64,000 nucleotides of DNA from an uncultured Acidimicrobiia bacterium. Lineage in GTDB: Bacteria; Actinomycetota; Acidimicrobiia; Acidimicrobiales; SZUA-35. A model generated the notes under the pieces. The model was not told where the DNA came from. It made no database searches and saw only the letters and a list, made by a program, of their open reading frames with translations. The DNA is taken from positions 4,739 to 68,738 of the forward strand of contig CBESNA010000001.1 of the NCBI GenBank assembly GCA_965530755.1, read 5' to 3'. Of this stretch, positions 1-64,000 are shown piece after piece. Position 1 is the stretch's first letter, and each line of letters opens with the position of its first letter. A program made the position numbers and the translations under genes.

Positions 1-2
1 AC

Positions 3-173
3 CGGCTCCGGGTCTTCGATCTGCCGATCTACGTGCCGGTGCCCTGGAAGCAGACAGAGGATCGCTTGGAACTGATGGACATCGCCTTGGCCCACGATCC
101 GGAGTTCGCGCGAGCCCACTACCCGGCACAGGTTCGTCGGCATCACGAAGCCCTTCTACCACCGCTGACGTGA
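3..173 (+). CDS. 3' end of a CDS entering from the left window edge (partial, function not assignable)
   Basis: Frame 3 is open from the edge to TGA at 171-173 (...PEFARAHYPAQVRRHHEALLPPLT*). Third codon positions are G/C-rich. Only about 56 codons are visible. Confidence 0.3.
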   Translation, partial: RLRVFDLPIYVPVPWKQTEDRLELMDIALAHDPEFARAHYPAQVRRHHEALLPPLT

Positions 174-302
174 ACGCAACATCACGAGATTCCTCCCGCG
201 AGGGGGATCTCGGCGCATCCAGCTACCATTTTGGGCTTCCGTTGCGCAACCGCCGAAATCGGCACGTCGAATCGTTCGACACTCGCGACATGGAGGAAAC
301 AA

Positions 303-1169
303 ATGAACATCCTGAAGAACCCCCTGGCTCGCCTGCTTGCGGCACTGCTCGCCTTCTCACTCATCGCCGCTGCGTGCGGAAGCGATGCCGCCGAGGAATC
401 CGTCGACGCCGAGACACCCGCCGAATCCGGCGATGACACCGGACTTCCCGACCTCGAGGGTCGCACTGTGACCGTCGGCGTCGAGAACGCGTACCTCCCC
501 TTCAACTACGTCGCCGTCGGTTCCGACGAAGGCGAAGGCTGGGACTACGACGCCTGGAACGAGATCTGCCGCCTGCTGAACTGCACGGCCGAATTCGTCG
601 CCGCCGGCTGGCCGGACGTCATCGACCAGGTTGCCCAGGGTGAACTCGACACCGCCGCAGACGGCATCTCGATTACGCCGGAGCGCGAGGAGATCGTTGC
701 TTTCTCGAACTCATACATGGTCGTCCAGCAGAAGTTCATCGTTGGCAAGGACGACGATCGCTTCGCAACCGCTGACGACATCGTGAACAGCGACGCCATC
801 GTCGCCACCCAGGTCGGCACCTCGAACTTCGAGCTCGCCGAGAGCCTCCTGGGCGGCACAGACCGCATCCAGGCCTTCGACCAGTTCGGCCTCGCCGTGC
901 AGGCACTCATCGCCGGTGACGTCGACGCCGTCATCATCGACGACGCCGCAGGCCTCGGCTACATCGGTGAGAATGCCGACTCGGTCAAGACCCTCGACGA
1001 CGGCCTCCAGAGCGACCCGCTCGGGTTCATCTACCCGCTCGATTCCGACCTCGTCGACCCGGTCAACCAAGCCCTCGAAGAAATGAAGACCAGCGGATTC
1101 CTCGACAAGATCGGTGAGACCTTCTTCGGCGCCGGCTTCACCATCACCTACGACGACATCGAAGGCTGA
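303..1169 (+). CDS. ABC transporter substrate-binding lipoprotein, polar amino-acid (family 3) type
   Basis: Signal peptide with lipobox (LIAAACGSD). GGAGGA sits 5 nt upstream of ATG 303. Sequence resembles periplasmic amino-acid binding proteins. The ORF-track start at 231 lies upstream of the RBS and was rejected. Confidence 0.8.
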   Translation: MNILKNPLARLLAALLAFSLIAAACGSDAAEESVDAETPAESGDDTGLPDLEGRTVTVGVENAYLPFNYVAVGSDEGEGWDYDAWNEICRLLNCTAEFVAAGWPDVIDQVAQGELDTAADGISITPEREEIVAFSNSYMVVQQKFIVGKDDDRFATADDIVNSDAIVATQVGTSNFELAESLLGGTDRIQAFDQFGLAVQALIAGDVDAVIIDDAAGLGYIGENADSVKTLDDGLQSDPLGFIYPLDSDLVDPVNQALEEMKTSGFLDKIGETFFGAGFTITYDDIEG

Positions 1170-1205
1170 TGATGACGACGGGCAACGACCCGTCTCCTTG
1201 AATTA

Positions 1206-1245
1206 CAGTGCGCCGGGCCCTCGGGCCCGGCGCACTGCCGTTTTG
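1206..1245 (+). terminator. Intrinsic terminator/attenuator between the binding-protein and permease genes
   Basis: Perfect 15-bp inverted repeat CAGTGCGCCGGGCCC / GGGCCCGGCGCACTG (1206-1237), followed by CCGTTTTG. Confidence 0.65.
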
Positions 1246-1267
1246 CCAATCCAACCGAGGACCGCCG

Positions 1268-2104
1268 TTGACTGCGAACACTGCTACGCCCGTCACCGAA
1301 ACGATCGCTGTGACCAAGTTCGACTTCCGCGAGAGCTTCCCGTGGTGGCTGGTCATCATGGTCGGGATCATCGCGTCCCTGGTCGTGCTCGTCCTCACCT
1401 CCGAGGCCTACCAGGAGGCCTTCACCGAGATCATCCCTGGCCTGAAGGCGACACTGATCCTGACCGCCGGAAGTTTCGTGGTGTCGATCTTCCTCGGCCT
1501 CTTCATCGGTATCGCCCGCATGAGCAAGAACCCGTTCGTCAACACGCCGGCGACGGTCTACATCGAGTTCATCCGCGGCGTGCCGATGATCGTTTTCATC
1601 TTCGCCATCGCTCTCGTCTTGATCCCCGAATCGGTGAACGGCATCAACTCGCTCACCGAAAAGCTCGGATTCCCGACCGATCTGAAGACTCGCTCGGTTC
1701 CCAACCTCTGGCGTGGCGCCATCGCTCTTTGCCTGTTCTACGCCGCCTTCATCGCCGAGGTGTTCCGTGCCGGGATCCAATCGGTGGACAAGGGCCAGAT
1801 CGAAGCGGGCAAGGCACTCGGCCTCAGCGGCAGCACGATCATGCGCAAGATCACGCTTCCTCAGGCCGTGCGCAACACGCTGCCGGCGCTCGGGAACGAT
1901 CTGATCGCACTGTTCAAGGACACGTCGCTCGTCTCGGTCATCGCCGCAGCCGAGCTCACGTACAACGCCCGCATCTATCAGGGCAGCTCGTTCCGAGTAC
2001 GCGAGACCTTCTTCATCCTGATGGTCATCTACGTGACCCTCACGCTGGTGTTGTCGCTCGCTCTTCGCTTCCTCGAAGGTCGCCTCGCCATTCCTGATCG
2101 CTGA
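1268..2104 (+). CDS. Amino-acid ABC transporter permease (His/Glu/Gln/Arg/opine family)
   Basis: Multi-TM protein with the permease EAA-loop region (GKALGLSGSTIMRKITLPQAVRN). TTG 1268 is preceded by GAGGA at 6 nt. The ORF-track start at 1208 falls inside the terminator hairpin. Confidence 0.75.
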   Translation: MTANTATPVTETIAVTKFDFRESFPWWLVIMVGIIASLVVLVLTSEAYQEAFTEIIPGLKATLILTAGSFVVSIFLGLFIGIARMSKNPFVNTPATVYIEFIRGVPMIVFIFAIALVLIPESVNGINSLTEKLGFPTDLKTRSVPNLWRGAIALCLFYAAFIAEVFRAGIQSVDKGQIEAGKALGLSGSTIMRKITLPQAVRNTLPALGNDLIALFKDTSLVSVIAAAELTYNARIYQGSSFRVRETFFILMVIYVTLTLVLSLALRFLEGRLAIPDR

Positions 2105-2174
2105 GGCGCTCCTCGTCGTTCTGAGACACTGACCCTTCATTTCTGGGGGGGAGTGCCGCAGAACGGGGTCGGTG

Positions 2175-2702
2175 CTACTGCCGGGTCGAGCCGTGGTAGC
2201 CCGAGGGGATGAAGATGCAGGGAATCCCGTTGGTCTCGAACATCTTCACGTTGCGCGGATCGTCCTCGATCGCCAGGACTGGAGTGTAGTTCCGTGACTG
2301 CAGCTGCTCGATAGCGTGCTGTTTCATGAGCGTGGAACGTCGATAGTCGCCCGAGCTCCGCATGATCAGCAGATCCCACCGGACCTCGTGTTCGTGTAGC
2401 CACTTCAGCGTGATCCCGTCGATCCAATCCGACCGTGCCGTGACCAGCGCGATCACGTGATCATCGGCGACGGTCTCCAGCAGCCGGGCCTGCTCGAGGA
2501 GAAGGCCGTCACCGCCGGCGGCCAGGAAGAAGCTGTCCCAATCCTGCCAACGGCCATTCAGATAGTGCTGGCGGTGCCGCGCATCGGCGAGCACTCCGTC
2601 GATGTCGACCACCAGGGTGGGCGCCGGCGGATCGGGATCGGCTCGGCGCTCGCCGTTCGGCCAGTACCACGTGGGTTCGTCCTCGACGAAGCGATAGCTC
2701 AC
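2175..2702 (-). CDS. HAD-superfamily phosphatase-like protein
   Basis: DxDG nucleophile motif (LVVDIDGVL). Small single-domain protein, 14 bp downstream of acs on the same strand. Confidence 0.5.
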   Translation of the reverse strand: MSYRFVEDEPTWYWPNGERRADPDPPAPTLVVDIDGVLADARHRQHYLNGRWQDWDSFFLAAGGDGLLLEQARLLETVADDHVIALVTARSDWIDGITLKWLHEHEVRWDLLIMRSSGDYRRSTLMKQHAIEQLQSRNYTPVLAIEDDPRNVKMFETNGIPCIFIPSGYHGSTRQ

Positions 2703-2716
2703 TCAGGCGTCGACGG

Positions 2717-4672
<1,956 letters not shown>

Positions 4673-4737
4673 GAAACTACTCCCAGGTGGAGGAACAAAC
4701 GATGACGAAAAGAGCGGCGACCGGATGAGGGTCGAAC

Positions 4738-5319
4738 CTAGTCAAGCCGCGTCGGCGGATGCGGTCCAGTGGCGACGCCCAGCAGCGACGCCGTGCCGTC
4801 TCCTTCGCGGTGATGCCGGATCTCCAAGGCACCGAAACGCTCGAGGAGTTCCCCCGGACGGGCTCGATAAGCGCCCGGCTCGGCCCCAACCTCGCTGAGG
4901 ACAGCGACGGCCAACATCCCGCCGTCGGCGAGACGGTTCACGAGCTGCTCGTCGAGCCCGGGGGCCGAGAACAAGTGGCAAGTGATCAGGTCGACCGGAG
5001 GGCCAGGGGGCAGTCCACCGTCGAGGTCAGAACACACGAAATGCACTCGACCGCTCACCTCGTGCTCGTCGGCCAAGGTATTCGCGAGCCCGACGGCGAC
5101 CGGCGAGACGTCGGTTCCCAGGACCTCGAATCCACGCTCGGCCAACCACACTGCACCCTCCCCTGCTCCGCAGGCGACGTCGAGTGCAGTTCCCTCCACC
5201 GGCAGGTCGTTCTCGAACGACCGGAACCCGGCGGGGCACCGGGCGACCGCCTTGTCGGCAACACCGTGTTCACCGTCGATGTAGCGGCGGTCCCATCGCT
5301 CGCGATCGGCGGCGGTCAT
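4738..5319 (-). CDS. Class I SAM-dependent methyltransferase
   Basis: SAM-binding motif [18 protein letters not shown] followed by an acidic loop (GTDVS). Confidence 0.7.
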
Positions 5320-5335
5320 CGGCAGCCCAATCCGC

Positions 5336-5950
5336 TCACGGCAACCGGTAGTGCTGTCGGATGCCGGCGATCAGGAGGTCCAGGCCGGCCTCGAACATGG
5401 CATCTCCGCTGATCTGTTCGATCTGTGCGAAGTAGTCGGACATCCCATCCGAAGCAGCTCCGACGGGTTGGGGCGCCAAGGCGGTTCCAATCTCGTTCAC
5501 TGCGTGGCCCATGGCGAACGACACGGCGAGATGGAGTGCCATGTGTGCCTCTTCGATCGAAAGACCCACTCCGACGAACCGCTCGTGGGCCCAGTGCAGC
5601 ACCCGAACCGAGTTCTCAGACCTGACAGACCGAGACGCGAAGAGCTCCGGTGCCGACTCGTGTTCGAGAAGGACGGAGAGGAAGGCACGGAGACCTCGCC
5701 GAATGGCCTGCTCCCAATCGGCGGGGTCGACGCTGGTGGGGAGGTCGATCTCGCCGTACAAGTGATCGACGACCGCATCGAGTAGATCGTTCTTGTTCTC
5801 GATGTAGTGGTAGAGCGACATTGCCTCGACGCCGAGTTCGGCACCGAGCTTGCGCATCGAGAGACCGACGAGACCATTTGTGTCGATGAGTCCGAGAGCT
5901 ACGGCGGCAATCCGCTCCCGGCTCAGCACGGGTCTCGACGTGTCCGACAT
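5336..5950 (-). CDS. TetR family transcriptional regulator
   Basis: N-terminal TetR HTH (GLSMRKLGAELGVEAMSLYHYIENKNDLL) with an all-helical C-terminal domain. Confidence 0.85.
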   Translation of the reverse strand: MSDTSRPVLSRERIAAVALGLIDTNGLVGLSMRKLGAELGVEAMSLYHYIENKNDLLDAVVDHLYGEIDLPTSVDPADWEQAIRRGLRAFLSVLLEHESAPELFASRSVRSENSVRVLHWAHERFVGVGLSIEEAHMALHLAVSFAMGHAVNEIGTALAPQPVGAASDGMSDYFAQIEQISGDAMFEAGLDLLIAGIRQHYRLP

Positions 5951-5959
5951 TGTCGCAGA

Positions 5960-6961
5960 CTACTCGGGCCGCCCGACAGGCGAGCTGCCGAGCCACTCGA
6001 GGCAAAGGAATCCGCCGAGCCCTGACGGGTCGAGCAGGGCCTCGGCTTCCCGGACCCTGCTCCGCATGCGCAGGGCGGCGAGGTCGCCGATCCCAGCGTG
6101 CTCGCGCCAATAGGAGCGTCCCTCCTCGACGAGTTTCTCGATGCCGTGGTCACGAAGAAAGTCGGCCTGAAGTCGGTGACGGTCAGGTGTCGGCAGCTGG
6201 TCGACGGCGAGGTCTGTCGTGATGTCACGCTCCCCCGGGTCGGCGAAGGGGTCGTCGCCTCGCTCGTGCCGCCGGTACGTCCGCAACCAACCCCCGCGCT
6301 CGGCGAGCTCGGCGGTTGTCGCCACTCCGTAGTCGAACGCCACGACCCGAAGCGGCGAACCGGCGAGCAGGTCGTCGATCAGGCGTGTTGCTCGGTCGAG
6401 AACAGGAAACGGCTGGTCGAGCGGGATCTCGACAGAGACAGTGCCCCGACGCTCCCACCCTGCCGTCGGCCCGGCGTCACCATCGGACACCGTCATCACG
6501 TGGTCGCCATTTGCGGTTCGCAGGCCGACATCGAAGGGGACGTTGTCCAGCAGTTCGTTGGCGATGATCACGGCGCCGGAGACATCGGGCAGCTCACCTC
6601 CCGTCGCCCGGTCGACACCGATCAGCGACCATGCCTGGGCACACGCCGGCGACGCCAACTCGAGTGCCCGCAGCAGCCCGCCGGGTCCACTGCCGAGATC
6701 GATCACCGGGAAACGAGACGGCCGACCTGCGTCACTCCACCAACGGTCGATGGCTCGAGCCAGGACGGCTCCGAACAATGGCCCGGCTTCGGGACTGGTG
6801 ATGAAGTCGCCCCCGCGACCACCGGCCATGCCTCGGCCGGAGGAATAGAAACCGACCTCGCTGTCGTAGAGACAGCGCTCCATGTAGTCGCTGAACAGCA
6901 CGGAGGGGAACCTATCGGCCCCCTGGGGATGGGCCGTTCGGCCATATTCGTACAGCCGCAT
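5960..6961 (-). CDS. MidA/NDUFAF7-family (DUF185) SAM-dependent methyltransferase
   Basis: Family signature GGDFITSPEAGPLFG. Length 333 aa is consistent with the family. Confidence 0.7.
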   Translation of the reverse strand: MRLYEYGRTAHPQGADRFPSVLFSDYMERCLYDSEVGFYSSGRGMAGGRGGDFITSPEAGPLFGAVLARAIDRWWSDAGRPSRFPVIDLGSGPGGLLRALELASPACAQAWSLIGVDRATGGELPDVSGAVIIANELLDNVPFDVGLRTANGDHVMTVSDGDAGPTAGWERRGTVSVEIPLDQPFPVLDRATRLIDDLLAGSPLRVVAFDYGVATTAELAERGGWLRTYRRHERGDDPFADPGERDITTDLAVDQLPTPDRHRLQADFLRDHGIEKLVEEGRSYWREHAGIGDLAALRMRSRVREAEALLDPSGLGGFLCLEWLGSSPVGRPE

Positions 6962-7006
6962 CTACCCAGAAGTCAAGGCAGAGCCGTAGCTGCCGTTCTC
7001 TATCGT

Positions 7007-9025
7007 GTGGGAACCAACCTTTCAAGAACCAGGCGCGCTGCGGTGGCGACCGCGACCGCGCTCTTCTTGACGACGTTCGTCATGCTCTCGGGTGTCGGCG
7101 CTCAAGGCGACCAGCCCGCAGACGACACGTACGTCGACGACGCCATGTTCTACGACGAGGTCTGCGATCCGGCATTTCACCCGAACTGGGAGTCCGACCC
7201 GTATTGCAACCCGGCTCTCTACGACGATCCGACGTTTGCAGACGACCCGACGTCGCCATCGGTGTTGGCCCTCACCACTGGTCGAAGCGCTTCGATCCTC
7301 ACCGACCGAGGCGGCGTCGACACCGATATCGACCTCGCCGACCTCGCCTTCGACGACGCCGTTCGGGTCGGCGCCGCCCGGATGCTGCTCGCCATCGACG
7401 CTCTCGCCGAGCTCGGTGCCTTCGAACGATCCGACCCGCCGGGCGGGGCAACGCTGGTGCGAGACATTCGGGACACGATCCCGGCCGCCGGCCTCACAGA
7501 CGACGGCTACATCGAGGAACTCCGACGCTTCAACGACGACTTCGGACCGTTCCTCCTCCAGTTGCTGGACTCTGGCGCCGTCGTGAGCGACGACCTCTGG
7601 ATCGCCGCCGACGACCTCGGCATGGTGGCCCTCGCATTCGACGGGGTCGAAGCGGGCGCCACGGCTATTCTTCCGCCCGGCCCGTGGATCGTCGGAGTCG
7701 GAGATCTCCTGGTTCGGGGAGGCGCCACCGGGCCGCCATTGAGCCTTGCCGCCGACGCCGAGGCGATTCGCTCGATGCTGCAAGACCTCGCCGTCGATGA
7801 GGTCACTCCGTCCACCGTTGCCCCGACGCCTTCCGTGCCTACACCGGCGACCGCAGCCCTCCCCGACCCGGATCCCGCCGTCGCTGACTCGGCCGGATCC
7901 TTCCCCTACCTCTGGGCAGCACTGGCCGTTCTCGCCGCAATCGTCGGCGTCGGCGTCGCTGCCGCCACGAGCCGGCGGTCCGTTGAAGCCGGCGACGACG
8001 CAACAGCGCCGACTCGGACCTCGGCCACCGATCCTGAGCCGCCGTCCCACTCCGAAGAGAGCGATCGGCCGGCTCGCCAGGAGGCGCCGTCGGTGGCCGA
8101 CCTTCTCGATGCAAGCCGACGTATGACATCTGCGCTCGATGCGACGTCGATCGCGACCATTGCCTTGTCAGAGGCGTTGCGGCTTGCCGATGCCGAGGGC
8201 GGAATCATCGTTCGCCGAACCGACGACGGGCCCGATCCGATCAGCTGCGAACCTCCCATGTTGTTCAACTACGACCACGTCGCCGATGGATGCCTCCCGC
8301 GCATCATGGATACCGGCCGATCGATCACCTCCATCGCCCAGCACGAACCGCTGTTGGTCGAGGTCCCAATGGCCATGGCTGCCGTGCCGATCGTCGCTGC
8401 CGGGACCGTGACCGGAGCCATCCTCGTCGTCCGGGTGTCGGCCAGACCGTTCAGCCGCGATGAACTCGATGCCCTCGAGATGCTCGCTCCCCTGGCCGGC
8501 TCGGCATTCGCCGCGGCCGACACGCACGAGTCGGCAACCGAGTTGCGCGACGTCGAACCTCTGACCGGTCTGCAGAACCGCCGACGCCTCGACCGTGATC
8601 TGGCCGCCATCTCGCCAGACGACCAGGTCGCCTACGTGATGGTCGACATCGACCACTTCAAGAACTTCAACGACACCAATGGGCACGCCGCCGGTGATGA
8701 CGCCCTGCGGCGAGTCTCGGAGCTATTGGCGGCGTCGGTTCGCCCAATGGATCTCGTCTACCGGTACGGCGGCGAGGAGTTCTGTGTGCTCCTTCCCGGA
8801 GCTACTGCAGAGGCGGCCCTTGTCGTGGCAGAACGAGCGCGAGCCGCTGTCGAGAGCGCCGTCATCCCAGGGATGGAGAACCAGCCAGAAGGCCGGGTCA
8901 CGATCTCGGTCGGCGTGAGCGATTCGGCGTGGGGTTCACCGGCTGACTTAGTCGAGCGGGCCGACGCTGCGCTCTACGAGGCGAAGCGAAGCGGCCGCAA
9001 CCGCGTCAACCTCCACCAGCCCTGA
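7007..9025 (+). CDS. Membrane-anchored GAF-GGDEF diguanylate cyclase with an extracytoplasmic N-terminal domain
   Basis: GTG 7007 precedes a signal/anchor segment (AVATATALFLTTFVMLSGVGAQG). A second TM follows (FPYLWAALAVLAAIVGVGVAAA), then a GAF-like region and a GGDEF domain with active site GGEEF and I-site RPMD five residues upstream. The 5' part of ORF 6098..9025 is antisense to midA and was rejected. Confidence 0.85.
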   Translation: MGTNLSRTRRAAVATATALFLTTFVMLSGVGAQGDQPADDTYVDDAMFYDEVCDPAFHPNWESDPYCNPALYDDPTFADDPTSPSVLALTTGRSASILTDRGGVDTDIDLADLAFDDAVRVGAARMLLAIDALAELGAFERSDPPGGATLVRDIRDTIPAAGLTDDGYIEELRRFNDDFGPFLLQLLDSGAVVSDDLWIAADDLGMVALAFDGVEAGATAILPPGPWIVGVGDLLVRGGATGPPLSLAADAEAIRSMLQDLAVDEVTPSTVAPTPSVPTPATAALPDPDPAVADSAGSFPYLWAALAVLAAIVGVGVAAATSRRSVEAGDDATAPTRTSATDPEPPSHSEESDRPARQEAPSVADLLDASRRMTSALDATSIATIALSEALRLADAEGGIIVRRTDDGPDPISCEPPMLFNYDHVADGCLPRIMDTGRSITSIAQHEPLLVEVPMAMAAVPIVAAGTVTGAILVVRVSARPFSRDELDALEMLAPLAGSAFAAADTHESATELRDVEPLTGLQNRRRLDRDLAAISPDDQVAYVMVDIDHFKNFNDTNGHAAGDDALRRVSELLAASVRPMDLVYRYGGEEFCVLLPGATAEAALVVAERARAAVESAVIPGMENQPEGRVTISVGVSDSAWGSPADLVERADAALYEAKRSGRNRVNLHQP

Positions 9026-9031
9026 CCAGTC

Positions 9032-10558
9032 CTACGACAGACTGAAGTTGGTCATATTCGAGATCTCGCCGAGCAGCACCGAACCGGACAACAGGGTGAA
9101 GATCACGGTCAGGGCCAGTGCAGCCTGGAGGGTCGGTGTCATGGGGATCGGCGACTCGTCGCCGTCCGGCACCGGCATGAACCACATCTGCTTGGCGATC
9201 GCGAGGTAGTAGTAGGCCGCGATCACCGAGTTCACAGCGGCCACCAGGGCCAAGGCGATACCCCAGGAGTTGCCACCATCGGTGAGCACACGGAAGATCT
9301 CGAATTTGGCCCACCAGCCTCCGACCGGAGGAATGCCCGCCAAGCTGAAGAGGAACGCCGTCATCACTGCGGTGAGTCCCGGCGCGTAGTTGAACAGGCC
9401 GCCGTAGCTCGAGATCTCACCGGAGCGGGTCTTGCGGGCCACCGAGATCACGACGGCGAAAGCGCCGAGATTCATCGCGGCGTAGATCACGAGGTATGTG
9501 ACGATCGCGGAGGTCGCCTGCTCCGGTCGATCGCCGAACACAGCGAGCGGGGCCAGCATGTAGCCGGCCTGGGCGATGCCGGAGTAGGCCAACATCCTGA
9601 CGATGTTGGTCTGACGCAGGGCGATCAGGTTGCCAACCGTCATGGTCAGTGCACTGAGCACCCAGAGCAGTGGCTCGACGACATCGGCCCGACCGGGGAA
9701 GGCGTAGATCACGACGCTGACCAGCGCCACGAAACCTGCGGCCTTCGATGCGACGGCGAGGAACGCGGTGAGCGGAGTCGGGGCGCCCTCGTAGGTATCG
9801 GGTGCCCAGGTGTGAAACGGGACGGCCGAGACCTTGAAACCGAACCCGATGATCGTGAACACCACGGCGAGGGTGACGGCTGGCGCGCTTTCACCACCGG
9901 CGATCGCATCCCCGATGTCGGTGAGCTTCGTGCTGCCGGTCAGGCCGTAGAGCAGGGACATCCCGTAGAGCATGATTCCCGAGGCGAACACACCCATCAG
10001 CATGAACTTGAGGCCGGCCTCGTTCGACTTGAGGTCTCGCTTGCGCCAGGCGGCCATGAGGTACGCCGGGATGGAGACGAGCTCGATCGCAACGAAGATC
10101 GAGATGAGATCGCGGGCGGAGGTCATCACCAGCATGCCGACGATCGACGCCGAGATCAGTTGGTAGAACTCGCTGTCGTAGTAGTCACCCTCGAGCATGT
10201 AGTTCGACGAGAGCAGTACCACTACGTAGCCGGTGAGCAGGAACATCGCCTTCAGCACGAGGGCGTATTCGTCCACCACCCAGGCACCGTCGAACATGAC
10301 CCGCGGCAGCTGGTCGCCGTCGTTCCAAAGCGTGATGACGGGGATGAGCGCGATCAGGAACGTGAAGCTGGTGAGCGTCGGGATCAGTCGTCTGACTCGT
10401 TCGAGTCCGAGCAGGTCGACAACGGTGACGATCGCCCCGGTCAACAGCAAGAGCAGCTCGGGCGCAACCGCATGCCAATCGATGGCGGGTCGGTCGAACG
10501 GAACGACCTCGACCTGAGCCAGAGAGGCGATGATGTGAGCCGTGATGGCAGCGAACAT
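9032..10558 (-). CDS. nuoN: NADH-quinone oxidoreductase subunit N (cluster 1, EFG-less)
   Basis: 14-TM antiporter-like subunit (FKVSAVPFHTWAPDTYEGAPTP). Last gene of the cluster. Confidence 0.9.
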   Translation of the reverse strand: MFAAITAHIIASLAQVEVVPFDRPAIDWHAVAPELLLLLTGAIVTVVDLLGLERVRRLIPTLTSFTFLIALIPVITLWNDGDQLPRVMFDGAWVVDEYALVLKAMFLLTGYVVVLLSSNYMLEGDYYDSEFYQLISASIVGMLVMTSARDLISIFVAIELVSIPAYLMAAWRKRDLKSNEAGLKFMLMGVFASGIMLYGMSLLYGLTGSTKLTDIGDAIAGGESAPAVTLAVVFTIIGFGFKVSAVPFHTWAPDTYEGAPTPLTAFLAVASKAAGFVALVSVVIYAFPGRADVVEPLLWVLSALTMTVGNLIALRQTNIVRMLAYSGIAQAGYMLAPLAVFGDRPEQATSAIVTYLVIYAAMNLGAFAVVISVARKTRSGEISSYGGLFNYAPGLTAVMTAFLFSLAGIPPVGGWWAKFEIFRVLTDGGNSWGIALALVAAVNSVIAAYYYLAIAKQMWFMPVPDGDESPIPMTPTLQAALALTVIFTLLSGSVLLGEISNMTNFSLS

Positions 10559-10561
10559 TGG

Positions 10562-12115
10562 TTACTTTCCGAGAGCGGCGACGACGTCGGAGACTGCCGT
10601 GAGTGGACCGTCCATGACGTTGAACATCAGGCCGGGCACGAAGCCGAAGAGGACGATCAGCGCGAGCATCGGGGCCCACGCGACCCACTCGAAACTGGTC
10701 ATGTCGTGGATGTTGGGATCGTCGGCGAACTCTTCGGACGGTTCGCCGAAGGCAGTGCGCTGGAGCAGCCACAACAGGTAGGCGGCGGCGAGGACAGTGC
10801 CGAGAGCTGCGACCACCATGTAGAACCGGAACAGATTCACGTTGAGCCCCGGGGCCGGGCTGTAGGCGGCGAGGATGGCCGGGAATTCACCCCAGAAACC
10901 GGCGAGGCCCGGAAGGCCGAGCGAGGCCATCGTGGTGAAGCCCAAGATCCAGCCCATGCGTGGAGCCTGGATCAGCAGACCGCCGAGACGTTTGATCTCG
11001 AGGGTGTGGTAGCGCTCCTTCACCGAGCCGGCGATGAAGAACAACAAGCCGGTGATGAGGCCGTGCGCCACCATGCCAAACACTGCGGCCTGGAGACCGA
11101 ACGTGGTCAGCGTGGCGATGCCGAGCATCACGTACCCCATGTGGGCAACGGACGAGAAGGCGATCAATCGCTTCATGTCGGTTTGTGCCAGGCAACCGAG
11201 AGCGCCGTAAATGATGCCGATGACAGCAAGGCCACCGATGATCGGGGCCCACTCGACAGCCGCCTCGGGAAGGATCGGGATGGCGATACGAATGAAGCCG
11301 TAGGTGCCGAGCTTCAGCAGAACCGCAGCCAGGATCACCGAGCCCTGCGTGGGCGCCTGGGTGTGTGCGTCCGGCAGCCACGTGTGGAACGGGAACATGG
11401 GCACCTTGATGCCGAACCCGAGGAACATGCCTCCGAAGATCAACCACTGGGCCCGGGACGAGATGTCGCGACTGGCGACCTGCTCTGCCAATTGAGCCAT
11501 GTCGAAGGTCGAGGATCCGGTGAGCCAGTAGAGCGCGAGGAAGCTGACGAGCATCAGCGCAGAACCGAACAACGTGTAGAGGAAGAACTTGATCGACGCA
11601 TAGAGGCGATCGGGTCCGCCCCAGACACCGATCATGAAGTACATCGGGAGCAACACGACCTCGAAGAAGACGAAGAAGAGGATGAGGTCGCGGGCGACGA
11701 ACGATCCGAGCATGCCGGTGTGGAGCACCATGATCAGCATCAGGAACGCCTTCGGATTTCCGGGCTCCGGGATGTGATCCCAGCTGTAGATGATCACCAG
11801 CGGGACGACCAACAGTGTCAAAGCGATGAGCGGCAACGAGATGCCGTCGAGCGCTACGTGGTAGCGAATGTTGACGACCTCGATCCACGACTGGTTGATC
11901 GTGAGCTTCGGGGCCTGACCGGTGTCGTAGTCGAAATTGTCCGGCAGCATCAGCAACACGCCCACCACGGCGGAGGCGAGGCTGAAGCCGAGGGCAAGCA
12001 GCTTTTGTGCTTCCTCCATGGCTGCCGGCACGAGCATCATGATGGCCACCCCGACGAGGGGGAGGAACACCATCAGGCTGAGCCCGTTTTCTTGGAGGAA
12101 TGTGAGGTCTTCCAC
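10562..12115 (-). CDS. nuoM: NADH-quinone oxidoreductase subunit M (cluster 1)
   Basis: Antiporter-like motifs (FGIKVPMFPFHTWLPDAHTQAPT). GTG 12115 lies 13 nt after the nuoL stop. The ORF-track start at 12172 would overlap nuoL. Confidence 0.88.
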   Translation of the reverse strand: MEDLTFLQENGLSLMVFLPLVGVAIMMLVPAAMEEAQKLLALGFSLASAVVGVLLMLPDNFDYDTGQAPKLTINQSWIEVVNIRYHVALDGISLPLIALTLLVVPLVIIYSWDHIPEPGNPKAFLMLIMVLHTGMLGSFVARDLILFFVFFEVVLLPMYFMIGVWGGPDRLYASIKFFLYTLFGSALMLVSFLALYWLTGSSTFDMAQLAEQVASRDISSRAQWLIFGGMFLGFGIKVPMFPFHTWLPDAHTQAPTQGSVILAAVLLKLGTYGFIRIAIPILPEAAVEWAPIIGGLAVIGIIYGALGCLAQTDMKRLIAFSSVAHMGYVMLGIATLTTFGLQAAVFGMVAHGLITGLLFFIAGSVKERYHTLEIKRLGGLLIQAPRMGWILGFTTMASLGLPGLAGFWGEFPAILAAYSPAPGLNVNLFRFYMVVAALGTVLAAAYLLWLLQRTAFGEPSEEFADDPNIHDMTSFEWVAWAPMLALIVLFGFVPGLMFNVMDGPLTAVSDVVAALGK

Positions 12116-12128
12116 AGTTATCGCTTTC

Positions 12129-14372
12129 TCATACGGCGACGATGAACACGGCGGCCAACACTGCGGCCGCACCGAACATCAGGCTTGCGTACTGACGAAC
12201 TCGGCCGGACTGGACGTGGCGAAGAACTCCGCCGGAGGCCAATGCGGTGAGACCAGAACCATTGACGGTGCCGTCGATGGCGCCCTGGTCGATGAACCGG
12301 TAGACGAAGCGGCCGGCGATGACCGCCCCCTTCCCGGTGTAATTGATGACGTTGTCGATGACGTTCTGGTTGACCCAGTAAGCAGCCCGAGCCATCCAGC
12401 CCTTGGTGCTCTCGGCGACAACGCCTTCGTAGAAGTGGTCGAGGTAGTACTTTTCCACGAGCAGCGTGTGGAAGCCCCGGGCGTAGCGGTTGTTGTCACG
12501 CAGACCGCCGGTGACCTCGGTTGCCCGCGGATTCTTGGCGAAGAGCTTCGAGTAGTAGGTGTAGGTGACGAAAATCGCGAACAAGCCGATCACCGTCGCA
12601 AGGATGGCCATGGCAACGCTTGGTTCACCGTGGCTGATCACCGGGAAGACATTTCCGCCGCCCGGTTCGATCCAGCGCTCGAGGGTGAGTCCGATGCGGT
12701 CGCCGATGACCGGGAAGCCCTTCGGGATGTTCAAGAATCCGACGACGACGGCCAGGCCGGCAAGGACCTGAAGCGGGATCATCATACGGGGGCCCGGATC
12801 GTGCGGGTGATCGTGTCCGCGATACTCGCCGAAGAAGATGAGCATGATCGCCCGGGTCATGTAGGCGGCGGTGAGGGCCGCACCGATGAGGGCCATGATC
12901 AGCGGAATCGTGTAGTCGCCGTTGCCGCTGGTCCCGACGAGGATCTCGTCCTTCGACCAGAAGCCGGCCAGCGGGAAGATGCCGATGAGGGCACCGCTCG
13001 CGATCATGAAGATCACGAACGTCTTCGGCATCAGCTTGCGCAAGCCGCCCATCTCAGCCTTCATGTCGAAGCTGTGATGGCAGGCGTGGCTGAGTGCACC
13101 AGCACCGAGGAACAGACAGGCCTTGAAGATCGCGTGCGTGAAGAGGTGGAACATGCCGGCGGTCCAGGCGCCGACACCAAGAGCCAAGACCATGTAGCCG
13201 AGCTGACTGACCGTTGAATAGGCGAGCACCTTCTTGATGTCGTTCTGCACGAAGGCGAGCAGGCCACCGCCAACCACGGTGATCCCGCCGATGATGGCCA
13301 TCGCGTTGACCGAACTCCCCGGTATGGCGAGGCCTTCCCAGAACACTGGATAGAGACGGCCGATCATGTAGACACCGGCGACGACCATCGTTGCGGCATG
13401 GATGAGCGCCGAGACCGGCGTCGGGCCGGCCATCGCATCTGGCAGCCAGGTGTGGAGGACGAACTGACCGGACTTGGACATCACGGCTGCCATCAAACAA
13501 AGAGCGGCGACGGTGAGCGTGCCACTCCCGATGTCGCCGACGACGGCAGCGTGGTTGATGGTGCGAATGTCGAAGCTGTTGCCGGCGGCGAAGAAGAGAA
13601 TTGAGACACCAATGAGCAGCCCGATGTCGCCGACCCGGTTCGTGAGGAATGCCTTGAGGGCGGCATCGGAGTTCGGTTTCTCTTCCCACCAGTGGCCGAT
13701 CAGTGCAAACGAACAGACGCCCACGAGCTCCCAGCCGACGATCATCTGGAGGGTGCTGGCGCTCAGGACGAAGAAGAGCATCGAGGCGGTGAACAGCGAC
13801 AGGAAAGCGAAGTAGTGGACGTATCGTCGATCGCCGCCGACATAGTCGGTCGAGAAGATGTGCACCAGCATCGAGATGAAGGTCACCACGACGAGCAGGA
13901 GGACAGACTGGCCGTCGACCAAGGTGCCGATCGAGATGGGCTTCTCCGAGGCGCGGTCGTCGCAGTCGGTGTTCTGAGCATCAGAGCTGTCGAACCAGCA
14001 CCAGCTGTTGACCACGGCCTCGGGCTTGGCCTCGACTTCTGCTCCCGCTTCGGCGAAGGCCGCCTCTTGTACACCGACCAGATCGTCGCCGCTGGCGAAT
14101 TCGGTGATCAACACCGCTTCTTCCTCGCCGTGGTCTTCCTCTATGTAGCTGTCGCTGGCGTTGACCCACGCAGCAGCGGTGAGAATCGACAGCAGGAACG
14201 ACGCAACGACGGCGGTCAGCCCGATGAAGTGGACGTGTTTCCCCAGCCGCTTGCCGACGAACAGGGTCAGCACGAAGGAGGCAGCCATGATCGCGGGGAT
14301 CAGACCGGCCCAGTCGAAGAACCAGCTACTGACCTCGAAGGTCGGCGCGGCCGCGGCGGCGAGAAGATGCAT
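12129..14372 (-). CDS. nuoL: NADH-quinone oxidoreductase subunit L (cluster 1), with an acidic N-terminal loop insertion
   Basis: WLPDAMAGPTPVSALIHAATMV motif. 747 aa, with a C-terminal lateral-helix region. Confidence 0.9.
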   Translation of the reverse strand: MHLLAAAAAPTFEVSSWFFDWAGLIPAIMAASFVLTLFVGKRLGKHVHFIGLTAVVASFLLSILTAAAWVNASDSYIEEDHGEEEAVLITEFASGDDLVGVQEAAFAEAGAEVEAKPEAVVNSWCWFDSSDAQNTDCDDRASEKPISIGTLVDGQSVLLLVVVTFISMLVHIFSTDYVGGDRRYVHYFAFLSLFTASMLFFVLSASTLQMIVGWELVGVCSFALIGHWWEEKPNSDAALKAFLTNRVGDIGLLIGVSILFFAAGNSFDIRTINHAAVVGDIGSGTLTVAALCLMAAVMSKSGQFVLHTWLPDAMAGPTPVSALIHAATMVVAGVYMIGRLYPVFWEGLAIPGSSVNAMAIIGGITVVGGGLLAFVQNDIKKVLAYSTVSQLGYMVLALGVGAWTAGMFHLFTHAIFKACLFLGAGALSHACHHSFDMKAEMGGLRKLMPKTFVIFMIASGALIGIFPLAGFWSKDEILVGTSGNGDYTIPLIMALIGAALTAAYMTRAIMLIFFGEYRGHDHPHDPGPRMMIPLQVLAGLAVVVGFLNIPKGFPVIGDRIGLTLERWIEPGGGNVFPVISHGEPSVAMAILATVIGLFAIFVTYTYYSKLFAKNPRATEVTGGLRDNNRYARGFHTLLVEKYYLDHFYEGVVAESTKGWMARAAYWVNQNVIDNVINYTGKGAVIAGRFVYRFIDQGAIDGTVNGSGLTALASGGVLRHVQSGRVRQYASLMFGAAAVLAAVFIVAV

Positions 14373-14375
14373 GGA

Positions 14376-14675
14376 TCAGCCCTGGAGGAGGTTGGCTTCG
14401 GACACGTCGATGCTCCGACGGTTCCGGTAGATGAGCAGGACGATCGCAAGTCCGACACCGACCTCGGCGGCAGCCACTGCGATCACGAACAGTGCGAACA
14501 CCTGGCCTGGGATCGTGCCGTTGAAGGCGCCGAAGGCCACGAGGTTGATGTTGGCGGCGTTGAGGATGAGCTCGATCGACATGAGGACGAGCACGCCGTT
14601 CTTGCGGGTGAGGACGCCGTAGACACCGATACAGAAGAGCACAGCGGCGAAGAGAAGGAACTGATTCAGAAACAT
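14376..14675 (-). CDS. nuoK: NADH-quinone oxidoreductase subunit K (cluster 1)
   Basis: 99-aa 3-TM protein (MFLNQFLLFAAVLFCIGVYGVLTRKN...). ATG is at 14675. The longer ORF 14376..15176 is a read-through frame. Confidence 0.9.
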   Translation of the reverse strand: MFLNQFLLFAAVLFCIGVYGVLTRKNGVLVLMSIELILNAANINLVAFGAFNGTIPGQVFALFVIAVAAAEVGVGLAIVLLIYRNRRSIDVSEANLLQG

Positions 14676-14683
14676 GCCGACTC

Positions 14684-15193
14684 CTAATCCCGCCTGGCCA
14701 CGACGATGGCACCGATCAGCGCTGCGAGCAGTAGCAGCGAAATCGCTTCGAACGGGACGATGTAGGTACTGAAGATCGAATCTGCGACTTCTTGGGTGCG
14801 CTGCACCCGACGATCGGCCGGCAGCTTCTGGGTACCCCACTGGTCGACGACCGCGTAGGTCATCACGGCGAACATCACGACAGCGACGAGGCCACCGATC
14901 CACTTCTGTTCGTAGTCGAGGTTGTCCTCGTGGCCGATCTGGGCCCGGGTGAGCATGACGCCGAACAGCAACAGGACCATGATGGCGCCCACGTAGACGA
15001 GCAACTGGGTGGCAGCCGCGAATTCGGCGCCGAGGACGATGTAGGTCGCAGCGACGCTGACCAGCACCACCAGCAGATGGAGCGCAGCGTGGACCACGTT
15101 CTTCGTGGAGACCATCCGCAGTGCACTGACCACGGCCACAGCCGCGATCACGTAGAAGAAGGCGTTGGCCACCCACTCCTCGGTGTCGGTCAT
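14684..15193 (-). CDS. nuoJ: NADH-quinone oxidoreductase subunit J (cluster 1)
   Basis: Typical NuoJ N-terminus after ATG 15193 (MTDTEEWVANAFFYVIAAVAVVSALRMV). An alternative GTG at 15238 would make a GTGA overlap with the nuoI stop. Confidence 0.85.
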   Translation of the reverse strand: MTDTEEWVANAFFYVIAAVAVVSALRMVSTKNVVHAALHLLVVLVSVAATYIVLGAEFAAATQLLVYVGAIMVLLLFGVMLTRAQIGHEDNLDYEQKWIGGLVAVVMFAVMTYAVVDQWGTQKLPADRRVQRTQEVADSIFSTYIVPFEAISLLLLAALIGAIVVARRD

Positions 15194-15234
15194 CACCGAT
15201 GCTTCGGCCGCGAACGTGGCCAACGATGCTCCGA

Positions 15235-15735
15235 TCACCGAGGCACCTGCTTTGCCTTCACTTCGGAGCCAGCTTCGTAGGCCTCGAAGTCGGGCACGGT
15301 TTCCATCCACTGGCCGAGCCGGCTCTTGTCGTGGAGGAGATCAGCGATCTTCGGTTCGGAGTATTCGTACTCTGGGCTCCAGAACAGGGCCTCGAACGGG
15401 CACACCTCGACGCAGATCCCGCAGTACATGCAGAGGCTGTAGTCGATGTCGAACCGGTCGAGCTTGTTGACCGAGCGTGGCTTGCCGCCGGCTCGACGGG
15501 GTGGCGCGAGGGTTTTGTGTCCCTCGATGTAGATGCACCAATCGGGGCACTCGCGGGCGCACAACATGCACGACGTGCAGTTCTCTTCGTGGAGGGCGAT
15601 GACGCCGCGGGCTCGGGGTGCGGGCTCTTCCTTTTCGTGCGGGTACTGCACGGTCTCGGCGCCGTGGACGACGGTCTTGACGACCTCTTTGAAGGTCAGA
15701 CCGAGCCCTTTGACCACACCTGGTACGAGTGGCAT
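15235..15735 (-). CDS. nuoI: NADH-quinone oxidoreductase subunit I (cluster 1), 2x[4Fe-4S]
   Basis: CTSCMLCARECP and CMYCGICVEVCP motifs. Confidence 0.92.
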   Translation of the reverse strand: MPLVPGVVKGLGLTFKEVVKTVVHGAETVQYPHEKEEPAPRARGVIALHEENCTSCMLCARECPDWCIYIEGHKTLAPPRRAGGKPRSVNKLDRFDIDYSLCMYCGICVEVCPFEALFWSPEYEYSEPKIADLLHDKSRLGQWMETVPDFEAYEAGSEVKAKQVPR

Positions 15736-15844
15736 CAGTCTCCCCTTCCGTCCGTCATGCGGCCGACAGTCTGGCCCAGCCAGGCGACGATCACACAGTT
15801 CGCTCTGACACAGTTCGCGTCACCGGAAGGGTTGCGGCCGGCCA

Positions 15845-16894
15845 TCAGAGCCACACCTTCAGCACACCGGTGATCGCGATATTGACGAGGGAGATGGGAA
15901 TGAGCACCTTCCAGGCGAACTTCTGGAGCTGATCTTCACGGAATCGGGGGTAGGTGAACCGCACCCAGTAGATGACGAAGGTCAACACCAGCATCTTGGT
16001 GACCATGACCAACGGTCCGATCACGTTGAACCAGTTCGAGTCGTACTCGAGGCCGAGCAGATCAGTGACGAATGGCGGGATGCTCCAGCCTCCGAGGAAG
16101 AGCACGGAAGCCAAGAAGGCGAAGATCGCGGCCGTGGCGAACTCGCCGATGAAGAACATCAGGAAGCGCATGCCCGAGTACTCCGTCATGTAGCCCGAGA
16201 CCAGCTCGGACTCGGCGATCGGCATGTCGAACGGCACCTGCGTGAGCTCGGCTTGCACTGCGACCATGAAGATCAGGAACCCGACGAACTGCGTGAGGAT
16301 GAACGGGAGTCCCAGTCCGCCCCAACCGAAGATCTCACCATTGATCTGGGCGTAGACGATCTGCTGCAGATTCAGCGTGCCGGCCTGGATGACAACGCCG
16401 ACGACCGCCAGCACCATCGGCAACTCGTAGGCAATGAGCTGTCCGGCGGCGCGCAGGCCACCGAGCAGCGAGTACTTCGAGGCGCTCGCCCAGCCGGCCA
16501 TGAGGATGCCGATCACCGAGATCGAGCTGACGGCAAGAGCAAAGAACACGCCCGTGTCGAGGTCGGTGAAGACGGCGTTCGGGCCGAACGGCACGACCAC
16601 CGCCAGCAAGAACGTGCTCAACAGCACGATGTAGGGCGCCATGGCGAACACGTTGCGGTCGGCCTTCGCAGGGAAGATGTCTTCCTTCTGCAACGACTTG
16701 CCCACTTCGGCCAGGAGCTGGAGCGAGCCGTACGGCCCGGCTTCCATCGGGCCCAGACGGCTCTGCATGAACGAGACCATCTTGAACAAGTACAGGTACA
16801 CGGTCAGGCCGGCGGGAAGCAGCACGACGAGCAGCACCATGACGCTCTTGAGGATGGTCTCCATCCACCACGACGTTTCGATCGCAAGCATCAT
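15845..16894 (-). CDS. nuoH: NADH-quinone oxidoreductase subunit H (cluster 1)
   Basis: NuoH/ND1 motifs (MQSRLGPMEAGPYGSLQLLAEVGKSLQKEDIFP). 8-TM protein. Confidence 0.92.
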   Translation of the reverse strand: MMLAIETSWWMETILKSVMVLLVVLLPAGLTVYLYLFKMVSFMQSRLGPMEAGPYGSLQLLAEVGKSLQKEDIFPAKADRNVFAMAPYIVLLSTFLLAVVVPFGPNAVFTDLDTGVFFALAVSSISVIGILMAGWASASKYSLLGGLRAAGQLIAYELPMVLAVVGVVIQAGTLNLQQIVYAQINGEIFGWGGLGLPFILTQFVGFLIFMVAVQAELTQVPFDMPIAESELVSGYMTEYSGMRFLMFFIGEFATAAIFAFLASVLFLGGWSIPPFVTDLLGLEYDSNWFNVIGPLVMVTKMLVLTFVIYWVRFTYPRFREDQLQKFAWKVLIPISLVNIAITGVLKVWL

Positions 16895-16915
16895 CGGGCC
16901 ACCACTCCTGACGAA

Positions 16916-17037
16916 TCGGCTGGGAGTTGTGAGCCCCAGCGAGCAACTCCGTTAGTGAGCGAAGCGAACGGCGTGCCTTCGGCTGGGAGTTGTGAGCCCC
17001 AGCGAGCAACTCCGTTAGTGAGCGAAGCGAACGGCGT
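16916..17037. repeat. Tandem direct repeat, 2 x 59 bp with a 63-bp period, filling the nuoD-nuoH spacer of cluster 1
   Basis: TCGGCTGGGAGTTGTGAGCCCCAGCGAGCAACTCCGTTAGTGAGCGAAGCGAACGGCGT occurs at 16916-16974 and again, identical by eye, at 16979-17037. Each unit holds two overlapping alternative inverted repeats: GGAGTTG-N14-CAACTCC and GCTGGG-N10-CCCAGC. Confidence 0.9.
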
Positions 17038-18209
17038 CATCGGTCAATGTCTCCGAGGATGAAGTAGAGCGAGGCGAGGATGGTGATCACATCCGGGACG
17101 TAGGTGCCCTTGAGCAGCCAGGGGGCGATGCTCATGTTGTTGAAGCTGGCCGAGCGGATCTTCACCCGGAACGGCTCGAGGCCGCCCTTCGACACGACGT
17201 AGTAACCCATCTCACCGAGCGGGTTTTCGGTGGCGACGTAGGCCTCGCCCTCTGGCACTTTGATGATGCGGGGCACCTTGGCCATGATCGGACCGGACGG
17301 GATCGTGTCGAGCAACTGCTCGACGATCGAAACACTCTCACGAACCTCTTGCAGCCGAACCCACGATCGGGCATAGGCGTCGCCGTCCGGGTGAGTCCAG
17401 ACCTTCCAATCGACCTTGTCCCATGCCAGACCGCACGGATTGTCGCGACGCAGGTCCCAATCGACGCCCGACCCGCGGATGTTGGCACCGCTCAACCCGT
17501 AGCTGAGCCCGACGTCTGCCGGGATGACACCGATGCCTCGGGTACGAGCGGCGAAGATCTCGTTGCCGAACAGCAGATCCTCGATCAGGTCGCAGAAGTC
17601 CGAGATCTTGGTCAGGCTCTGCTTGGTCTCGGCGATCCACCCGGCCGGGAAATCATCCTTGACCCCGCCGATGCGATCGAAGTTGGGATGGAAGCGGCCG
17701 CCCGTCGCTGACTCGATCTGATTGAGCACGTGCTCGCGGTCGCGGAACGCGTAGAACACGGGGGTGACAGCACCGAGCTGGACTCCGAGATCGCCGAGGA
17801 ACAGCGTGAGGTGCGCGATGCGGCCGAGCTCGAACAGAATCGTCCGAATGTGCTGGGCCCGAGGCGGCGCCTCTATGTCCATGAGCTGCTCTGCGGCGAG
17901 GATGAAGGGCACCTCGTTGCAGAAGCTTCCGAGCCAGTCGATCCGGTTCACCAGCGTGGTGACCTGAGGGTAGGTCCGCACCTCCGTGAGCTTCTCGTAG
18001 CCCCGGTGCATGTAACCCATGATCGGCTCTGCCTCGATCACCTGCTCACCGTCGAGCCGGGCGACGATGCGGAGCGTGCCGTGGGTCGCCGGGTGCTGTG
18101 GACCGATGTTGAGGGTCATGCCCTCCGCTTCGAGTTCGAGATTGACTCGGGCGTCGGCAGCCTGGGCGGCCACGTATGCCAGCTGACGGCGATCGGACAC
18201 TGCGGTCAT
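17037..18209 (-). CDS. nuoD: NADH-quinone oxidoreductase subunit D (cluster 1)
   Basis: NIGPQHPATHGTLRIV motif. ATG 18209 has GGAG 7 nt upstream. The ORF-track ATG at 18278 has no spaced RBS and overlaps nuoC by 11 nt, but remains possible. Confidence 0.88.
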   Translation of the reverse strand: MTAVSDRRQLAYVAAQAADARVNLELEAEGMTLNIGPQHPATHGTLRIVARLDGEQVIEAEPIMGYMHRGYEKLTEVRTYPQVTTLVNRIDWLGSFCNEVPFILAAEQLMDIEAPPRAQHIRTILFELGRIAHLTLFLGDLGVQLGAVTPVFYAFRDREHVLNQIESATGGRFHPNFDRIGGVKDDFPAGWIAETKQSLTKISDFCDLIEDLLFGNEIFAARTRGIGVIPADVGLSYGLSGANIRGSGVDWDLRRDNPCGLAWDKVDWKVWTHPDGDAYARSWVRLQEVRESVSIVEQLLDTIPSGPIMAKVPRIIKVPEGEAYVATENPLGEMGYYVVSKGGLEPFRVKIRSASFNNMSIAPWLLKGTYVPDVITILASLYFILGDIDR

Positions 18210-18267
18210 GACGCGGCTCCGCTGTCGTGGGCGTTCCCGCCGGATCCGAGCAGAATCATCAGTTGCG

Positions 18268-18981
18268 TCATGACGCATCCTCGGGGTTGGTCGTACTCGG
18301 CGCAGCGCTGTCCGCGAGTTCCGGCGTCGGGGGAGCTTCGTCAGCGAGCGGTGGCATTGGCTCGACGTCGACGATGCCGGGCCATGGCTTCACCAAACGA
18401 GCCAACAGGGGGAAGTCTTTCCGCATCGGATGACCCTCGAAGTCGCCGGGCAGGTACAGAGGGCGGAGACCCGGGTGACCGGTGAAGGTGATGCCGAACA
18501 TCTCCCACACCTCACGCTCGTGCCAGTTGGCACCGGGGTAGTGATCGGTCCAGGTGGGCGCAGCCATGTCGTCGCCGACGTCGGCCTTCAACGTGACGCC
18601 GATCCCAGTCGCGAGGTTGGCAACACGCGCAATGATCTGGAACCGAGTGTCGCCGCCGGCGTAGCCCGTGGTCATCGGCTCGATTTCGGATGCCTCGGAC
18701 TCATCCAAGACCGTGTCGACAGCAGCATCGAGGCTGCGACCGTAGGGAGAGGGCATCCAGTCGATCGCCGACACGAAGTCGAAGAAACGGAACCGCTGCC
18801 GGTCGCGCAAGTACGCCGCCGTGTCGGCAAACGCCTCGATCTTCACCCGGATCCAGAGATCGACCCCAGGAACCAGATGATGCTCGACGAGGGAGTCGCC
18901 GAGCTCGGCCACCATCGCCTCGAGCAGGGCGGAACGAGCTTCGTCGACCACGACATCCGTGGTCTCCACGATGTCGGTCAT
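18268..18981 (-). CDS. nuoC: NADH-quinone oxidoreductase subunit C (cluster 1), with a Pro/Ala-rich C-terminal tail
   Basis: NuoC core (FDFVSAIDW, HYPGANWHEREVWEMFGITFTGHP). Confidence 0.9.
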   Translation of the reverse strand: MTDIVETTDVVVDEARSALLEAMVAELGDSLVEHHLVPGVDLWIRVKIEAFADTAAYLRDRQRFRFFDFVSAIDWMPSPYGRSLDAAVDTVLDESEASEIEPMTTGYAGGDTRFQIIARVANLATGIGVTLKADVGDDMAAPTWTDHYPGANWHEREVWEMFGITFTGHPGLRPLYLPGDFEGHPMRKDFPLLARLVKPWPGIVDVEPMPPLADEAPPTPELADSAAPSTTNPEDAS

Positions 18982-19056
18982 GCGCCGATCTCTCTGCTGT
19001 CGAAGATCATCATGCGCCGATCTCTCTGCTGTCGAAGATCATCATGCGCCGATCTC
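18979..19056. repeat. Tandem direct repeat, 32-bp unit x about 2.4, at the nuoB/nuoC junction of cluster 1
   Basis: CATGCGCCGATCTCTCTGCTGTCGAAGATCAT occurs at 18979-19010 and 19011-19042, and its first 14 nt recur at 19043-19056. On the minus strand this reiterates the nuoB 3' end GAGATCGGCGCATGA three times. Confidence 0.9.
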
Positions 19057-19545
19057 CATGGGATCGCCCTTCCACTTCTCGACCATGTCCTCGTTCTGGA
19101 TGATGTCCTGGAGCAGCACGATGCCCTCCAGCAGCGCCTCGGGGCGGGGCGGGCAGCCAGGGACGTACACATCGACGGGAATGATCTGGTCGATGCCCTT
19201 GGTGACCGAGTAACTATCCCAATAGGGGCCGCCGCAGTTCGCACACGACCCCATCGAGATCACATACTTGGGCTCGGGCATCTGCTCGTACAGACGGCGA
19301 ATGGCCGGAGCCATCTTGTCGGTGACCGTCCCGGACACGACGACGAGGTCGGCCTGACGTGGGCTGGCGGGCAGCGGAATCACGCCGAGGCGCATCACGT
19401 CGTAGCGCGGCGATCCGAACGCTGCACCCATCTCGATGGCGCAGCACGCCAGGCCCCACTGGTACACCCAGAGGCTGTACTTGCGACTTGTGTTCAGCAA
19501 TGTGGTGAGTGCCTTGGGCATCTTGCCCGAGTCAACGAGACCCAT
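19042..19545 (-). CDS. nuoB: NADH-quinone oxidoreductase subunit B (cluster 1)
   Basis: N2-cluster ligands are present ([25 protein letters not shown]). Confidence 0.92.
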
Positions 19546-19596
19546 ACCTGGTTCCCCGAATCAATGGTGAGCGTGTGTTGGCCGGACCGTGAACGG

Positions 19597-19962
19597 TCAA
19601 ACCCAGCGAAGGACACCCTTGCGCCAGGCGTACGCCAGACCAAGAGCAAGAATGAAGATGAAGATCACCATCTCCACCAATCCGAAGAGGCCGTACGCCT
19701 CGAGGCGGGTCGCCCACGGAAAGATGAAGACGGCCTCGACGTCGAACATGACGAAGAGCAGAGCAAAGATGTAGTAGCGGATCTGACTCTGGGACCATCC
19801 GGTGCCCACAGGATCGACGCCACTCTCATAGTTCTCGATCTTGGCTTCGGTCGGACGATTCGGGCGTATGAAACTGGAAAGCCCGATGAACGTGCCGACG
19901 AGCAGCACGGCGATGCCGCCGAAGAGAGCGACGATGGCGTAGTCACGGAGGAAGTCCGACAC
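19597..19962 (-). CDS. nuoA: NADH-quinone oxidoreductase subunit A (cluster 1)
   Basis: 3-TM NuoA with KIENYESG and FDVEAVFIFPW. A GTG 19962 start gives a typical 121 aa, but the start is uncertain. The ORF-track start at 20049 is a TTG with no RBS, 3 nt after the glgB stop. Confidence 0.8.
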   Translation of the reverse strand: MSDFLRDYAIVALFGGIAVLLVGTFIGLSSFIRPNRPTEAKIENYESGVDPVGTGWSQSQIRYYIFALLFVMFDVEAVFIFPWATRLEAYGLFGLVEMVIFIFILALGLAYAWRKGVLRWV

Positions 19963-20052
19963 GGGGAGCGATGCTAGCCCTCTGGAGAGGCATCGGCCAA
20001 GATCTTCAGCGGTTTCTCGTATCCGACGTCGCCTGGGCGCCGACCCCAATCG

Positions 20053-21954
20053 TCAGCGGGTGGGAGCGAGAGCGATCACAGCGAGCGGTGGCAGGTCGAC
20101 GACCAACGACTGCTCGCGGCCGTGACTCCCCGTATCGTCGCTGCTGAGCGTCGTCGCGGCGAATGCTCCGCTCCCTCCGAAGTCCGGATCGTCGCTGTTC
20201 AACAGCACTTCCCACTGGCCCGATACGGGCACACCGACTCGGTAGCCGGACCGAGGCACCGGAGTGAGGTTCTGGACGCACAACACGGGTCGGTCGTCGT
20301 CGAGGCCGAGTCGCAGCCACACGAGCACCGAATTCGCGCCGTCATCGAGCACCACCCACTCGAAACCAGACGGATCGAGCTCGTTGCGGTGCATCGCCGG
20401 CTCGTTGCGGTAAACGTCGTTGAGCTTTGCAACCCAGCGTTGGACGCCGAGATGGTTCGGCAGCTCCAGTTGCGCCCAGGCCAGCGGATGGTCGTGGTTC
20501 CACTCCGGTCCTTGCCCGAACTCCTGGCCCATGAACAGCAGCTTCTTACCCGGATTCAGCCACTGGTTTCCGAACAACACACGCAGATTGGCGAACTGTT
20601 GCCACTCGTCGCCCGGCATCTTGGCCAGGATCGAGCCCTTGCCGTGCACGACCTCGTCATGACTGAGCGGAAGCACGTACTGCTCGGTGAACGCGTAGAC
20701 GCCACGGAACGTGATCTCGTTGTGGTGGAACCGGCGGTGGATGGGATCGCGCTCGAGATACTCGAGCGTGTCGTGCATCCAGCCCATGTCCCACTTGTAG
20801 TGGAACCCAAGACCGCCTTCATCGGCCGGCCGGGTGACACCGGGAAATGCCGTGGACTCCTCGGCGATGGTGATGACGTCCGGATGTTCGACACCGATCG
20901 CGGTGTTGAGATCTCGAAGGAAGTGAATCGCCTCGAGATTCTCCCGACCGCCGTACTGGTTGGGCACCCACGCACCCGACTCCCGGGAGTAGTCGCGGTA
21001 CAGCATCGAGGCGACGGCATCGACCCGGATCCCGTCGATGTGATAGCGCTCGATCCAGTGGAGAGCACTGCTAATCAGGAAGGACCGCACCTCGTGCCGG
21101 CCGAAGTTGAAGATGTAGCTCTTCCAGTCTGGGTGCCAGCCCTCCTTGGGATCGCCGTGTTCGTAGAGGTGGGATCCGTCGAAACTGCCGAGAGCGAAAT
21201 CGTCTGACGGGAAGTGCGACGGCACCCAATCGAGGATCACGCCGATCCCGCGCTCGTGGAGCTTGTCGACGAAGCCCATGAAGTCCGTCGGAAGGCCGTA
21301 GCGCGCGGTCGGAGCGAAGTAGCCGGTGGTCTGATAGCCCCAGGACCCGTAGAACGGGTGCTCCATGATGGGCAGCAACTCGACGTGGGTGAAGCCGCAC
21401 GCGTCGAGATGATCGGCCAACGGCTCCGCCAACTCCGCCCAGGTCAGGCTGCGGTATGCCTCGGCGTGGCGCCAGGACCCGACGTGCATCTCGTAGATCG
21501 AGATCGGTCGATCATGGCCCTGGTGCTCGGATCGAGCGTCGATCCAGTCGCTGTCTGACCAATCGTAGGAGAGGTCGGTGACGACCGACGCCGTCGCCGG
21601 TGGGAGCTCGGCGGCGAACGCCAACGGGTCGGCCCGCTCCACGTCGTAGCCGGCCTTGGTGGTGATCCGGAACTTGTATCGATCACCGACGGTGGCATCG
21701 GAGGCCACGCCGGCCCAGATGCCCGAGTCGCCCTGCGGAACGAGTTGGTACTTGTCGTTGACTTCCCAATTCGAGAAGTCACCGACAGCCCAGACCCGAG
21801 TTGCCTCGGGCGCCCAAACCGCGAAGCGGCGGCCCGGCTGGTCTGCGACGGTCAGGGCCTGTGCGCCGAGCACATCGAACAACCGACGGTGGCCGCCCTC
21901 GTTGAACAGCCAACGATCGCCCTCGGGGATCAGATCATTGAGGTCGAGAGTCAT
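20053..21954 (-). CDS. glgB: 1,4-alpha-glucan branching enzyme (GH13)
   Basis: GH13 branching-enzyme motifs (IDGIRVDAVASMLY, GFHYKWDMGWMHD, LPLSHDEVVHGKGS). Confidence 0.9.
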   Translation of the reverse strand: MTLDLNDLIPEGDRWLFNEGGHRRLFDVLGAQALTVADQPGRRFAVWAPEATRVWAVGDFSNWEVNDKYQLVPQGDSGIWAGVASDATVGDRYKFRITTKAGYDVERADPLAFAAELPPATASVVTDLSYDWSDSDWIDARSEHQGHDRPISIYEMHVGSWRHAEAYRSLTWAELAEPLADHLDACGFTHVELLPIMEHPFYGSWGYQTTGYFAPTARYGLPTDFMGFVDKLHERGIGVILDWVPSHFPSDDFALGSFDGSHLYEHGDPKEGWHPDWKSYIFNFGRHEVRSFLISSALHWIERYHIDGIRVDAVASMLYRDYSRESGAWVPNQYGGRENLEAIHFLRDLNTAIGVEHPDVITIAEESTAFPGVTRPADEGGLGFHYKWDMGWMHDTLEYLERDPIHRRFHHNEITFRGVYAFTEQYVLPLSHDEVVHGKGSILAKMPGDEWQQFANLRVLFGNQWLNPGKKLLFMGQEFGQGPEWNHDHPLAWAQLELPNHLGVQRWVAKLNDVYRNEPAMHRNELDPSGFEWVVLDDGANSVLVWLRLGLDDDRPVLCVQNLTPVPRSGYRVGVPVSGQWEVLLNSDDPDFGGSGAFAATTLSSDDTGSHGREQSLVVDLPPLAVIALAPTR

Positions 21955-22847
21955 GCCGAGCCGTCCTCGGGCAGGCGGATGTCGAGGCCGAAGAGCTCCG
22001 AGAATTGCTCGCGATATTCAACGTCGTCGGCGATGGCACCGAGTGCGACCCAATCCTCGTCCGGCACGGTGTCGAGTGCAGTCGTGAGGGCGTTGGCCCC
22101 CCAGCCGCAGGTCCAGCGAAGTTTGGGTTCGTCCGTGGTGACGGCTTCGTAGATCGTCTCGGCGACGACCGATGGGTGCCCGGGATCGGCGAGCCCAACC
22201 ATGTAGAAGTCGAGGAGGCGCTGGTAGTGGCGGTCATAGGCCCCGCTCTCGTTCGGGGCGTCGACGTTCTTGGCCATGATGGCCGTCTTGATGACGCCGG
22301 GCTCGACGATCGCCACTCTGATCCCGAACGGCGCCACCTCGTGTGCCAGTTCCTGACTCATCCCTTCGGCCGCCCACTTCGATGCAACGTACGGCGCCTG
22401 GGCGGAGGCGGCGAAGCGGCCGATGACCGAAGTGACGTTGACGATCGACCCGCTCCCCTGCTCACGCATGTGAGGAAGCACCGCCTGGATGCAGCGGACC
22501 AGACCATGCAGATTGACGTCCATGACCTCGGCGAAACGGTCGATGGCGCATTCCTCGACGGTGGCGTTCCCACCGACTCCGGCGTTGTTGACCAACACGT
22601 CGATTCGGCCGGCCTCGGCGTGGATCTGCGCCACGGCTGCGTTCACCGAGTCGGTGTCGGTGACGTCGCACACGACTGGATGGACCGTGACGCCGGCGGC
22701 CTGGGCCATGGCGTCGAGCTTGGCCGACTTGTCGAGCGAGCGCATCGTGCCGTAGACGGTCCAGCCCTTGGCCGCGAGGTCGACAGCGGCGCTCCGACCG
22801 ATTCCCGAGTTGCTTCCGGTGACGATGGCGACCAGTGATTCAGACAT
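21951..22847 (-). CDS. Short-chain dehydrogenase/reductase (classical SDR)
   Basis: TGSNSGIGRS cofactor motif, NNAG, and catalytic YVASK. ATGA stop/start overlap with glgB. Confidence 0.85.
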   Translation of the reverse strand: MSESLVAIVTGSNSGIGRSAAVDLAAKGWTVYGTMRSLDKSAKLDAMAQAAGVTVHPVVCDVTDTDSVNAAVAQIHAEAGRIDVLVNNAGVGGNATVEECAIDRFAEVMDVNLHGLVRCIQAVLPHMREQGSGSIVNVTSVIGRFAASAQAPYVASKWAAEGMSQELAHEVAPFGIRVAIVEPGVIKTAIMAKNVDAPNESGAYDRHYQRLLDFYMVGLADPGHPSVVAETIYEAVTTDEPKLRWTCGWGANALTTALDTVPDEDWVALGAIADDVEYREQFSELFGLDIRLPEDGSA

Positions 22848-22955
22848 GGGCGCCGACCCTACTCTGCACGAACGATCGACTCATCTCGAACCGTTGCTCA
22901 GTCTTCGGCTCGGTGTCGGGCGCCGACATCGTCGGCACCCGAGCAACACTGGCGC

Positions 22956-23348
22956 ATGGCCCATCTCGATCTCGTGAGCATCATCGTCGACGACTACGAC
23001 GAAGCGATCCGCTTCTTCACCAACGTGCTGGATTTCGACCTGACCGAGAACTCGCCATCGCTCACGAATGACGGCCGGTCCAAGAGGTGGGTCGTTGTCA
23101 CCCCGAGAGGTGGGGCCACCGGGGTGCTCCTGGCCAAGGCCGACGGAGCCCTGCAGTCGGCAGCGGTCGGACAGCAGGCGGCCGGACGGGTGGGGTATTT
23201 CCTTCGGGTCGACGACTTCGACGCCGCTCATGGACGGCTCGTCGATGCCAACGTCGAGATCGTCTCGCCGCCACGATCCGAGCCGTACGGGCGAGTTGCC
23301 GTCTTTGTCGACATCGCCGGCAACAAGTGGGATCTGCTCGGCGATTGA
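22956..23348 (+). CDS. VOC-family (glyoxalase/bleomycin-resistance fold) protein
   Basis: 130-aa protein whose N-terminus (HLDLVSIIVDDYDEAIRFFTNVLDFDL) is typical of the VOC fold. Confidence 0.65.
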   Translation: MAHLDLVSIIVDDYDEAIRFFTNVLDFDLTENSPSLTNDGRSKRWVVVTPRGGATGVLLAKADGALQSAAVGQQAAGRVGYFLRVDDFDAAHGRLVDANVEIVSPPRSEPYGRVAVFVDIAGNKWDLLGD

Positions 23349-23403
23349 CCCGGCTCACCGACCGGGTTGTCGGATCCGCAGCCGTACGGGCGAGACTGAC
23401 CCG

Positions 23404-24522
23404 ATGCGGATCGGTCCGATCGAACTGACGTCTCCTGTGGTCCTGGCCCCGATGGCCGGCGTCACGAACGCGCCGTTCCGTCGCCTGTGCCGCCGATTCG
23501 GTGGCGGACTCTACGTGAGCGAGATGATCTCGGCTCGAGCGCTGGTCGAGGGATCGGACAAGACCGAGCGCCTCGCCAGCTTCGACCCCGATGAGTCACC
23601 CCGATCGCTGCAGCTCGCCGGCGTCGACCCGTACTACGTGGGCGAGGCGGTACGGCATTTGGTCGGAGCCGGCAGGATCGATCACCTGGACCTCAACTTC
23701 GGATGCCCGGTCCGCAAGGTGACCCGCAATGGCGGAGGCGGCGCGCTCCCGTACAAGCGCAAGCTCTTCGCTGCCGTCGTCGAGGCGGCCGTGGCCGCTG
23801 CGTCCCCGGCCGGCGTTCCCGTGACCATCAAGTACCGAGTCGGCGTCGATGACGATCACACGACCTACCTCGACGCCGGCCGCATCGCCGCCGATCTCGG
23901 GGTCGCTGCGATCGCGCTCCACGGGCGAACCGTGGCGCAGCTCTATTCCGGCACTGCCGATTGGTCGACGATCGCCTCGCTGAAAGAAGCTGTTCCCGAG
24001 ATCCCGATCCTCGGCAACGGTGACATCTGGGCGGCCGATGACGCCGTTCGTATGATCTCCGAGACAGGCTGCGACGGCGTGGTGATCGGCCGAGGCTGCC
24101 TCGGTCGCCCTTGGCTGTTCGGCCAACTCGAGGCTGCGCTGCGCGGCGATCCGATCCCCGACCATCCAACGACGCACGAGGTCGTCCCCGTGATGGTCGA
24201 GCATGCGCAGTTGCTGATGGAGTGGATGGGCGACGAGGCCCGGGGTGCGCGCGAGTTCCGCAAGCACACGGCGTGGTACCTCAAGGGGTACCCCGTTGGC
24301 GGCGAGCTCCGAGGCAAGCTGGGCAAGATCGACTCGCTCGATGACCTCGTAGAACTCCTCGGCCGGATCGACGACCATCCGCTCCCTACCGAGAACCATC
24401 GGGTGGCGAGGGGACACACGCGAGGTCCTCAGACTGTCGCTCTGCCGGACGGTTGGCTCGACGACCCATTCGACGACCGGCCGGCGAACCCCGACGGCGA
24501 CTCCGCCGCCAGCGGCGGCTGA
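23404..24522 (+). CDS. dusB: tRNA-dihydrouridine synthase
   Basis: LAPMAGVTNAPFRRL and DLNFGCPVRKV motifs. ATG 23404. The upstream part of ORF 23068..24522 overlaps the VOC gene and was rejected. Confidence 0.88.
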   Translation: MRIGPIELTSPVVLAPMAGVTNAPFRRLCRRFGGGLYVSEMISARALVEGSDKTERLASFDPDESPRSLQLAGVDPYYVGEAVRHLVGAGRIDHLDLNFGCPVRKVTRNGGGGALPYKRKLFAAVVEAAVAAASPAGVPVTIKYRVGVDDDHTTYLDAGRIAADLGVAAIALHGRTVAQLYSGTADWSTIASLKEAVPEIPILGNGDIWAADDAVRMISETGCDGVVIGRGCLGRPWLFGQLEAALRGDPIPDHPTTHEVVPVMVEHAQLLMEWMGDEARGAREFRKHTAWYLKGYPVGGELRGKLGKIDSLDDLVELLGRIDDHPLPTENHRVARGHTRGPQTVALPDGWLDDPFDDRPANPDGDSAASGG

Positions 24523-24530
24523 TTCCGCAT

Positions 24531-24594
24531 CCCCAAACCTCGGGTTTGAGCCCCACAGAACCGGGGGTCATAGCCTCGGGTTGAGAGCACGATC
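24531..24594. repeat. 64-nt element, copy A (inverted partner at 25840-25903)
   Basis: CCCCAAACCTCGGGTTTGAGCCCCACAGAACCGGGGGTCATAGCCTCGGGTTGAGAGCACGATC. The first 47 nt match the reverse complement of copy B with 2 mismatches. Contains a hairpin (CAAACC-TCG-GGTTTG) and an internal direct repeat CCTCGGGTT(T)GAG. Confidence 0.8.
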
Positions 24595-24639
24595 TGGTTC
24601 TCTCGGCGACGGCTCAGCGTTGGGCGAGGCGTCCTCAGC

Positions 24640-24978
24640 TCATGTCGGACGCGGGGCGAACATGATCACAGCCACTCCGCCAAGGCAGATGGCAGCACCG
24701 AGCAGATCGTGCCGATCTGGGCGGAATCCGTCTGCGACTACGCCCCACAGCAGCGACCCGGCAACAAAGACACCACCGTAGGCAGCGAGGACCCGGCCGA
24801 AATTCGGGTCGGGTTGGAACGTGGCCACGAATCCGTAGCCGGCGAGCGCGGCGATGCCGACTCCGACCCAGGCGATACCGCGGTGCTCGCGAACGCCCTG
24901 CCAGATCAACCACGCTCCACCGATCTCCAGTACCGCTGCGGCAGCGAACAGAACAATCGAACGGACCGAGTCGGGCAT
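24640..24978 (-). CDS. ynfA: YnfA-family (UPF0060) small membrane protein
   Basis: 112 aa, 4 [23 protein letters not shown] is typical of YnfA. ATG 24978. Confidence 0.7.
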
Positions 24979-25011
24979 CTGGCCGACCGTACCCGCCGAC
25001 CGAAGTATCAC

Positions 25012-25043
25012 TTGACCTTGCAACCGGCTTCAACGTTTAGATT
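25012..25043 (+). promoter_or_regulatory. Candidate MerR-type promoter with an over-long spacer, upstream of the merR-family gene
   Basis: TTGACC (25012-25017), a 19-20 nt spacer holding the imperfect dyad TTGCAACCGGCTTCAA, then TTAGAT/TAGATT (25037-25043). The -10 ends 7 nt before ATG 25050, implying a leaderless transcript. Confidence 0.35.
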
Positions 25044-25049
25044 CGGCCT

Positions 25050-25817
25050 ATGAGCAACTCACTCCGGATTGCCGAGATCGCCGACCGTGCGGGCATCTCG
25101 ACCGCGACGGTCCGCTACTACGAACGCATCGGCGTGCTCCCCATACCGGAGCGTTCGGCCGACGGGTATCGGATGTATGACGCCCACACGGTCGAACGAC
25201 TCGAGTTCATCGGTCGAGCCAAACAGCTCGGTTGCTCCCTCGACGAGGTCACGGATCTCGCCCAAGCCTGGGAAGGCGGCGAATGCGGACCAATCCAGGA
25301 TCGGCTCCGCACCCTGGTGTCCGACAAGCTCGCCGCCGCCCAGACCGAGATCGTCGAGTTGGTCACACTGACCGCAGACCTGCGTCGGGCTGCTGCAGCG
25401 TTGGGAGGCCATCGTCCGGTCGGCCGATGCGACGATACGTGCGGCTGCACCTTCAACAATCGTGCCGAAGCGCTGCCGGTGCCGATCGCGTTCACCGAGC
25501 GACCAGCCACCGCTGACACACCGATCACGTGCACCCTCGACGCGGGGCAGATGCCCGACCGCATCGTCGAATGGAACACGCTCGTCGGATTCGGTACCGA
25601 CCGTGTGACTCGTACTGCGATCGCCGGCGGAGTTCGGCTCCACTTTCGCGACACTGTGGACGTCGCCGAGATCGCCCGCCTGGCGACCGCGGAACAGAAC
25701 TGCTGCCAGTTCTTCACGTTCCGCATCGCCATCGACCAGCACGGTGTGGCGCTCGAGGTCACAGCGTCAGGAGATGCAATCGACATCGTCCATACCGCGT
25801 TCGAAGCACCCGCATGA
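25050..25817 (+). CDS. MerR family transcriptional regulator with a Cys-containing C-terminal domain
   Basis: N-terminal MerR HTH (LRIAEIADRAGISTATVRYYERIGVLP). Divergent from ynfA. Confidence 0.85.
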   Translation: MSNSLRIAEIADRAGISTATVRYYERIGVLPIPERSADGYRMYDAHTVERLEFIGRAKQLGCSLDEVTDLAQAWEGGECGPIQDRLRTLVSDKLAAAQTEIVELVTLTADLRRAAAALGGHRPVGRCDDTCGCTFNNRAEALPVPIAFTERPATADTPITCTLDAGQMPDRIVEWNTLVGFGTDRVTRTAIAGGVRLHFRDTVDVAEIARLATAEQNCCQFFTFRIAIDQHGVALEVTASGDAIDIVHTAFEAPA

Positions 25818-25839
25818 ACCAGGAAACCGAGCCAGGCGC

Positions 25840-25903
25840 GATCAGGACTCGAACCGGAGGCTATGACCCCCGATCCTGTGGGGCTCAAACCCGAGGTTTG
25901 GGG
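25840..25903. repeat. 64-nt element, copy B (inverted partner of 24531-24594)
   Basis: The reverse complement reads CCCCAAACCTCGGGTTTGAGCCCCACAGGATCGGGGGTCATAGCCTCCGGTTCGAGTCCTGATC. It lies immediately 3' of the nuoN (cluster 2) stop. Confidence 0.8.
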
Positions 25904-25906
25904 CCG

Positions 25907-27589
25907 CTAGGGGCGGAGGAGGGCGAGGGTGGCGGCGGCGTCGGAAAGGAATCCGCCACCAACACTCGGCACCACGCCCCACAGCAGCGCCGCAGCGACC
26001 GACACCAACAACACCACCAGAACCTCCGGCGGGACGTCGAGCTGCTCGCGACCAGCGGTCGACGTACCACCATCGGCATCGTCGACAGCAGACGCAGCAG
26101 CGCCGAGTGACGACGCAGCCACGGCTGACCCGGCCGCCGCCCCGGTATCGGCTTCGTCAGCCTCGTCGGGGGCGTCGTCGTCGCTCATGAACATGGCCAC
26201 GACGAGTCTCAGGTACAAGTAGGCCGCCACCGCGGCAGCCAACATGGCCACCCCGGCCAACCAGTAACTCTCATCGCTCGCCGCAGCGGCGATCACCCGG
26301 AACTTGGCGAAGAAACCAGACGTGAAGGGAATGCCTGCTTGGGCGAACAGCAGCACCGCGAAGAGCGCCGCCAGAAGAGGCTCACGTGACGCCAGCCCGC
26401 GATAGTCGCTGATCTGGTGATTCCCGTCGCCCCGCCCGCCGACGACTGTGATCACGGCAAAGGACCCGATGACGGTGAGGGAGTAGGTGAACAGGTAGAA
26501 CAACGTGGCCGAACCGCCGAGCAGATCGACGCTGCCATCGGCCAGGACTCCGTCCTGAGCCGCACTGTGCAGACCCACCAGCATGAAGCCGGCGTGGGTG
26601 ATCGACGAGTACGCCATCATCCGCTTCACGTTGGTCTGCACCACGGCGAAGAACGCACCGATGACCAAGGTGAGCATCGCCATCGCCGCGACGATCGGCA
26701 GCCACTCGTCGCTGATAGCTGAGAATCCGTACAGGAAGACCCGCAGGAACCCGGCGAACGCCGCGACCTTCACCGCGGAGGCCATGAAGGCAACGATCGG
26801 CGTCGGAGCACCCTGGTAGACGTCAGGTGCCCAGACGTGGAACGGAGCAGCCGACACCTTGAAGCCGAAGCCGACCAGCATGAAGGCGATCCCGACGAGC
26901 AAGAGCGAGGCGTCCTCGATGGCGAGCAGCCCATTCGGAGCAGGGACGACCATGCCCCGGGCGATTCCGCCGAGGCGGGTCGAGCCGGTCGCCCCGTAGA
27001 CGAGCGCGATGCCGTAGAGGAACACCGCAGAGGACAACGCACCAAGGACGAAGTACTTGAACCCGGCCTCTTGGGACTCGGACCGTCGCAGATGCAGCGC
27101 CGCCAACACGTACACGGCGATGGAGAGGACTTCGAGGCCGACGAACGAGACGATGAGGTCTTCTGCCGACGCCAGCAAGACACCACCGGATGCGGACAGC
27201 AGGACGAGGGCGTACCACTCTGGCCCCTCGAGGCCCTCACGACGCGTGTAGTTGTCGAGCAGGAAAGCGACCAACACGACGGCGATACACAAGATCAATG
27301 TGATGAAGAGCGTGAAGTTGTCGACCACGATCGCGTCGGCCAGCACGTAGAACTCGCTCCGACCGGTGATTTCACCTTCGTCGTTGACTCGTTGCACGAT
27401 CGTCGGGATGAACGCCGCTGCGGTGATGGCAGACGCTGCGGTGAACGCCGCCGGGAAGCTTCCCTTGCGCGTGCTCGGTACCAGCGACGTGATCGTGATG
27501 AGGATGATGCTGGCCATCGAAAGGATGGTGAAGGGCCAGATCAGCGACCATTCGATGTCGGGGGTGACCACTTGGGCGAGCATGTTCAT
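25907..27589 (-). CDS. nuoN: NADH-quinone oxidoreductase subunit N (cluster 2), with an acidic low-complexity insertion
   Basis: FKVSAAPFHVWAPDVYQGAPTP motif. 560 aa. ATGA overlap with nuoM. Confidence 0.9.
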   Translation of the reverse strand: MNMLAQVVTPDIEWSLIWPFTILSMASIILITITSLVPSTRKGSFPAAFTAASAITAAAFIPTIVQRVNDEGEITGRSEFYVLADAIVVDNFTLFITLILCIAVVLVAFLLDNYTRREGLEGPEWYALVLLSASGGVLLASAEDLIVSFVGLEVLSIAVYVLAALHLRRSESQEAGFKYFVLGALSSAVFLYGIALVYGATGSTRLGGIARGMVVPAPNGLLAIEDASLLLVGIAFMLVGFGFKVSAAPFHVWAPDVYQGAPTPIVAFMASAVKVAAFAGFLRVFLYGFSAISDEWLPIVAAMAMLTLVIGAFFAVVQTNVKRMMAYSSITHAGFMLVGLHSAAQDGVLADGSVDLLGGSATLFYLFTYSLTVIGSFAVITVVGGRGDGNHQISDYRGLASREPLLAALFAVLLFAQAGIPFTSGFFAKFRVIAAAASDESYWLAGVAMLAAAVAAYLYLRLVVAMFMSDDDAPDEADEADTGAAAGSAVAASSLGAAASAVDDADGGTSTAGREQLDVPPEVLVVLLVSVAAALLWGVVPSVGGGFLSDAAATLALLRP

Positions 27590-29316
27590 TCCTCTGCCCC
27601 ATCGTCGGAGTGTTCGGCGTCGACCGAGCTGTCGGCGTCCTCGGAATGCCCGGCCTCGGCCTCTCGTTCTTCGAGGGCCTCGGTCAGCTCATGGCTTCCC
27701 GCAGGTTCGCTCGGCGCTTCGGGTTCGACCTCATCGAATTCCGGTGCATTGGCCTCGATGTGGGCGACCAGCCGATCGACGGCCGGCTCGATCCGTTCGA
27801 GCATCGGCTTGGGGTAGACGCCCAGGAAGACGATCAGCACCAACAGCGGTGCGATCGACAAGAACTCTGAGAGGCGGAGGTCACGCATCGTGGCGTTCTC
27901 TCCCTCGGCCGGCCCGTGGAAGACACGCTGGTAGGCCCAGAGGAGGTAGAGGGCGGCCAGGATCACACCGGTCACAGCGACGACGGTCCACCACCGTGCG
28001 CTCTGGAAGGCGCCGAGCAGGATCAAGAACTCACCGACGAAACCATTGAGACCCGGCAACCCGATGCTGGACAACATCACGAGGGTGAACACACCGGCCA
28101 TCATCGGCGCGGACTTCTGGAGCCCGCTCAACAAGGCGATCTCGCGAGTGTGGCGGCGCTCGTAGATCCAGCCGACGAGCATGAAGAGTGCACCGGTGGA
28201 GATGCCGTGATTCACCATCTGGATCACCGAGCCGCTGATGCTCTGCGTGTTCATGGCGAAGATGCCGATGACGATGAAGCCCATGTGGGCCACGGACGAA
28301 TACGCCACGAGTCGCTTGAGGTCCTTCTGCATCGTGGCCACGATCGCCCCGTAGACGATGCCGATCGTGCCGAGTGTGAGGAAGATCCATGCCAGATCGA
28401 CCGCGGCCTGCGGGAACAAGTAGAGGCCGAACCGGATGTAGCCGTACGTGCCCAGCTTGAGCATGACGCCAGCGAGGATGATCGATCCGGCGGTCGGGGC
28501 CTCGGTGTGGGCGTCTGGCAGCCATGTGTGCAGTGGGAACAGCGGCACCTTGACGGCGAAGCCGAGTGCAAACGCCAGGAAAATCAGCGTTTGCGCGGTG
28601 TCGCCGAGGGCTTGCGCCTCGGCCAGTTCGACGACGTCGAACGTCAGCGGGTTGCCGGTGTTCCGTGCTGTGAGGAAGGCGGTCGACACCAGACCGACCA
28701 GCATCAGCGCCGAGCCCGCCATCGTGTAGAGGAAGAACTTCAGCGAGGCGTAGATCCGGTTGCCGTGACCCCACCCGCCGATGAGGAAGTACATCGGGAC
28801 GAGCACGATCTCGAAGAAGAGGAAGAACAACAGCAAGTCGAGGGCGACGAACACACCCATCGACCCCGCCATCAAGACCATGATCCAGACGTAGTACTGC
28901 TTGGGATCGTGGTGGGGATCAGTGGCCAGGATGGCGATCGGGAAGAGCAGCCCGGCCAGCACGACGAGGAAGAGCGAGATGCCATCGACAGCCAGGAACC
29001 ACGAGAGGCCGAGGTCACTGAGCCAGACGTGACGACTCACGAACTGGAGACCGGCATCGCTCTTGTCGAAGTCGACGAGCACATACAGCGACAGCGCGCC
29101 GGTGAGCGACGAACCGGCGAGGGCCACGATCTTGGCGTAGTCGGGACGAGACGCCGGGAGGAGCAGCAGCACGAATGCGGTGATGAGCGGCACGATGATC
29201 AGCGATGGCAGGATCGGCCAGCTGACAGCTTCGCTCGCGGACTCGGACGCGAACCGCGCGAGTCCGTCATTCATCGCCGACGCCAGCGGAGCAACAGTCA
29301 ATGGAGCAACGGTCAT
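27586..29316 (-). CDS. nuoM: NADH-quinone oxidoreductase subunit M (cluster 2), with an acidic C-terminal tail
   Basis: FAVKVPLFPLHTWLPDAHTEAPT motif. ATG 29316 forms an ATGA overlap with the nuoL stop. The upstream 120 codons of ORF 27586..29676 were rejected. Confidence 0.9.
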   Translation of the reverse strand: MTVAPLTVAPLASAMNDGLARFASESASEAVSWPILPSLIIVPLITAFVLLLLPASRPDYAKIVALAGSSLTGALSLYVLVDFDKSDAGLQFVSRHVWLSDLGLSWFLAVDGISLFLVVLAGLLFPIAILATDPHHDPKQYYVWIMVLMAGSMGVFVALDLLLFFLFFEIVLVPMYFLIGGWGHGNRIYASLKFFLYTMAGSALMLVGLVSTAFLTARNTGNPLTFDVVELAEAQALGDTAQTLIFLAFALGFAVKVPLFPLHTWLPDAHTEAPTAGSIILAGVMLKLGTYGYIRFGLYLFPQAAVDLAWIFLTLGTIGIVYGAIVATMQKDLKRLVAYSSVAHMGFIVIGIFAMNTQSISGSVIQMVNHGISTGALFMLVGWIYERRHTREIALLSGLQKSAPMMAGVFTLVMLSSIGLPGLNGFVGEFLILLGAFQSARWWTVVAVTGVILAALYLLWAYQRVFHGPAEGENATMRDLRLSEFLSIAPLLVLIVFLGVYPKPMLERIEPAVDRLVAHIEANAPEFDEVEPEAPSEPAGSHELTEALEEREAEAGHSEDADSSVDAEHSDDGAEE

Positions 29317-31679
29317 AGCACCAGGCTCCTCAGCAGGGCAACGGCCAAGGCGCTGGTGCCGAGCACGAGGACCATTCCGTAAGAACGAACGAACCCGGTC
29401 TGGAGTCCTCTGGCACGATTGGCTGTGGCCGAGATCAGGGCCGGAACACCGTTCACGGCTCCGTCGATGAATGTCTTGTCGAACCAGGCGGCTCGATCGA
29501 AACCCTCGGTGCCGGGACCGCCGGCCACCGAGGCGATGGCCTTGTCGTAAGTGACGGCGAGCGCCAGTCCTGGCTTCTCGATCACCTCCGGTTTGACGCG
29601 ACCCTGCAGGTACACGGCGAAGGCCGCAGCGATGGCGACGAGTCCAACGGCGATGGCAACAGCAGCCAAGACCCACTTCAAGCCTGTGGCCACCGTCAAC
29701 TCGTGTTCATTGGCAAACAGCGACGGCTCGAGCCAGTGCTCGAGAAAATGCAGATCCTTGCTGAACGGCAAGTTGAGGCCACCGGCGACGATCGCCAGTC
29801 CAGCGAGGACGACCAGCGGAACCGTCATGGTCCATGGAGATTCGTGAGGGTGATACTCCTGCCGGGCTCGGTAGCTCTCTGGCAGGTCAGCCTCGAAATC
29901 GGAGACGTCGGGAGCAGGTGTGAAGGCGAAGACGTACTCTGGGACGGCCGGCGCGTTGCGTCTGGCGGTGTCGAACTCCTGGCGTCGCCCGGCCGCAACA
30001 ACCTGAGCGGCTTCGGCCGCGAGCAGAGCTTCCTCGGCCTCCACGACCTTGCCCTCGGCCTTCGCCAAGGCATCCTGCGATTTCGGCACGGCTTTGGTCG
30101 CTTTGTCGAACGCCTTGACCAACTTGTCGTGACCGTCCAAGTCCGGGGTCGACGCTTCGACGGCAACACCGGCCTCGACCAGGCCCGCCTCGGCCTTGGC
30201 GATCGCCTCGAGCCGCTTGGGAAGGTCGGCCTTGGCCTTGTCGAGGGCATCTTGGGCGCTCACGAGGCCCCCACGAGCGGCCTCGATCTCAGCCGTGGCA
30301 CCGTCGATTCGACCTTGGAACGCGGCGTCGATCTCGTCGGCGTGGGCATCGAAGAACCGGGTCCGTCCGAAGAAGGTGAGGATGACCTGGCGAGTCATGT
30401 AGAAGGCGGTGAGGAGGGCAGTGACGAGCCCGACGAACCACAGCAGCGGGTTGACGTCGAAGGCGTAGAGCAGGATTTCGTCCTTGCTCCAGAATCCGGC
30501 GAACGGCGGAACTCCTGCGATCGCGAGCCAGCCGATGATGAACGTGCCGGCAGTGATCGGCATGAGCTTGTAGAGCCCGCCCATCCGGCGCATGTCCTGC
30601 TCGTCGTGCATGCCGTGGATGACCGACCCGGACCCGAGGAACAGCAGCGCCTTGAAGAAGGCGTGGGTGATCATGTGGAAGATCGCCGGCACGTATGCAC
30701 CGACACCAATGGCCATGAACAGATAACCGAGCTGGCTGACCGTTGAGTAGGCCAGCACCTTCTTGATGTCGTTCTGCACCAGGGCGGCCAGGGCAGCGAC
30801 CAGTGCGGTGAGGGCGCCAACCCAGGCGATCAGGGAGAGCGACCATGGCTCAGCCGCAGCGAGTACGGGGTTGAGACGTGTGAGGAGATAGACCCCCGAG
30901 GTCACCATCGTGGCAGCGTGGATCAACGCCGAGACGGGGGTGGGGCCGGCCATGGCGTCTGGCAGCCAGACGAAGAGCGGGATCTGGGCGGACTTGCCAG
31001 TGGCGGCGAGCAGCATCAGAAGCGTGATTCCCGTTGCGGTACCGATGGCGAGAGCCGGGGCCTCGACGATGATGTCGGCGTAGTTGATCGACCCGATCGA
31101 CTTGAACACCAAGAACGTCGCGAGCATGAAACCGAAGTCACCAATGCGGTTGGTGACGAAGGCCTTCTTGCCCGCACTGGCGTTGGCTTCACTGGTGAAC
31201 CAGAACGAGATCAGCAGGTAGGAGCACGCACCGACGCCTTCCCAACCGAGGAAGGTCAGGAGCAGGTTGTCGCCGAGCACCAACACCAGCATCGAGGCGG
31301 CGAAGAGGTTGAGGTAGAGGAAGAACTTCGAGTAGTTCGGATCGCCATGCATGTACCCAACCGAATACAGGTGGATCATCGTGCCGACGCCGGTGATGAA
31401 CAGGCTCATCGCGATCGACAGGGGGTCGACCAGGAATCCGACGTCGACGCTGAACGATCCGGCTGGCACCCAGGTGAAGATCTTCTGGATGTAGAACCGC
31501 TCCGGTTCGTCCTCAGCCAGGAGACCGAAGAAGACCACGACGGTGGCAAGGAAACTTCCGCCCATGGCCCCAGTGGCAAGCCAACCGGCGGCCGGTTCGC
31601 CGAGACGGCGGCCGACCAACAGGATCAGCACGAAACCCAGGAGGGGCAGAGCAGGGATCAGCCAGGCGGCTTCGAGCAT
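29313..31679 (-). CDS. nuoL: NADH-quinone oxidoreductase subunit L (cluster 2), with a 165-aa Ala/Glu/Lys-rich insertion
   Basis: WLPDAMAGPTPVSALIHAATMV motif. 788 aa. Confidence 0.9.
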   Translation of the reverse strand: MLEAAWLIPALPLLGFVLILLVGRRLGEPAAGWLATGAMGGSFLATVVVFFGLLAEDEPERFYIQKIFTWVPAGSFSVDVGFLVDPLSIAMSLFITGVGTMIHLYSVGYMHGDPNYSKFFLYLNLFAASMLVLVLGDNLLLTFLGWEGVGACSYLLISFWFTSEANASAGKKAFVTNRIGDFGFMLATFLVFKSIGSINYADIIVEAPALAIGTATGITLLMLLAATGKSAQIPLFVWLPDAMAGPTPVSALIHAATMVTSGVYLLTRLNPVLAAAEPWSLSLIAWVGALTALVAALAALVQNDIKKVLAYSTVSQLGYLFMAIGVGAYVPAIFHMITHAFFKALLFLGSGSVIHGMHDEQDMRRMGGLYKLMPITAGTFIIGWLAIAGVPPFAGFWSKDEILLYAFDVNPLLWFVGLVTALLTAFYMTRQVILTFFGRTRFFDAHADEIDAAFQGRIDGATAEIEAARGGLVSAQDALDKAKADLPKRLEAIAKAEAGLVEAGVAVEASTPDLDGHDKLVKAFDKATKAVPKSQDALAKAEGKVVEAEEALLAAEAAQVVAAGRRQEFDTARRNAPAVPEYVFAFTPAPDVSDFEADLPESYRARQEYHPHESPWTMTVPLVVLAGLAIVAGGLNLPFSKDLHFLEHWLEPSLFANEHELTVATGLKWVLAAVAIAVGLVAIAAAFAVYLQGRVKPEVIEKPGLALAVTYDKAIASVAGGPGTEGFDRAAWFDKTFIDGAVNGVPALISATANRARGLQTGFVRSYGMVLVLGTSALAVALLRSLVL

Positions 31680-31680
31680 C

Positions 31681-31986
31681 TCAGCCCCTCATCTCGGCGA
31701 AATCATCGGCACTGGCATCCGGCTGACGGCGCATCAGCGCCACGACGATCGACAGCCCGACGACCACCTCGGCGGCAGCGACGACGAGCACGAAGAAGAC
31801 TGCGGTCTGGCCGGCGAGATCACCGAGCGCTCCGGAGAACGCGACGAAACTGATGTTGACGGCGTTGAGCATCAGCTCGACACACATGAACATGACGAGT
31901 GGATTGCGCCTGGTCATGAGGCCGAAGGCCCCGAGGGAGAACAGCACGGCGCTCAGCACCAGATACCACGTTGCGGTGACTTCCAC
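31681..31986 (-). CDS. nuoK: NADH-quinone oxidoreductase subunit K (cluster 2)
   Basis: 101-aa 3-TM protein ([28 protein letters not shown]). Confidence 0.9.
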
Positions 31987-31994
31987 GGCTACTC

Positions 31995-32570
31995 CTACCG
32001 AACCGAGGTTCCGGGGTCATCGACCACCAGATCCTCGCCACCTTGATTACGGACCAACACGACAGAACCGACCGTGGCGATCGTCAGGAGGAGCGCCGTG
32101 GCTTCGAAGGCCAGGATGTTACGAGTGAAGAGGTCGCGCGCCAACTGGACGACGTCCTGACTGTCGTCGATCGGCGTGACCGCTCCCGGCTGGCCGGTGA
32201 GGGCAACGGCACCGTCGTCTGCATCGCCGGAGAGGAAGAGCCCACCCAGGGACAGTAGGAGGAGGAGGCCGGCACCCGCGGCGGCCAGTGCTCGTTGTCC
32301 GACGATGGGCTCGGTGCTGACATCTTCGGACTGGTCGACGCCGAGCAGCATGATCACGAAGAGGAACAGGACAACGACGGCACCGGCGTACACAACGACC
32401 TGGACCAGTGCCAGAAAGTGCGCTTCCTGCAGAATGAAGAGCAGGGCAACCCCGAAAAGGGTGGCTATCAGCGAAAGCGCGGCGTGGACCGGATTGCGGA
32501 AGCTGATCACACCGAGCCCGCCACCGAGGACGATGGCGGCGGCGATCACGAAGACGACGACATCAACCAT
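31995..32570 (-). CDS. nuoJ: NADH-quinone oxidoreductase subunit J (cluster 2)
   Basis: NuoJ-like TM pattern ([26 protein letters not shown]). Confidence 0.88.
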
Positions 32571-33265
32571 CAGTGATGACCCCCATGACCGTGTTCGTCG
32601 TCCGCATCGTCAGCAACGACCGCTGGTGCGTCCTCATCGGGATGGGCTTGGCCCTGTTCGGGGGGACGCACGCCGTAACCGAGCTCGCCGGACCACGCAA
32701 CGGTGTCTTCGAACGATGCCTTGCCAGACGATGACGTCGCCCGCATCCAACCGGAGGTGTTCTGGTCTTCTCCGGGCCGCCAGTCCTCCCAAGGCAGATG
32801 CTGAGGCATGCCGTCGTCACCCACGAGGAGTTCGTCCTTGGTGTAGATGGCGTCCTGGCGATTCGTGAACGAGAACTCGAACAGTTTCGATTCGGTGATG
32901 GCCTCGGTGGGGCAGGCCTCCACGCAGAGATCGCAGTGGATGCAGCGCAGGTAGTTGATCTCGTAGATGAAACCGAACCGCTCGCCGGGAGACTTCGGAT
33001 CGTCCGGCGGGTTGTCGGCGCCCCGGACATAGATGCACTTGGCAGGGCAGACGCCGGCACACAGCTCGCAGCCGATGCACTTCTCCATGCCGTCTTCGTA
33101 ACGGTTCAGGACGTGGCGACCGTGAGTCCGCTCGGGCTTCGGTGCTTTCTGGTCCTTCTCCGAGATCTCACCCTTGCGGTTCTTGGTTCCGCCTCGGTAC
33201 TCCCTGGTGGTGACGCCCTCGCCCCACTTCTTGAACGTGACGGCGAAGCCTTCGAGGTAGCCCAT
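32570..33265 (-). CDS. nuoI: NADH-quinone oxidoreductase subunit I (cluster 2), with an acidic/His-rich C-terminal extension
   Basis: CIGCELCAGVCP and CIHCDLCVEACP motifs. Confidence 0.92.
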   Translation of the reverse strand: MGYLEGFAVTFKKWGEGVTTREYRGGTKNRKGEISEKDQKAPKPERTHGRHVLNRYEDGMEKCIGCELCAGVCPAKCIYVRGADNPPDDPKSPGERFGFIYEINYLRCIHCDLCVEACPTEAITESKLFEFSFTNRQDAIYTKDELLVGDDGMPQHLPWEDWRPGEDQNTSGWMRATSSSGKASFEDTVAWSGELGYGVRPPEQGQAHPDEDAPAVVADDADDEHGHGGHH

Positions 33266-34557
33266 CAGTGGTCTCCTGCGTTCGTCGCCCCAGGTTGGGG
33301 AGCGAGATCAGCGGTGACGCTGACCTCGGTGAGTCCTGCTGCTTCGAGCCGTTCGTGACGCGAATTCTCGATCGCCCTGCGCAGGAGAGCGAAGCCGATC
33401 ATGCCGATGATGCCGGCGGCCACCAGCACGACGACGAGATCACCAAGCGTGTCGTCGAAGATCCCGATGCCACCGTCTCTGGCCACCCGGATGCCGGCGA
33501 GGATCAGGAACCACCCCAGCGAGAGGGGGATCAAGACCTTCCAACCGAGGTCCATGAGTTGGTCGTAGCGAACCCTGGGCAACGTGGCCCGGATCCACAC
33601 GAACATGAACAGGAAGAAGAAGAGCTTGAACAGGAAGAGGGCGAGACCGACGTACCAGGCGTTGGGGAAATCGACCAGCGGAAGGTCGAAGAACGGGGAC
33701 GGCCCACCGAAGAACAGCGTGACGATGATGGCGCCCATCGTGAACGTGTTCATGAACTCGGCCAGGAAGAACAGCGCGAAGCGAATCGATGAGTACTCGG
33801 TGTGGTATCCGCCGACGAGCTCCTGCTCGGCCTCGACGAGATCGAATGGAGGCTGGTTGAGTTCGGCGGTGCCGGCGATCACGAACACGATGAAGGGCAC
33901 GAACCCCGTGACGACGAAGTTCCACGTGAAGATGCCGTCGGCCTGGGACGAGACGATGCCGTTGGTGGACAGGCTGCCGGAGACCAGGATCACTGCCGCC
34001 AGGGACAGTCCCAGCGCCGCTTCGTAGGAGATGGCCTGGGCCGAGGCTCGCACCGAACCGAGCAACGGATACTTCGAACCGGAGGACCACCCGGCAAGGA
34101 GAATGCCGTAGATCCCGAGCGAACTCATCGCCAGGAAGAACAGGATCCCCACGGGAACGTCGGCCACCTGCCAGAGAAACTCGCGACCGAACAGGGTGCT
34201 GGTTCCGGTGCCGCCGTCGGAGAAGTCACCGGCCAGCGGGACCACGGTGAACGTGAGGAACGCTGGGATCAGCGACAGGTACGGCGCCAACTGGAACACG
34301 AACCGATCGGATCGGGTGGGGATGATGTCCTCTTTGAAGAACAGCTTCATGCCATCGGCGAGCGTCTGGAGCATGCCGAAGGGGCCAGCCACGTTCGGAC
34401 CAATGCGGTTCTGGAGCCGGCTGATCACTTTGCGCAGGAACCACACCATGAACATGGTGGCGATGAGGCAGATGACGAACGACGCCACGGCGAGCACGAG
34501 AGCGAGGATCACATCACCGAAGTCGACGCCGTCTGCGAGGAAGGGATGACCCATCAC
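33265..34557 (-). CDS. nuoH: NADH-quinone oxidoreductase subunit H (cluster 2)
   Basis: LQNRIGPNVAGPFGMLQTLADGMKLFFKEDIIP motif. 430 aa with terminal extensions. Confidence 0.92.
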   Translation of the reverse strand: MMGHPFLADGVDFGDVILALVLAVASFVICLIATMFMVWFLRKVISRLQNRIGPNVAGPFGMLQTLADGMKLFFKEDIIPTRSDRFVFQLAPYLSLIPAFLTFTVVPLAGDFSDGGTGTSTLFGREFLWQVADVPVGILFFLAMSSLGIYGILLAGWSSGSKYPLLGSVRASAQAISYEAALGLSLAAVILVSGSLSTNGIVSSQADGIFTWNFVVTGFVPFIVFVIAGTAELNQPPFDLVEAEQELVGGYHTEYSSIRFALFFLAEFMNTFTMGAIIVTLFFGGPSPFFDLPLVDFPNAWYVGLALFLFKLFFFLFMFVWIRATLPRVRYDQLMDLGWKVLIPLSLGWFLILAGIRVARDGGIGIFDDTLGDLVVVLVAAGIIGMIGFALLRRAIENSRHERLEAAGLTEVSVTADLAPQPGATNAGDH

Positions 34558-36944
34558 GCCACCGCCACACGGATCTCGGAGGCAACAGACGTGGCGTCGA
34601 TCATCTCACCGGCATCGACGCCGGGAAGCCGGAACGGAATTCGAGCGGCGCCACGTGGCAACCCGTCGACCCGCCGCGCCGGGAGGGTCGCCGAACCATT
34701 GGCCCAATCGATGCTGACCTCGGCACCATCGGCGATGCCGAGGGCATCGAAGTCGGCAGCGGCCATTTCGATCTCCGCCGGGGCGGGAAGTCCACGAAGC
34801 GACGTCGATTGCTGCACCAGCGTGCCGAGGTCCCAGAGCTTGCGATCCACCACCAGTCGCAGACCGTACCCGTCGGGGGCCGGAGCGACGACGGGATCCC
34901 CGAAGTCCGGGGCGTCGTGCCCACTGATGTCGAGCAGGGGCCCGTCACCCGACGTCGACAATCCGGGCCAATCGACGGCGGCAAACGCCGGCATCGTAGA
35001 AGACAGTGCCGTCCGGATCTCGTCGATGGTGACAACCTCGAGGTCGTGACCGAGAGCAGCTGCGACCTCAACGGCGATCATCCAGTCGCTGCGGGCCTGG
35101 CCAGGAGGCGTGATCTTGGCGTGGAGCGGTGAGAGCCGTCCTTCGAGATTGACGAACGCGCCATCGGCCTCGCCTGACAGCGCAGCCGGCAAGATGATCG
35201 AGGCTCGTGAGGACGACTCGGTGAGAAAACCGTCGACCGCGATGATCGTTTCGACCGCATCGAAGGCCCGAGCAACGAGCGAACGATCCGGCACGTCGGC
35301 CAGGGGATCAGCACCGAGCAGAACGAGCGTGTCGATCGATCCATCGGCGGCGGCTCGCAGCATGCCGAGCGTGTCGAGCCCGTTGCCCGGGGTGAGACCC
35401 GTGACGAAGGACCCGTGGACATTGCCGCGCCGAAGTCCGCTGAGGACCTTGGCGTCAGGGGCAGCAGTGAGGAGGGCACCAAGTGCGTCCATCGTGACAT
35501 CGGCGGTCTCAGCCAGATTGCCCCGACCGCAGATGATCGTGACCGGTCGGCCGGAACCGAGGAGCTCGGCGATCGAGCCGATGGCGGCCGCCGACACACC
35601 GCCGACGGGACCGTCAGCGGAACCGGAGGCAATGGCGGCCGCCACTGCACCCACCTGGCCGGGCAGTGCGTGCGCGCTGACCGCGGCGTGGCTCGACAAA
35701 CTCGTGGCATGCGGCGTGAGCTCGACGAGGCTCGCCCCCGCCTGGGTGACGGCGTGCCGCAGGCGCAAGAAGAGAGTCGGAAGCTCTTCCTTCGGATCGG
35801 CACCGAGCAACACGACGATGCCATCGGGTGCCGCAGCATCAGCGATCGTGGCCCGCGGCAGACCGAGGAACATCGACGCCGGAAGACCATCGCCGAGCTG
35901 AGCGTCGACGTTCTCGACACCGAGACGGTCGAGCAGCGAGGCCCACGCGAACTGGCCCTCGACAGGCAATCTCGCGCCACCAATGACGCCGATCCTGGAA
36001 GGATCGATCGAGAGTGGCTCGACCACTGCGGCGACGGCGTCGCTCCAGCGACGCGTCTCGAGTCTGTCGCCGATCGCGATCATCGGCTCGGTGACGCGGT
36101 TCTCGGATTCCGACGCCTCGTAGGCGAACCGTTCCTTGTCGGACAACCAGCTCCAGTTCACAGCATCGGAATCGACGCCGAGGATGCGCACGAGCCGGTC
36201 CCTCGATGCCTGGAGCACGATGCGAGCGCCAGTGCTGTCGACGGTCGAGGTGCTCTCGGTCTCGTTGAGGTCCCACGGGCGAGCCTTGAATCGATACGGC
36301 TCAGCGGTGAGGGCACCCACGGGACAGATCTGCACGGTGTTGCCACTGAAATACGAGGAGAACGGGTGATCTGGGAACGTGTTGACCTGCGTCTGGGCAC
36401 CACGATCCATGAAGTGGATCAACGGGTCACCGGCGACTTCGTCGGCGAAGCGGGTGCATCGATCGCAGAGAATGCAGCGTTCCCGGTCGAGGTACACGAG
36501 ATCGCTGATCGGAATGGGCTTTTCGAAGTGGCGCTTCTCCTCGACGAACCGGCTCTCGCCAGGACCGTATGCGTAGGCGTTGTCCTGCAGGGGACACTCG
36601 CCACCCTTGTCGCACACGGGACAGTCGAGTGGATGGTTGATCAGGAGCAGTTCCAGCACTCCGTCCTGGGCATCCTTGGATGCCTCGGACTCGGTGTTCA
36701 CGACCATGTTCGGCGTGACGGTGAGCATGCAGCTGGGCTGCAGGCCCGGCCCACGACCAGTGTCGACCTCGACGAGACACATTCGGCACATGCCAACGGA
36801 GGTCATCCGCGGGTGATAGCAGAACCTCGGGATGTGGACGCCTTGGCGTTCGCACGCCTCGATGAGCAACTCGCCATCGTTGGCGTGGAGTTCGGCGCCG
36901 TTGAGCGTGAACGGCACCCCGGTGGTGGCTTCGGTCGACGTCAC
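34554..36944 (-). CDS. nuoG: NADH-quinone oxidoreductase subunit G (cluster 2)
   Basis: N-terminal 2Fe-2S and 4Fe-4S motifs (CYHPRMTSVGMCRMCLVEV, HPLDCPVCDKGGECPLQ, CILCDRCTRF), followed by a molybdopterin-like domain. Confidence 0.92.
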   Translation of the reverse strand: MTSTEATTGVPFTLNGAELHANDGELLIEACERQGVHIPRFCYHPRMTSVGMCRMCLVEVDTGRGPGLQPSCMLTVTPNMVVNTESEASKDAQDGVLELLLINHPLDCPVCDKGGECPLQDNAYAYGPGESRFVEEKRHFEKPIPISDLVYLDRERCILCDRCTRFADEVAGDPLIHFMDRGAQTQVNTFPDHPFSSYFSGNTVQICPVGALTAEPYRFKARPWDLNETESTSTVDSTGARIVLQASRDRLVRILGVDSDAVNWSWLSDKERFAYEASESENRVTEPMIAIGDRLETRRWSDAVAAVVEPLSIDPSRIGVIGGARLPVEGQFAWASLLDRLGVENVDAQLGDGLPASMFLGLPRATIADAAAPDGIVVLLGADPKEELPTLFLRLRHAVTQAGASLVELTPHATSLSSHAAVSAHALPGQVGAVAAAIASGSADGPVGGVSAAAIGSIAELLGSGRPVTIICGRGNLAETADVTMDALGALLTAAPDAKVLSGLRRGNVHGSFVTGLTPGNGLDTLGMLRAAADGSIDTLVLLGADPLADVPDRSLVARAFDAVETIIAVDGFLTESSSRASIILPAALSGEADGAFVNLEGRLSPLHAKITPPGQARSDWMIAVEVAAALGHDLEVVTIDEIRTALSSTMPAFAAVDWPGLSTSGDGPLLDISGHDAPDFGDPVVAPAPDGYGLRLVVDRKLWDLGTLVQQSTSLRGLPAPAEIEMAAADFDALGIADGAEVSIDWANGSATLPARRVDGLPRGAARIPFRLPGVDAGEMIDATSVASEIRVAVA

Positions 36945-38383
36945 GACAAGGCCCCTTGCGTCGGGAGGGACGTTTCGCCCCCAGGGCGAAACTCGTCGTT
37001 CGGCGACGCAGTCGCCGAAACCTTGGCCTCGAACTCGGCCCGGAATCGGCGGATGGCCGACGTGATCGGCGCCACCGATGACGGACCCAGCGGGCAGATG
37101 GTGGTCTGCTTCGGGGGGAACGGGACGGCCTCGAGACCAGCGTCGCCGAAGCTGGCGACGGGATAGTCGCCGGGACTGATGTTGCGACCGATGTCGAGCA
37201 GGAGGTCGATGTCCTCCGGCCGGCCGAGGCCGTCGTCGATGCGTTGGAGCACCTTCTCCTCCCAGCTGGTTCCCTCACGACAGGGCGTGCACTTGCCGCA
37301 GGATTCGCGGGCGTAGAAGCGAACGAGTCGGAGGGCTGCCTTCACCGCATCGGTGGTCTCATCCATCACCATGATCGCCCCAGACCCGAGCATCGATCCG
37401 GCCGGTCCGACCTCGGATGCCTCGATCTTGAGGTCGAGTTGATCCTCGAAGAACCATGGAGCCGATCCGCCACCGGGGACAAACGCCTTCAACGCGTGAT
37501 CGTCGGCGATGCCCTGACAGTAATTGTCATCGTGGAAGAGATCGCGGAATGTCGGGACACCTTGCTCGACCTCGTAGACGCCGGGTCGCTTGACGTGCCC
37601 GCTGATGGCCAACATGCGGGTACCGGGCGACTTCTCCGACCCGATCTTCTTGTACTCCTCGGCGCCGTGAACCATCAGCCAGGGCAGGTTGGCGAGGGTC
37701 TCGACGTTGTTCACGATCGTGGGCTTCATGTAGAGGCCCTTGGCCGCCGGGAAGAACGGCGGCTTGAGACGAGGCATGCCGCGGTTGCCCTCGAGCGACT
37801 CGATCAGCGCAGTCTCTTCACCGACGATGTAGGCACCGGCGCCCCAGTGCAGGACGACGTCGATCGAGACGTCGGTGCCGAGGATGTTCTTGCCGACGAA
37901 CCCGGCGGCGTAGGCGTCGTTGAGCGCCTGTGCGATGTTCTCCTGAGCCTGAGCCATCTCGCCCCGGACGTACAGGAAACACTGGTTCAGTCCGAGGGCA
38001 TAACAGGTGATGATGCACCCCTCGATGAGCTGGTGCGGATCGCGTTCCATCAGGAGGCGATCCTTGTAAGTGCCCGGCTCGGACTCGTCGCCGTTGACGA
38101 CGAGATACCTCGGCCAGATCGGGGGCATGAAGCCCCACTTGATGCCTGCTGGGAAGCCGGCGCCGCCGCGGCCGAGCAGGACGGCGTCCTTCACCTCGGC
38201 TGCGACCTCGGCGGGGGTGCGCCGAAGCGCGTTCTTCAGCCCGTCGTAGCCACCGGTGGCGAGCGCTCGCTCGAGCGTGTGACTGTCCTCGTAGCGGAAT
38301 CGACTGGTCACCACCTTCGGGCCTGCGTTGTCGACGTAGCCCGGCGCATGAGCGACGTAGTCGTTGGTGGGAGCGGCGCTCAC
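36941..38383 (-). CDS. nuoF: NADH-quinone oxidoreductase subunit F (cluster 2)
   Basis: FMN/NADH site GAGAYIVGEETALIESLEG and N3 cluster motif ESCGKCTPCREG. Confidence 0.93.
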   Translation of the reverse strand: MSAAPTNDYVAHAPGYVDNAGPKVVTSRFRYEDSHTLERALATGGYDGLKNALRRTPAEVAAEVKDAVLLGRGGAGFPAGIKWGFMPPIWPRYLVVNGDESEPGTYKDRLLMERDPHQLIEGCIITCYALGLNQCFLYVRGEMAQAQENIAQALNDAYAAGFVGKNILGTDVSIDVVLHWGAGAYIVGEETALIESLEGNRGMPRLKPPFFPAAKGLYMKPTIVNNVETLANLPWLMVHGAEEYKKIGSEKSPGTRMLAISGHVKRPGVYEVEQGVPTFRDLFHDDNYCQGIADDHALKAFVPGGGSAPWFFEDQLDLKIEASEVGPAGSMLGSGAIMVMDETTDAVKAALRLVRFYARESCGKCTPCREGTSWEEKVLQRIDDGLGRPEDIDLLLDIGRNISPGDYPVASFGDAGLEAVPFPPKQTTICPLGPSSVAPITSAIRRFRAEFEAKVSATASPNDEFRPGGETSLPTQGALS

Positions 38384-39003
38384 GAGACTTCCTCCGGGGC
38401 GGGTTGTCGGCTGGCGAACCAGGCCGGCGTGCCGGTGTCTTCAGGGGCGCCGATCCCGCCGAGACGGTCAGGGGTGATCGTCTGGCGAACCCGGGCAAGG
38501 GTGCCGTGTTCAGGGATGTCCGTACGCTTGCCGGCGCGAAGATCGTCGACGAGGACGTCGAAGTCGTTGTTACCGAGTCGGTACTCGTAGCGGTAGTTCA
38601 CCTGAAGGCAGGGCCCCTCGGTGCAGGCCGCTATGCACTCGACATCTTCGAGGGTGAACAAACCGTCTTCGGTGGTGCCGCCGGGGCGAACACCGAGCTT
38701 CTGCTCGGCGTGATGCAGCAGTTCCTCTGCGCCGACGAGCTGGCATGACAGGTTCGTGCAGATGTCGATCTTGTACGTTCCGACCGGGTGGGTGACGAAC
38801 ATCTCGTAGAAGCTGCAGGTTCCCATGACCTCGGCCGGCGTGACGCCGACCAAATCGGCCAGGTGCTCCATGGCGTCTGCCGCGACGTAGCCGTCCTGTT
38901 CCTGCGCCAGGTGGAGCAGCGGAATAAGTGCGGACTTCTTGCGCGGATATCGAGCGATGATGTCGTGCGCAATCGCTTCGTTCTCAGGGGACAGTCGACT
39001 CAC
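38380..39003 (-). CDS. nuoE: NADH-quinone oxidoreductase subunit E (cluster 2)
   Basis: Thioredoxin-like 2Fe-2S subunit (CTNLSCQL, ECIAACTEGPCLQVN). Confidence 0.9.
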   Translation of the reverse strand: MSRLSPENEAIAHDIIARYPRKKSALIPLLHLAQEQDGYVAADAMEHLADLVGVTPAEVMGTCSFYEMFVTHPVGTYKIDICTNLSCQLVGAEELLHHAEQKLGVRPGGTTEDGLFTLEDVECIAACTEGPCLQVNYRYEYRLGNNDFDVLVDDLRAGKRTDIPEHGTLARVRQTITPDRLGGIGAPEDTGTPAWFASRQPAPEEVS

Positions 39004-39006
39004 GGG

Positions 39007-40362
39007 TTACCTGTCTACTTCGCCGAGGATGGGATCGACACTGCTGATCACGGCCACCGCATCGGCGAGGAGCGAGTCGGCCATCATGTGCGACATGGTC
39101 TGGAGGTTCACGAAACTCGGGCCCCGGATGTGCATGCGATATGGCTTCGAGGAGCCATCGGACACGATGTAGCAACCGAGCTCGCCGCGGGGTGACTCGA
39201 CGGCAACGTAGGTCTCGCCTTCCGGCACCTTGAAACCCTCGGTGAAGATCTTGAAGTGATGGATGAGGGCCTCCATCGATTCGTCGATCCTGGCCCGGGG
39301 TGGCGGGGTTACCTTGGTGTCCTGCACGCGATAGTCGCCGCGCGGCATCTTGTCGACGATCTGGTGAACGATCTTGATCGACTCCCGAATCTCGTTGAGC
39401 CGGATGGCGTAGCGGTCGAAGCAGTCGCCATAGGAGCCGACGACCACGTCGAAATCGACTTGGTCGTAGGCGAGGTAGGGCTCGTCGCGACGCAGATCCC
39501 ACGGAACGCCGGCACTACGCAGCACCGGACCGGTGGCAGAGAGGGCGATGGCCTCCTCGGCGGTCATCGTGCCGACCCCTTGCAACCGATCTCGCCAGAT
39601 CGGTTGACCGGTCATCAGGATGTCGTACTCCTCGAGACGAGGCGGCAGCATGTCCATCAGCGCCAGCACTTCGTCACGCCAGCCGTCCGGCAGGTCGGCA
39701 GCGACACCACCGGGCCGGATGTAGTTGTGGTTCATGCGCAGGCCGGTGACCATCTCGAAGAACCGCAGCACCTGTTCGCGCTCGCGCCAGCCGTAGATCA
39801 TCATCGATACGGCACCGAGGTCCATGCCGTTGGTCGCCATGAAGAGCAGATGCGACGAGATGCGGTTCATCTCGCTCATGAGCATGCGGATCCAAGTGGC
39901 CCGCTCCGGGATCTCGACGCCGAGAAGGTCCTCGACGGCCAAGGAGAACACCAGCTCGTTGAAGAACGGAGAGGCGTAGTCCATTCGGGTGACGTTGGTC
40001 GGGCCCTGGAGGTAGGTCAGGCTCTCGGCCTGCTTCTCCATGCCGGTGTGGAGGTAACCCATGATGGGTTTGGACCGCCGAACCGTTTCGCCATCGAGTT
40101 CCAGCATCAGACGGAGGACACCATGTGTCGACGGGTGTGAGGGCCCCATGTTGACGAGCATGGTCTGCTCGCCCTCGCCGGCGATCGGCCGATCGCTGAG
40201 CTCGGCAGCCTCGACTTCTGACATTCGGAGGACAGCGTTGGACCGGGGAAGCTTGTCGAGCTGGGTGAGCAGGCCGTTCTCGTCAACGGTCAGAACATGG
40301 CCGTTCACGGTGATCGTCGAAGGGGTGAGCTCGGTGTCGGGGGTGGGGTCAGTGACGGTCAT
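39007..40362 (-). CDS. nuoD: NADH-quinone oxidoreductase subunit D (cluster 2)
   Basis: NMGPSHPSTHGVLRLML motif. 451 aa with an N-terminal extension. Confidence 0.92.
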   Translation of the reverse strand: MTVTDPTPDTELTPSTITVNGHVLTVDENGLLTQLDKLPRSNAVLRMSEVEAAELSDRPIAGEGEQTMLVNMGPSHPSTHGVLRLMLELDGETVRRSKPIMGYLHTGMEKQAESLTYLQGPTNVTRMDYASPFFNELVFSLAVEDLLGVEIPERATWIRMLMSEMNRISSHLLFMATNGMDLGAVSMMIYGWREREQVLRFFEMVTGLRMNHNYIRPGGVAADLPDGWRDEVLALMDMLPPRLEEYDILMTGQPIWRDRLQGVGTMTAEEAIALSATGPVLRSAGVPWDLRRDEPYLAYDQVDFDVVVGSYGDCFDRYAIRLNEIRESIKIVHQIVDKMPRGDYRVQDTKVTPPPRARIDESMEALIHHFKIFTEGFKVPEGETYVAVESPRGELGCYIVSDGSSKPYRMHIRGPSFVNLQTMSHMMADSLLADAVAVISSVDPILGEVDR

Positions 40363-40372
40363 GGATGAGTCC

Positions 40373-40900
40373 TCAGCGTGAAGCCGGTGCGCCCTTGAAC
40401 TGCACGGGGATGGCGCCGGTGGCGTAGTCCTTGCGGAGGGGATGACCCTCCCAGTGCTCCGGCATCATGATGCGCGACAGGTCAGGATGACCCTCGAACA
40501 CGATGCCCATGAGGTCGTACACCTCACGTTCGAGCGCATCGGACCCCGGATAGATCGAGTAGAGCGAGCCGATGATGGGATCCGATGCGGGCACCTGGAT
40601 TCGCGCCCGGATCCGTTCGCGGCGCTCGTGAGAGATGAAACCGGCGACGACCTCGAAACGCTCTGCCTGGACGCCGACCGGCACGCGTCGGTGGCCTCCG
40701 AAGCTGAGGAAATCAACGGCGGTGACGTCGACACACATGTTGAATCCGTCCGCCAGCAGCGACGAAGCAACCTCGAGCCACTGTTCGCGAGCAGGATGGA
40801 TCACTCGTTGCGCTCTCGACCAGCTGACCGGACACCCGTAGGCGGATTCAGGTTCGATGGCGACTGGTGGTTCCACCGATTCGTCTGGGGCGTCGCTCAT
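40373..40900 (-). CDS. nuoC: NADH-quinone oxidoreductase subunit C (cluster 2)
   Basis: [29 protein letters not shown], the NuoC core. Confidence 0.9.
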
Positions 40901-41487
40901 GCCGATCGACCGACAGTGAGCAAGGTGGTTTCGCCCTGGCCGTCACGCTGCTCGATGATGATCCCGGCTCCGCTGCCGGACACACCGCGTCTGCGCATGA
41001 TCTCGCCGGTCTCGATCTGGTGGTGGAGGGTCTCGATGGCGTGGAGAAGGGTCTCCGGGCCGGGCGGGCAGCCAGGTGCGTACACGTCGACGGGCACGAC
41101 CTGATCGACACCCTGGACGATCGCGTAATTGTTGAACATGCCGCCGCTCGACGCGCAGACACCCATGGATATGACCCACTTGGGCTCCATCATCTGGTCG
41201 TAGATCTGGCGGAGGACCGGTGCCATCTTCTGGCTGACCCGACCAGCGACGATCATGATGTCCGCCTGGCGCGGCGATGCCCGGAAGACTTCCATGCCGA
41301 GCCGAGCCATGTCGTAGTGAGATCCACCAGTGGCCATCATCTCGATGGCGCAACACGCCAAACCGAAAGTGGCGGGCCACGACGAACGCGAGCGGGACCA
41401 TCGAACCAGATTTTCGAGTTGACCCGTGACGATGTTGTGGTCGAGCCCACCCAGGCCGTCGTCCTGGATGTCGGTGATCAGACCCAT
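40897..41487 (-). CDS. nuoB: NADH-quinone oxidoreductase subunit B (cluster 2)
   Basis: [19 protein letters not shown] and APGCPP motifs. ATG 41487 overlaps the nuoA stop (TGATG). The upstream part of ORF 40897..41892 was rejected. Confidence 0.92.
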
Positions 41488-42017
41488 CAGGAACCTCCGC
41501 TGGGTTCGAGCGTGCGAATCGGGTCGGGATGACCGGCAGACTCGCGTCCGGGTCCGGCAGTGAACGTCTGGTCGAAGCGACCGTCGAGACCGACACGGCG
41601 GATGGTCGACGATGAGGTGCGGTGCGCACCCACCGCTTCCGGCTGGCGACGATTGACCTGGAGCGAGCCCCAGTCGAGGGCTCCCTTGGAGATCAGGTAG
41701 AGGAACGACTCGAACACCAGCGCCGAGAACAAGAGGATGGCGACGAGCCCGAAGAGACCGAGTTCGCGGTGCGCCATGGCGTACGGGTAGAGGAAGATGA
41801 TCTCGATGTCGAACACGATGAAGAGCATCGCGACGAGGTAGAAGCGCACCGGGAACCGCTGCGGAGGTTCGCGGCCGGGGATGATGCCGCACTCGTACGG
41901 CGCGTACTTGGCCTCGGTTGCTCGGTTCGGAGCCAACAGCTTCGACGCGACGAGGCTGACGGCCGCGAAGAGGGCGGCGAGGACCAGTAGCGCCGCAATC
42001 GGTAGGTACTGGGCCAT
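41487..42017 (-). CDS. nuoA: NADH-quinone oxidoreductase subunit A (cluster 2), with a ~55-aa C-terminal extension
   Basis: KYAPYECGI and [11 protein letters not shown] motifs. Confidence 0.9.
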
Positions 42018-42062
42018 GAGAGTTCCTTCCGAGCGGTCAGGCGACCGCGGCCAGCTGGGCGA

Positions 42063-43043
42063 TCATGCGACCGCAGCGCGAATGTTCTGTTCTCGACGGT
42101 CCCGGATGTGCATCATCCATGAGACCACGGCGAACAGAATGCCATTGAAGATGGCAAAGAGTGCGGGAACGACGCGTTGTCCTCCGACGAGCGCAGGGAT
42201 CGGCCCCCCGCGGTCACGCTCGAGCACCACGCTGATTGTGCTCTTGGTTGGATCGGCGGTGGCGACGGGGGGCGGTTCGCCTGGCAACGTCGGCTCGTCG
42301 ACCACACCCTGGAACTGGACGACCACGAGCTCCTGGGGATGCCAGAAGTGGATGAACGTGGTGTCGAACTTGTGCAGCAGACGGGCCGGGAGGTCGGTGA
42401 ACGACTCCACCCAGGCCGACTTTCCGGGATCGTCGGCGACGATGTCCGGATCGAGGCGCGGTTTACCGCCGATGTTGTAGGCGTCGAAGGTGAGGGGCAC
42501 GAACTCGGCCGTACTGGCGAAGACGCCCTCCTCGATCAAGAACTCCTCCGCCGTTGCCGTGGCCTCGCCGCGTTGCGGGTCGGAGGTGGCGAGGTAACGC
42601 CAATCGGCGAGCAGCTGCGGGTTGGCCCGAGAGATCTCGACGGCGTCAGCCTGACGAAGGTCGGGGTCATCGGACGAGACTGCTTCACCAAGATCGAAAG
42701 CCTCGATGGCCAGTCCGAGCTCTTGAACGCGCTCGTCCTCGGCGAACACGAGTCCATCGGCATCGCGAGCGGGATTGTCACCGTTGATCTCGACCAGCGC
42801 CCACGATTCACCTTCGCCCCGCCAACCAATGGCATAGATAGTCCAGACGACACCCATCAGGAACAGCCAGCCGAACAACTGACCGGCCGTGATGAGGGCA
42901 CCGAGGCGAGAGCCGCTGTTGCTGGCGACCAGGAGATACGAGCCCCCGATGAGGACCACCACGCCGACCAACACACTGAGCAGACCACGGAAGAACGGAT
43001 CGAATCCGACGCCGCCGATGAATCCAAGAGAAACTGCAAGCAT
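42063..43043 (-). CDS. Orphan membrane protein (3 N-terminal TM, ~200-aa acidic extracytoplasmic-looking domain, C-terminal TM), last gene of the Rieske/cyt b module
   Basis: ATG 43043 overlaps the cytochrome c stop (TGATG). I recognise no family. Hydrophobic segments include LLSVLVGVVVLIGGSYLLV, LFGWLFLMGVVWTIYAIGW and VVPALFAIFNGILFAVVSWMM. Confidence 0.6.
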   Translation of the reverse strand: MLAVSLGFIGGVGFDPFFRGLLSVLVGVVVLIGGSYLLVASNSGSRLGALITAGQLFGWLFLMGVVWTIYAIGWRGEGESWALVEINGDNPARDADGLVFAEDERVQELGLAIEAFDLGEAVSSDDPDLRQADAVEISRANPQLLADWRYLATSDPQRGEATATAEEFLIEEGVFASTAEFVPLTFDAYNIGGKPRLDPDIVADDPGKSAWVESFTDLPARLLHKFDTTFIHFWHPQELVVVQFQGVVDEPTLPGEPPPVATADPTKSTISVVLERDRGGPIPALVGGQRVVPALFAIFNGILFAVVSWMMHIRDRREQNIRAAVA

Positions 43044-44578
43044 CAGAGACCTCGCTCGTAGTCGACGACTGCCTGGATGTATTCCGGAGGCAGCAAGGCA
43101 CCAAAGCCCGGCATCATGCCGGCTGAACTCTGACCGCCTCGGCCGAAGCCGCGGCCGGCCTCGGCGCCGCTGTAGATGAAGTTGTACTGGGCGTAGCTGG
43201 TGCGCTCGGGCATGTCGACCACCGTGCAATCGTCACCGAGACGGCCGTCGCTCAAAGCGATCACCGTGCCGGTCAGGTCGGACTCGGTGAGTTCGACCGG
43301 TGCGATGAACTCGCCGTTGTCGTCGAGCTCGAACACGTGGTCGAAGGCGAACGGATACGACTCGCCGCCGTCGGGCTCCCACAGATTCGAGACCGTGGCG
43401 CAGTCGGCGAGGTCGCCGTTGTCGAGGATTCGGTAGAACTCGTCGGTGCCATCTGGATTCTGCTGACCGGTGATGGGGCTACCGCGATCGTCGAGACGAA
43501 TCTCGGTGCCGTCCATGGCGAGGTAGTAGAAACCGTCGTCGTCGGCCAGTCCACCCTCCGGAGCCCAGGTGCCATCCGGCAGCTTCCAGGCGTCATCGGG
43601 GAAGTGCTGGTCGACGCCACCACACAGGTTCCAGCCGATGCCGGAGGGGTTGCCACCACCGCAGGCAGCAACGCCGTCGGAGAGCGGGTCGCCTCCGGGG
43701 TGCGGCACGTTCGGTCCGAGGGACCAACCAGCGGTGTGACAGCGTGCGCAGCTCAGCGAGCCGGCCTGGAAACTCGAGTAGTAACCGAGGTTGAACACGG
43801 CTTCACCGACGGAGTCGAATTCGCCGTCTGCCATGGACCGCTCGACCTCTTTGACGATCGCGGCCGCCTGCTTGTCGGCGGCTTCCTGCGCGGCTTCGGG
43901 ATCAGCAGACTCGTTGATGGTGATCGGATCGAGCGACTGGACCTGGAACAGATCGATGTATTCCTGGACGTTCTGGACCTGCTGAGTGGTGAGCGGACCA
44001 CCGCCAGGGGTGCCCCATGCTGCCATCGGCGAACCGGGGCGGCCGTAGTTCAGGATGTAGGTGACCTCTTCCTCGGAGTAGCGGAGGAAGACGTTGTTGA
44101 GCGCCGGCGCGGTCCACGCCGCATTGGCGAGGAACTGGCCGTCTTGATCCTGCAGCACGTAGGCGGCGACGCCGCCGACGCCGCCGGCGGCGTGGCAGTT
44201 CACGCACTGCGCGGTTTCGATGTAGACACCCTCGCCGCGTGATTCGAAGTTGAGCTGATACGCGTCGACCGCGCCGTCTTGTCGACCTGGCTCAGCGAGC
44301 CAGTAGAACGGCAGGGCGAGGGCCAGCAGACCGAGCGTGACCAATGCGAAACCGAGAGACCAATCGAGCTTCTTGCCCTCGAGTTCTTCATCGTCGAGGT
44401 AGGGCTTCTTGTTCGCCGCCAACTCGATCTCCGAACCGAGCTCGGGGCGAGCCTGGAACGAGTTTCGAATGAACAGGAGAACGAAGCCGGCCAGAACGAC
44501 CACAGCGACGGTCAAACCGATGGCGCGGAAATCTGCGGCGAAAACCGCAGTTGTAGCAAACACAGGGGCAGAACTCAT
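43043..44578 (-). CDS. Membrane-anchored di-haem c-type cytochrome (QcrC-like), with a large insertion in the second haem domain
   Basis: Two CxxCH motifs (CVNCH, CARCH). Candidate Met ligands are GSPMAAWG and AGMMPGFG. Two N-terminal TM segments. One-nt overlap with the Rieske stop. Confidence 0.85.
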   Translation of the reverse strand: MSSAPVFATTAVFAADFRAIGLTVAVVVLAGFVLLFIRNSFQARPELGSEIELAANKKPYLDDEELEGKKLDWSLGFALVTLGLLALALPFYWLAEPGRQDGAVDAYQLNFESRGEGVYIETAQCVNCHAAGGVGGVAAYVLQDQDGQFLANAAWTAPALNNVFLRYSEEEVTYILNYGRPGSPMAAWGTPGGGPLTTQQVQNVQEYIDLFQVQSLDPITINESADPEAAQEAADKQAAAIVKEVERSMADGEFDSVGEAVFNLGYYSSFQAGSLSCARCHTAGWSLGPNVPHPGGDPLSDGVAACGGGNPSGIGWNLCGGVDQHFPDDAWKLPDGTWAPEGGLADDDGFYYLAMDGTEIRLDDRGSPITGQQNPDGTDEFYRILDNGDLADCATVSNLWEPDGGESYPFAFDHVFELDDNGEFIAPVELTESDLTGTVIALSDGRLGDDCTVVDMPERTSYAQYNFIYSGAEAGRGFGRGGQSSAGMMPGFGALLPPEYIQAVVDYERGL

Positions 44579-45447
44579 CAGTGACTCGCTGCTCCGATGC
44601 AGTTGGGACCCTCGGCCTCTTGGCCGGTGGTGTTGGTGCCGATCGCCGGACCCTGAATCACGGTGCCGGTGTCGACCTCGAGCTCATTGGCCGCATTGAC
44701 TACCATCGGGAAGCGGTCCATGCCGCGTGGGGCGGGGCCGCCCTTCTTCTCGCCGACCCGGTTGTACTGGGAGCCGTGGCAGGGACATTCGAACCACTGA
44801 GAAGTCTGACAGTCGGGCACACGGCAACCGAGGTGCGGGCAGGTCTGGTAGAGGGCCACGACCCCGGCGCGAAGACCAGCCTCGACCTGGGGGAAGAAGC
44901 CGTAGCCAGTGACCGCCTTCTCGATCGCATCGTGGGGGTACTCGGTCACCCACATACGACCCTCGGGGACGTAGAGGAAGCCACCGCCGGCCTTGATGGA
45001 GGCCTGGATGTCGCTGATGCGTCCGACGTTGATGATCGAACCGAATCCGCTCGAGCCCTGCGGCCACAAAAAGGCAATACACGCTGCGCCGAAGCTGGTG
45101 AGTCCGAGACCGAACGTGGCGACGATGCCCCGGTTCAAGAACTGGCGACGGGCGACACCGATGGTCTCAGGGTCCGGGGGAACGTAGGCGACGGGGGCGA
45201 CGCTGCCGGCCGCGACGAGCGCTCCGGAACGTTCGACACGGGCCGCGGCTTCGACTGCCTTGCCGCTGACGACCAGCTCGGGCTCCTCGGCGCCGACAGG
45301 AGAGATCGTTGCCGCGCGGTCGCGCTTGACGGTCTCTCCCGACAACTGCCCAATGGCAGACGCCGAATCACGATTTCGGAACGTTGCTGCGATCGCGAAC
45401 AGAGCGATGGCGGCCAGTACAGCGACAGCGATGATCAAACCAGTCAT
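44578..45447 (-). CDS. qcrA: Rieske [2Fe-2S] subunit of a menaquinol:cytochrome c reductase
   Basis: CPHLGC and CPCHGS boxes. An internal twin-arginine segment (ARRQFLNRG) precedes a TM helix. Confidence 0.9.
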   Translation of the reverse strand: MTGLIIAVAVLAAIALFAIAATFRNRDSASAIGQLSGETVKRDRAATISPVGAEEPELVVSGKAVEAAARVERSGALVAAGSVAPVAYVPPDPETIGVARRQFLNRGIVATFGLGLTSFGAACIAFLWPQGSSGFGSIINVGRISDIQASIKAGGGFLYVPEGRMWVTEYPHDAIEKAVTGYGFFPQVEAGLRAGVVALYQTCPHLGCRVPDCQTSQWFECPCHGSQYNRVGEKKGGPAPRGMDRFPMVVNAANELEVDTGTVIQGPAIGTNTTGQEAEGPNCIGAASH

Positions 45448-45460
45448 GTGCGATTCCTCT

Positions 45461-46234
45461 CTAGAGCTCGAAGAACAGGCCGTCGGCCCATGGGAAGACG
45501 AAGTTGAAGCCAGGGCCTCGGAAGAACGAGCCGATCATGGTGAGCACGGCCCAGAACATCAAGAACATGGTGAACAAGCTGACCGCAAACTTGCGATCCT
45601 CGGGTTTGTTCGATGGATTGCGGTCGATGTATGGCGCCATCGTCAAGATGATGAGGCCGATGCCGGGAATCGTCACGCCGGCGACCATCGGGTGGAACAT
45701 GGTGAGCAGTTCCTGGAGGCCGAGGAAATACCACGGCGCCTTCGAGGGATTCGGGGTGGCGTTCACGTTCGCCAATTCGAGCAGCGGAGCGTTCACGAAG
45801 ATCGAGAAGAACGTGAGGAAGACGGTGACGGCGAGGGCGGCACCGAACTCGACCACGATCAGGTGCGGCCAAGTGTGAACCTTGTCGAGCGGCTTGGACT
45901 TGATGTCCTGGATCGACCCGGACTTGACCACCGTGAGCAGGCGCTGGGTGTGTCCGGCGGGTCCGGTCATGGCTGGAACATCGGCGACCGCAGTTGCCGC
46001 CGCGACAGCGGTCCCGACGCCACCACCGGCGGGAGCGACTGCTGCCTCGGAGCCCTTCTGCTTGGCCGACTTCGAGCGCTGCAGGAGGTGGGCGGGGATC
46101 TTGCTGGCCGCCGGGTCGGTCGAGGCCGACTCGGCTGCCTCCGAGGCAGCCGGAGCAGCAGCTTCCGCCGCGCCTTCGGCCTTCTTGCGAGCCTCCTCGG
46201 CCCGCTTGCGGAGATGTTCGGGGATTTCGGTCAT
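45461..46234 (-). CDS. Cytochrome b C-terminal-domain protein (b6f subunit IV-like), with a ~115-aa Ala/Lys-rich N-terminal extension
   Basis: PEWY-type Qo motif region (APWYFLGLQELL) and 3 TM segments. The extension carries two IPxHLxxR motifs. Confidence 0.85.
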   Translation of the reverse strand: MTEIPEHLRKRAEEARKKAEGAAEAAAPAASEAAESASTDPAASKIPAHLLQRSKSAKQKGSEAAVAPAGGGVGTAVAAATAVADVPAMTGPAGHTQRLLTVVKSGSIQDIKSKPLDKVHTWPHLIVVEFGAALAVTVFLTFFSIFVNAPLLELANVNATPNPSKAPWYFLGLQELLTMFHPMVAGVTIPGIGLIILTMAPYIDRNPSNKPEDRKFAVSLFTMFLMFWAVLTMIGSFFRGPGFNFVFPWADGLFFEL

Positions 46235-46315
46235 TGCAGATCCTGTCCGGGGAGTCCTGTGAAGGAGGAGGGTCGGAAGACGAGGGGAAACGAGAAGACG
46301 TAGATCGTGATCGGC

Positions 46316-47107
46316 CTAGAGCGGCCCGGAGATGCCGCCGTCTTTCCTGACCCTCCAGAAGTGGATGGCCATGAAGATGACGGTGACGAAGGGTAGGAGC
46401 AGTACGTGCAGCACGTACCAACGCAACAACGTGTCGGTGCCGATGACCTTGCCACCCAGCAGCACGAACCGGACCTGGTCACCGAACACAGGGGTGTACC
46501 CCATCATGTTGGTACCGACGGTGACCGCCCACAAGGCGAGCTGATCCCACGGAAGCAGATAGCCGGTGAAGGACAGCAGCAGCGTCATCTGGAGGAGGAT
46601 CGTGCCGATGACCCAGTTGAACTCACGCGGCGCCTTGTAAGCCCCGTGGTAGAACACGCGGGCCATGTGAAGGAACACCGAGAGCACCATCAGATGGGCG
46701 CCCCATCGGTGCATGTTCCGAACGAGTAGACCGAAGGTGACCGAGGTCTGCAGCGTGTAGATGTCCTGCCACGCTGCGGCTGCGGTCGGCCGGTAGAAGA
46801 ACATCAAGAAGATGCCGGTGACGGTGAGGATGATGAAGAGGAAGAAGCTGAGCCCGCCGAGACACAGGGTGTAGCTCACCTTGACCGCGTGGCGCTTCAC
46901 CTTCACAGGGTGCAGGTGGTACAGCACCGAGTTCATGATCACGTATGACCGGTTCCTAGGGCTGTCGGTGTAGCCCTTGCGGAAGACCGAGCCGGGCCGG
47001 AAGATCGAGTTCCAGACCTGTGAGCTCTGGACCGAGTCGCTGGCGGTCGCCGCCGATGCCGCGGCACGCTCGGCGAGCGTGGGCTTGTCCTGAATCGACT
47101 TTGCCAT
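46316..47107 (-). CDS. qcrB: Cytochrome b6-type (N-terminal domain only) cytochrome b
   Basis: Paired haem-ligand histidines (RNMHRWGAHLM, WYVLHVLLLPFVTVIFMAIHFW). Ends in GGISGPL like Bacillus QcrB / cytochrome b6. Confidence 0.9.
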   Translation of the reverse strand: MAKSIQDKPTLAERAAASAATASDSVQSSQVWNSIFRPGSVFRKGYTDSPRNRSYVIMNSVLYHLHPVKVKRHAVKVSYTLCLGGLSFFLFIILTVTGIFLMFFYRPTAAAAWQDIYTLQTSVTFGLLVRNMHRWGAHLMVLSVFLHMARVFYHGAYKAPREFNWVIGTILLQMTLLLSFTGYLLPWDQLALWAVTVGTNMMGYTPVFGDQVRFVLLGGKVIGTDTLLRWYVLHVLLLPFVTVIFMAIHFWRVRKDGGISGPL

Positions 47108-47169
47108 GAGTTGAGAGTTCCTCGAGTTGCGGGGGTCGAGATCGACCGGAAATCGGTGTGACGGGGAGC

Positions 47170-47589
47170 CTAGGCGAGGCGCATGCCGTAGCCGTAGCCG
47201 TGGGAATCGGTTCGCTGGTGATGATCACCGGTTGGGTTGGCGGTGTCGGCCACCTTGCCCAGGATGATCACGCCAGTGGGACAGCGGTCGACGCAGAGTG
47301 CACAGCGAGTACACACGTCGTCGTCGATGGTGAAAATGAATGCATCGGAGGGATCGTCGCCCGGTTTGGCGATACCGAAACTCTCAGAGATGGCGTCTGT
47401 CGGCTGCATGTGGATGCACTTCCACGGGCAGATGTCGACGCAGCCTTCACAGGCAATACATTCGGCCTGATCGATGTGGATGAACTGCTTCGGCTTGACC
47501 GCCTTGGAGAGGTAGTCCGCGTCGACCTCGACCAGGATGTAGTCGTCGCGGAACTCTGGAAGGGGTGGATTGGCGTCGGTGGTGACCAT
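47170..47589 (-). CDS. 2x[4Fe-4S] dicluster ferredoxin-domain protein
   Basis: CIACEGCVDICP and CTRCALCVDRCP motifs. 139 aa. 62 bp upstream of cytochrome b6. Confidence 0.85.
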   Translation of the reverse strand: MVTTDANPPLPEFRDDYILVEVDADYLSKAVKPKQFIHIDQAECIACEGCVDICPWKCIHMQPTDAISESFGIAKPGDDPSDAFIFTIDDDVCTRCALCVDRCPTGVIILGKVADTANPTGDHHQRTDSHGYGYGMRLA

Positions 47590-47599
47590 CTGTCGTCGA

Positions 47600-48037
47600 T
47601 CAGCCCCTCTTGATCAGGGGGCGGCCGTACGTGGATGTCGGCAGCTCGGCCGCCTTGGTCTTGCCTCGTTCCTGCCACTGCAACCACATCACGATCATTC
47701 CGGTGAGGAACGCGATGTAGATCAGTGCAGCGATCGAGTCGGACAGCACTCGATAGGTGATCTCGAAGGGGAACCAGCCGCCCTGGCTCTTGGCGGTGAT
47801 CAGGCCCCAGGCATCCCAGATGCGATCGGCTCGGAAGCTCCACTCGTTCTCGGCGAGGGTCAACCACTGGTGGGGCACGATGCCGAAGACGAGGAAGAAG
47901 ACGAAAAAGACGTACACCGACATCATGCTCGCCTCGCCCCAGCTCATGTGGTTCTCGGGGTCTCGCCGAGACGACCACAACGCAAAGGCGCCGACCAGGA
48001 GGAAGGAGATGGCGGTTGAAACAATGAGAGCGGTCAC
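47600..48037 (-). CDS. Orphan small membrane protein, first gene of the Rieske/cyt b module
   Basis: GTG 48037 is preceded by GAGG at 6 nt. 145 aa with about 4 hydrophobic segments. The ORF-track start at 48136 would place the Rex operator inside the coding sequence and was rejected. Confidence 0.6.
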   Translation of the reverse strand: MTALIVSTAISFLLVGAFALWSSRRDPENHMSWGEASMMSVYVFFVFFLVFGIVPHQWLTLAENEWSFRADRIWDAWGLITAKSQGGWFPFEITYRVLSDSIAALIYIAFLTGMIVMWLQWQERGKTKAAELPTSTYGRPLIKRG

Positions 48038-48068
48038 GCAGAACCTCGACAGTGGCGAGCAAACGAGC

Positions 48069-48086
48069 TTGTGAACAGTTGCACAA
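48069..48086. promoter_or_regulatory. Rex operator (ROP)-like palindrome
   Basis: TTGTGAACAGTTGCACAA matches the ROP consensus TTGTGAA-N4-TTCACAA at 13 of 14 specified positions. It lies 32 bp upstream of GTG 48037 in the divergent intergenic region. Confidence 0.7.
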
Positions 48087-48115
48087 TCTAATCGAACGAT
48101 CCTGCCTCTGTGCAA
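48085..48115 (-). promoter_or_regulatory. Candidate sigma-70-type promoter of the Rieske/cyt b-nuo gene array
   Basis: On the minus strand: TTGCAC (48115-48110), a 19-nt spacer, then TAGATT (48090-48085). The -10 abuts and overlaps the Rex operator. Confidence 0.4.
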
Positions 48116-48385
48116 ACCGAGTGCGCGATGGCGCAAACGGATCGTCGAGAGGCAGAGTCGACCGAACGATCGAACACCTTAGGCTCACCTGCACAGCGAG
48201 CAGCCCGATGTTAGTGCGAAGAACCCGTGGTCTGTCACGTTCTCCCGATTCGACGAGTTGTTCGACGAACTCGCTGAATGCAGCAGATCGCGCCTACAGT
48301 TCGGGCTTCGTGTCTCTTTGTCCACTCGTCATTTTCGATCTTGCCTCACGCGTTTGCGCCGGCAGCTCCCATCCCCGAGGATCAC

Positions 48386-49276
48386 GTGACTGAAATCCCC
48401 GAACATCTCCTGAAGCGCAGCCGGGCGGCCAAGGGCACGCCGGACCCCTCGGGAGACAGCGCCGGAAGCGCGGTCGAATCCGCACCGCCGGCCTCAGCAG
48501 CACCGGCCACCGCGGGACCACCCGCCATCGCCGCAGCGGCAAGTGCGATCCCGAAGGATCCGGAGCCGAAGCCCGAACCCGACCTGCCCCACTACATCGT
48601 CGCCGCCAACAAGCGGAGGAAGCTCCCGCTGTGGAGTTTCCTCGTTGTCGGCGCACTGCCGCTCTGGGCAATCAGTTTCGCGGGCACCATGCAGCAGCCC
48701 GCGGTCGAAGATCCACTGTTCGAAGAGGCGGCGCTCGTCTACGCCGAGACCGGCGGTTGCTCGGGTTGCCACGGCGCCGGCGGTGGCGGCGGTGTCGGTT
48801 ACAAATTCAGCGAAGGCGAGATCATCAAGACCTTCCCCGAGCCGATCGACCAGATCGCACACATCGCTCGCGGCTCGAGCCTCATCAATGGCGAGCAGTA
48901 CGGCGATCCGGAACGCGACGGTGGAGCCCGCATCTCCGGCGCTCGTAACCAGGGCGCCATGCCGGCCATGCTCGGCGTCCTGTCGATGGCGGAGCTCGAG
49001 TTGGTGGTCTTCCACGAACGAGCCGTCATCGGTGGCGAAGACACCGAGTCCGCGCTCTACCAGGAGTGGATCGATCACCTCCGCGAAGCCGCTGAGAGCG
49101 GTGAAGGTTCACCGACCAGTGACGACGATCTCAATCTGATCCTCCAGTGTTCCGATCCGGCGTACACCCCGGGTGGGTCCGGACCTGGTCCGGTCGACCT
49201 CGACGGTGACGGAGCAAACGACTGCCCCGGCCCCGATGGGTCGGTGACCGGAAGCGGCGAAGTCGCTGCCGGTTGA
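48386..49276 (+). CDS. Membrane-anchored mono-haem class I c-type cytochrome
   Basis: GTG 48386 with GAGGA 4 nt upstream. One TM (LPLWSFLVVGALPLWAISFAG), CSGCH haem motif, and GAMPAM as a Met-ligand candidate. The N-terminus TEIPEHLLKRSRAAKG is shared with the subunit IV-like protein. Confidence 0.8.
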   Translation: MTEIPEHLLKRSRAAKGTPDPSGDSAGSAVESAPPASAAPATAGPPAIAAAASAIPKDPEPKPEPDLPHYIVAANKRRKLPLWSFLVVGALPLWAISFAGTMQQPAVEDPLFEEAALVYAETGGCSGCHGAGGGGGVGYKFSEGEIIKTFPEPIDQIAHIARGSSLINGEQYGDPERDGGARISGARNQGAMPAMLGVLSMAELELVVFHERAVIGGEDTESALYQEWIDHLREAAESGEGSPTSDDDLNLILQCSDPAYTPGGSGPGPVDLDGDGANDCPGPDGSVTGSGEVAAG

Positions 49277-49391
49277 TCCGCCTCCGGCGATCGCCACTGT
49301 CGACACTGGTCCGAATGACCAATTGACCTGCCGCCACATCGACCCGAGACTCAACAAGACTGTTGGTCTGATCTCGTCGACGAAAGTACCC

Positions 49392-51734
49392 ATGCCCGAT
49401 CCTCGTGCCCGCTGGGTTCGCATCCGCTCTTCTCTCGTCGCACTGATCGTGTTCAGCTCGGCGATGGCTGCAGCAGGCACGGCTGGCGCCACCGACGCCA
49501 CGATCGATGAGGCCACCGAGCGAACATCTGCAGCCGTCCCAGGCGACGTGTTGCCCGGCGACGTCGTGATCGAGACCACCGACCCTACGGTCGACACGAC
49601 CTCTCGGACCTACGTCGGTGCGCTTCAGGATCTTCGTGAAGAGCAGCAGATCCGCCAGGCGCTCACCCGGCGGTTCATCGACACCGGCACCGCTGCCGCC
49701 GTCACCGGCGACATCGCGGTCACCTACGTCCGTTCGACGCCGTCAGATGTGAGAGCGGTGGTCGATGCCGCTGTCAGCGACTGGAACGCAACCCTAAGAA
49801 CGACCTCGAGCGGTCCAGTCATCGTCAGTTTCGACTGGGTGGACCTGTCCGACACCCTTCCCGGCACCCTCGGATTCGCAGGTCCGACTGGGTTCATTCG
49901 ACGAGCCGACAACCTGTACTACCCCGTAGCTCTGGCCAACACCCTCGACCGCCGCGACTACGCCCCGAGCCGGGTGGAGATCGAAGTCACGATCTCGAGT
50001 GCGTTCTACGATCAGCCGGGTGGCTGGTACGTCGACGCCTCGGACGAGAGTATTCCGTTCAACCGACTCGACCTCTATGCCACGATGCTCCATGAACTCG
50101 GCCACGGTTTCGGGTTCCTCGGATCGGCCGAGCGACGCGACGGCGTCAACCTCCTCCAGGTCCCGCCGGACAAGTTCGACACTCTCGTTCGTTATCGGGG
50201 CTCGCGATTGGTCGATCTCGCCAACAACGGCGCCTACCTCACGAGCGGGGAACTGTTCATCGACATCGGCGGCGGCCAGCTCCACGAGATCTACGCACCT
50301 CGAACCTTCTACAACGGCAGCAGCTACTCGCACTTCGACGAGGCCGAGTACCGCAGCGGCGACCCAGGTTCGCTGATGACACCTGCGCTCGGCGCAGGCG
50401 AGACCGAACGCGTGATCGATGCACCGACACTCGGGGTGCTGGTACAGAGCGGCTGGCAGACCGACGTCCCGATGCTTGCCCCGTCCATCACCGAGGTCGG
50501 CGAGCGCTCAGGCGCCTTCGATGTGTCGTGGTCGGCCGACCTCGGGGAGAACGCCGTCCCTCCCCAGTCCTGGGCGATCCGTGTGGTCCGCACCAGCAAC
50601 GGGCAGCAGGCGGCTCGGGTCGTCACCAGTGGCTCGGCCAGGACTGCACGAGTGTCCGGTCTCACGAACAATCTCAACTACCGGGTAGAGGTGAGCCCGA
50701 TCGGCTTCGCTGCCAGCCCGGGAACCGCCACGCAAACCCTGTCGCTCACTCCTCCCCCGGTGGCGCCGACCTTGGTGAACGTCGCTGGATCCGGATTCGA
50801 TCGGACGGTGCAGTGGCAGCTGGCCGACGACGGGGGCAGCCCCGTGATCCGTTATGACGTGCAGATGTCGAAGAACGGCGGCTCCTTCGTCCCCCTCGGA
50901 AGCACCGGCTCGGCCCAGATCGCCACGGGACGACTCACCAACGACGTCTTCCAGTTCCGGGTCCAGGCGGTCAACGCCAATGGCGGCAGCATCTTCGGCT
51001 ACTCACTTCCGACCGGCTTCACCAACACCGTCGTGCGCCCGCTTCCCCTCGACGGCGAGATCGCCCGTCTCTACCAGGCCTATTTTGATCGAGTCCCCGA
51101 CCGGACGGGAATGGCGTTCTATCTCGACCAGCGATCGACCGGTCGTTCGCTCTCATCGGTCTCCCAGGAGTTCCTCGATTCGTCCGAGTTCGTCTCCGCC
51201 TACGGCTCACTCGGCAATCGGGCGTTCATCGAACAGCTGTATCGCAACGTCCTCGGCCGGCGAGGCGATTCCGGAGGAATCGACTACTGGACGTCCCAGC
51301 TCGACTCCGGCCGTGCGAGGTCCTCCGTCGTGATCGACTTCGCCCAGTCATCCGAATTCGTTCTACAGACCGACACCGCCCCGGTGCAGAGTCCCAACCA
51401 GGGCGCGGTCTACCGTCTCTATCTGGCCTACTTCCTCCGGCCGGCCGATGCCGGCGGAGCTGCATTCTGGACCCAGGAGGCCAACAGCGGACGATCGCTC
51501 ACCAGCATCTCGAACGCCTTTGCCCTCTCACCGGAGTTCAGCGATCGTTACGGCGACCTCTCGAACGCGGCCTTCATCGAGCTCGTCTACGCCAACGTGC
51601 TCGGCCGCCTACCCGACAGCGCCGGCCGCACGTACTGGCTCGGCCGGATGGCCGGCGGCGTGTCGCAGGGCGACGTGATGCTGGCCTTCTCGGAGTCGCC
51701 CGAGTTCGTGCTGCGCACCGGCTCGGTCCGCTGA
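49392..51734 (+). CDS. Secreted multidomain protein: HExxH metallopeptidase-like domain, two FN3-like domains, four DUF4214-like repeats
   Basis: Signal peptide (LVALIVFSSAMAAAGTAGA) and zinc motif MLHELGHGFGF. Two FN3-like blocks end in YRVEVSPIG and FQFRVQAVNANG. Four repeats of the pattern LYxxxLGRxxDxxGxxYW...S.EF. Confidence 0.7.
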   Translation: MPDPRARWVRIRSSLVALIVFSSAMAAAGTAGATDATIDEATERTSAAVPGDVLPGDVVIETTDPTVDTTSRTYVGALQDLREEQQIRQALTRRFIDTGTAAAVTGDIAVTYVRSTPSDVRAVVDAAVSDWNATLRTTSSGPVIVSFDWVDLSDTLPGTLGFAGPTGFIRRADNLYYPVALANTLDRRDYAPSRVEIEVTISSAFYDQPGGWYVDASDESIPFNRLDLYATMLHELGHGFGFLGSAERRDGVNLLQVPPDKFDTLVRYRGSRLVDLANNGAYLTSGELFIDIGGGQLHEIYAPRTFYNGSSYSHFDEAEYRSGDPGSLMTPALGAGETERVIDAPTLGVLVQSGWQTDVPMLAPSITEVGERSGAFDVSWSADLGENAVPPQSWAIRVVRTSNGQQAARVVTSGSARTARVSGLTNNLNYRVEVSPIGFAASPGTATQTLSLTPPPVAPTLVNVAGSGFDRTVQWQLADDGGSPVIRYDVQMSKNGGSFVPLGSTGSAQIATGRLTNDVFQFRVQAVNANGGSIFGYSLPTGFTNTVVRPLPLDGEIARLYQAYFDRVPDRTGMAFYLDQRSTGRSLSSVSQEFLDSSEFVSAYGSLGNRAFIEQLYRNVLGRRGDSGGIDYWTSQLDSGRARSSVVIDFAQSSEFVLQTDTAPVQSPNQGAVYRLYLAYFLRPADAGGAAFWTQEANSGRSLTSISNAFALSPEFSDRYGDLSNAAFIELVYANVLGRLPDSAGRTYWLGRMAGGVSQGDVMLAFSESPEFVLRTGSVR

Positions 51735-51752
51735 TCCAGCGAAGCGACTGAC

Positions 51753-53045
51753 TCAGCGAAGCGACTGAGCAGCTGTTCCCGCGGCCTCGATCGTCCGTTC
51801 GATGTCTGCGTCGCTGTGGGCGAGGCTCGGGAACGCAGCCTCGTACGGTCCCGGGGCAAGGGCGACGCCCTGGTCGAGCATGGCGTGGAAGAACGGGGCA
51901 TAGCTCCCGTTGTCGGCGGCAGTCTTGGCGTCGTCGTAGTTCCGAACCGGGGAGTCGGCGAAGAAGATCCCGAAGAGTGGGCCGACCCGCGGAACCTGTA
52001 CGTCGACTCCAGCGGCTCCAATGGCGGCGGCGAGTCCTTCGGCGAGCCGAGTGGCCTTGGCCACGAGCTCGTCGTACCGATCGTCGGTGAGCTGATCGAG
52101 CACGGCGAGTCCGGCCGCCGTTGCCAGCGGGTTCCCCGACAGCGTGCCGCCCTGATAGACGGGGCCGAGCGGTGCGATGTGGGACATCACTTCACGCGAT
52201 CCACCGAACGCGCCGACGGGGAGACCACCACCGATGATCTTGCCGAACGCCCAGACGTCCGGGGTTACCCCGGACCAGGCCGTCGCTCCCCCTCGACCGA
52301 GACGAAAGCCGGTGATCACCTCGTCGAAGAGGAGCAGAGCGCCGACCCGATCACATTCGGCTCGGCACGCCTGCAGGAAGCCCGGTTCGGGTTCGACGAC
52401 ACCCATGTTCGCGGCGACCGGTTCGATCGCCAGGACGGCGGTTTCCTCGTCGAGGGTCGGGACGACGTTGTACGGCCACACGACGGTGTCGGCAACCGAG
52501 GCCTCTGTGACACCGGCCGAGCCGACGAGCCCCTGGTTGGCGACCCCCGAGCCGCCGGCGACCAGCAGCGAGTCGACGTGACCGTGGTAGCACCCAGCAA
52601 ACTTCACGACCTTCGAGCGGCCGGTGGCTCCCCTGGCAAGACGAATCGCTGACATGGTCGCTTCGGTCCCCGACGAGGTCATGCGAATCATCTCGATGCC
52701 GGGGACCCACTCGACGATGCGTTCCGCGAGTTCGATCTCGCCGACCGTCGATGCCCCGTACGTGGTCCCCTTGGTGGCTGCGGTCCGGATTGCGGCGACG
52801 ACCGCTGGATCGGCGTGGCCGAGAATCGATGCCCCGTAGCTCTGGACGTAGTCGAGGTACTTATTGCCTTCCGGGTCCCAGACGTACGCACCTTGCGCCC
52901 GGTCGACGAAGTAGGGAGTTCCGCCGACGGAGAGGAACGCTCGGACCGGCGAGTTGACCCCGCCGGGAAGCACACGCTTGGCCCGCTCGAAGAGTTGCTC
53001 GTTGGATCGGCCTGGAGAGGCGGGAGGGGCAGCAGCGTCGTTCAC
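51753..53045 (-). CDS. hemL: Glutamate-1-semialdehyde 2,1-aminomutase
   Basis: Class III aminotransferase with typical HemL N-terminus (LFERAKRVLPGGVNSPVRAF) and MTSSGTEATMSAIRLARG. Confidence 0.92.
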   Translation of the reverse strand: MNDAAAPPASPGRSNEQLFERAKRVLPGGVNSPVRAFLSVGGTPYFVDRAQGAYVWDPEGNKYLDYVQSYGASILGHADPAVVAAIRTAATKGTTYGASTVGEIELAERIVEWVPGIEMIRMTSSGTEATMSAIRLARGATGRSKVVKFAGCYHGHVDSLLVAGGSGVANQGLVGSAGVTEASVADTVVWPYNVVPTLDEETAVLAIEPVAANMGVVEPEPGFLQACRAECDRVGALLLFDEVITGFRLGRGGATAWSGVTPDVWAFGKIIGGGLPVGAFGGSREVMSHIAPLGPVYQGGTLSGNPLATAAGLAVLDQLTDDRYDELVAKATRLAEGLAAAIGAAGVDVQVPRVGPLFGIFFADSPVRNYDDAKTAADNGSYAPFFHAMLDQGVALAPGPYEAAFPSLAHSDADIERTIEAAGTAAQSLR

Positions 53046-53058
53046 CGCACCAGTGTGC

Positions 53059-54042
53059 TCAGGTGCGAAGCATCTCGGCCACCTCGGCCGCGAGATAGGT
53101 GAGGATGATGTCGGCGCCGGCTCGTTTGATCGCGGTCAAGACCTCGATCGCCGCCGCATCGCCGTCGATCCAGCCATTCGCTGCGGCGGCCTTGAGCATC
53201 GCGTACTCGCCACTCACGTGATACGCCGCCACCGGCACCTCGACGTCTGCCCTCACGGCAGCGATCAGATCGAGGTAGGTGTGAGCCGGTTTGACCATGA
53301 CCATGTCGGCCCCTTCTGCGATGTCGAGGCGAACCTCCTCGAGCGCCTCCCTGCCGTTGCGAGGATCCTGTTGGTAACCCTTGCGATCGCCACCGTCCGC
53401 GATCGTGACGTCGACGGCATCGCGGAATGGCCCGTACATGGCGCTCGCATACTTCGCGGCGTAGGCGAGGATCGAGACGTCGTCGAAGCCCGCTTCGTCG
53501 AGCGCTGACCGGATCGCCCCGACCTGACCGTCCATCATCCCAGACGGTGCAACGACATGGGCTCCCGCCGTCGCCTGCGCAACGGCGATCCTCCGATAGT
53601 TGATCAGGGTTGCATCGTTGTCGACCTCGCCGGCGGCGTCGACGATGCCGCAGTGGCCGTGACTCGTGTACTCGTCGACACAGAGGTCAGCCATCAACAC
53701 GATGCGGTCGCCCAGACGATCGCGCAGACGGCGCAACGCCACCTGGACGATGCCGTCCGCTGCCCAGGCTTGCGATCCTTCGTCGTCCTTGGTGGCCGGG
53801 ATGCCGAACAGCATGATGGCCGGGATGCCGAGGGCGACCAGGCGGTCGACCTCGGTGTCGAGCGATGCGAGGTTGTGCTGCTGGACGCCGGGAAGTGACG
53901 CTATGTCGACGGGGGCCTCGATGCCCTCACGCACGAAGAGCGGCGCAACAAGGTCGTCGACCGAGAGGGTGGTCTGGGCGACGAGTCGGCGCAGTGCACC
54001 GGTACGGCGAAGCCGACGGAGGCGGCGCTGGGGGAACGTCAT
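53059..54042 (-). CDS. hemB: Porphobilinogen synthase (delta-aminolevulinate dehydratase)
   Basis: RLRRLRRTGALRRLV N-terminus, and active-site region VMVKPAHTYLDLI and AAYHVSGEYAML. Confidence 0.92.
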   Translation of the reverse strand: MTFPQRRLRRLRRTGALRRLVAQTTLSVDDLVAPLFVREGIEAPVDIASLPGVQQHNLASLDTEVDRLVALGIPAIMLFGIPATKDDEGSQAWAADGIVQVALRRLRDRLGDRIVLMADLCVDEYTSHGHCGIVDAAGEVDNDATLINYRRIAVAQATAGAHVVAPSGMMDGQVGAIRSALDEAGFDDVSILAYAAKYASAMYGPFRDAVDVTIADGGDRKGYQQDPRNGREALEEVRLDIAEGADMVMVKPAHTYLDLIAAVRADVEVPVAAYHVSGEYAMLKAAAANGWIDGDAAAIEVLTAIKRAGADIILTYLAAEVAEMLRT

Positions 54043-54758
54043 GGGGCGAGCGTATGCAGCGCAGCGGCGATCAGGCCATCCGTCGAGGGCTCGGCCGCGG
54101 TCGTTGCGACGGCGAGCCCCAGTCCCCGGATCGCAGCTGCCGTGGATTCGCCGATGGCGACGAGCGCGGGGAGCTCGGCCGGATCGAGCCGATCGAGCAG
54201 GCGCTCGATGACCGATGGTGCGGTGACGAGCACGAGGTCAGCGGCGCTGATGCGATCGATGTCCGACGAGCTGATCTCGGGAGCGAGCGTGCGGTATGCC
54301 GTGACCACCTCGACCTCGACCCCCCGGCGTTTCAGAGCGGCGGCGAGATCGTCCGAGGCGAGCTCGGCGACCGCGGCGACCACCCGCTCCCCCTCGAGGA
54401 CCGGAAGCGTGCGACCGAGGCCGGCGGCCGACGGCTCGGGGGCTTCGAACGAGACGGTGAGACCAAGCTCCACCGCCCGGCGCGCCGTGGCTCGACCGAC
54501 CACGCCTAGCCGGAAAGCTCCACCAGGGCAGGCTGTAGCGACCGCGTCCACACCGTTGGACGAGGTCACGGCGACCCAGCTGTTCTTGACGACTGCAGCC
54601 AACGCCCGGCGGAGCGCTTCGCCCCCATCGATCGGAGGTACGACCTCGATCAAGGGAACGTGCACGGCGAACGCGCCGGCACGACGAATGGCGTCGAGCA
54701 GGGGCCCGCTCTGGCTCGTGGCCCGGCACACCACCAGGTGGCGTCCGGCGAGCGTCAT
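54039..54758 (-). CDS. hemD: Uroporphyrinogen-III synthase
   Basis: HemD-sized two-lobe protein (239 aa) between hemC and hemB, with 4-nt overlaps on both sides. Confidence 0.8.
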   Translation of the reverse strand: MTLAGRHLVVCRATSQSGPLLDAIRRAGAFAVHVPLIEVVPPIDGGEALRRALAAVVKNSWVAVTSSNGVDAVATACPGGAFRLGVVGRATARRAVELGLTVSFEAPEPSAAGLGRTLPVLEGERVVAAVAELASDDLAAALKRRGVEVEVVTAYRTLAPEISSSDIDRISAADLVLVTAPSVIERLLDRLDPAELPALVAIGESTAAAIRGLGLAVATTAAEPSTDGLIAAALHTLAP

Positions 54759-55645
54759 GCGACCAGATCCCGTAGCTGCCGGGCTGCCGCCCGCCCGATC
54801 TCTTCGTCAGCCGCTCGGTCGGAGCCCTCGGTTCCCGACACCAGGACTCGTTCGAGCCGTTGCTCGTCGATCGATGTCAGCATCGCGATGACCGTGAGAC
54901 GTCCGTCGTCCCCGAGGACAGCGTTGGCCCCCGCGGGAAGATCGCAGTCGCCGCCGAGCTCGAGCAGAAAGCCGCGCTCGGCGTCGAGCATGCGGCGAGC
55001 GCCGGAGTCCTCGATCGCCGACAGGAGCTCGATCAGCTCCTCCCGGTCGGCACGACACTCGACCGCCAACGCGCCCTGACCCACCTGGGGGATCATCGCA
55101 TCCGGTGACAGCACGTCCACGGTGTCGAGCTGCAGGCCGAGACGCTCGATGGCCGCGTTCGCCATGACCAATGCATCGAATTCCGAGAGCTTCGACAACC
55201 GAGTTCCGATGTTGCCTCGCAGGCCAACGAACTGGAGATCGGGTCGTAGCCGGGCGAGCTGCACCCGCCGACGATTGCTGCCAGTGGCAACGATCGCTCC
55301 CGGAGCGAGATCTGCCAGCCGGCCGCCGACGAGCGCGTCCCGCGCGTCGCCTCGAGCGGGTACCGCACCGATCACGAGCTCGTCCGGCGTGCATGCTTGA
55401 AGGTCCTTCGCCGAGTGCACGGCAATGTCAGCGGCGCCGGACAGCAGGACGTTCTGGACTTCCTTGCTGAACGCACCCTTCCCGCCGAGGGCCGAGATGG
55501 GGACATCCAACCGCAGATCGGCGAACGTGTCCATCGTGACGAGTTCGGTCTCGACCGTGCGGTCCTGTCCTGTGATCAGGTCGGCAACGTGGTGGGCCTG
55601 CCACAACGCCAGCGGACTCTTGCGCGTGGCGATGCGGATCTTCAC
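54755..55645 (-). CDS. hemC: Hydroxymethylbilane synthase (porphobilinogen deaminase)
   Basis: MKIRIATRKSPLALWQA N-terminus and RGNIGTRL motif. Confidence 0.92.
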   Translation of the reverse strand: MKIRIATRKSPLALWQAHHVADLITGQDRTVETELVTMDTFADLRLDVPISALGGKGAFSKEVQNVLLSGAADIAVHSAKDLQACTPDELVIGAVPARGDARDALVGGRLADLAPGAIVATGSNRRRVQLARLRPDLQFVGLRGNIGTRLSKLSEFDALVMANAAIERLGLQLDTVDVLSPDAMIPQVGQGALAVECRADREELIELLSAIEDSGARRMLDAERGFLLELGGDCDLPAGANAVLGDDGRLTVIAMLTSIDEQRLERVLVSGTEGSDRAADEEIGRAAARQLRDLVA

Positions 55646-56901
55646 GAGAGGTCGAAGAGCTCCCGCACCGACTCGACGAGACGGTCACCTCTCCGCGACC
55701 CTCCTGCGTCCTTGAGAGTCGCTGACGGCGGGTGAAGCAACTTCTTGACCAGACCACGAGTGAGGGCATCGACCGCTGCGGCTTGCTCTCCACTGAGGCT
55801 GTCGAGACGCTTGTCGAACCGGGCAATCTCGTCTGATCGAACCGAATCGGCCCAGCGGTGGAGGCTGCCGAGGAGCGGATCGACCTCGGCCGCACCGGCC
55901 GACCGTTGGAAGAGCGCCATCTGGTCTTCCATCACCGAGCGGGCGGCGGAGACTTCCTTCTGGCGTTCCTCGAGGCCGCGGTTGGCGAAGGCCTGCAAGT
56001 CGGACAGCACCATCAGATCGACATCGTCGAAGGCCATCACGCCAGGATCGACGTCGCGAGGCACAGCGAGGTCGAGGATGAGAAGGCGACGGCCGCTGGC
56101 ATCAAGCGCGGCGCGGACCGTCGCTGCGTCGAGCACCACACCGGGAGCCCCGGTGGCGCTGACCACGACGTCGGCCGATGCGACTGCTGCTGTCAGATCA
56201 TGGAAGGGCACCACATCCGCCCCGATCGGGGCGGCGATCTCAGCGGCACGGTCAGCGGTGCGATTGGTGACCGACACCAGCGCCGAAGCTGTCTTCGCCA
56301 GCGCACCGGCGACACCAGCACCCACTTCGCCGGCGCCGATGAGCAACACACGGCGTCCGGCGAGATCACCGAGACGTTCGGTGACGAGGGAGACGGCTGC
56401 GTGGGAGATCGATGCGGTCCGTCGCCCGATGGCGGTCTCGGTCCGCACCCGCTTGCCGGCGATCACGGCGTTCTCGAACAACGGATTCAGCAGTGGCCCG
56501 GCGGTTCCCTCGATGCGGGCCCGCTCCCACGCGGTCCGGATCTGGCCGAGGATCTCGTGCTCGCCGAGGACGGCCGAGTCGAGTCCGGCAGACACCGAGA
56601 AGAGATGGTCGACCGCCTCGCCATCAAAATGCACGTAGAGATGATCGACGAACGTCGACGAGTCGACACCGACGATCAGGCTCAGGGCCTCCCTGACATC
56701 TCGGTAGGCATCGTGGAAGCGTTCGGCGTGGACATAGACCTCGGTGCGGTTGCACGTCGAGAGCAACACGACCTCGTTCACCACGGGGCTCGACGCGATC
56801 TCGCTGAGCGCCTTGGGCACCACGTCGGCGGGGAGACTCATCAGCTCGAGCACGCCGATGGGGGCAGAGCGATGGTTCAGCCCGATGGCGATGACGGTCA
56901 T
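55642..56901 (-). CDS. hemA: Glutamyl-tRNA reductase
   Basis: ATG 56901 with a GAGGAG RBS. IGLNHRSAPIGVLE and LSTCNRTEVY (catalytic Cys) motifs. The upstream 56 codons of the ORF-track entry were rejected. Confidence 0.92.
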   Translation of the reverse strand: MTVIAIGLNHRSAPIGVLELMSLPADVVPKALSEIASSPVVNEVVLLSTCNRTEVYVHAERFHDAYRDVREALSLIVGVDSSTFVDHLYVHFDGEAVDHLFSVSAGLDSAVLGEHEILGQIRTAWERARIEGTAGPLLNPLFENAVIAGKRVRTETAIGRRTASISHAAVSLVTERLGDLAGRRVLLIGAGEVGAGVAGALAKTASALVSVTNRTADRAAEIAAPIGADVVPFHDLTAAVASADVVVSATGAPGVVLDAATVRAALDASGRRLLILDLAVPRDVDPGVMAFDDVDLMVLSDLQAFANRGLEERQKEVSAARSVMEDQMALFQRSAGAAEVDPLLGSLHRWADSVRSDEIARFDKRLDSLSGEQAAAVDALTRGLVKKLLHPPSATLKDAGGSRRGDRLVESVRELFDLS

Positions 56902-57004
56902 GAGTCTCCTCGACGATGATTCGAGCGGGAACCTTTGGTCGCCGAACGCGACCATTGTCGCAGTTCTGACGGCGTCTGCACCACTCCGGCGCGGGTGGAA
57001 CCCG

Positions 57005-57715
57005 TCACGCGACGATTCCGGTCTCTTGGGCCGGCTCGGTTCGACGGCGAGCAATCGGCACGCCGACACCGTTGCGGGCGCTGTTCGCCCGTTGTTGATA
57101 GAAGCTCAGGATCTGGAGTTCGGTCGCCAGATCAACCCGCCGGACCTCGACATCCTCGGCGGTCTGAACCGACGTCGCGGTGAAGTTGAGCAGCGAGGTG
57201 ACCCCCGCCGCAGCGAGAATGTCGGCCGCCGACTGCGCTCCTTCGGGTGGGGTCGCCAGCACGGCGACGGCGAGATGCTCGCGGGCAACCACAGTCGCAG
57301 CGTCATCGATGTGCTCGACGAGAATGCCGCTGACCGAGGATCCGACGACGTCAGGATCGACGTCGAGCAAGGCTCGAACGGGGAAGCCACGATCACCCAG
57401 ACCGGAGTAGTTGGCGAGTGCTCGACCGAGGTTGCCGACGCCGACGATCACGACCGGCCAGTCCTGATTGAGCCCGAGCGAGCCGCTGATCTCGAACACG
57501 AGATACTTCGTGTCGTAACCGACGCCTCGGGTTCCCGTGATCTCGAGCGACGCGAGATCTCGGCGCAGCGTGGCCGGATTGACACCGACGAGCTGGGCCA
57601 ATCGGTCGGACGAGATCGTGGATTCGCCATCCTTCGCCGCATCGACCACGCACTGGAGGTACTGCGGGAGCCGAGCCACGGTGGCTTCGGAGACTCGTCC
57701 GCTGGGAACCATCAT
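57005..57715 (-). CDS. rex: Redox-sensing transcriptional repressor Rex
   Basis: Winged-helix N-terminus (ATVARLPQYLQCV, SSDRLAQLVGVNPATLRRDL) and NAD(H) Rossmann motif VVIVGVGNLGRALANY. Positioned upstream of hemA as in Streptomyces rex-hemACD. Confidence 0.9.
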   Translation of the reverse strand: MMVPSGRVSEATVARLPQYLQCVVDAAKDGESTISSDRLAQLVGVNPATLRRDLASLEITGTRGVGYDTKYLVFEISGSLGLNQDWPVVIVGVGNLGRALANYSGLGDRGFPVRALLDVDPDVVGSSVSGILVEHIDDAATVVAREHLAVAVLATPPEGAQSAADILAAAGVTSLLNFTATSVQTAEDVEVRRVDLATELQILSFYQQRANSARNGVGVPIARRRTEPAQETGIVA

Positions 57716-57793
57716 GCGAGGCTAGACAGCAGTTTTCACAAATGCACGAAGCAAGGTGGACGTGCTCGTGGGCGCCGCACACAAGTGGCTCGC

Positions 57794-58780
57794 TCAATTC
57801 CCGCTGGTGCCATGATCCCCGAGCCCCGCGGAGGCTGCCGAGGTGAACACGATCCGGCGGGGCACCTTGGGCGCCTCGAGCCGCTCCAAGCAGAACTCGA
57901 TCAACTCGCGCTCGAGGATCGGCCGCTCGCCGACGGTCGGCAGCTTCGTTGCGGCAACGTACGCGACCAGCCGTTCCCCCGTCGTCGCGTCCGGCTCACC
58001 GACCACCGAAACCGCTTCGACGATCGAGTGAGCCCCCAGCACGCGTTCGACCTCGGAAGCCGAGACCTCGAGCCCGGACACGACGATCACGTCGTCGGGG
58101 CCGTCGGCGGTGCGTTCCCGTGCCGGCGCGTTGTCGACGAGGATCGTGGCCCCGATTGCCAGACCTGCGTGGAGAACGTCGAGCCCGGACGAATCATGCA
58201 GCGGCCCGATGCCGAGCACGACCGGCTCGTCGCCGGCCGACTCGACCAGTCTCGAGGTCATGGCATCAATGGTTGCCGCAACCTCGCCATGGGTCCGGGC
58301 CACACGCAACGCACCGATCGACAGAACGGCAGGATGGTCATCGTCGACGTCGGTGCCGGGGACCCATCCGTGGTCGAGCAACGCCAGACGATCTGCGGCG
58401 GAGGCGAAGACGTGCTTGGTTCCAGTCAGGTCGGGTCTCGAATCGGCCCAGGCGGATGCAGCGACCGCATCAGCGATCACGGCGGCCGGGTGGTAGTCGT
58501 CGACGAGACGAGCGATCTCCTTGCGAGTGGTCTGCGGATCCAAAGGCATCGAGACCAAGCCGGCAGTGACGCAGGCCAGATGGAAGACCACACTGAGGTC
58601 GGTGTTGTCGCCGATGAGCAGCACGTGATCGCCCACCTCGAGACCGGCGGCGACCAGGCCACCGCGCACGGCGCCGACCATTTCACCGAGTGCTCCGTAA
58701 GAGACCTGCCCACCACCATCGGTGATCAGTGCGACCCGCTCGTCGGCGATGACCGGAAATCGACGGGCGAGGTTGGTCAT
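57794..58780 (-). CDS. Truncated/degenerate adenylate-forming (ANL/acyl-CoA synthetase-like) family protein
   Basis: 328 aa. The N-terminal region resembles AMP-binding enzymes (VSYGALGEMV...GDHVLLIGDNTDLSVVFHLAC) and the C-terminal lid region is present (VSGLEVSASEVERVL...VVGEPDATTGERLVAYV). The T[SG]GTTG P-loop is replaced by LSIGALRVARTHG and most of the core is missing. Confidence 0.55.
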   Translation of the reverse strand: MTNLARRFPVIADERVALITDGGGQVSYGALGEMVGAVRGGLVAAGLEVGDHVLLIGDNTDLSVVFHLACVTAGLVSMPLDPQTTRKEIARLVDDYHPAAVIADAVAASAWADSRPDLTGTKHVFASAADRLALLDHGWVPGTDVDDDHPAVLSIGALRVARTHGEVAATIDAMTSRLVESAGDEPVVLGIGPLHDSSGLDVLHAGLAIGATILVDNAPARERTADGPDDVIVVSGLEVSASEVERVLGAHSIVEAVSVVGEPDATTGERLVAYVAATKLPTVGERPILERELIEFCLERLEAPKVPRRIVFTSAASAGLGDHGTSGN

Positions 58781-58935
58781 GTGAGATCGGGAGCGTCGAG
58801 TTCGATCACGATCAGTCCGGATTCGGTATCCGGATCGCCGTCGCCGCTTGGGGCCAGCACCACGAACTGGAGCGCAGCGGCGCCGAGGATCGCGAGGAGT
58901 AGTACGGCGATGGCGAGCACGACGCCGGGTCTCAT
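58777..58935 (-). CDS. 52-aa single-pass membrane peptide (below the ORF-track size cutoff)
   Basis: My translation: MRPGVVLAIAVLLLAILGAAALQFVVLAPSGDGDPDTESGLIVIELDAPDLT*. ATGA overlaps both the upstream stop (58932-58935) and the downstream start (58777-58780). Confidence 0.55.
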   Translation of the reverse strand: MRPGVVLAIAVLLLAILGAAALQFVVLAPSGDGDPDTESGLIVIELDAPDLT

Positions 58936-59834
58936 GAGATCTCCAAAGGATCGATGACCGGGGGAACCGTGGTCGGTTTCTGCCCGAGCGTGACCGCTGT
59001 CGAGCCCACGGCGGTTCTGCCGGTGGCGGGCCGGAGCGTGAGCGCATCTCCTTCGTTGATCTCGAGTTCGAACGCAGCCGATCCCCGGTCGACCGCGATC
59101 GACAGGAGACCGTAGGAATCCACGAGCAGCCCGACACTGCCCGTCGAGATCTCGGCAAAGGCCTGCACTCTCTGCGCCGTTCGGGTGGTTCGGCCACCCT
59201 CGATGGAGACGTGTTCCGGCCAGGACGCCAGGTCGGCGGGATCGACGTTGAGCTGGGCGTTTCCGAACCGGTCGACCCAGAGCACCTCGGCCTTGATCGA
59301 GCCGTCTTCTGACTGTTCGCTGACGGCCAGCACGCCGGGAAGCAGGCGCATCGGATCGATCGGGGTGCCCAGATCGCGCATCGGCACACCACGACAGAGA
59401 TGGGCGGCGGCCGGAGCGAAGACATCTCGACCGTCGAAGGTGGGGCCGGGCGCGGGAAGGTGGAATTCCGGATTGTCGAGAACGACGGCGTCGGTTGCTC
59501 CGCCGACGAGCGACACGGCCGGAGCGAAGAGGCCGTTGTCCGGACCGACGAGGTAGCTCTGGCCGTCACCGACCTCGATCACGATCGCCTTTCTGGCCGT
59601 GGCGACTCCGGGATCCACGACGCCAAGGACCACCCCGGGGGCGAGGTACTGCGCAGCCCGCGCCAGAGCGAGGCCGCCGGCGCGAACGTCGTGCGGCTCG
59701 ATGTCGTGCGTGATGTCGATGACGGTGACACCCGGGGTCATCGTGCGAATCACTGACTTGACGACGCCGACGAACTCATCGCTCAAGCCGTAGTCGGTGA
59801 GAAACGAGATCGTGTCGAATCGGAGGGACGTCAT
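58932..59834 (-). CDS. SAM hydroxide adenosyltransferase / SAM-dependent halogenase family (DUF62) protein
   Basis: N-terminal family signature ISFLTDYGLSDEFVGVVKSVI...IDITHDI and VVDPGVAT. ATGA overlap with proC. Confidence 0.75.
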   Translation of the reverse strand: MTSLRFDTISFLTDYGLSDEFVGVVKSVIRTMTPGVTVIDITHDIEPHDVRAGGLALARAAQYLAPGVVLGVVDPGVATARKAIVIEVGDGQSYLVGPDNGLFAPAVSLVGGATDAVVLDNPEFHLPAPGPTFDGRDVFAPAAAHLCRGVPMRDLGTPIDPMRLLPGVLAVSEQSEDGSIKAEVLWVDRFGNAQLNVDPADLASWPEHVSIEGGRTTRTAQRVQAFAEISTGSVGLLVDSYGLLSIAVDRGSAAFELEINEGDALTLRPATGRTAVGSTAVTLGQKPTTVPPVIDPLEIS

Positions 59835-60616
59835 GAGGAGCCGAGCTCCCGCGATCGCTCGGCGGCCGCCGCAACAGCATCGATGAAGGCCGAGCGGATG
59901 GCGCGCTCCTCGAGCACGCCGAGGCCGGCAGCGGTGGTGCCGGCCGGCGTGGTGACCCCGATCCTCAGGTCGGTCGCGGTGGCATCACCCGAGGTGAGCA
60001 TCGTGCCCGCGCCGCGGATCGTCTGGTGGGCCAAGAGCTCTGCCACCGGCCTTGGGAGGCCCGCAGCCACTCCGGCGTCGGCCATCGCCTCGGCCACCAT
60101 AAACACGTAGGCCGGCCCCGATCCGCTGAGACCGGTGACAGCGTCGAGTTGTGCTTCTGTCACGGTGACGGCGACACCAACGGCCTCGAACAACGACATG
60201 GCCCAGGACAGGTCGGCATCGGTGGCGGCCGTTCCCGGTGCGATGGCTGACGCACCCACGCCGACGAGGGCAGGCGTGTTCGGCATGACCCGCAGGACGC
60301 GCGTGCCGGGCGGAAGCACCGACTCCATGGCGGCGATGGTGATGCCGGCCGCAATGGAGACGACCAGACCGGGATCCACCAGCGACGACGCCACGTCGAT
60401 CACATAGTGCGGCTTCACGGCGAGGACGGACGGGACTCCGGCGAGCGGTGCATCGAGGATCGTCACACCAGGGAGGAGATCGGCGAGCCTGGCCCGTTGC
60501 TCAGCCGACACCTCGACGACCGCAGCCTTCGATGGCTCGATCCAGGAGGCGTCGATCATCCCTCCGAGGAGAGCCTGGCCCATCTTTCCTCCGCCGATCA
60601 TCTGCAATTCGGTCAC
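59831..60616 (-). CDS. proC: Pyrroline-5-carboxylate reductase
   Basis: Rossmann N-terminus MIGGGKMGQALLGG and a ProC C-terminal domain (TTPAGTTAAGLGVLE). The start is uncertain (GTG 60616 or ATG 60601). The ORF-track start at 60718 was rejected. Confidence 0.85.
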   Translation of the reverse strand: MTELQMIGGGKMGQALLGGMIDASWIEPSKAAVVEVSAEQRARLADLLPGVTILDAPLAGVPSVLAVKPHYVIDVASSLVDPGLVVSIAAGITIAAMESVLPPGTRVLRVMPNTPALVGVGASAIAPGTAATDADLSWAMSLFEAVGVAVTVTEAQLDAVTGLSGSGPAYVFMVAEAMADAGVAAGLPRPVAELLAHQTIRGAGTMLTSGDATATDLRIGVTTPAGTTAAGLGVLEERAIRSAFIDAVAAAAERSRELGSS

Positions 60617-60755
60617 GGCGGTCAACCTACCCGCTCGTCCAGATGCAGTGCCGGTGGGAGGACCGAACCCCTGTGGACTTCCCCGACCCCACGAGCGCAG
60701 CCACCCCCACCGACACAAGGAATGTTAGAAGTAAACAAACGTAGTTACAACCTGT

Positions 60756-61220
60756 TCAAGGGAACTTGGATGCATACCCGATACGCAGAGCCGGCCGGAA
60801 GTACTGCTCGACCCAGGCGTACAGAGATCCGAGGACTCGGTCCAACTCGTCCTCGCGCATGACCAGTTCGTTGTCGAGCGCACCTCGAAGGAAGATGGCG
60901 TTCTCTTCACCGACGGCGAACGCGGCGCCGAACAGTTGGAGGTTTCGCTTGAGGAGATGGGCGTAGAACTCCGTGTGGTTTTCCTCCGGCGCCGGCATCA
61001 CGTACGTCTCGTATTGGAGCGTTCGCTGCTGGAGATGGAATCGGATCGTGAAGACGTCCTTCTCTTCACCTCGCACGCGGATGAACCAGCGCCGGGACCC
61101 CGGCTGGTCGCGATCCACGGCTGCGAGCACCGGGTTCTCGGCCAGTTGCCTGGCCAGCCAGTCATCGATGAATGCCTCGAGCTCGTCGAGGTCTGCGTTC
61201 GATCGAGGTCGGGGCATCAC
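60756..61220 (-). CDS. Conserved actinobacterial protein adjacent to mshA (YbjN-like, tentative)
   Basis: 154-aa soluble protein. Its position downstream of mshA mirrors the mycobacterial mshA neighbour. Family assignment is from memory only. Confidence 0.5.
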   Translation of the reverse strand: MMPRPRSNADLDELEAFIDDWLARQLAENPVLAAVDRDQPGSRRWFIRVRGEEKDVFTIRFHLQQRTLQYETYVMPAPEENHTEFYAHLLKRNLQLFGAAFAVGEENAIFLRGALDNELVMREDELDRVLGSLYAWVEQYFRPALRIGYASKFP

Positions 61221-61238
61221 GCGTGCTCGCTCATCAGG

Positions 61239-62507
61239 TCAGCGAGTGCTGAGGTCGGAACCGAGCGTGTCGATCTCGATCGTGGGTTCCGCACACGGAG
61301 AGAGCGGTCCTCGCGTCAGATCTTCGTAGAGACGGCGAAGGCGTGCCGCCGATGTCGACCACGTGTAGTTGCGGGCCATCGCCGCAGCCGACACGGACAA
61401 CCTCCGGGCGAGCACCGGATCGGCGAGGATCGCATCGACCCACGCCGCATAGTCCCGAGCGTTCCTGGACTCGACCAGATAGCCGGTGTGACCGTGTTCG
61501 ACCAGCGTCAGAAGTCCGCCGACAGCCGAGGCAACCACGGGGACACCACATGCGGCCGACTCGAGGGCAACGAGCCCAAATGACTCCGATCGGCTCGGAA
61601 TGAGCACGACATCGGCGGCGCGGTAGTAGGTGGACAGGAGGTGGTGAGGGATCGGCGGCTTGAACTCGACTCGATCCCGGACCCCGAGCTCGTCGATCAG
61701 CGCGTGAATGCGATCAACCTCCTCGTCGCCTTGGCTTCCGGACGCTCCCCCGACGATCCAGAGCCTGGCGTCCTTGCGTTCGATGGCGGCGAGGGTCTCG
61801 ACCGCGACGTCGACGCCTTTGAGAGGTTGGATCCGGCCTACGAACAACAGCAGGGGGCGATCGTCTGTGTTGACAGCCCATCGGGCGCCGCCCTGATGTC
61901 CGGGAGAGAAGAACGCGTGGTCGACTCCCGGCGGAACGACCTCGATCCGCTCAGCGTCGGCATTGTAGAACTGCACGAGCTGCTCGGCCTCGGGGATGCA
62001 GTTTGCCAAGACGGCATCTGCGCACGCCATGACGCCGGCCTCGGCCTCGGCCCGCCGCTCTGGCTCGGGGTCGCCGCTCTCCGCCTTGACCCGGGCCAAC
62101 GTGTGGAACGTCGTGACGAGCGGCAGGTCGACCATGCGCTTGAGGGCCTGGCCGGCGACACCGGACAGCCAGTAGTTGGCGTGGATGATGTCTGGACGGA
62201 ACGACGTGAAGTCCTCCGCCACCCAGGAAGCGAACGGGCCGACGAGCTCCTCGAGCTGCTCCTTCGAGGCGTCGACTGGTCCGACCGGCACGTGAACAAC
62301 CTCGAACCCGGGCTCGACCTCGACGACTTCGTCGAGATCGTCGGCCCATCGCCGGACGTACACACGGCACTGCAGGCCGGCCTGCGCCATGGCCGACACG
62401 AACTCACGCACGTAGACGTTCATCCCCCCACCGTCGCCGGTGCCGGGCTGCACCAAGGGAGAGGTGTGCAGCGAAAGGACGGCGACTCGACGCACAAAGC
62501 GGCTCAC
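61239..62507 (-). CDS. mshA: D-inositol-3-phosphate glycosyltransferase (mycothiol biosynthesis)
   Basis: GT4 enzyme with the MshA N-terminus (VAVLSLHTSPLVQPGTGDGGGMNVYV) and a C-terminal E-x7-E region (SESFGLVALESAACG). Confidence 0.9.
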   Translation of the reverse strand: MSRFVRRVAVLSLHTSPLVQPGTGDGGGMNVYVREFVSAMAQAGLQCRVYVRRWADDLDEVVEVEPGFEVVHVPVGPVDASKEQLEELVGPFASWVAEDFTSFRPDIIHANYWLSGVAGQALKRMVDLPLVTTFHTLARVKAESGDPEPERRAEAEAGVMACADAVLANCIPEAEQLVQFYNADAERIEVVPPGVDHAFFSPGHQGGARWAVNTDDRPLLLFVGRIQPLKGVDVAVETLAAIERKDARLWIVGGASGSQGDEEVDRIHALIDELGVRDRVEFKPPIPHHLLSTYYRAADVVLIPSRSESFGLVALESAACGVPVVASAVGGLLTLVEHGHTGYLVESRNARDYAAWVDAILADPVLARRLSVSAAAMARNYTWSTSAARLRRLYEDLTRGPLSPCAEPTIEIDTLGSDLSTR

Positions 62508-62537
62508 CGCTGCCTTCCCGAGAACCGCTCGATCATT

Positions 62538-62918
62538 TCAATCGTCCTTGCCGGCATCGGGCTCGGTACTGGCCGTGATGAAGCTTCGGTAGACCCCGAT
62601 CAACGCCTTCTTCTGGTCGGCGTTGAGCTCGGGAGCACGCCGGATCGTCTCCTCGACGTCGCTCGAATGGGTCACTGCGCTCTCGTCGAGGATGCCCGCT
62701 CGGATGTACAACGTCTCGGACGAGATCTCGAGCGCCTTTGCGATCTGTTGAAGAATCTCGGCCGACGGCTTCCTCAAGCCCCGTTCGATCTGGCTCAGGT
62801 ACGGGTTGGAGACTCCGGCGAGTTCCGCGAGGCGACGCACGGACAGTTCGGCGATGCGGCGCTGCTCACGGATGAAGACTCCGAGATCCAACGGATTGCT
62901 GTTCGCCGACTTCGCCAT
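62538..62918 (-). CDS. XRE-family helix-turn-helix transcriptional regulator
   Basis: HTH_3-type motif SVRRLAELAGVSNPYLSQIERGLRKPSAEIL. The start lies 3 nt after the upstream RsiG-like stop. Confidence 0.85.
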   Translation of the reverse strand: MAKSANSNPLDLGVFIREQRRIAELSVRRLAELAGVSNPYLSQIERGLRKPSAEILQQIAKALEISSETLYIRAGILDESAVTHSSDVEETIRRAPELNADQKKALIGVYRSFITASTEPDAGKDD

Positions 62919-62921
62919 CGC

Positions 62922-63458
62922 TCAGCTCCCAAGCCCTTCGATCGATGCCTCGCCGTCGCGATAGCGACGTCCGATCTCGTTCTGCACGGCGTCGATCCTG
63001 TCGTGGAGTTGGCGCCGGAGGTCGGACAGCTCCTGCTCCATTCCCTCGACCCGCTTGAAGACCTCGAGCAGTCGATCGTCATCGAGCTCCCCAACGCCCG
63101 AGAGTTCCCTCGGCGAGATGACCGAATCGAGTCGAGTCCCGAGCGTGGCGGCCACCGGGCCCGGCTCGTTGATCTCAACAGCGCGTCCAGACGGCGCGCC
63201 AGTTTCCGACGCATCGGCCATGATGTCAGGGAGGTCGTAGAGCAGGTTGTTGAGCTGACCCGGATCGCCGTCGCCGGCCCGGCGCTGGACCTCGTGACCG
63301 ATGATGTCAAGCCGACCCTGGGCAACGCGGCGAACCATCGACACGTCACCTTCGACCCGATTCGCGTCGTACCGGAAGCTGCGAAGCTCCGTGATGGGCC
63401 GAGTACCGATGTTGGCGAGAGCGTCGTCGGCGAGGAGGGTGGCGAGAGGGTCAGTCAC
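62922..63458 (-). CDS. RsiG-like protein with two c-di-GMP-binding-type helix motifs
   Basis: Motif 1, EGDVSMVRRVAQGRLD, fits E-x3-S-x2-R-x3-Q-x3-D exactly (residues 36-51). Motif 2, EQELSDLRRQLHDRID, fits with H in place of Q (residues 141-156). 178 aa and predicted helical. Confidence 0.65.
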   Translation of the reverse strand: MTDPLATLLADDALANIGTRPITELRSFRYDANRVEGDVSMVRRVAQGRLDIIGHEVQRRAGDGDPGQLNNLLYDLPDIMADASETGAPSGRAVEINEPGPVAATLGTRLDSVISPRELSGVGELDDDRLLEVFKRVEGMEQELSDLRRQLHDRIDAVQNEIGRRYRDGEASIEGLGS

Positions 63459-63515
63459 TGGCCAGAGGCTACCGGCACCAACAGCGCGGCAAGCCAGCCG
63501 AGTGAAAGGGAGCGG

Positions 63516-63935
63516 TCAGACGCGCGGCATGAGCAACAACCACAGCGGCGCTGCGAAGAGGTAACTATCGAGGCGGCGAAGCGCCGGCGCCCACACGGCG
63601 CCGCGAGGCAACACCGCGGACGCAGCGATCTGGCCGAGCGGCGCGGCCACCGCCGTGAGCAGCGCGAACAGCGGGAAGCTGTTCGTGTCGAACGGCGCCG
63701 GCAGCACGAGATAGATGGCGGCGGCGGCGACGGCGAGGGCAACGATTCCGGCCACGGGACCCTCGACTGCGTTCGCCGACCCCGTCCCGATCACAAAGTC
63801 ACCGACCTCGTAGGCGGAGACCATGACCACGATGGCCACGAAGCCGCCGAAGTCGAGTCGCTCGATGGCCACGATGGAACCGGCTGCGACACCGGCGGGC
63901 AGCGCCGATCGAATCAGGAGTTCACCGCGGTGCAA
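63516..63935 (-). CDS. Hydrophobic membrane protein, function unknown
   Basis: 139 aa from a TTG start, about 4 hydrophobic segments, no family recognised. Upstream of the RsiG-like gene on the same strand. Confidence 0.45.
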   Translation of the reverse strand: MHRGELLIRSALPAGVAAGSIVAIERLDFGGFVAIVVMVSAYEVGDFVIGTGSANAVEGPVAGIVALAVAAAAIYLVLPAPFDTNSFPLFALLTAVAAPLGQIAASAVLPRGAVWAPALRRLDSYLFAAPLWLLLMPRV

Positions 63936-64000
63936 CAGCGCCTCCGAGTGCGGGACGGGACGACCCCGGGGACCGAGGACCGGCTCGTTCGAGGGCAGCC

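Follow-up and report, generated by a model that had tools for sequence, protein, structure and literature searches.

Does the RsiG-like protein encoded in this 64-kb stretch of Acidimicrobiia DNA (the window) control the helix-turn-helix regulator encoded directly after it, or a sigma factor encoded elsewhere? A previous reading made from the sequence alone (the sequence-only reading) had proposed the first, with c-di-GMP as the signal, and kept the second as a fallback. The question concerns the following two genes.

62922-63458, minus strand: rsiG, 178 aa, GTG start, stop codon TGA at 62922-62924
62538-62918, minus strand: XRE-family helix-turn-helix regulator, 126 aa, ATG at 62916-62918, Pfam HTH_3 and HTH_31

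The assignment of the 178-aa protein to the RsiG family is borne out by a Pfam HMM, by a sequence match to a solved structure and by the predicted fold. Two stretches match Pfam PF22802 (RsiG), for a score of 82.3 bits where the cutoff is 27 (E = 1.9e-23). RsiG/AmfC from S. venezuelae (PDB 6pfj_T) aligns end to end, over residues 8-176, with E = 6e-17, and the single-motif RsiGs of Rubrobacter give a weaker sequence match than the 6PFJ protein. An AF2 model computed with 63 homologues as input reached a pLDDT of 85.7. It shows the long antiparallel alpha-1/alpha-5 coiled coil of the RsiG fold, the short bracing helices and the connecting loop. The two long helices, 22-60 and 127-168, bear the motifs; the short helices span residues 66-85, 101-113 and 116-120, and loop 86-100 is of low confidence. 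A Foldseek search of the PDB with this model returned the four RsiG chains of 6PFV/6PFJ as sole significant matches (TM 0.59-0.70, probability 1.0; next match E = 0.65).

The protein is thus a canonical, monomeric twin-motif RsiG. It belongs to the Acidimicrobiales twin-motif group already catalogued in PMC8325347, where such proteins were found in 3/4 genomes of this order (Ilumatobacter coccineus YM304_37910, Acidithrix ferrooxidans AXFE_25810 and Ferrithrix thermotolerans). Taken alone, it is one more RsiG in a family already published for Acidimicrobiales, and matters little. The closest genome is the MAG "uncultured Acidimicrobiia bacterium MFD03551.bin.2.99", whose RsiG is 94% identical. 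Eight homologues (P0159, P0160, P0170, P0190, P0218, P0236, P0251 and P0264) are annotated as 270-340-aa proteins fused to a Peptidase_S26 (SodX-like) or ThiS domain. At locus L088 (4134-5540), sodN (minus strand), sodX and rsiG are separate, adjacent genes; the fusion calls may therefore be gene-calling run-ons rather than true domain fusions.

Both c-di-GMP motifs that had been read in the protein, of the form E-x3-S-x2-R-x3-[Q/H]-x3-D, are present.

63306-63353, minus strand: motif 1 on helix alpha-1, EGDVSMVRRVAQGRLD, residues 36-51 (E36, S40, R43, Q47, D51)
62991-63038, minus strand: motif 2 on helix alpha-5, EQELSDLRRQLHDRID, residues 141-156 (E141, S145, R148, H152, D156)

A six-frame scan of the whole 64-kb window for E-x3-S-x2-R-x3-[QH]-x3-D gave exactly two matches, both in rsiG; shuffled windows averaged 0.06 matches and never had more than 1. 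The contact residues described in PMC7005675 were mapped onto an alignment of Acidimicrobiia and Streptomyces RsiGs. Motif 1 aligns with S. venezuelae E64/S68/R71/Q75/D79, and none of the five positions varies among 50 Acidimicrobiia and 13 Streptomyces sequences. Motif 2 aligns with E162/S166/R169/Q173/D177. Nine of the ten motif residues are identical to those of S. venezuelae RsiG; the tenth is Q173, replaced by H152. R92, the counterpart of the S. venezuelae loop arginine R115 that stacks on c-di-GMP, is invariant.

The sequence-only reading suspected that the Q-to-H change in motif 2 alters nucleotide binding. This does not hold. Histidine often replaces the motif glutamine in RsiGs, a variation described in motif 1 only, and the RsiG from C. 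woesei, with histidine at the motif Q position, binds c-di-GMP with a Kd of 25 uM (PMC8325347). Moreover, histidine occupies the motif-2 position in 50/50 Acidimicrobiia homologues. The change is not a defect and is a small extension of the known variation. In a wider homologue alignment, this position is H, F or Q in other lineages. Phenylalanine at the position equivalent to residue 152 was seen outside the Acidimicrobiia clade in P0165, P0188, P0210, P0222, P0240 and P0266. That the motif-2 histidine is invariant in Acidimicrobiia, with phenylalanine there in other lineages, is a modest new observation. With these ligand residues, the window RsiG would be expected to bind c-di-GMP.

An enzyme predicted to make the ligand is encoded in the same window.

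7007-9025, plus strand: GAF-GGDEF diguanylate cyclase, start uncertain (the ORF reaches up to 6098)

The cyclase with an intact active site noted from the letters alone was recovered: the GGEEF sequence is intact, and Pfam recognizes GAF and GGDEF domains (E = 2e-38). An I-site of the RxxD type, RPMD, lies five residues upstream of GGEEF. Judged by its coding sequence, this gene shows that the organism should be able to make c-di-GMP. Elsewhere in the window, a nuo operon is suggested at about 9000-22900 (Pfam Oxidored_q3 at 14684-15310, Oxidored_q6 at 19042-19545), and a MerR-family regulator is found at 25050-25817. Two long ORFs overlap on opposite strands, 56744-58957 (plus) and 57794-59569 (minus). 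In the close relative L001, a 339-aa AMP-binding enzyme at the syntenic position is called in the rsiG strand orientation, which makes the 737-aa ORF on the plus strand a probable high-GC shadow ORF.

Which sigma factor, if any, could such an RsiG hold? On the sigma-4 side, the S. venezuelae contacts R54/R57/I183/Y187 correspond to R26/R29/I162/Y166 in the window protein. The equivalents of R26, R29 and Y166 are invariant in Acidimicrobiia and Streptomyces, and position 162 is isoleucine in 49/50 Acidimicrobiia sequences. The sigma-2 pocket residues I80/V95/L99/L143 are I52/L72/L76/V122 in the window protein; the first is invariant, and the remaining three are conservative substitutions. Several further S. 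venezuelae contacts differ in the window RsiG (Y69 to M, V138 to R, D142 to G, R58 to Y, and loop residues S108/H110/S112). The RsiG-sigma interface must therefore differ in detail from that of S. venezuelae.

The sequence-only reading had remarked that no sigma gene is nearby, and this stands. A tblastn search of the 64-kb window with S. venezuelae WhiG, whose sequence was taken from the PDB alignment, and with E. coli FliA returned nothing below E = 0.3. Such a screen covers sigma factors of the sigma-28 type and other group 1-3 sigmas and would miss ECF sigmas. With the same queries, no sigma gene was detected in the ~1 Mb surrounding rsiG at 88 loci, with flanks of 6-10 kb. The 10 kb on either side of rsiG in S. 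venezuelae are also free of sigma genes, and in that species rsiG (vnz_19430) and whiG (vnz_26215) are far apart and unlinked (PMC7005675). Because rsiG and whiG are unlinked in Streptomyces, and because the 88 loci are sigma-free, the missing neighbour does not mark a variant system. At the genome level, RsiG has been reported to occur always with a WhiG homologue, as seen in 673 genomes, with a correlation to the WhiG2 clade of r = 0.88 (PMC12871210). We infer WhiG as the partner of the window RsiG.

One could also imagine that WhiG was lost in this lineage, leaving RsiG as a c-di-GMP buffer or as a binder of another partner. Neither a sigma-28-type gene nor a WhiG-type promoter was detected in the 64-kb window, as this would predict; matches to TMAA-N15-17-GCCGA and its variants occur there at chance level, so that the promoter count is uninformative. 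The motif is also absent upstream of rsiG in 80 loci. However, absence cannot be concluded from 64 kb, a small part of a genome. The RsiG residues that contact the sigma factor do not vary among the 50 Acidimicrobiia sequences, and the constant company of WhiG homologues reported for the 673 genomes includes Acidimicrobiales (PMC12871210, PMC8325347). We consider the loss of WhiG very unlikely. A partner sigma encoded elsewhere, which is the norm in S. venezuelae, is a better reading than an XRE partner.

What, then, is the XRE regulator doing behind rsiG? The 3-nt distance that had been read between the two genes was confirmed, with GCG separating the TGA of rsiG from the ATG of xre. The protein matches Pfam HTH_3 (E = 1.5e-13) and HTH_31 (E = 2.3e-11); in a search of NCBIfam, no model reached its cutoff. 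Two parts can be distinguished.

62685-62882, minus strand: HTH domain of the XRE protein, residues 13-78
62580-62654, minus strand: conserved C-terminal helix of the XRE protein, residues 89-113

Its orthologues share 60-97% identity, and 43 alignment columns are invariant; the HTH domain is almost invariant and the C-terminal helix is conserved. The protein evolves slowly, keeping ~65% identity where RsiG is down to 37-39%. Its AF2 model is of low confidence (pLDDT 66.7, pTM 0.33).

Gene order was compared over 80 species-level Acidimicrobiia loci (L003-L082). Around rsiG and xre, the window itself contains three further genes of the conserved neighbourhood.

61239-62507, minus strand: MshA-like GT4 glycosyltransferase, 422 aa, TIGR03449 mycothiol_MshA with E = 4.5e-112
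60756-61220, minus strand: YbjN-family protein, conserved fourth gene of the cluster, 154 aa, Pfam YbjN with E = 7.8e-7
63516-63935, minus strand: 3' part of a conserved upstream gene without Pfam family, start probably beyond the listed TTG

The glycosyltransferase is called MshA-like only, because its TIGR03449 score of 374.9 bits is below the NCBIfam equivalog cutoff of 462.5. In relatives, the upstream gene encodes about 282-317 aa and follows thiS. The MAG MFD03551.bin.2.99 shows the order thiS, gene without Pfam family, rsiG, xre and mshA-like, followed by proC, rex and hem genes. Across the 80 loci, the arrangements are as follows.

55/80 loci: rsiG, xre and mshA-like gene in this order on the same strand
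19/80 loci: rsiG followed directly by the mshA-like gene (gap of 21-158 nt), with no XRE gene within 6 kb
3/80 loci: XRE gene further downstream
3/80 loci: other arrangements

The XRE adjacency is thus kept well beyond the source genome, and it is a real, lineage-wide feature of gene order. In gene-called loci, rsiG and xre are 2-58 nt apart, and the close XRE orthologues on long contigs lie directly after rsiG (3/3). The adjacency is also found in a lineage where RsiG identity is down to about 39%. In more distant lineages, the order is sodA-rsiG-xre-mshA-like at L089 and rsiG-asparaginase-xre at L090, with the XRE gene one position further downstream in the latter; L088 has sodN/sodX-rsiG-mshA-like and no XRE gene. 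With or without XRE, the mshA-like gene follows rsiG in at least 74/80 loci and is its most constant downstream neighbour; the YbjN gene follows the mshA-like gene in most loci. No XRE gene is present in the 20-kb rsiG locus of S. venezuelae. The surroundings of this c-di-GMP receptor have a thiol/oxidative-stress flavour, with mshA-like and YbjN genes here and sod genes in other lineages. Gene neighbourhoods of RsiG go unmentioned in PMC8325347, where the terms neighbour, synteny and XRE are absent from the text.

The junctions around rsiG carry two elements relevant to its expression.

63466-63471, minus strand: -10-like hexamer TAGCCT, 7 nt upstream of the rsiG GTG
62926-62930, minus strand: GGGAG, Shine-Dalgarno-like sequence for xre, inside the 3' end of rsiG and 7 nt before the ATG

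A TANNNT hexamer is found 6-9 nt (all but one 6-8) before the RsiG start in 68/80 Acidimicrobiia loci. The same test at the other starts gave 11/58 for XRE, 19/77 for MshA-like and 3/68 for YbjN. The hexamer is mostly TACCCT or TAGCCT and often follows GG (63459-63475 in the window; L003-L082). From its position, this element is likely a promoter of the housekeeping-sigma type that would give a leaderless rsiG mRNA. An imperfect 11-nt palindrome, AGTCACTGGCC / GGCCAGAGGCT (82% complementary, 63453-63470), overlaps the rsiG start codon and the stretch that directly follows the -10-like element. In a search for operator-like inverted repeats around the starts of rsiG and the mshA-like gene, it was the single match, and a weak one; it may be an operator or have arisen by chance.

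Co-transcription of rsiG and xre is supported by the 3-nt gap, by the Shine-Dalgarno-like sequence inside rsiG and by the occurrence of the promoter-like element before rsiG only. As predicted from these elements, rsiG would head a transcription unit running into xre and probably into the mshA-like and ybjN genes. This bears on the view that rsiG and xre are unrelated genes which share no regulation and which inheritance has kept beside the mshA-like gene. In its favour, the most constant neighbour of rsiG is not xre, and the other neighbours vary between lineages (sodN-sodX, sodA, asparaginase, and dtd with an acetyltransferase in Streptomyces). However, the arrangement of the junction speaks for co-transcription in this lineage at least, and simple inheritance of the gene order appears rather unlikely to us.

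If the genes are expressed together, RsiG loaded with c-di-GMP might control the adjacent XRE repressor, instead of or besides a sigma factor, in a gene order like that of sinI-sinR. The same-strand order in 55/80 loci, its presence in L089 and, one gene removed, in L090, the 3/3 close orthologues and the tight junction all fit such a switch, and the conserved C-terminal helix of the XRE protein could be a protein-contact site. The comparative evidence speaks against a link that is obligate. XRE was placed as probably ancestral on a rough neighbour-joining tree built from RsiG and MshA-like sequences, with ~13 state changes that are mostly losses, and RsiG was retained each time. The mean column entropy of RsiG is 1.53 bits with XRE and 1.44 bits without; there are zero fixed differences between the two sets, and two positions are mildly relaxed. 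Because entropy is alike and no difference became fixed after XRE loss, the selective constraint on RsiG is independent of the neighbouring XRE gene. An XRE regulator missing at a locus may still be encoded elsewhere in that genome. Other points also stand against the switch. The RsiG residues that contact sigma-4 are still invariant, the characterised rsiG of S. venezuelae has no XRE neighbour, and RsiG and XRE gave no BLASTP alignment at E <= 100, unlike SinI and SinR. The lack of a nearby sigma gene is uninformative either way. We regard control of the XRE repressor by RsiG as unlikely. Its stronger form, in which XRE takes the place of the sigma factor, was the headline of the sequence-only reading and is unsupported: no sigma gene is found near rsiG in 88 loci, the co-occurrence of RsiG and WhiG is reported to be constant (PMC12871210), and XRE was lost repeatedly.

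We therefore favour, as the probable explanation, a canonical c-di-GMP-armed anti-sigma factor for a WhiG2-type sigma encoded elsewhere, with an XRE regulator that is co-transcribed with it but is not its target. The two long antiparallel helices of RsiG would present both motifs to a partly intercalated c-di-GMP dimer. RsiG loaded in this way would sequester the WhiG2-type sigma, and a drop in c-di-GMP would release it. The XRE protein would be made alongside RsiG as a separate, dispensable DNA-binding regulator; we take it to be a transcription factor co-expressed with RsiG, whose role may be to regulate the rsiG cluster itself.

Several observations count against this canonical reading. No WhiG gene was detected in the window, or in the closest relative within flanks of 6-10 kb; WhiG-type promoters are at chance level, and several contact residues are substituted. 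In addition, the XRE adjacency is old, frequent (55/80 loci) and tight, and operon partners are often functionally linked. The rsiG-xre operon of Acidimicrobiia could be a functional module, in which RsiG loaded with c-di-GMP acts directly on XRE besides WhiG, or XRE is the dedicated regulator of the rsiG-mshA-like cluster; we see this as a rather improbable extension. If XRE does regulate that cluster, c-di-GMP signalling would be tied to thiol/redox genes (mshA-like here, sod in sister lineages). The conserved rsiG-xre-mshA-like-ybjN cluster, with its leaderless-type promoter, across uncultured Acidimicrobiia is in itself a modest new observation.

Known systems help to place both proteins. 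In BldD of Streptomyces, the DNA-binding domain is XRE-like, and the C-terminal domain, which carries RXD-X8-RXXD, binds c-di-GMP. Like BldD, the window XRE is an HTH regulator of the XRE type that sits in the c-di-GMP network of an actinobacterium. A c-di-GMP-binding XRE of the BldD type was considered and rejected: RXD-X8-RXXD is missing, the 126 aa contain no RxD triplet, and BldD is not among the PDB matches of the protein at E <= 0.01. In Bacillus subtilis SinI-SinR, the gene of a small helical protein precedes that of an XRE repressor, in the same order as rsiG-xre. SinR in the PDB is matched by the HTH domain of the window XRE (E about 2e-6). SinI is homologous to the C-terminal domain of SinR. 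An antagonist-repressor pair of this type was also rejected. In such a pair, the C-terminal helical-hook domain of the repressor recurs in the antagonist, whereas RsiG and the window XRE have no detectable similarity by BLASTP.

The closest characterised relative is S. venezuelae RsiG (AmfC), the anti-sigma factor of sigma-WhiG (PDB 6PFJ/6PFV; PMC7005675). Its identity to the window protein is about 34-37%. The window RsiG lacks its long N-terminal extension, has H for Q in motif 2 and carries substitutions at several sigma-2 and loop contacts. The neighbours differ as well, dtd and an Eis-like acetyltransferase gene in S. venezuelae and xre and the mshA-like gene in the window. Both proteins are nevertheless of the same length class and share the two-motif antiparallel coiled-coil fold, 9/10 motif residues, the loop arginine and the core sigma-4 contacts, and both genes are unlinked to a sigma gene. 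The Acidimicrobiales RsiGs of PMC8325347 come from the same bacterial class and have the same twin-motif architecture; Q-to-H was noted there in motif 1 only, whereas the window RsiG and its Acidimicrobiia homologues (50/50) carry the histidine in motif 2.
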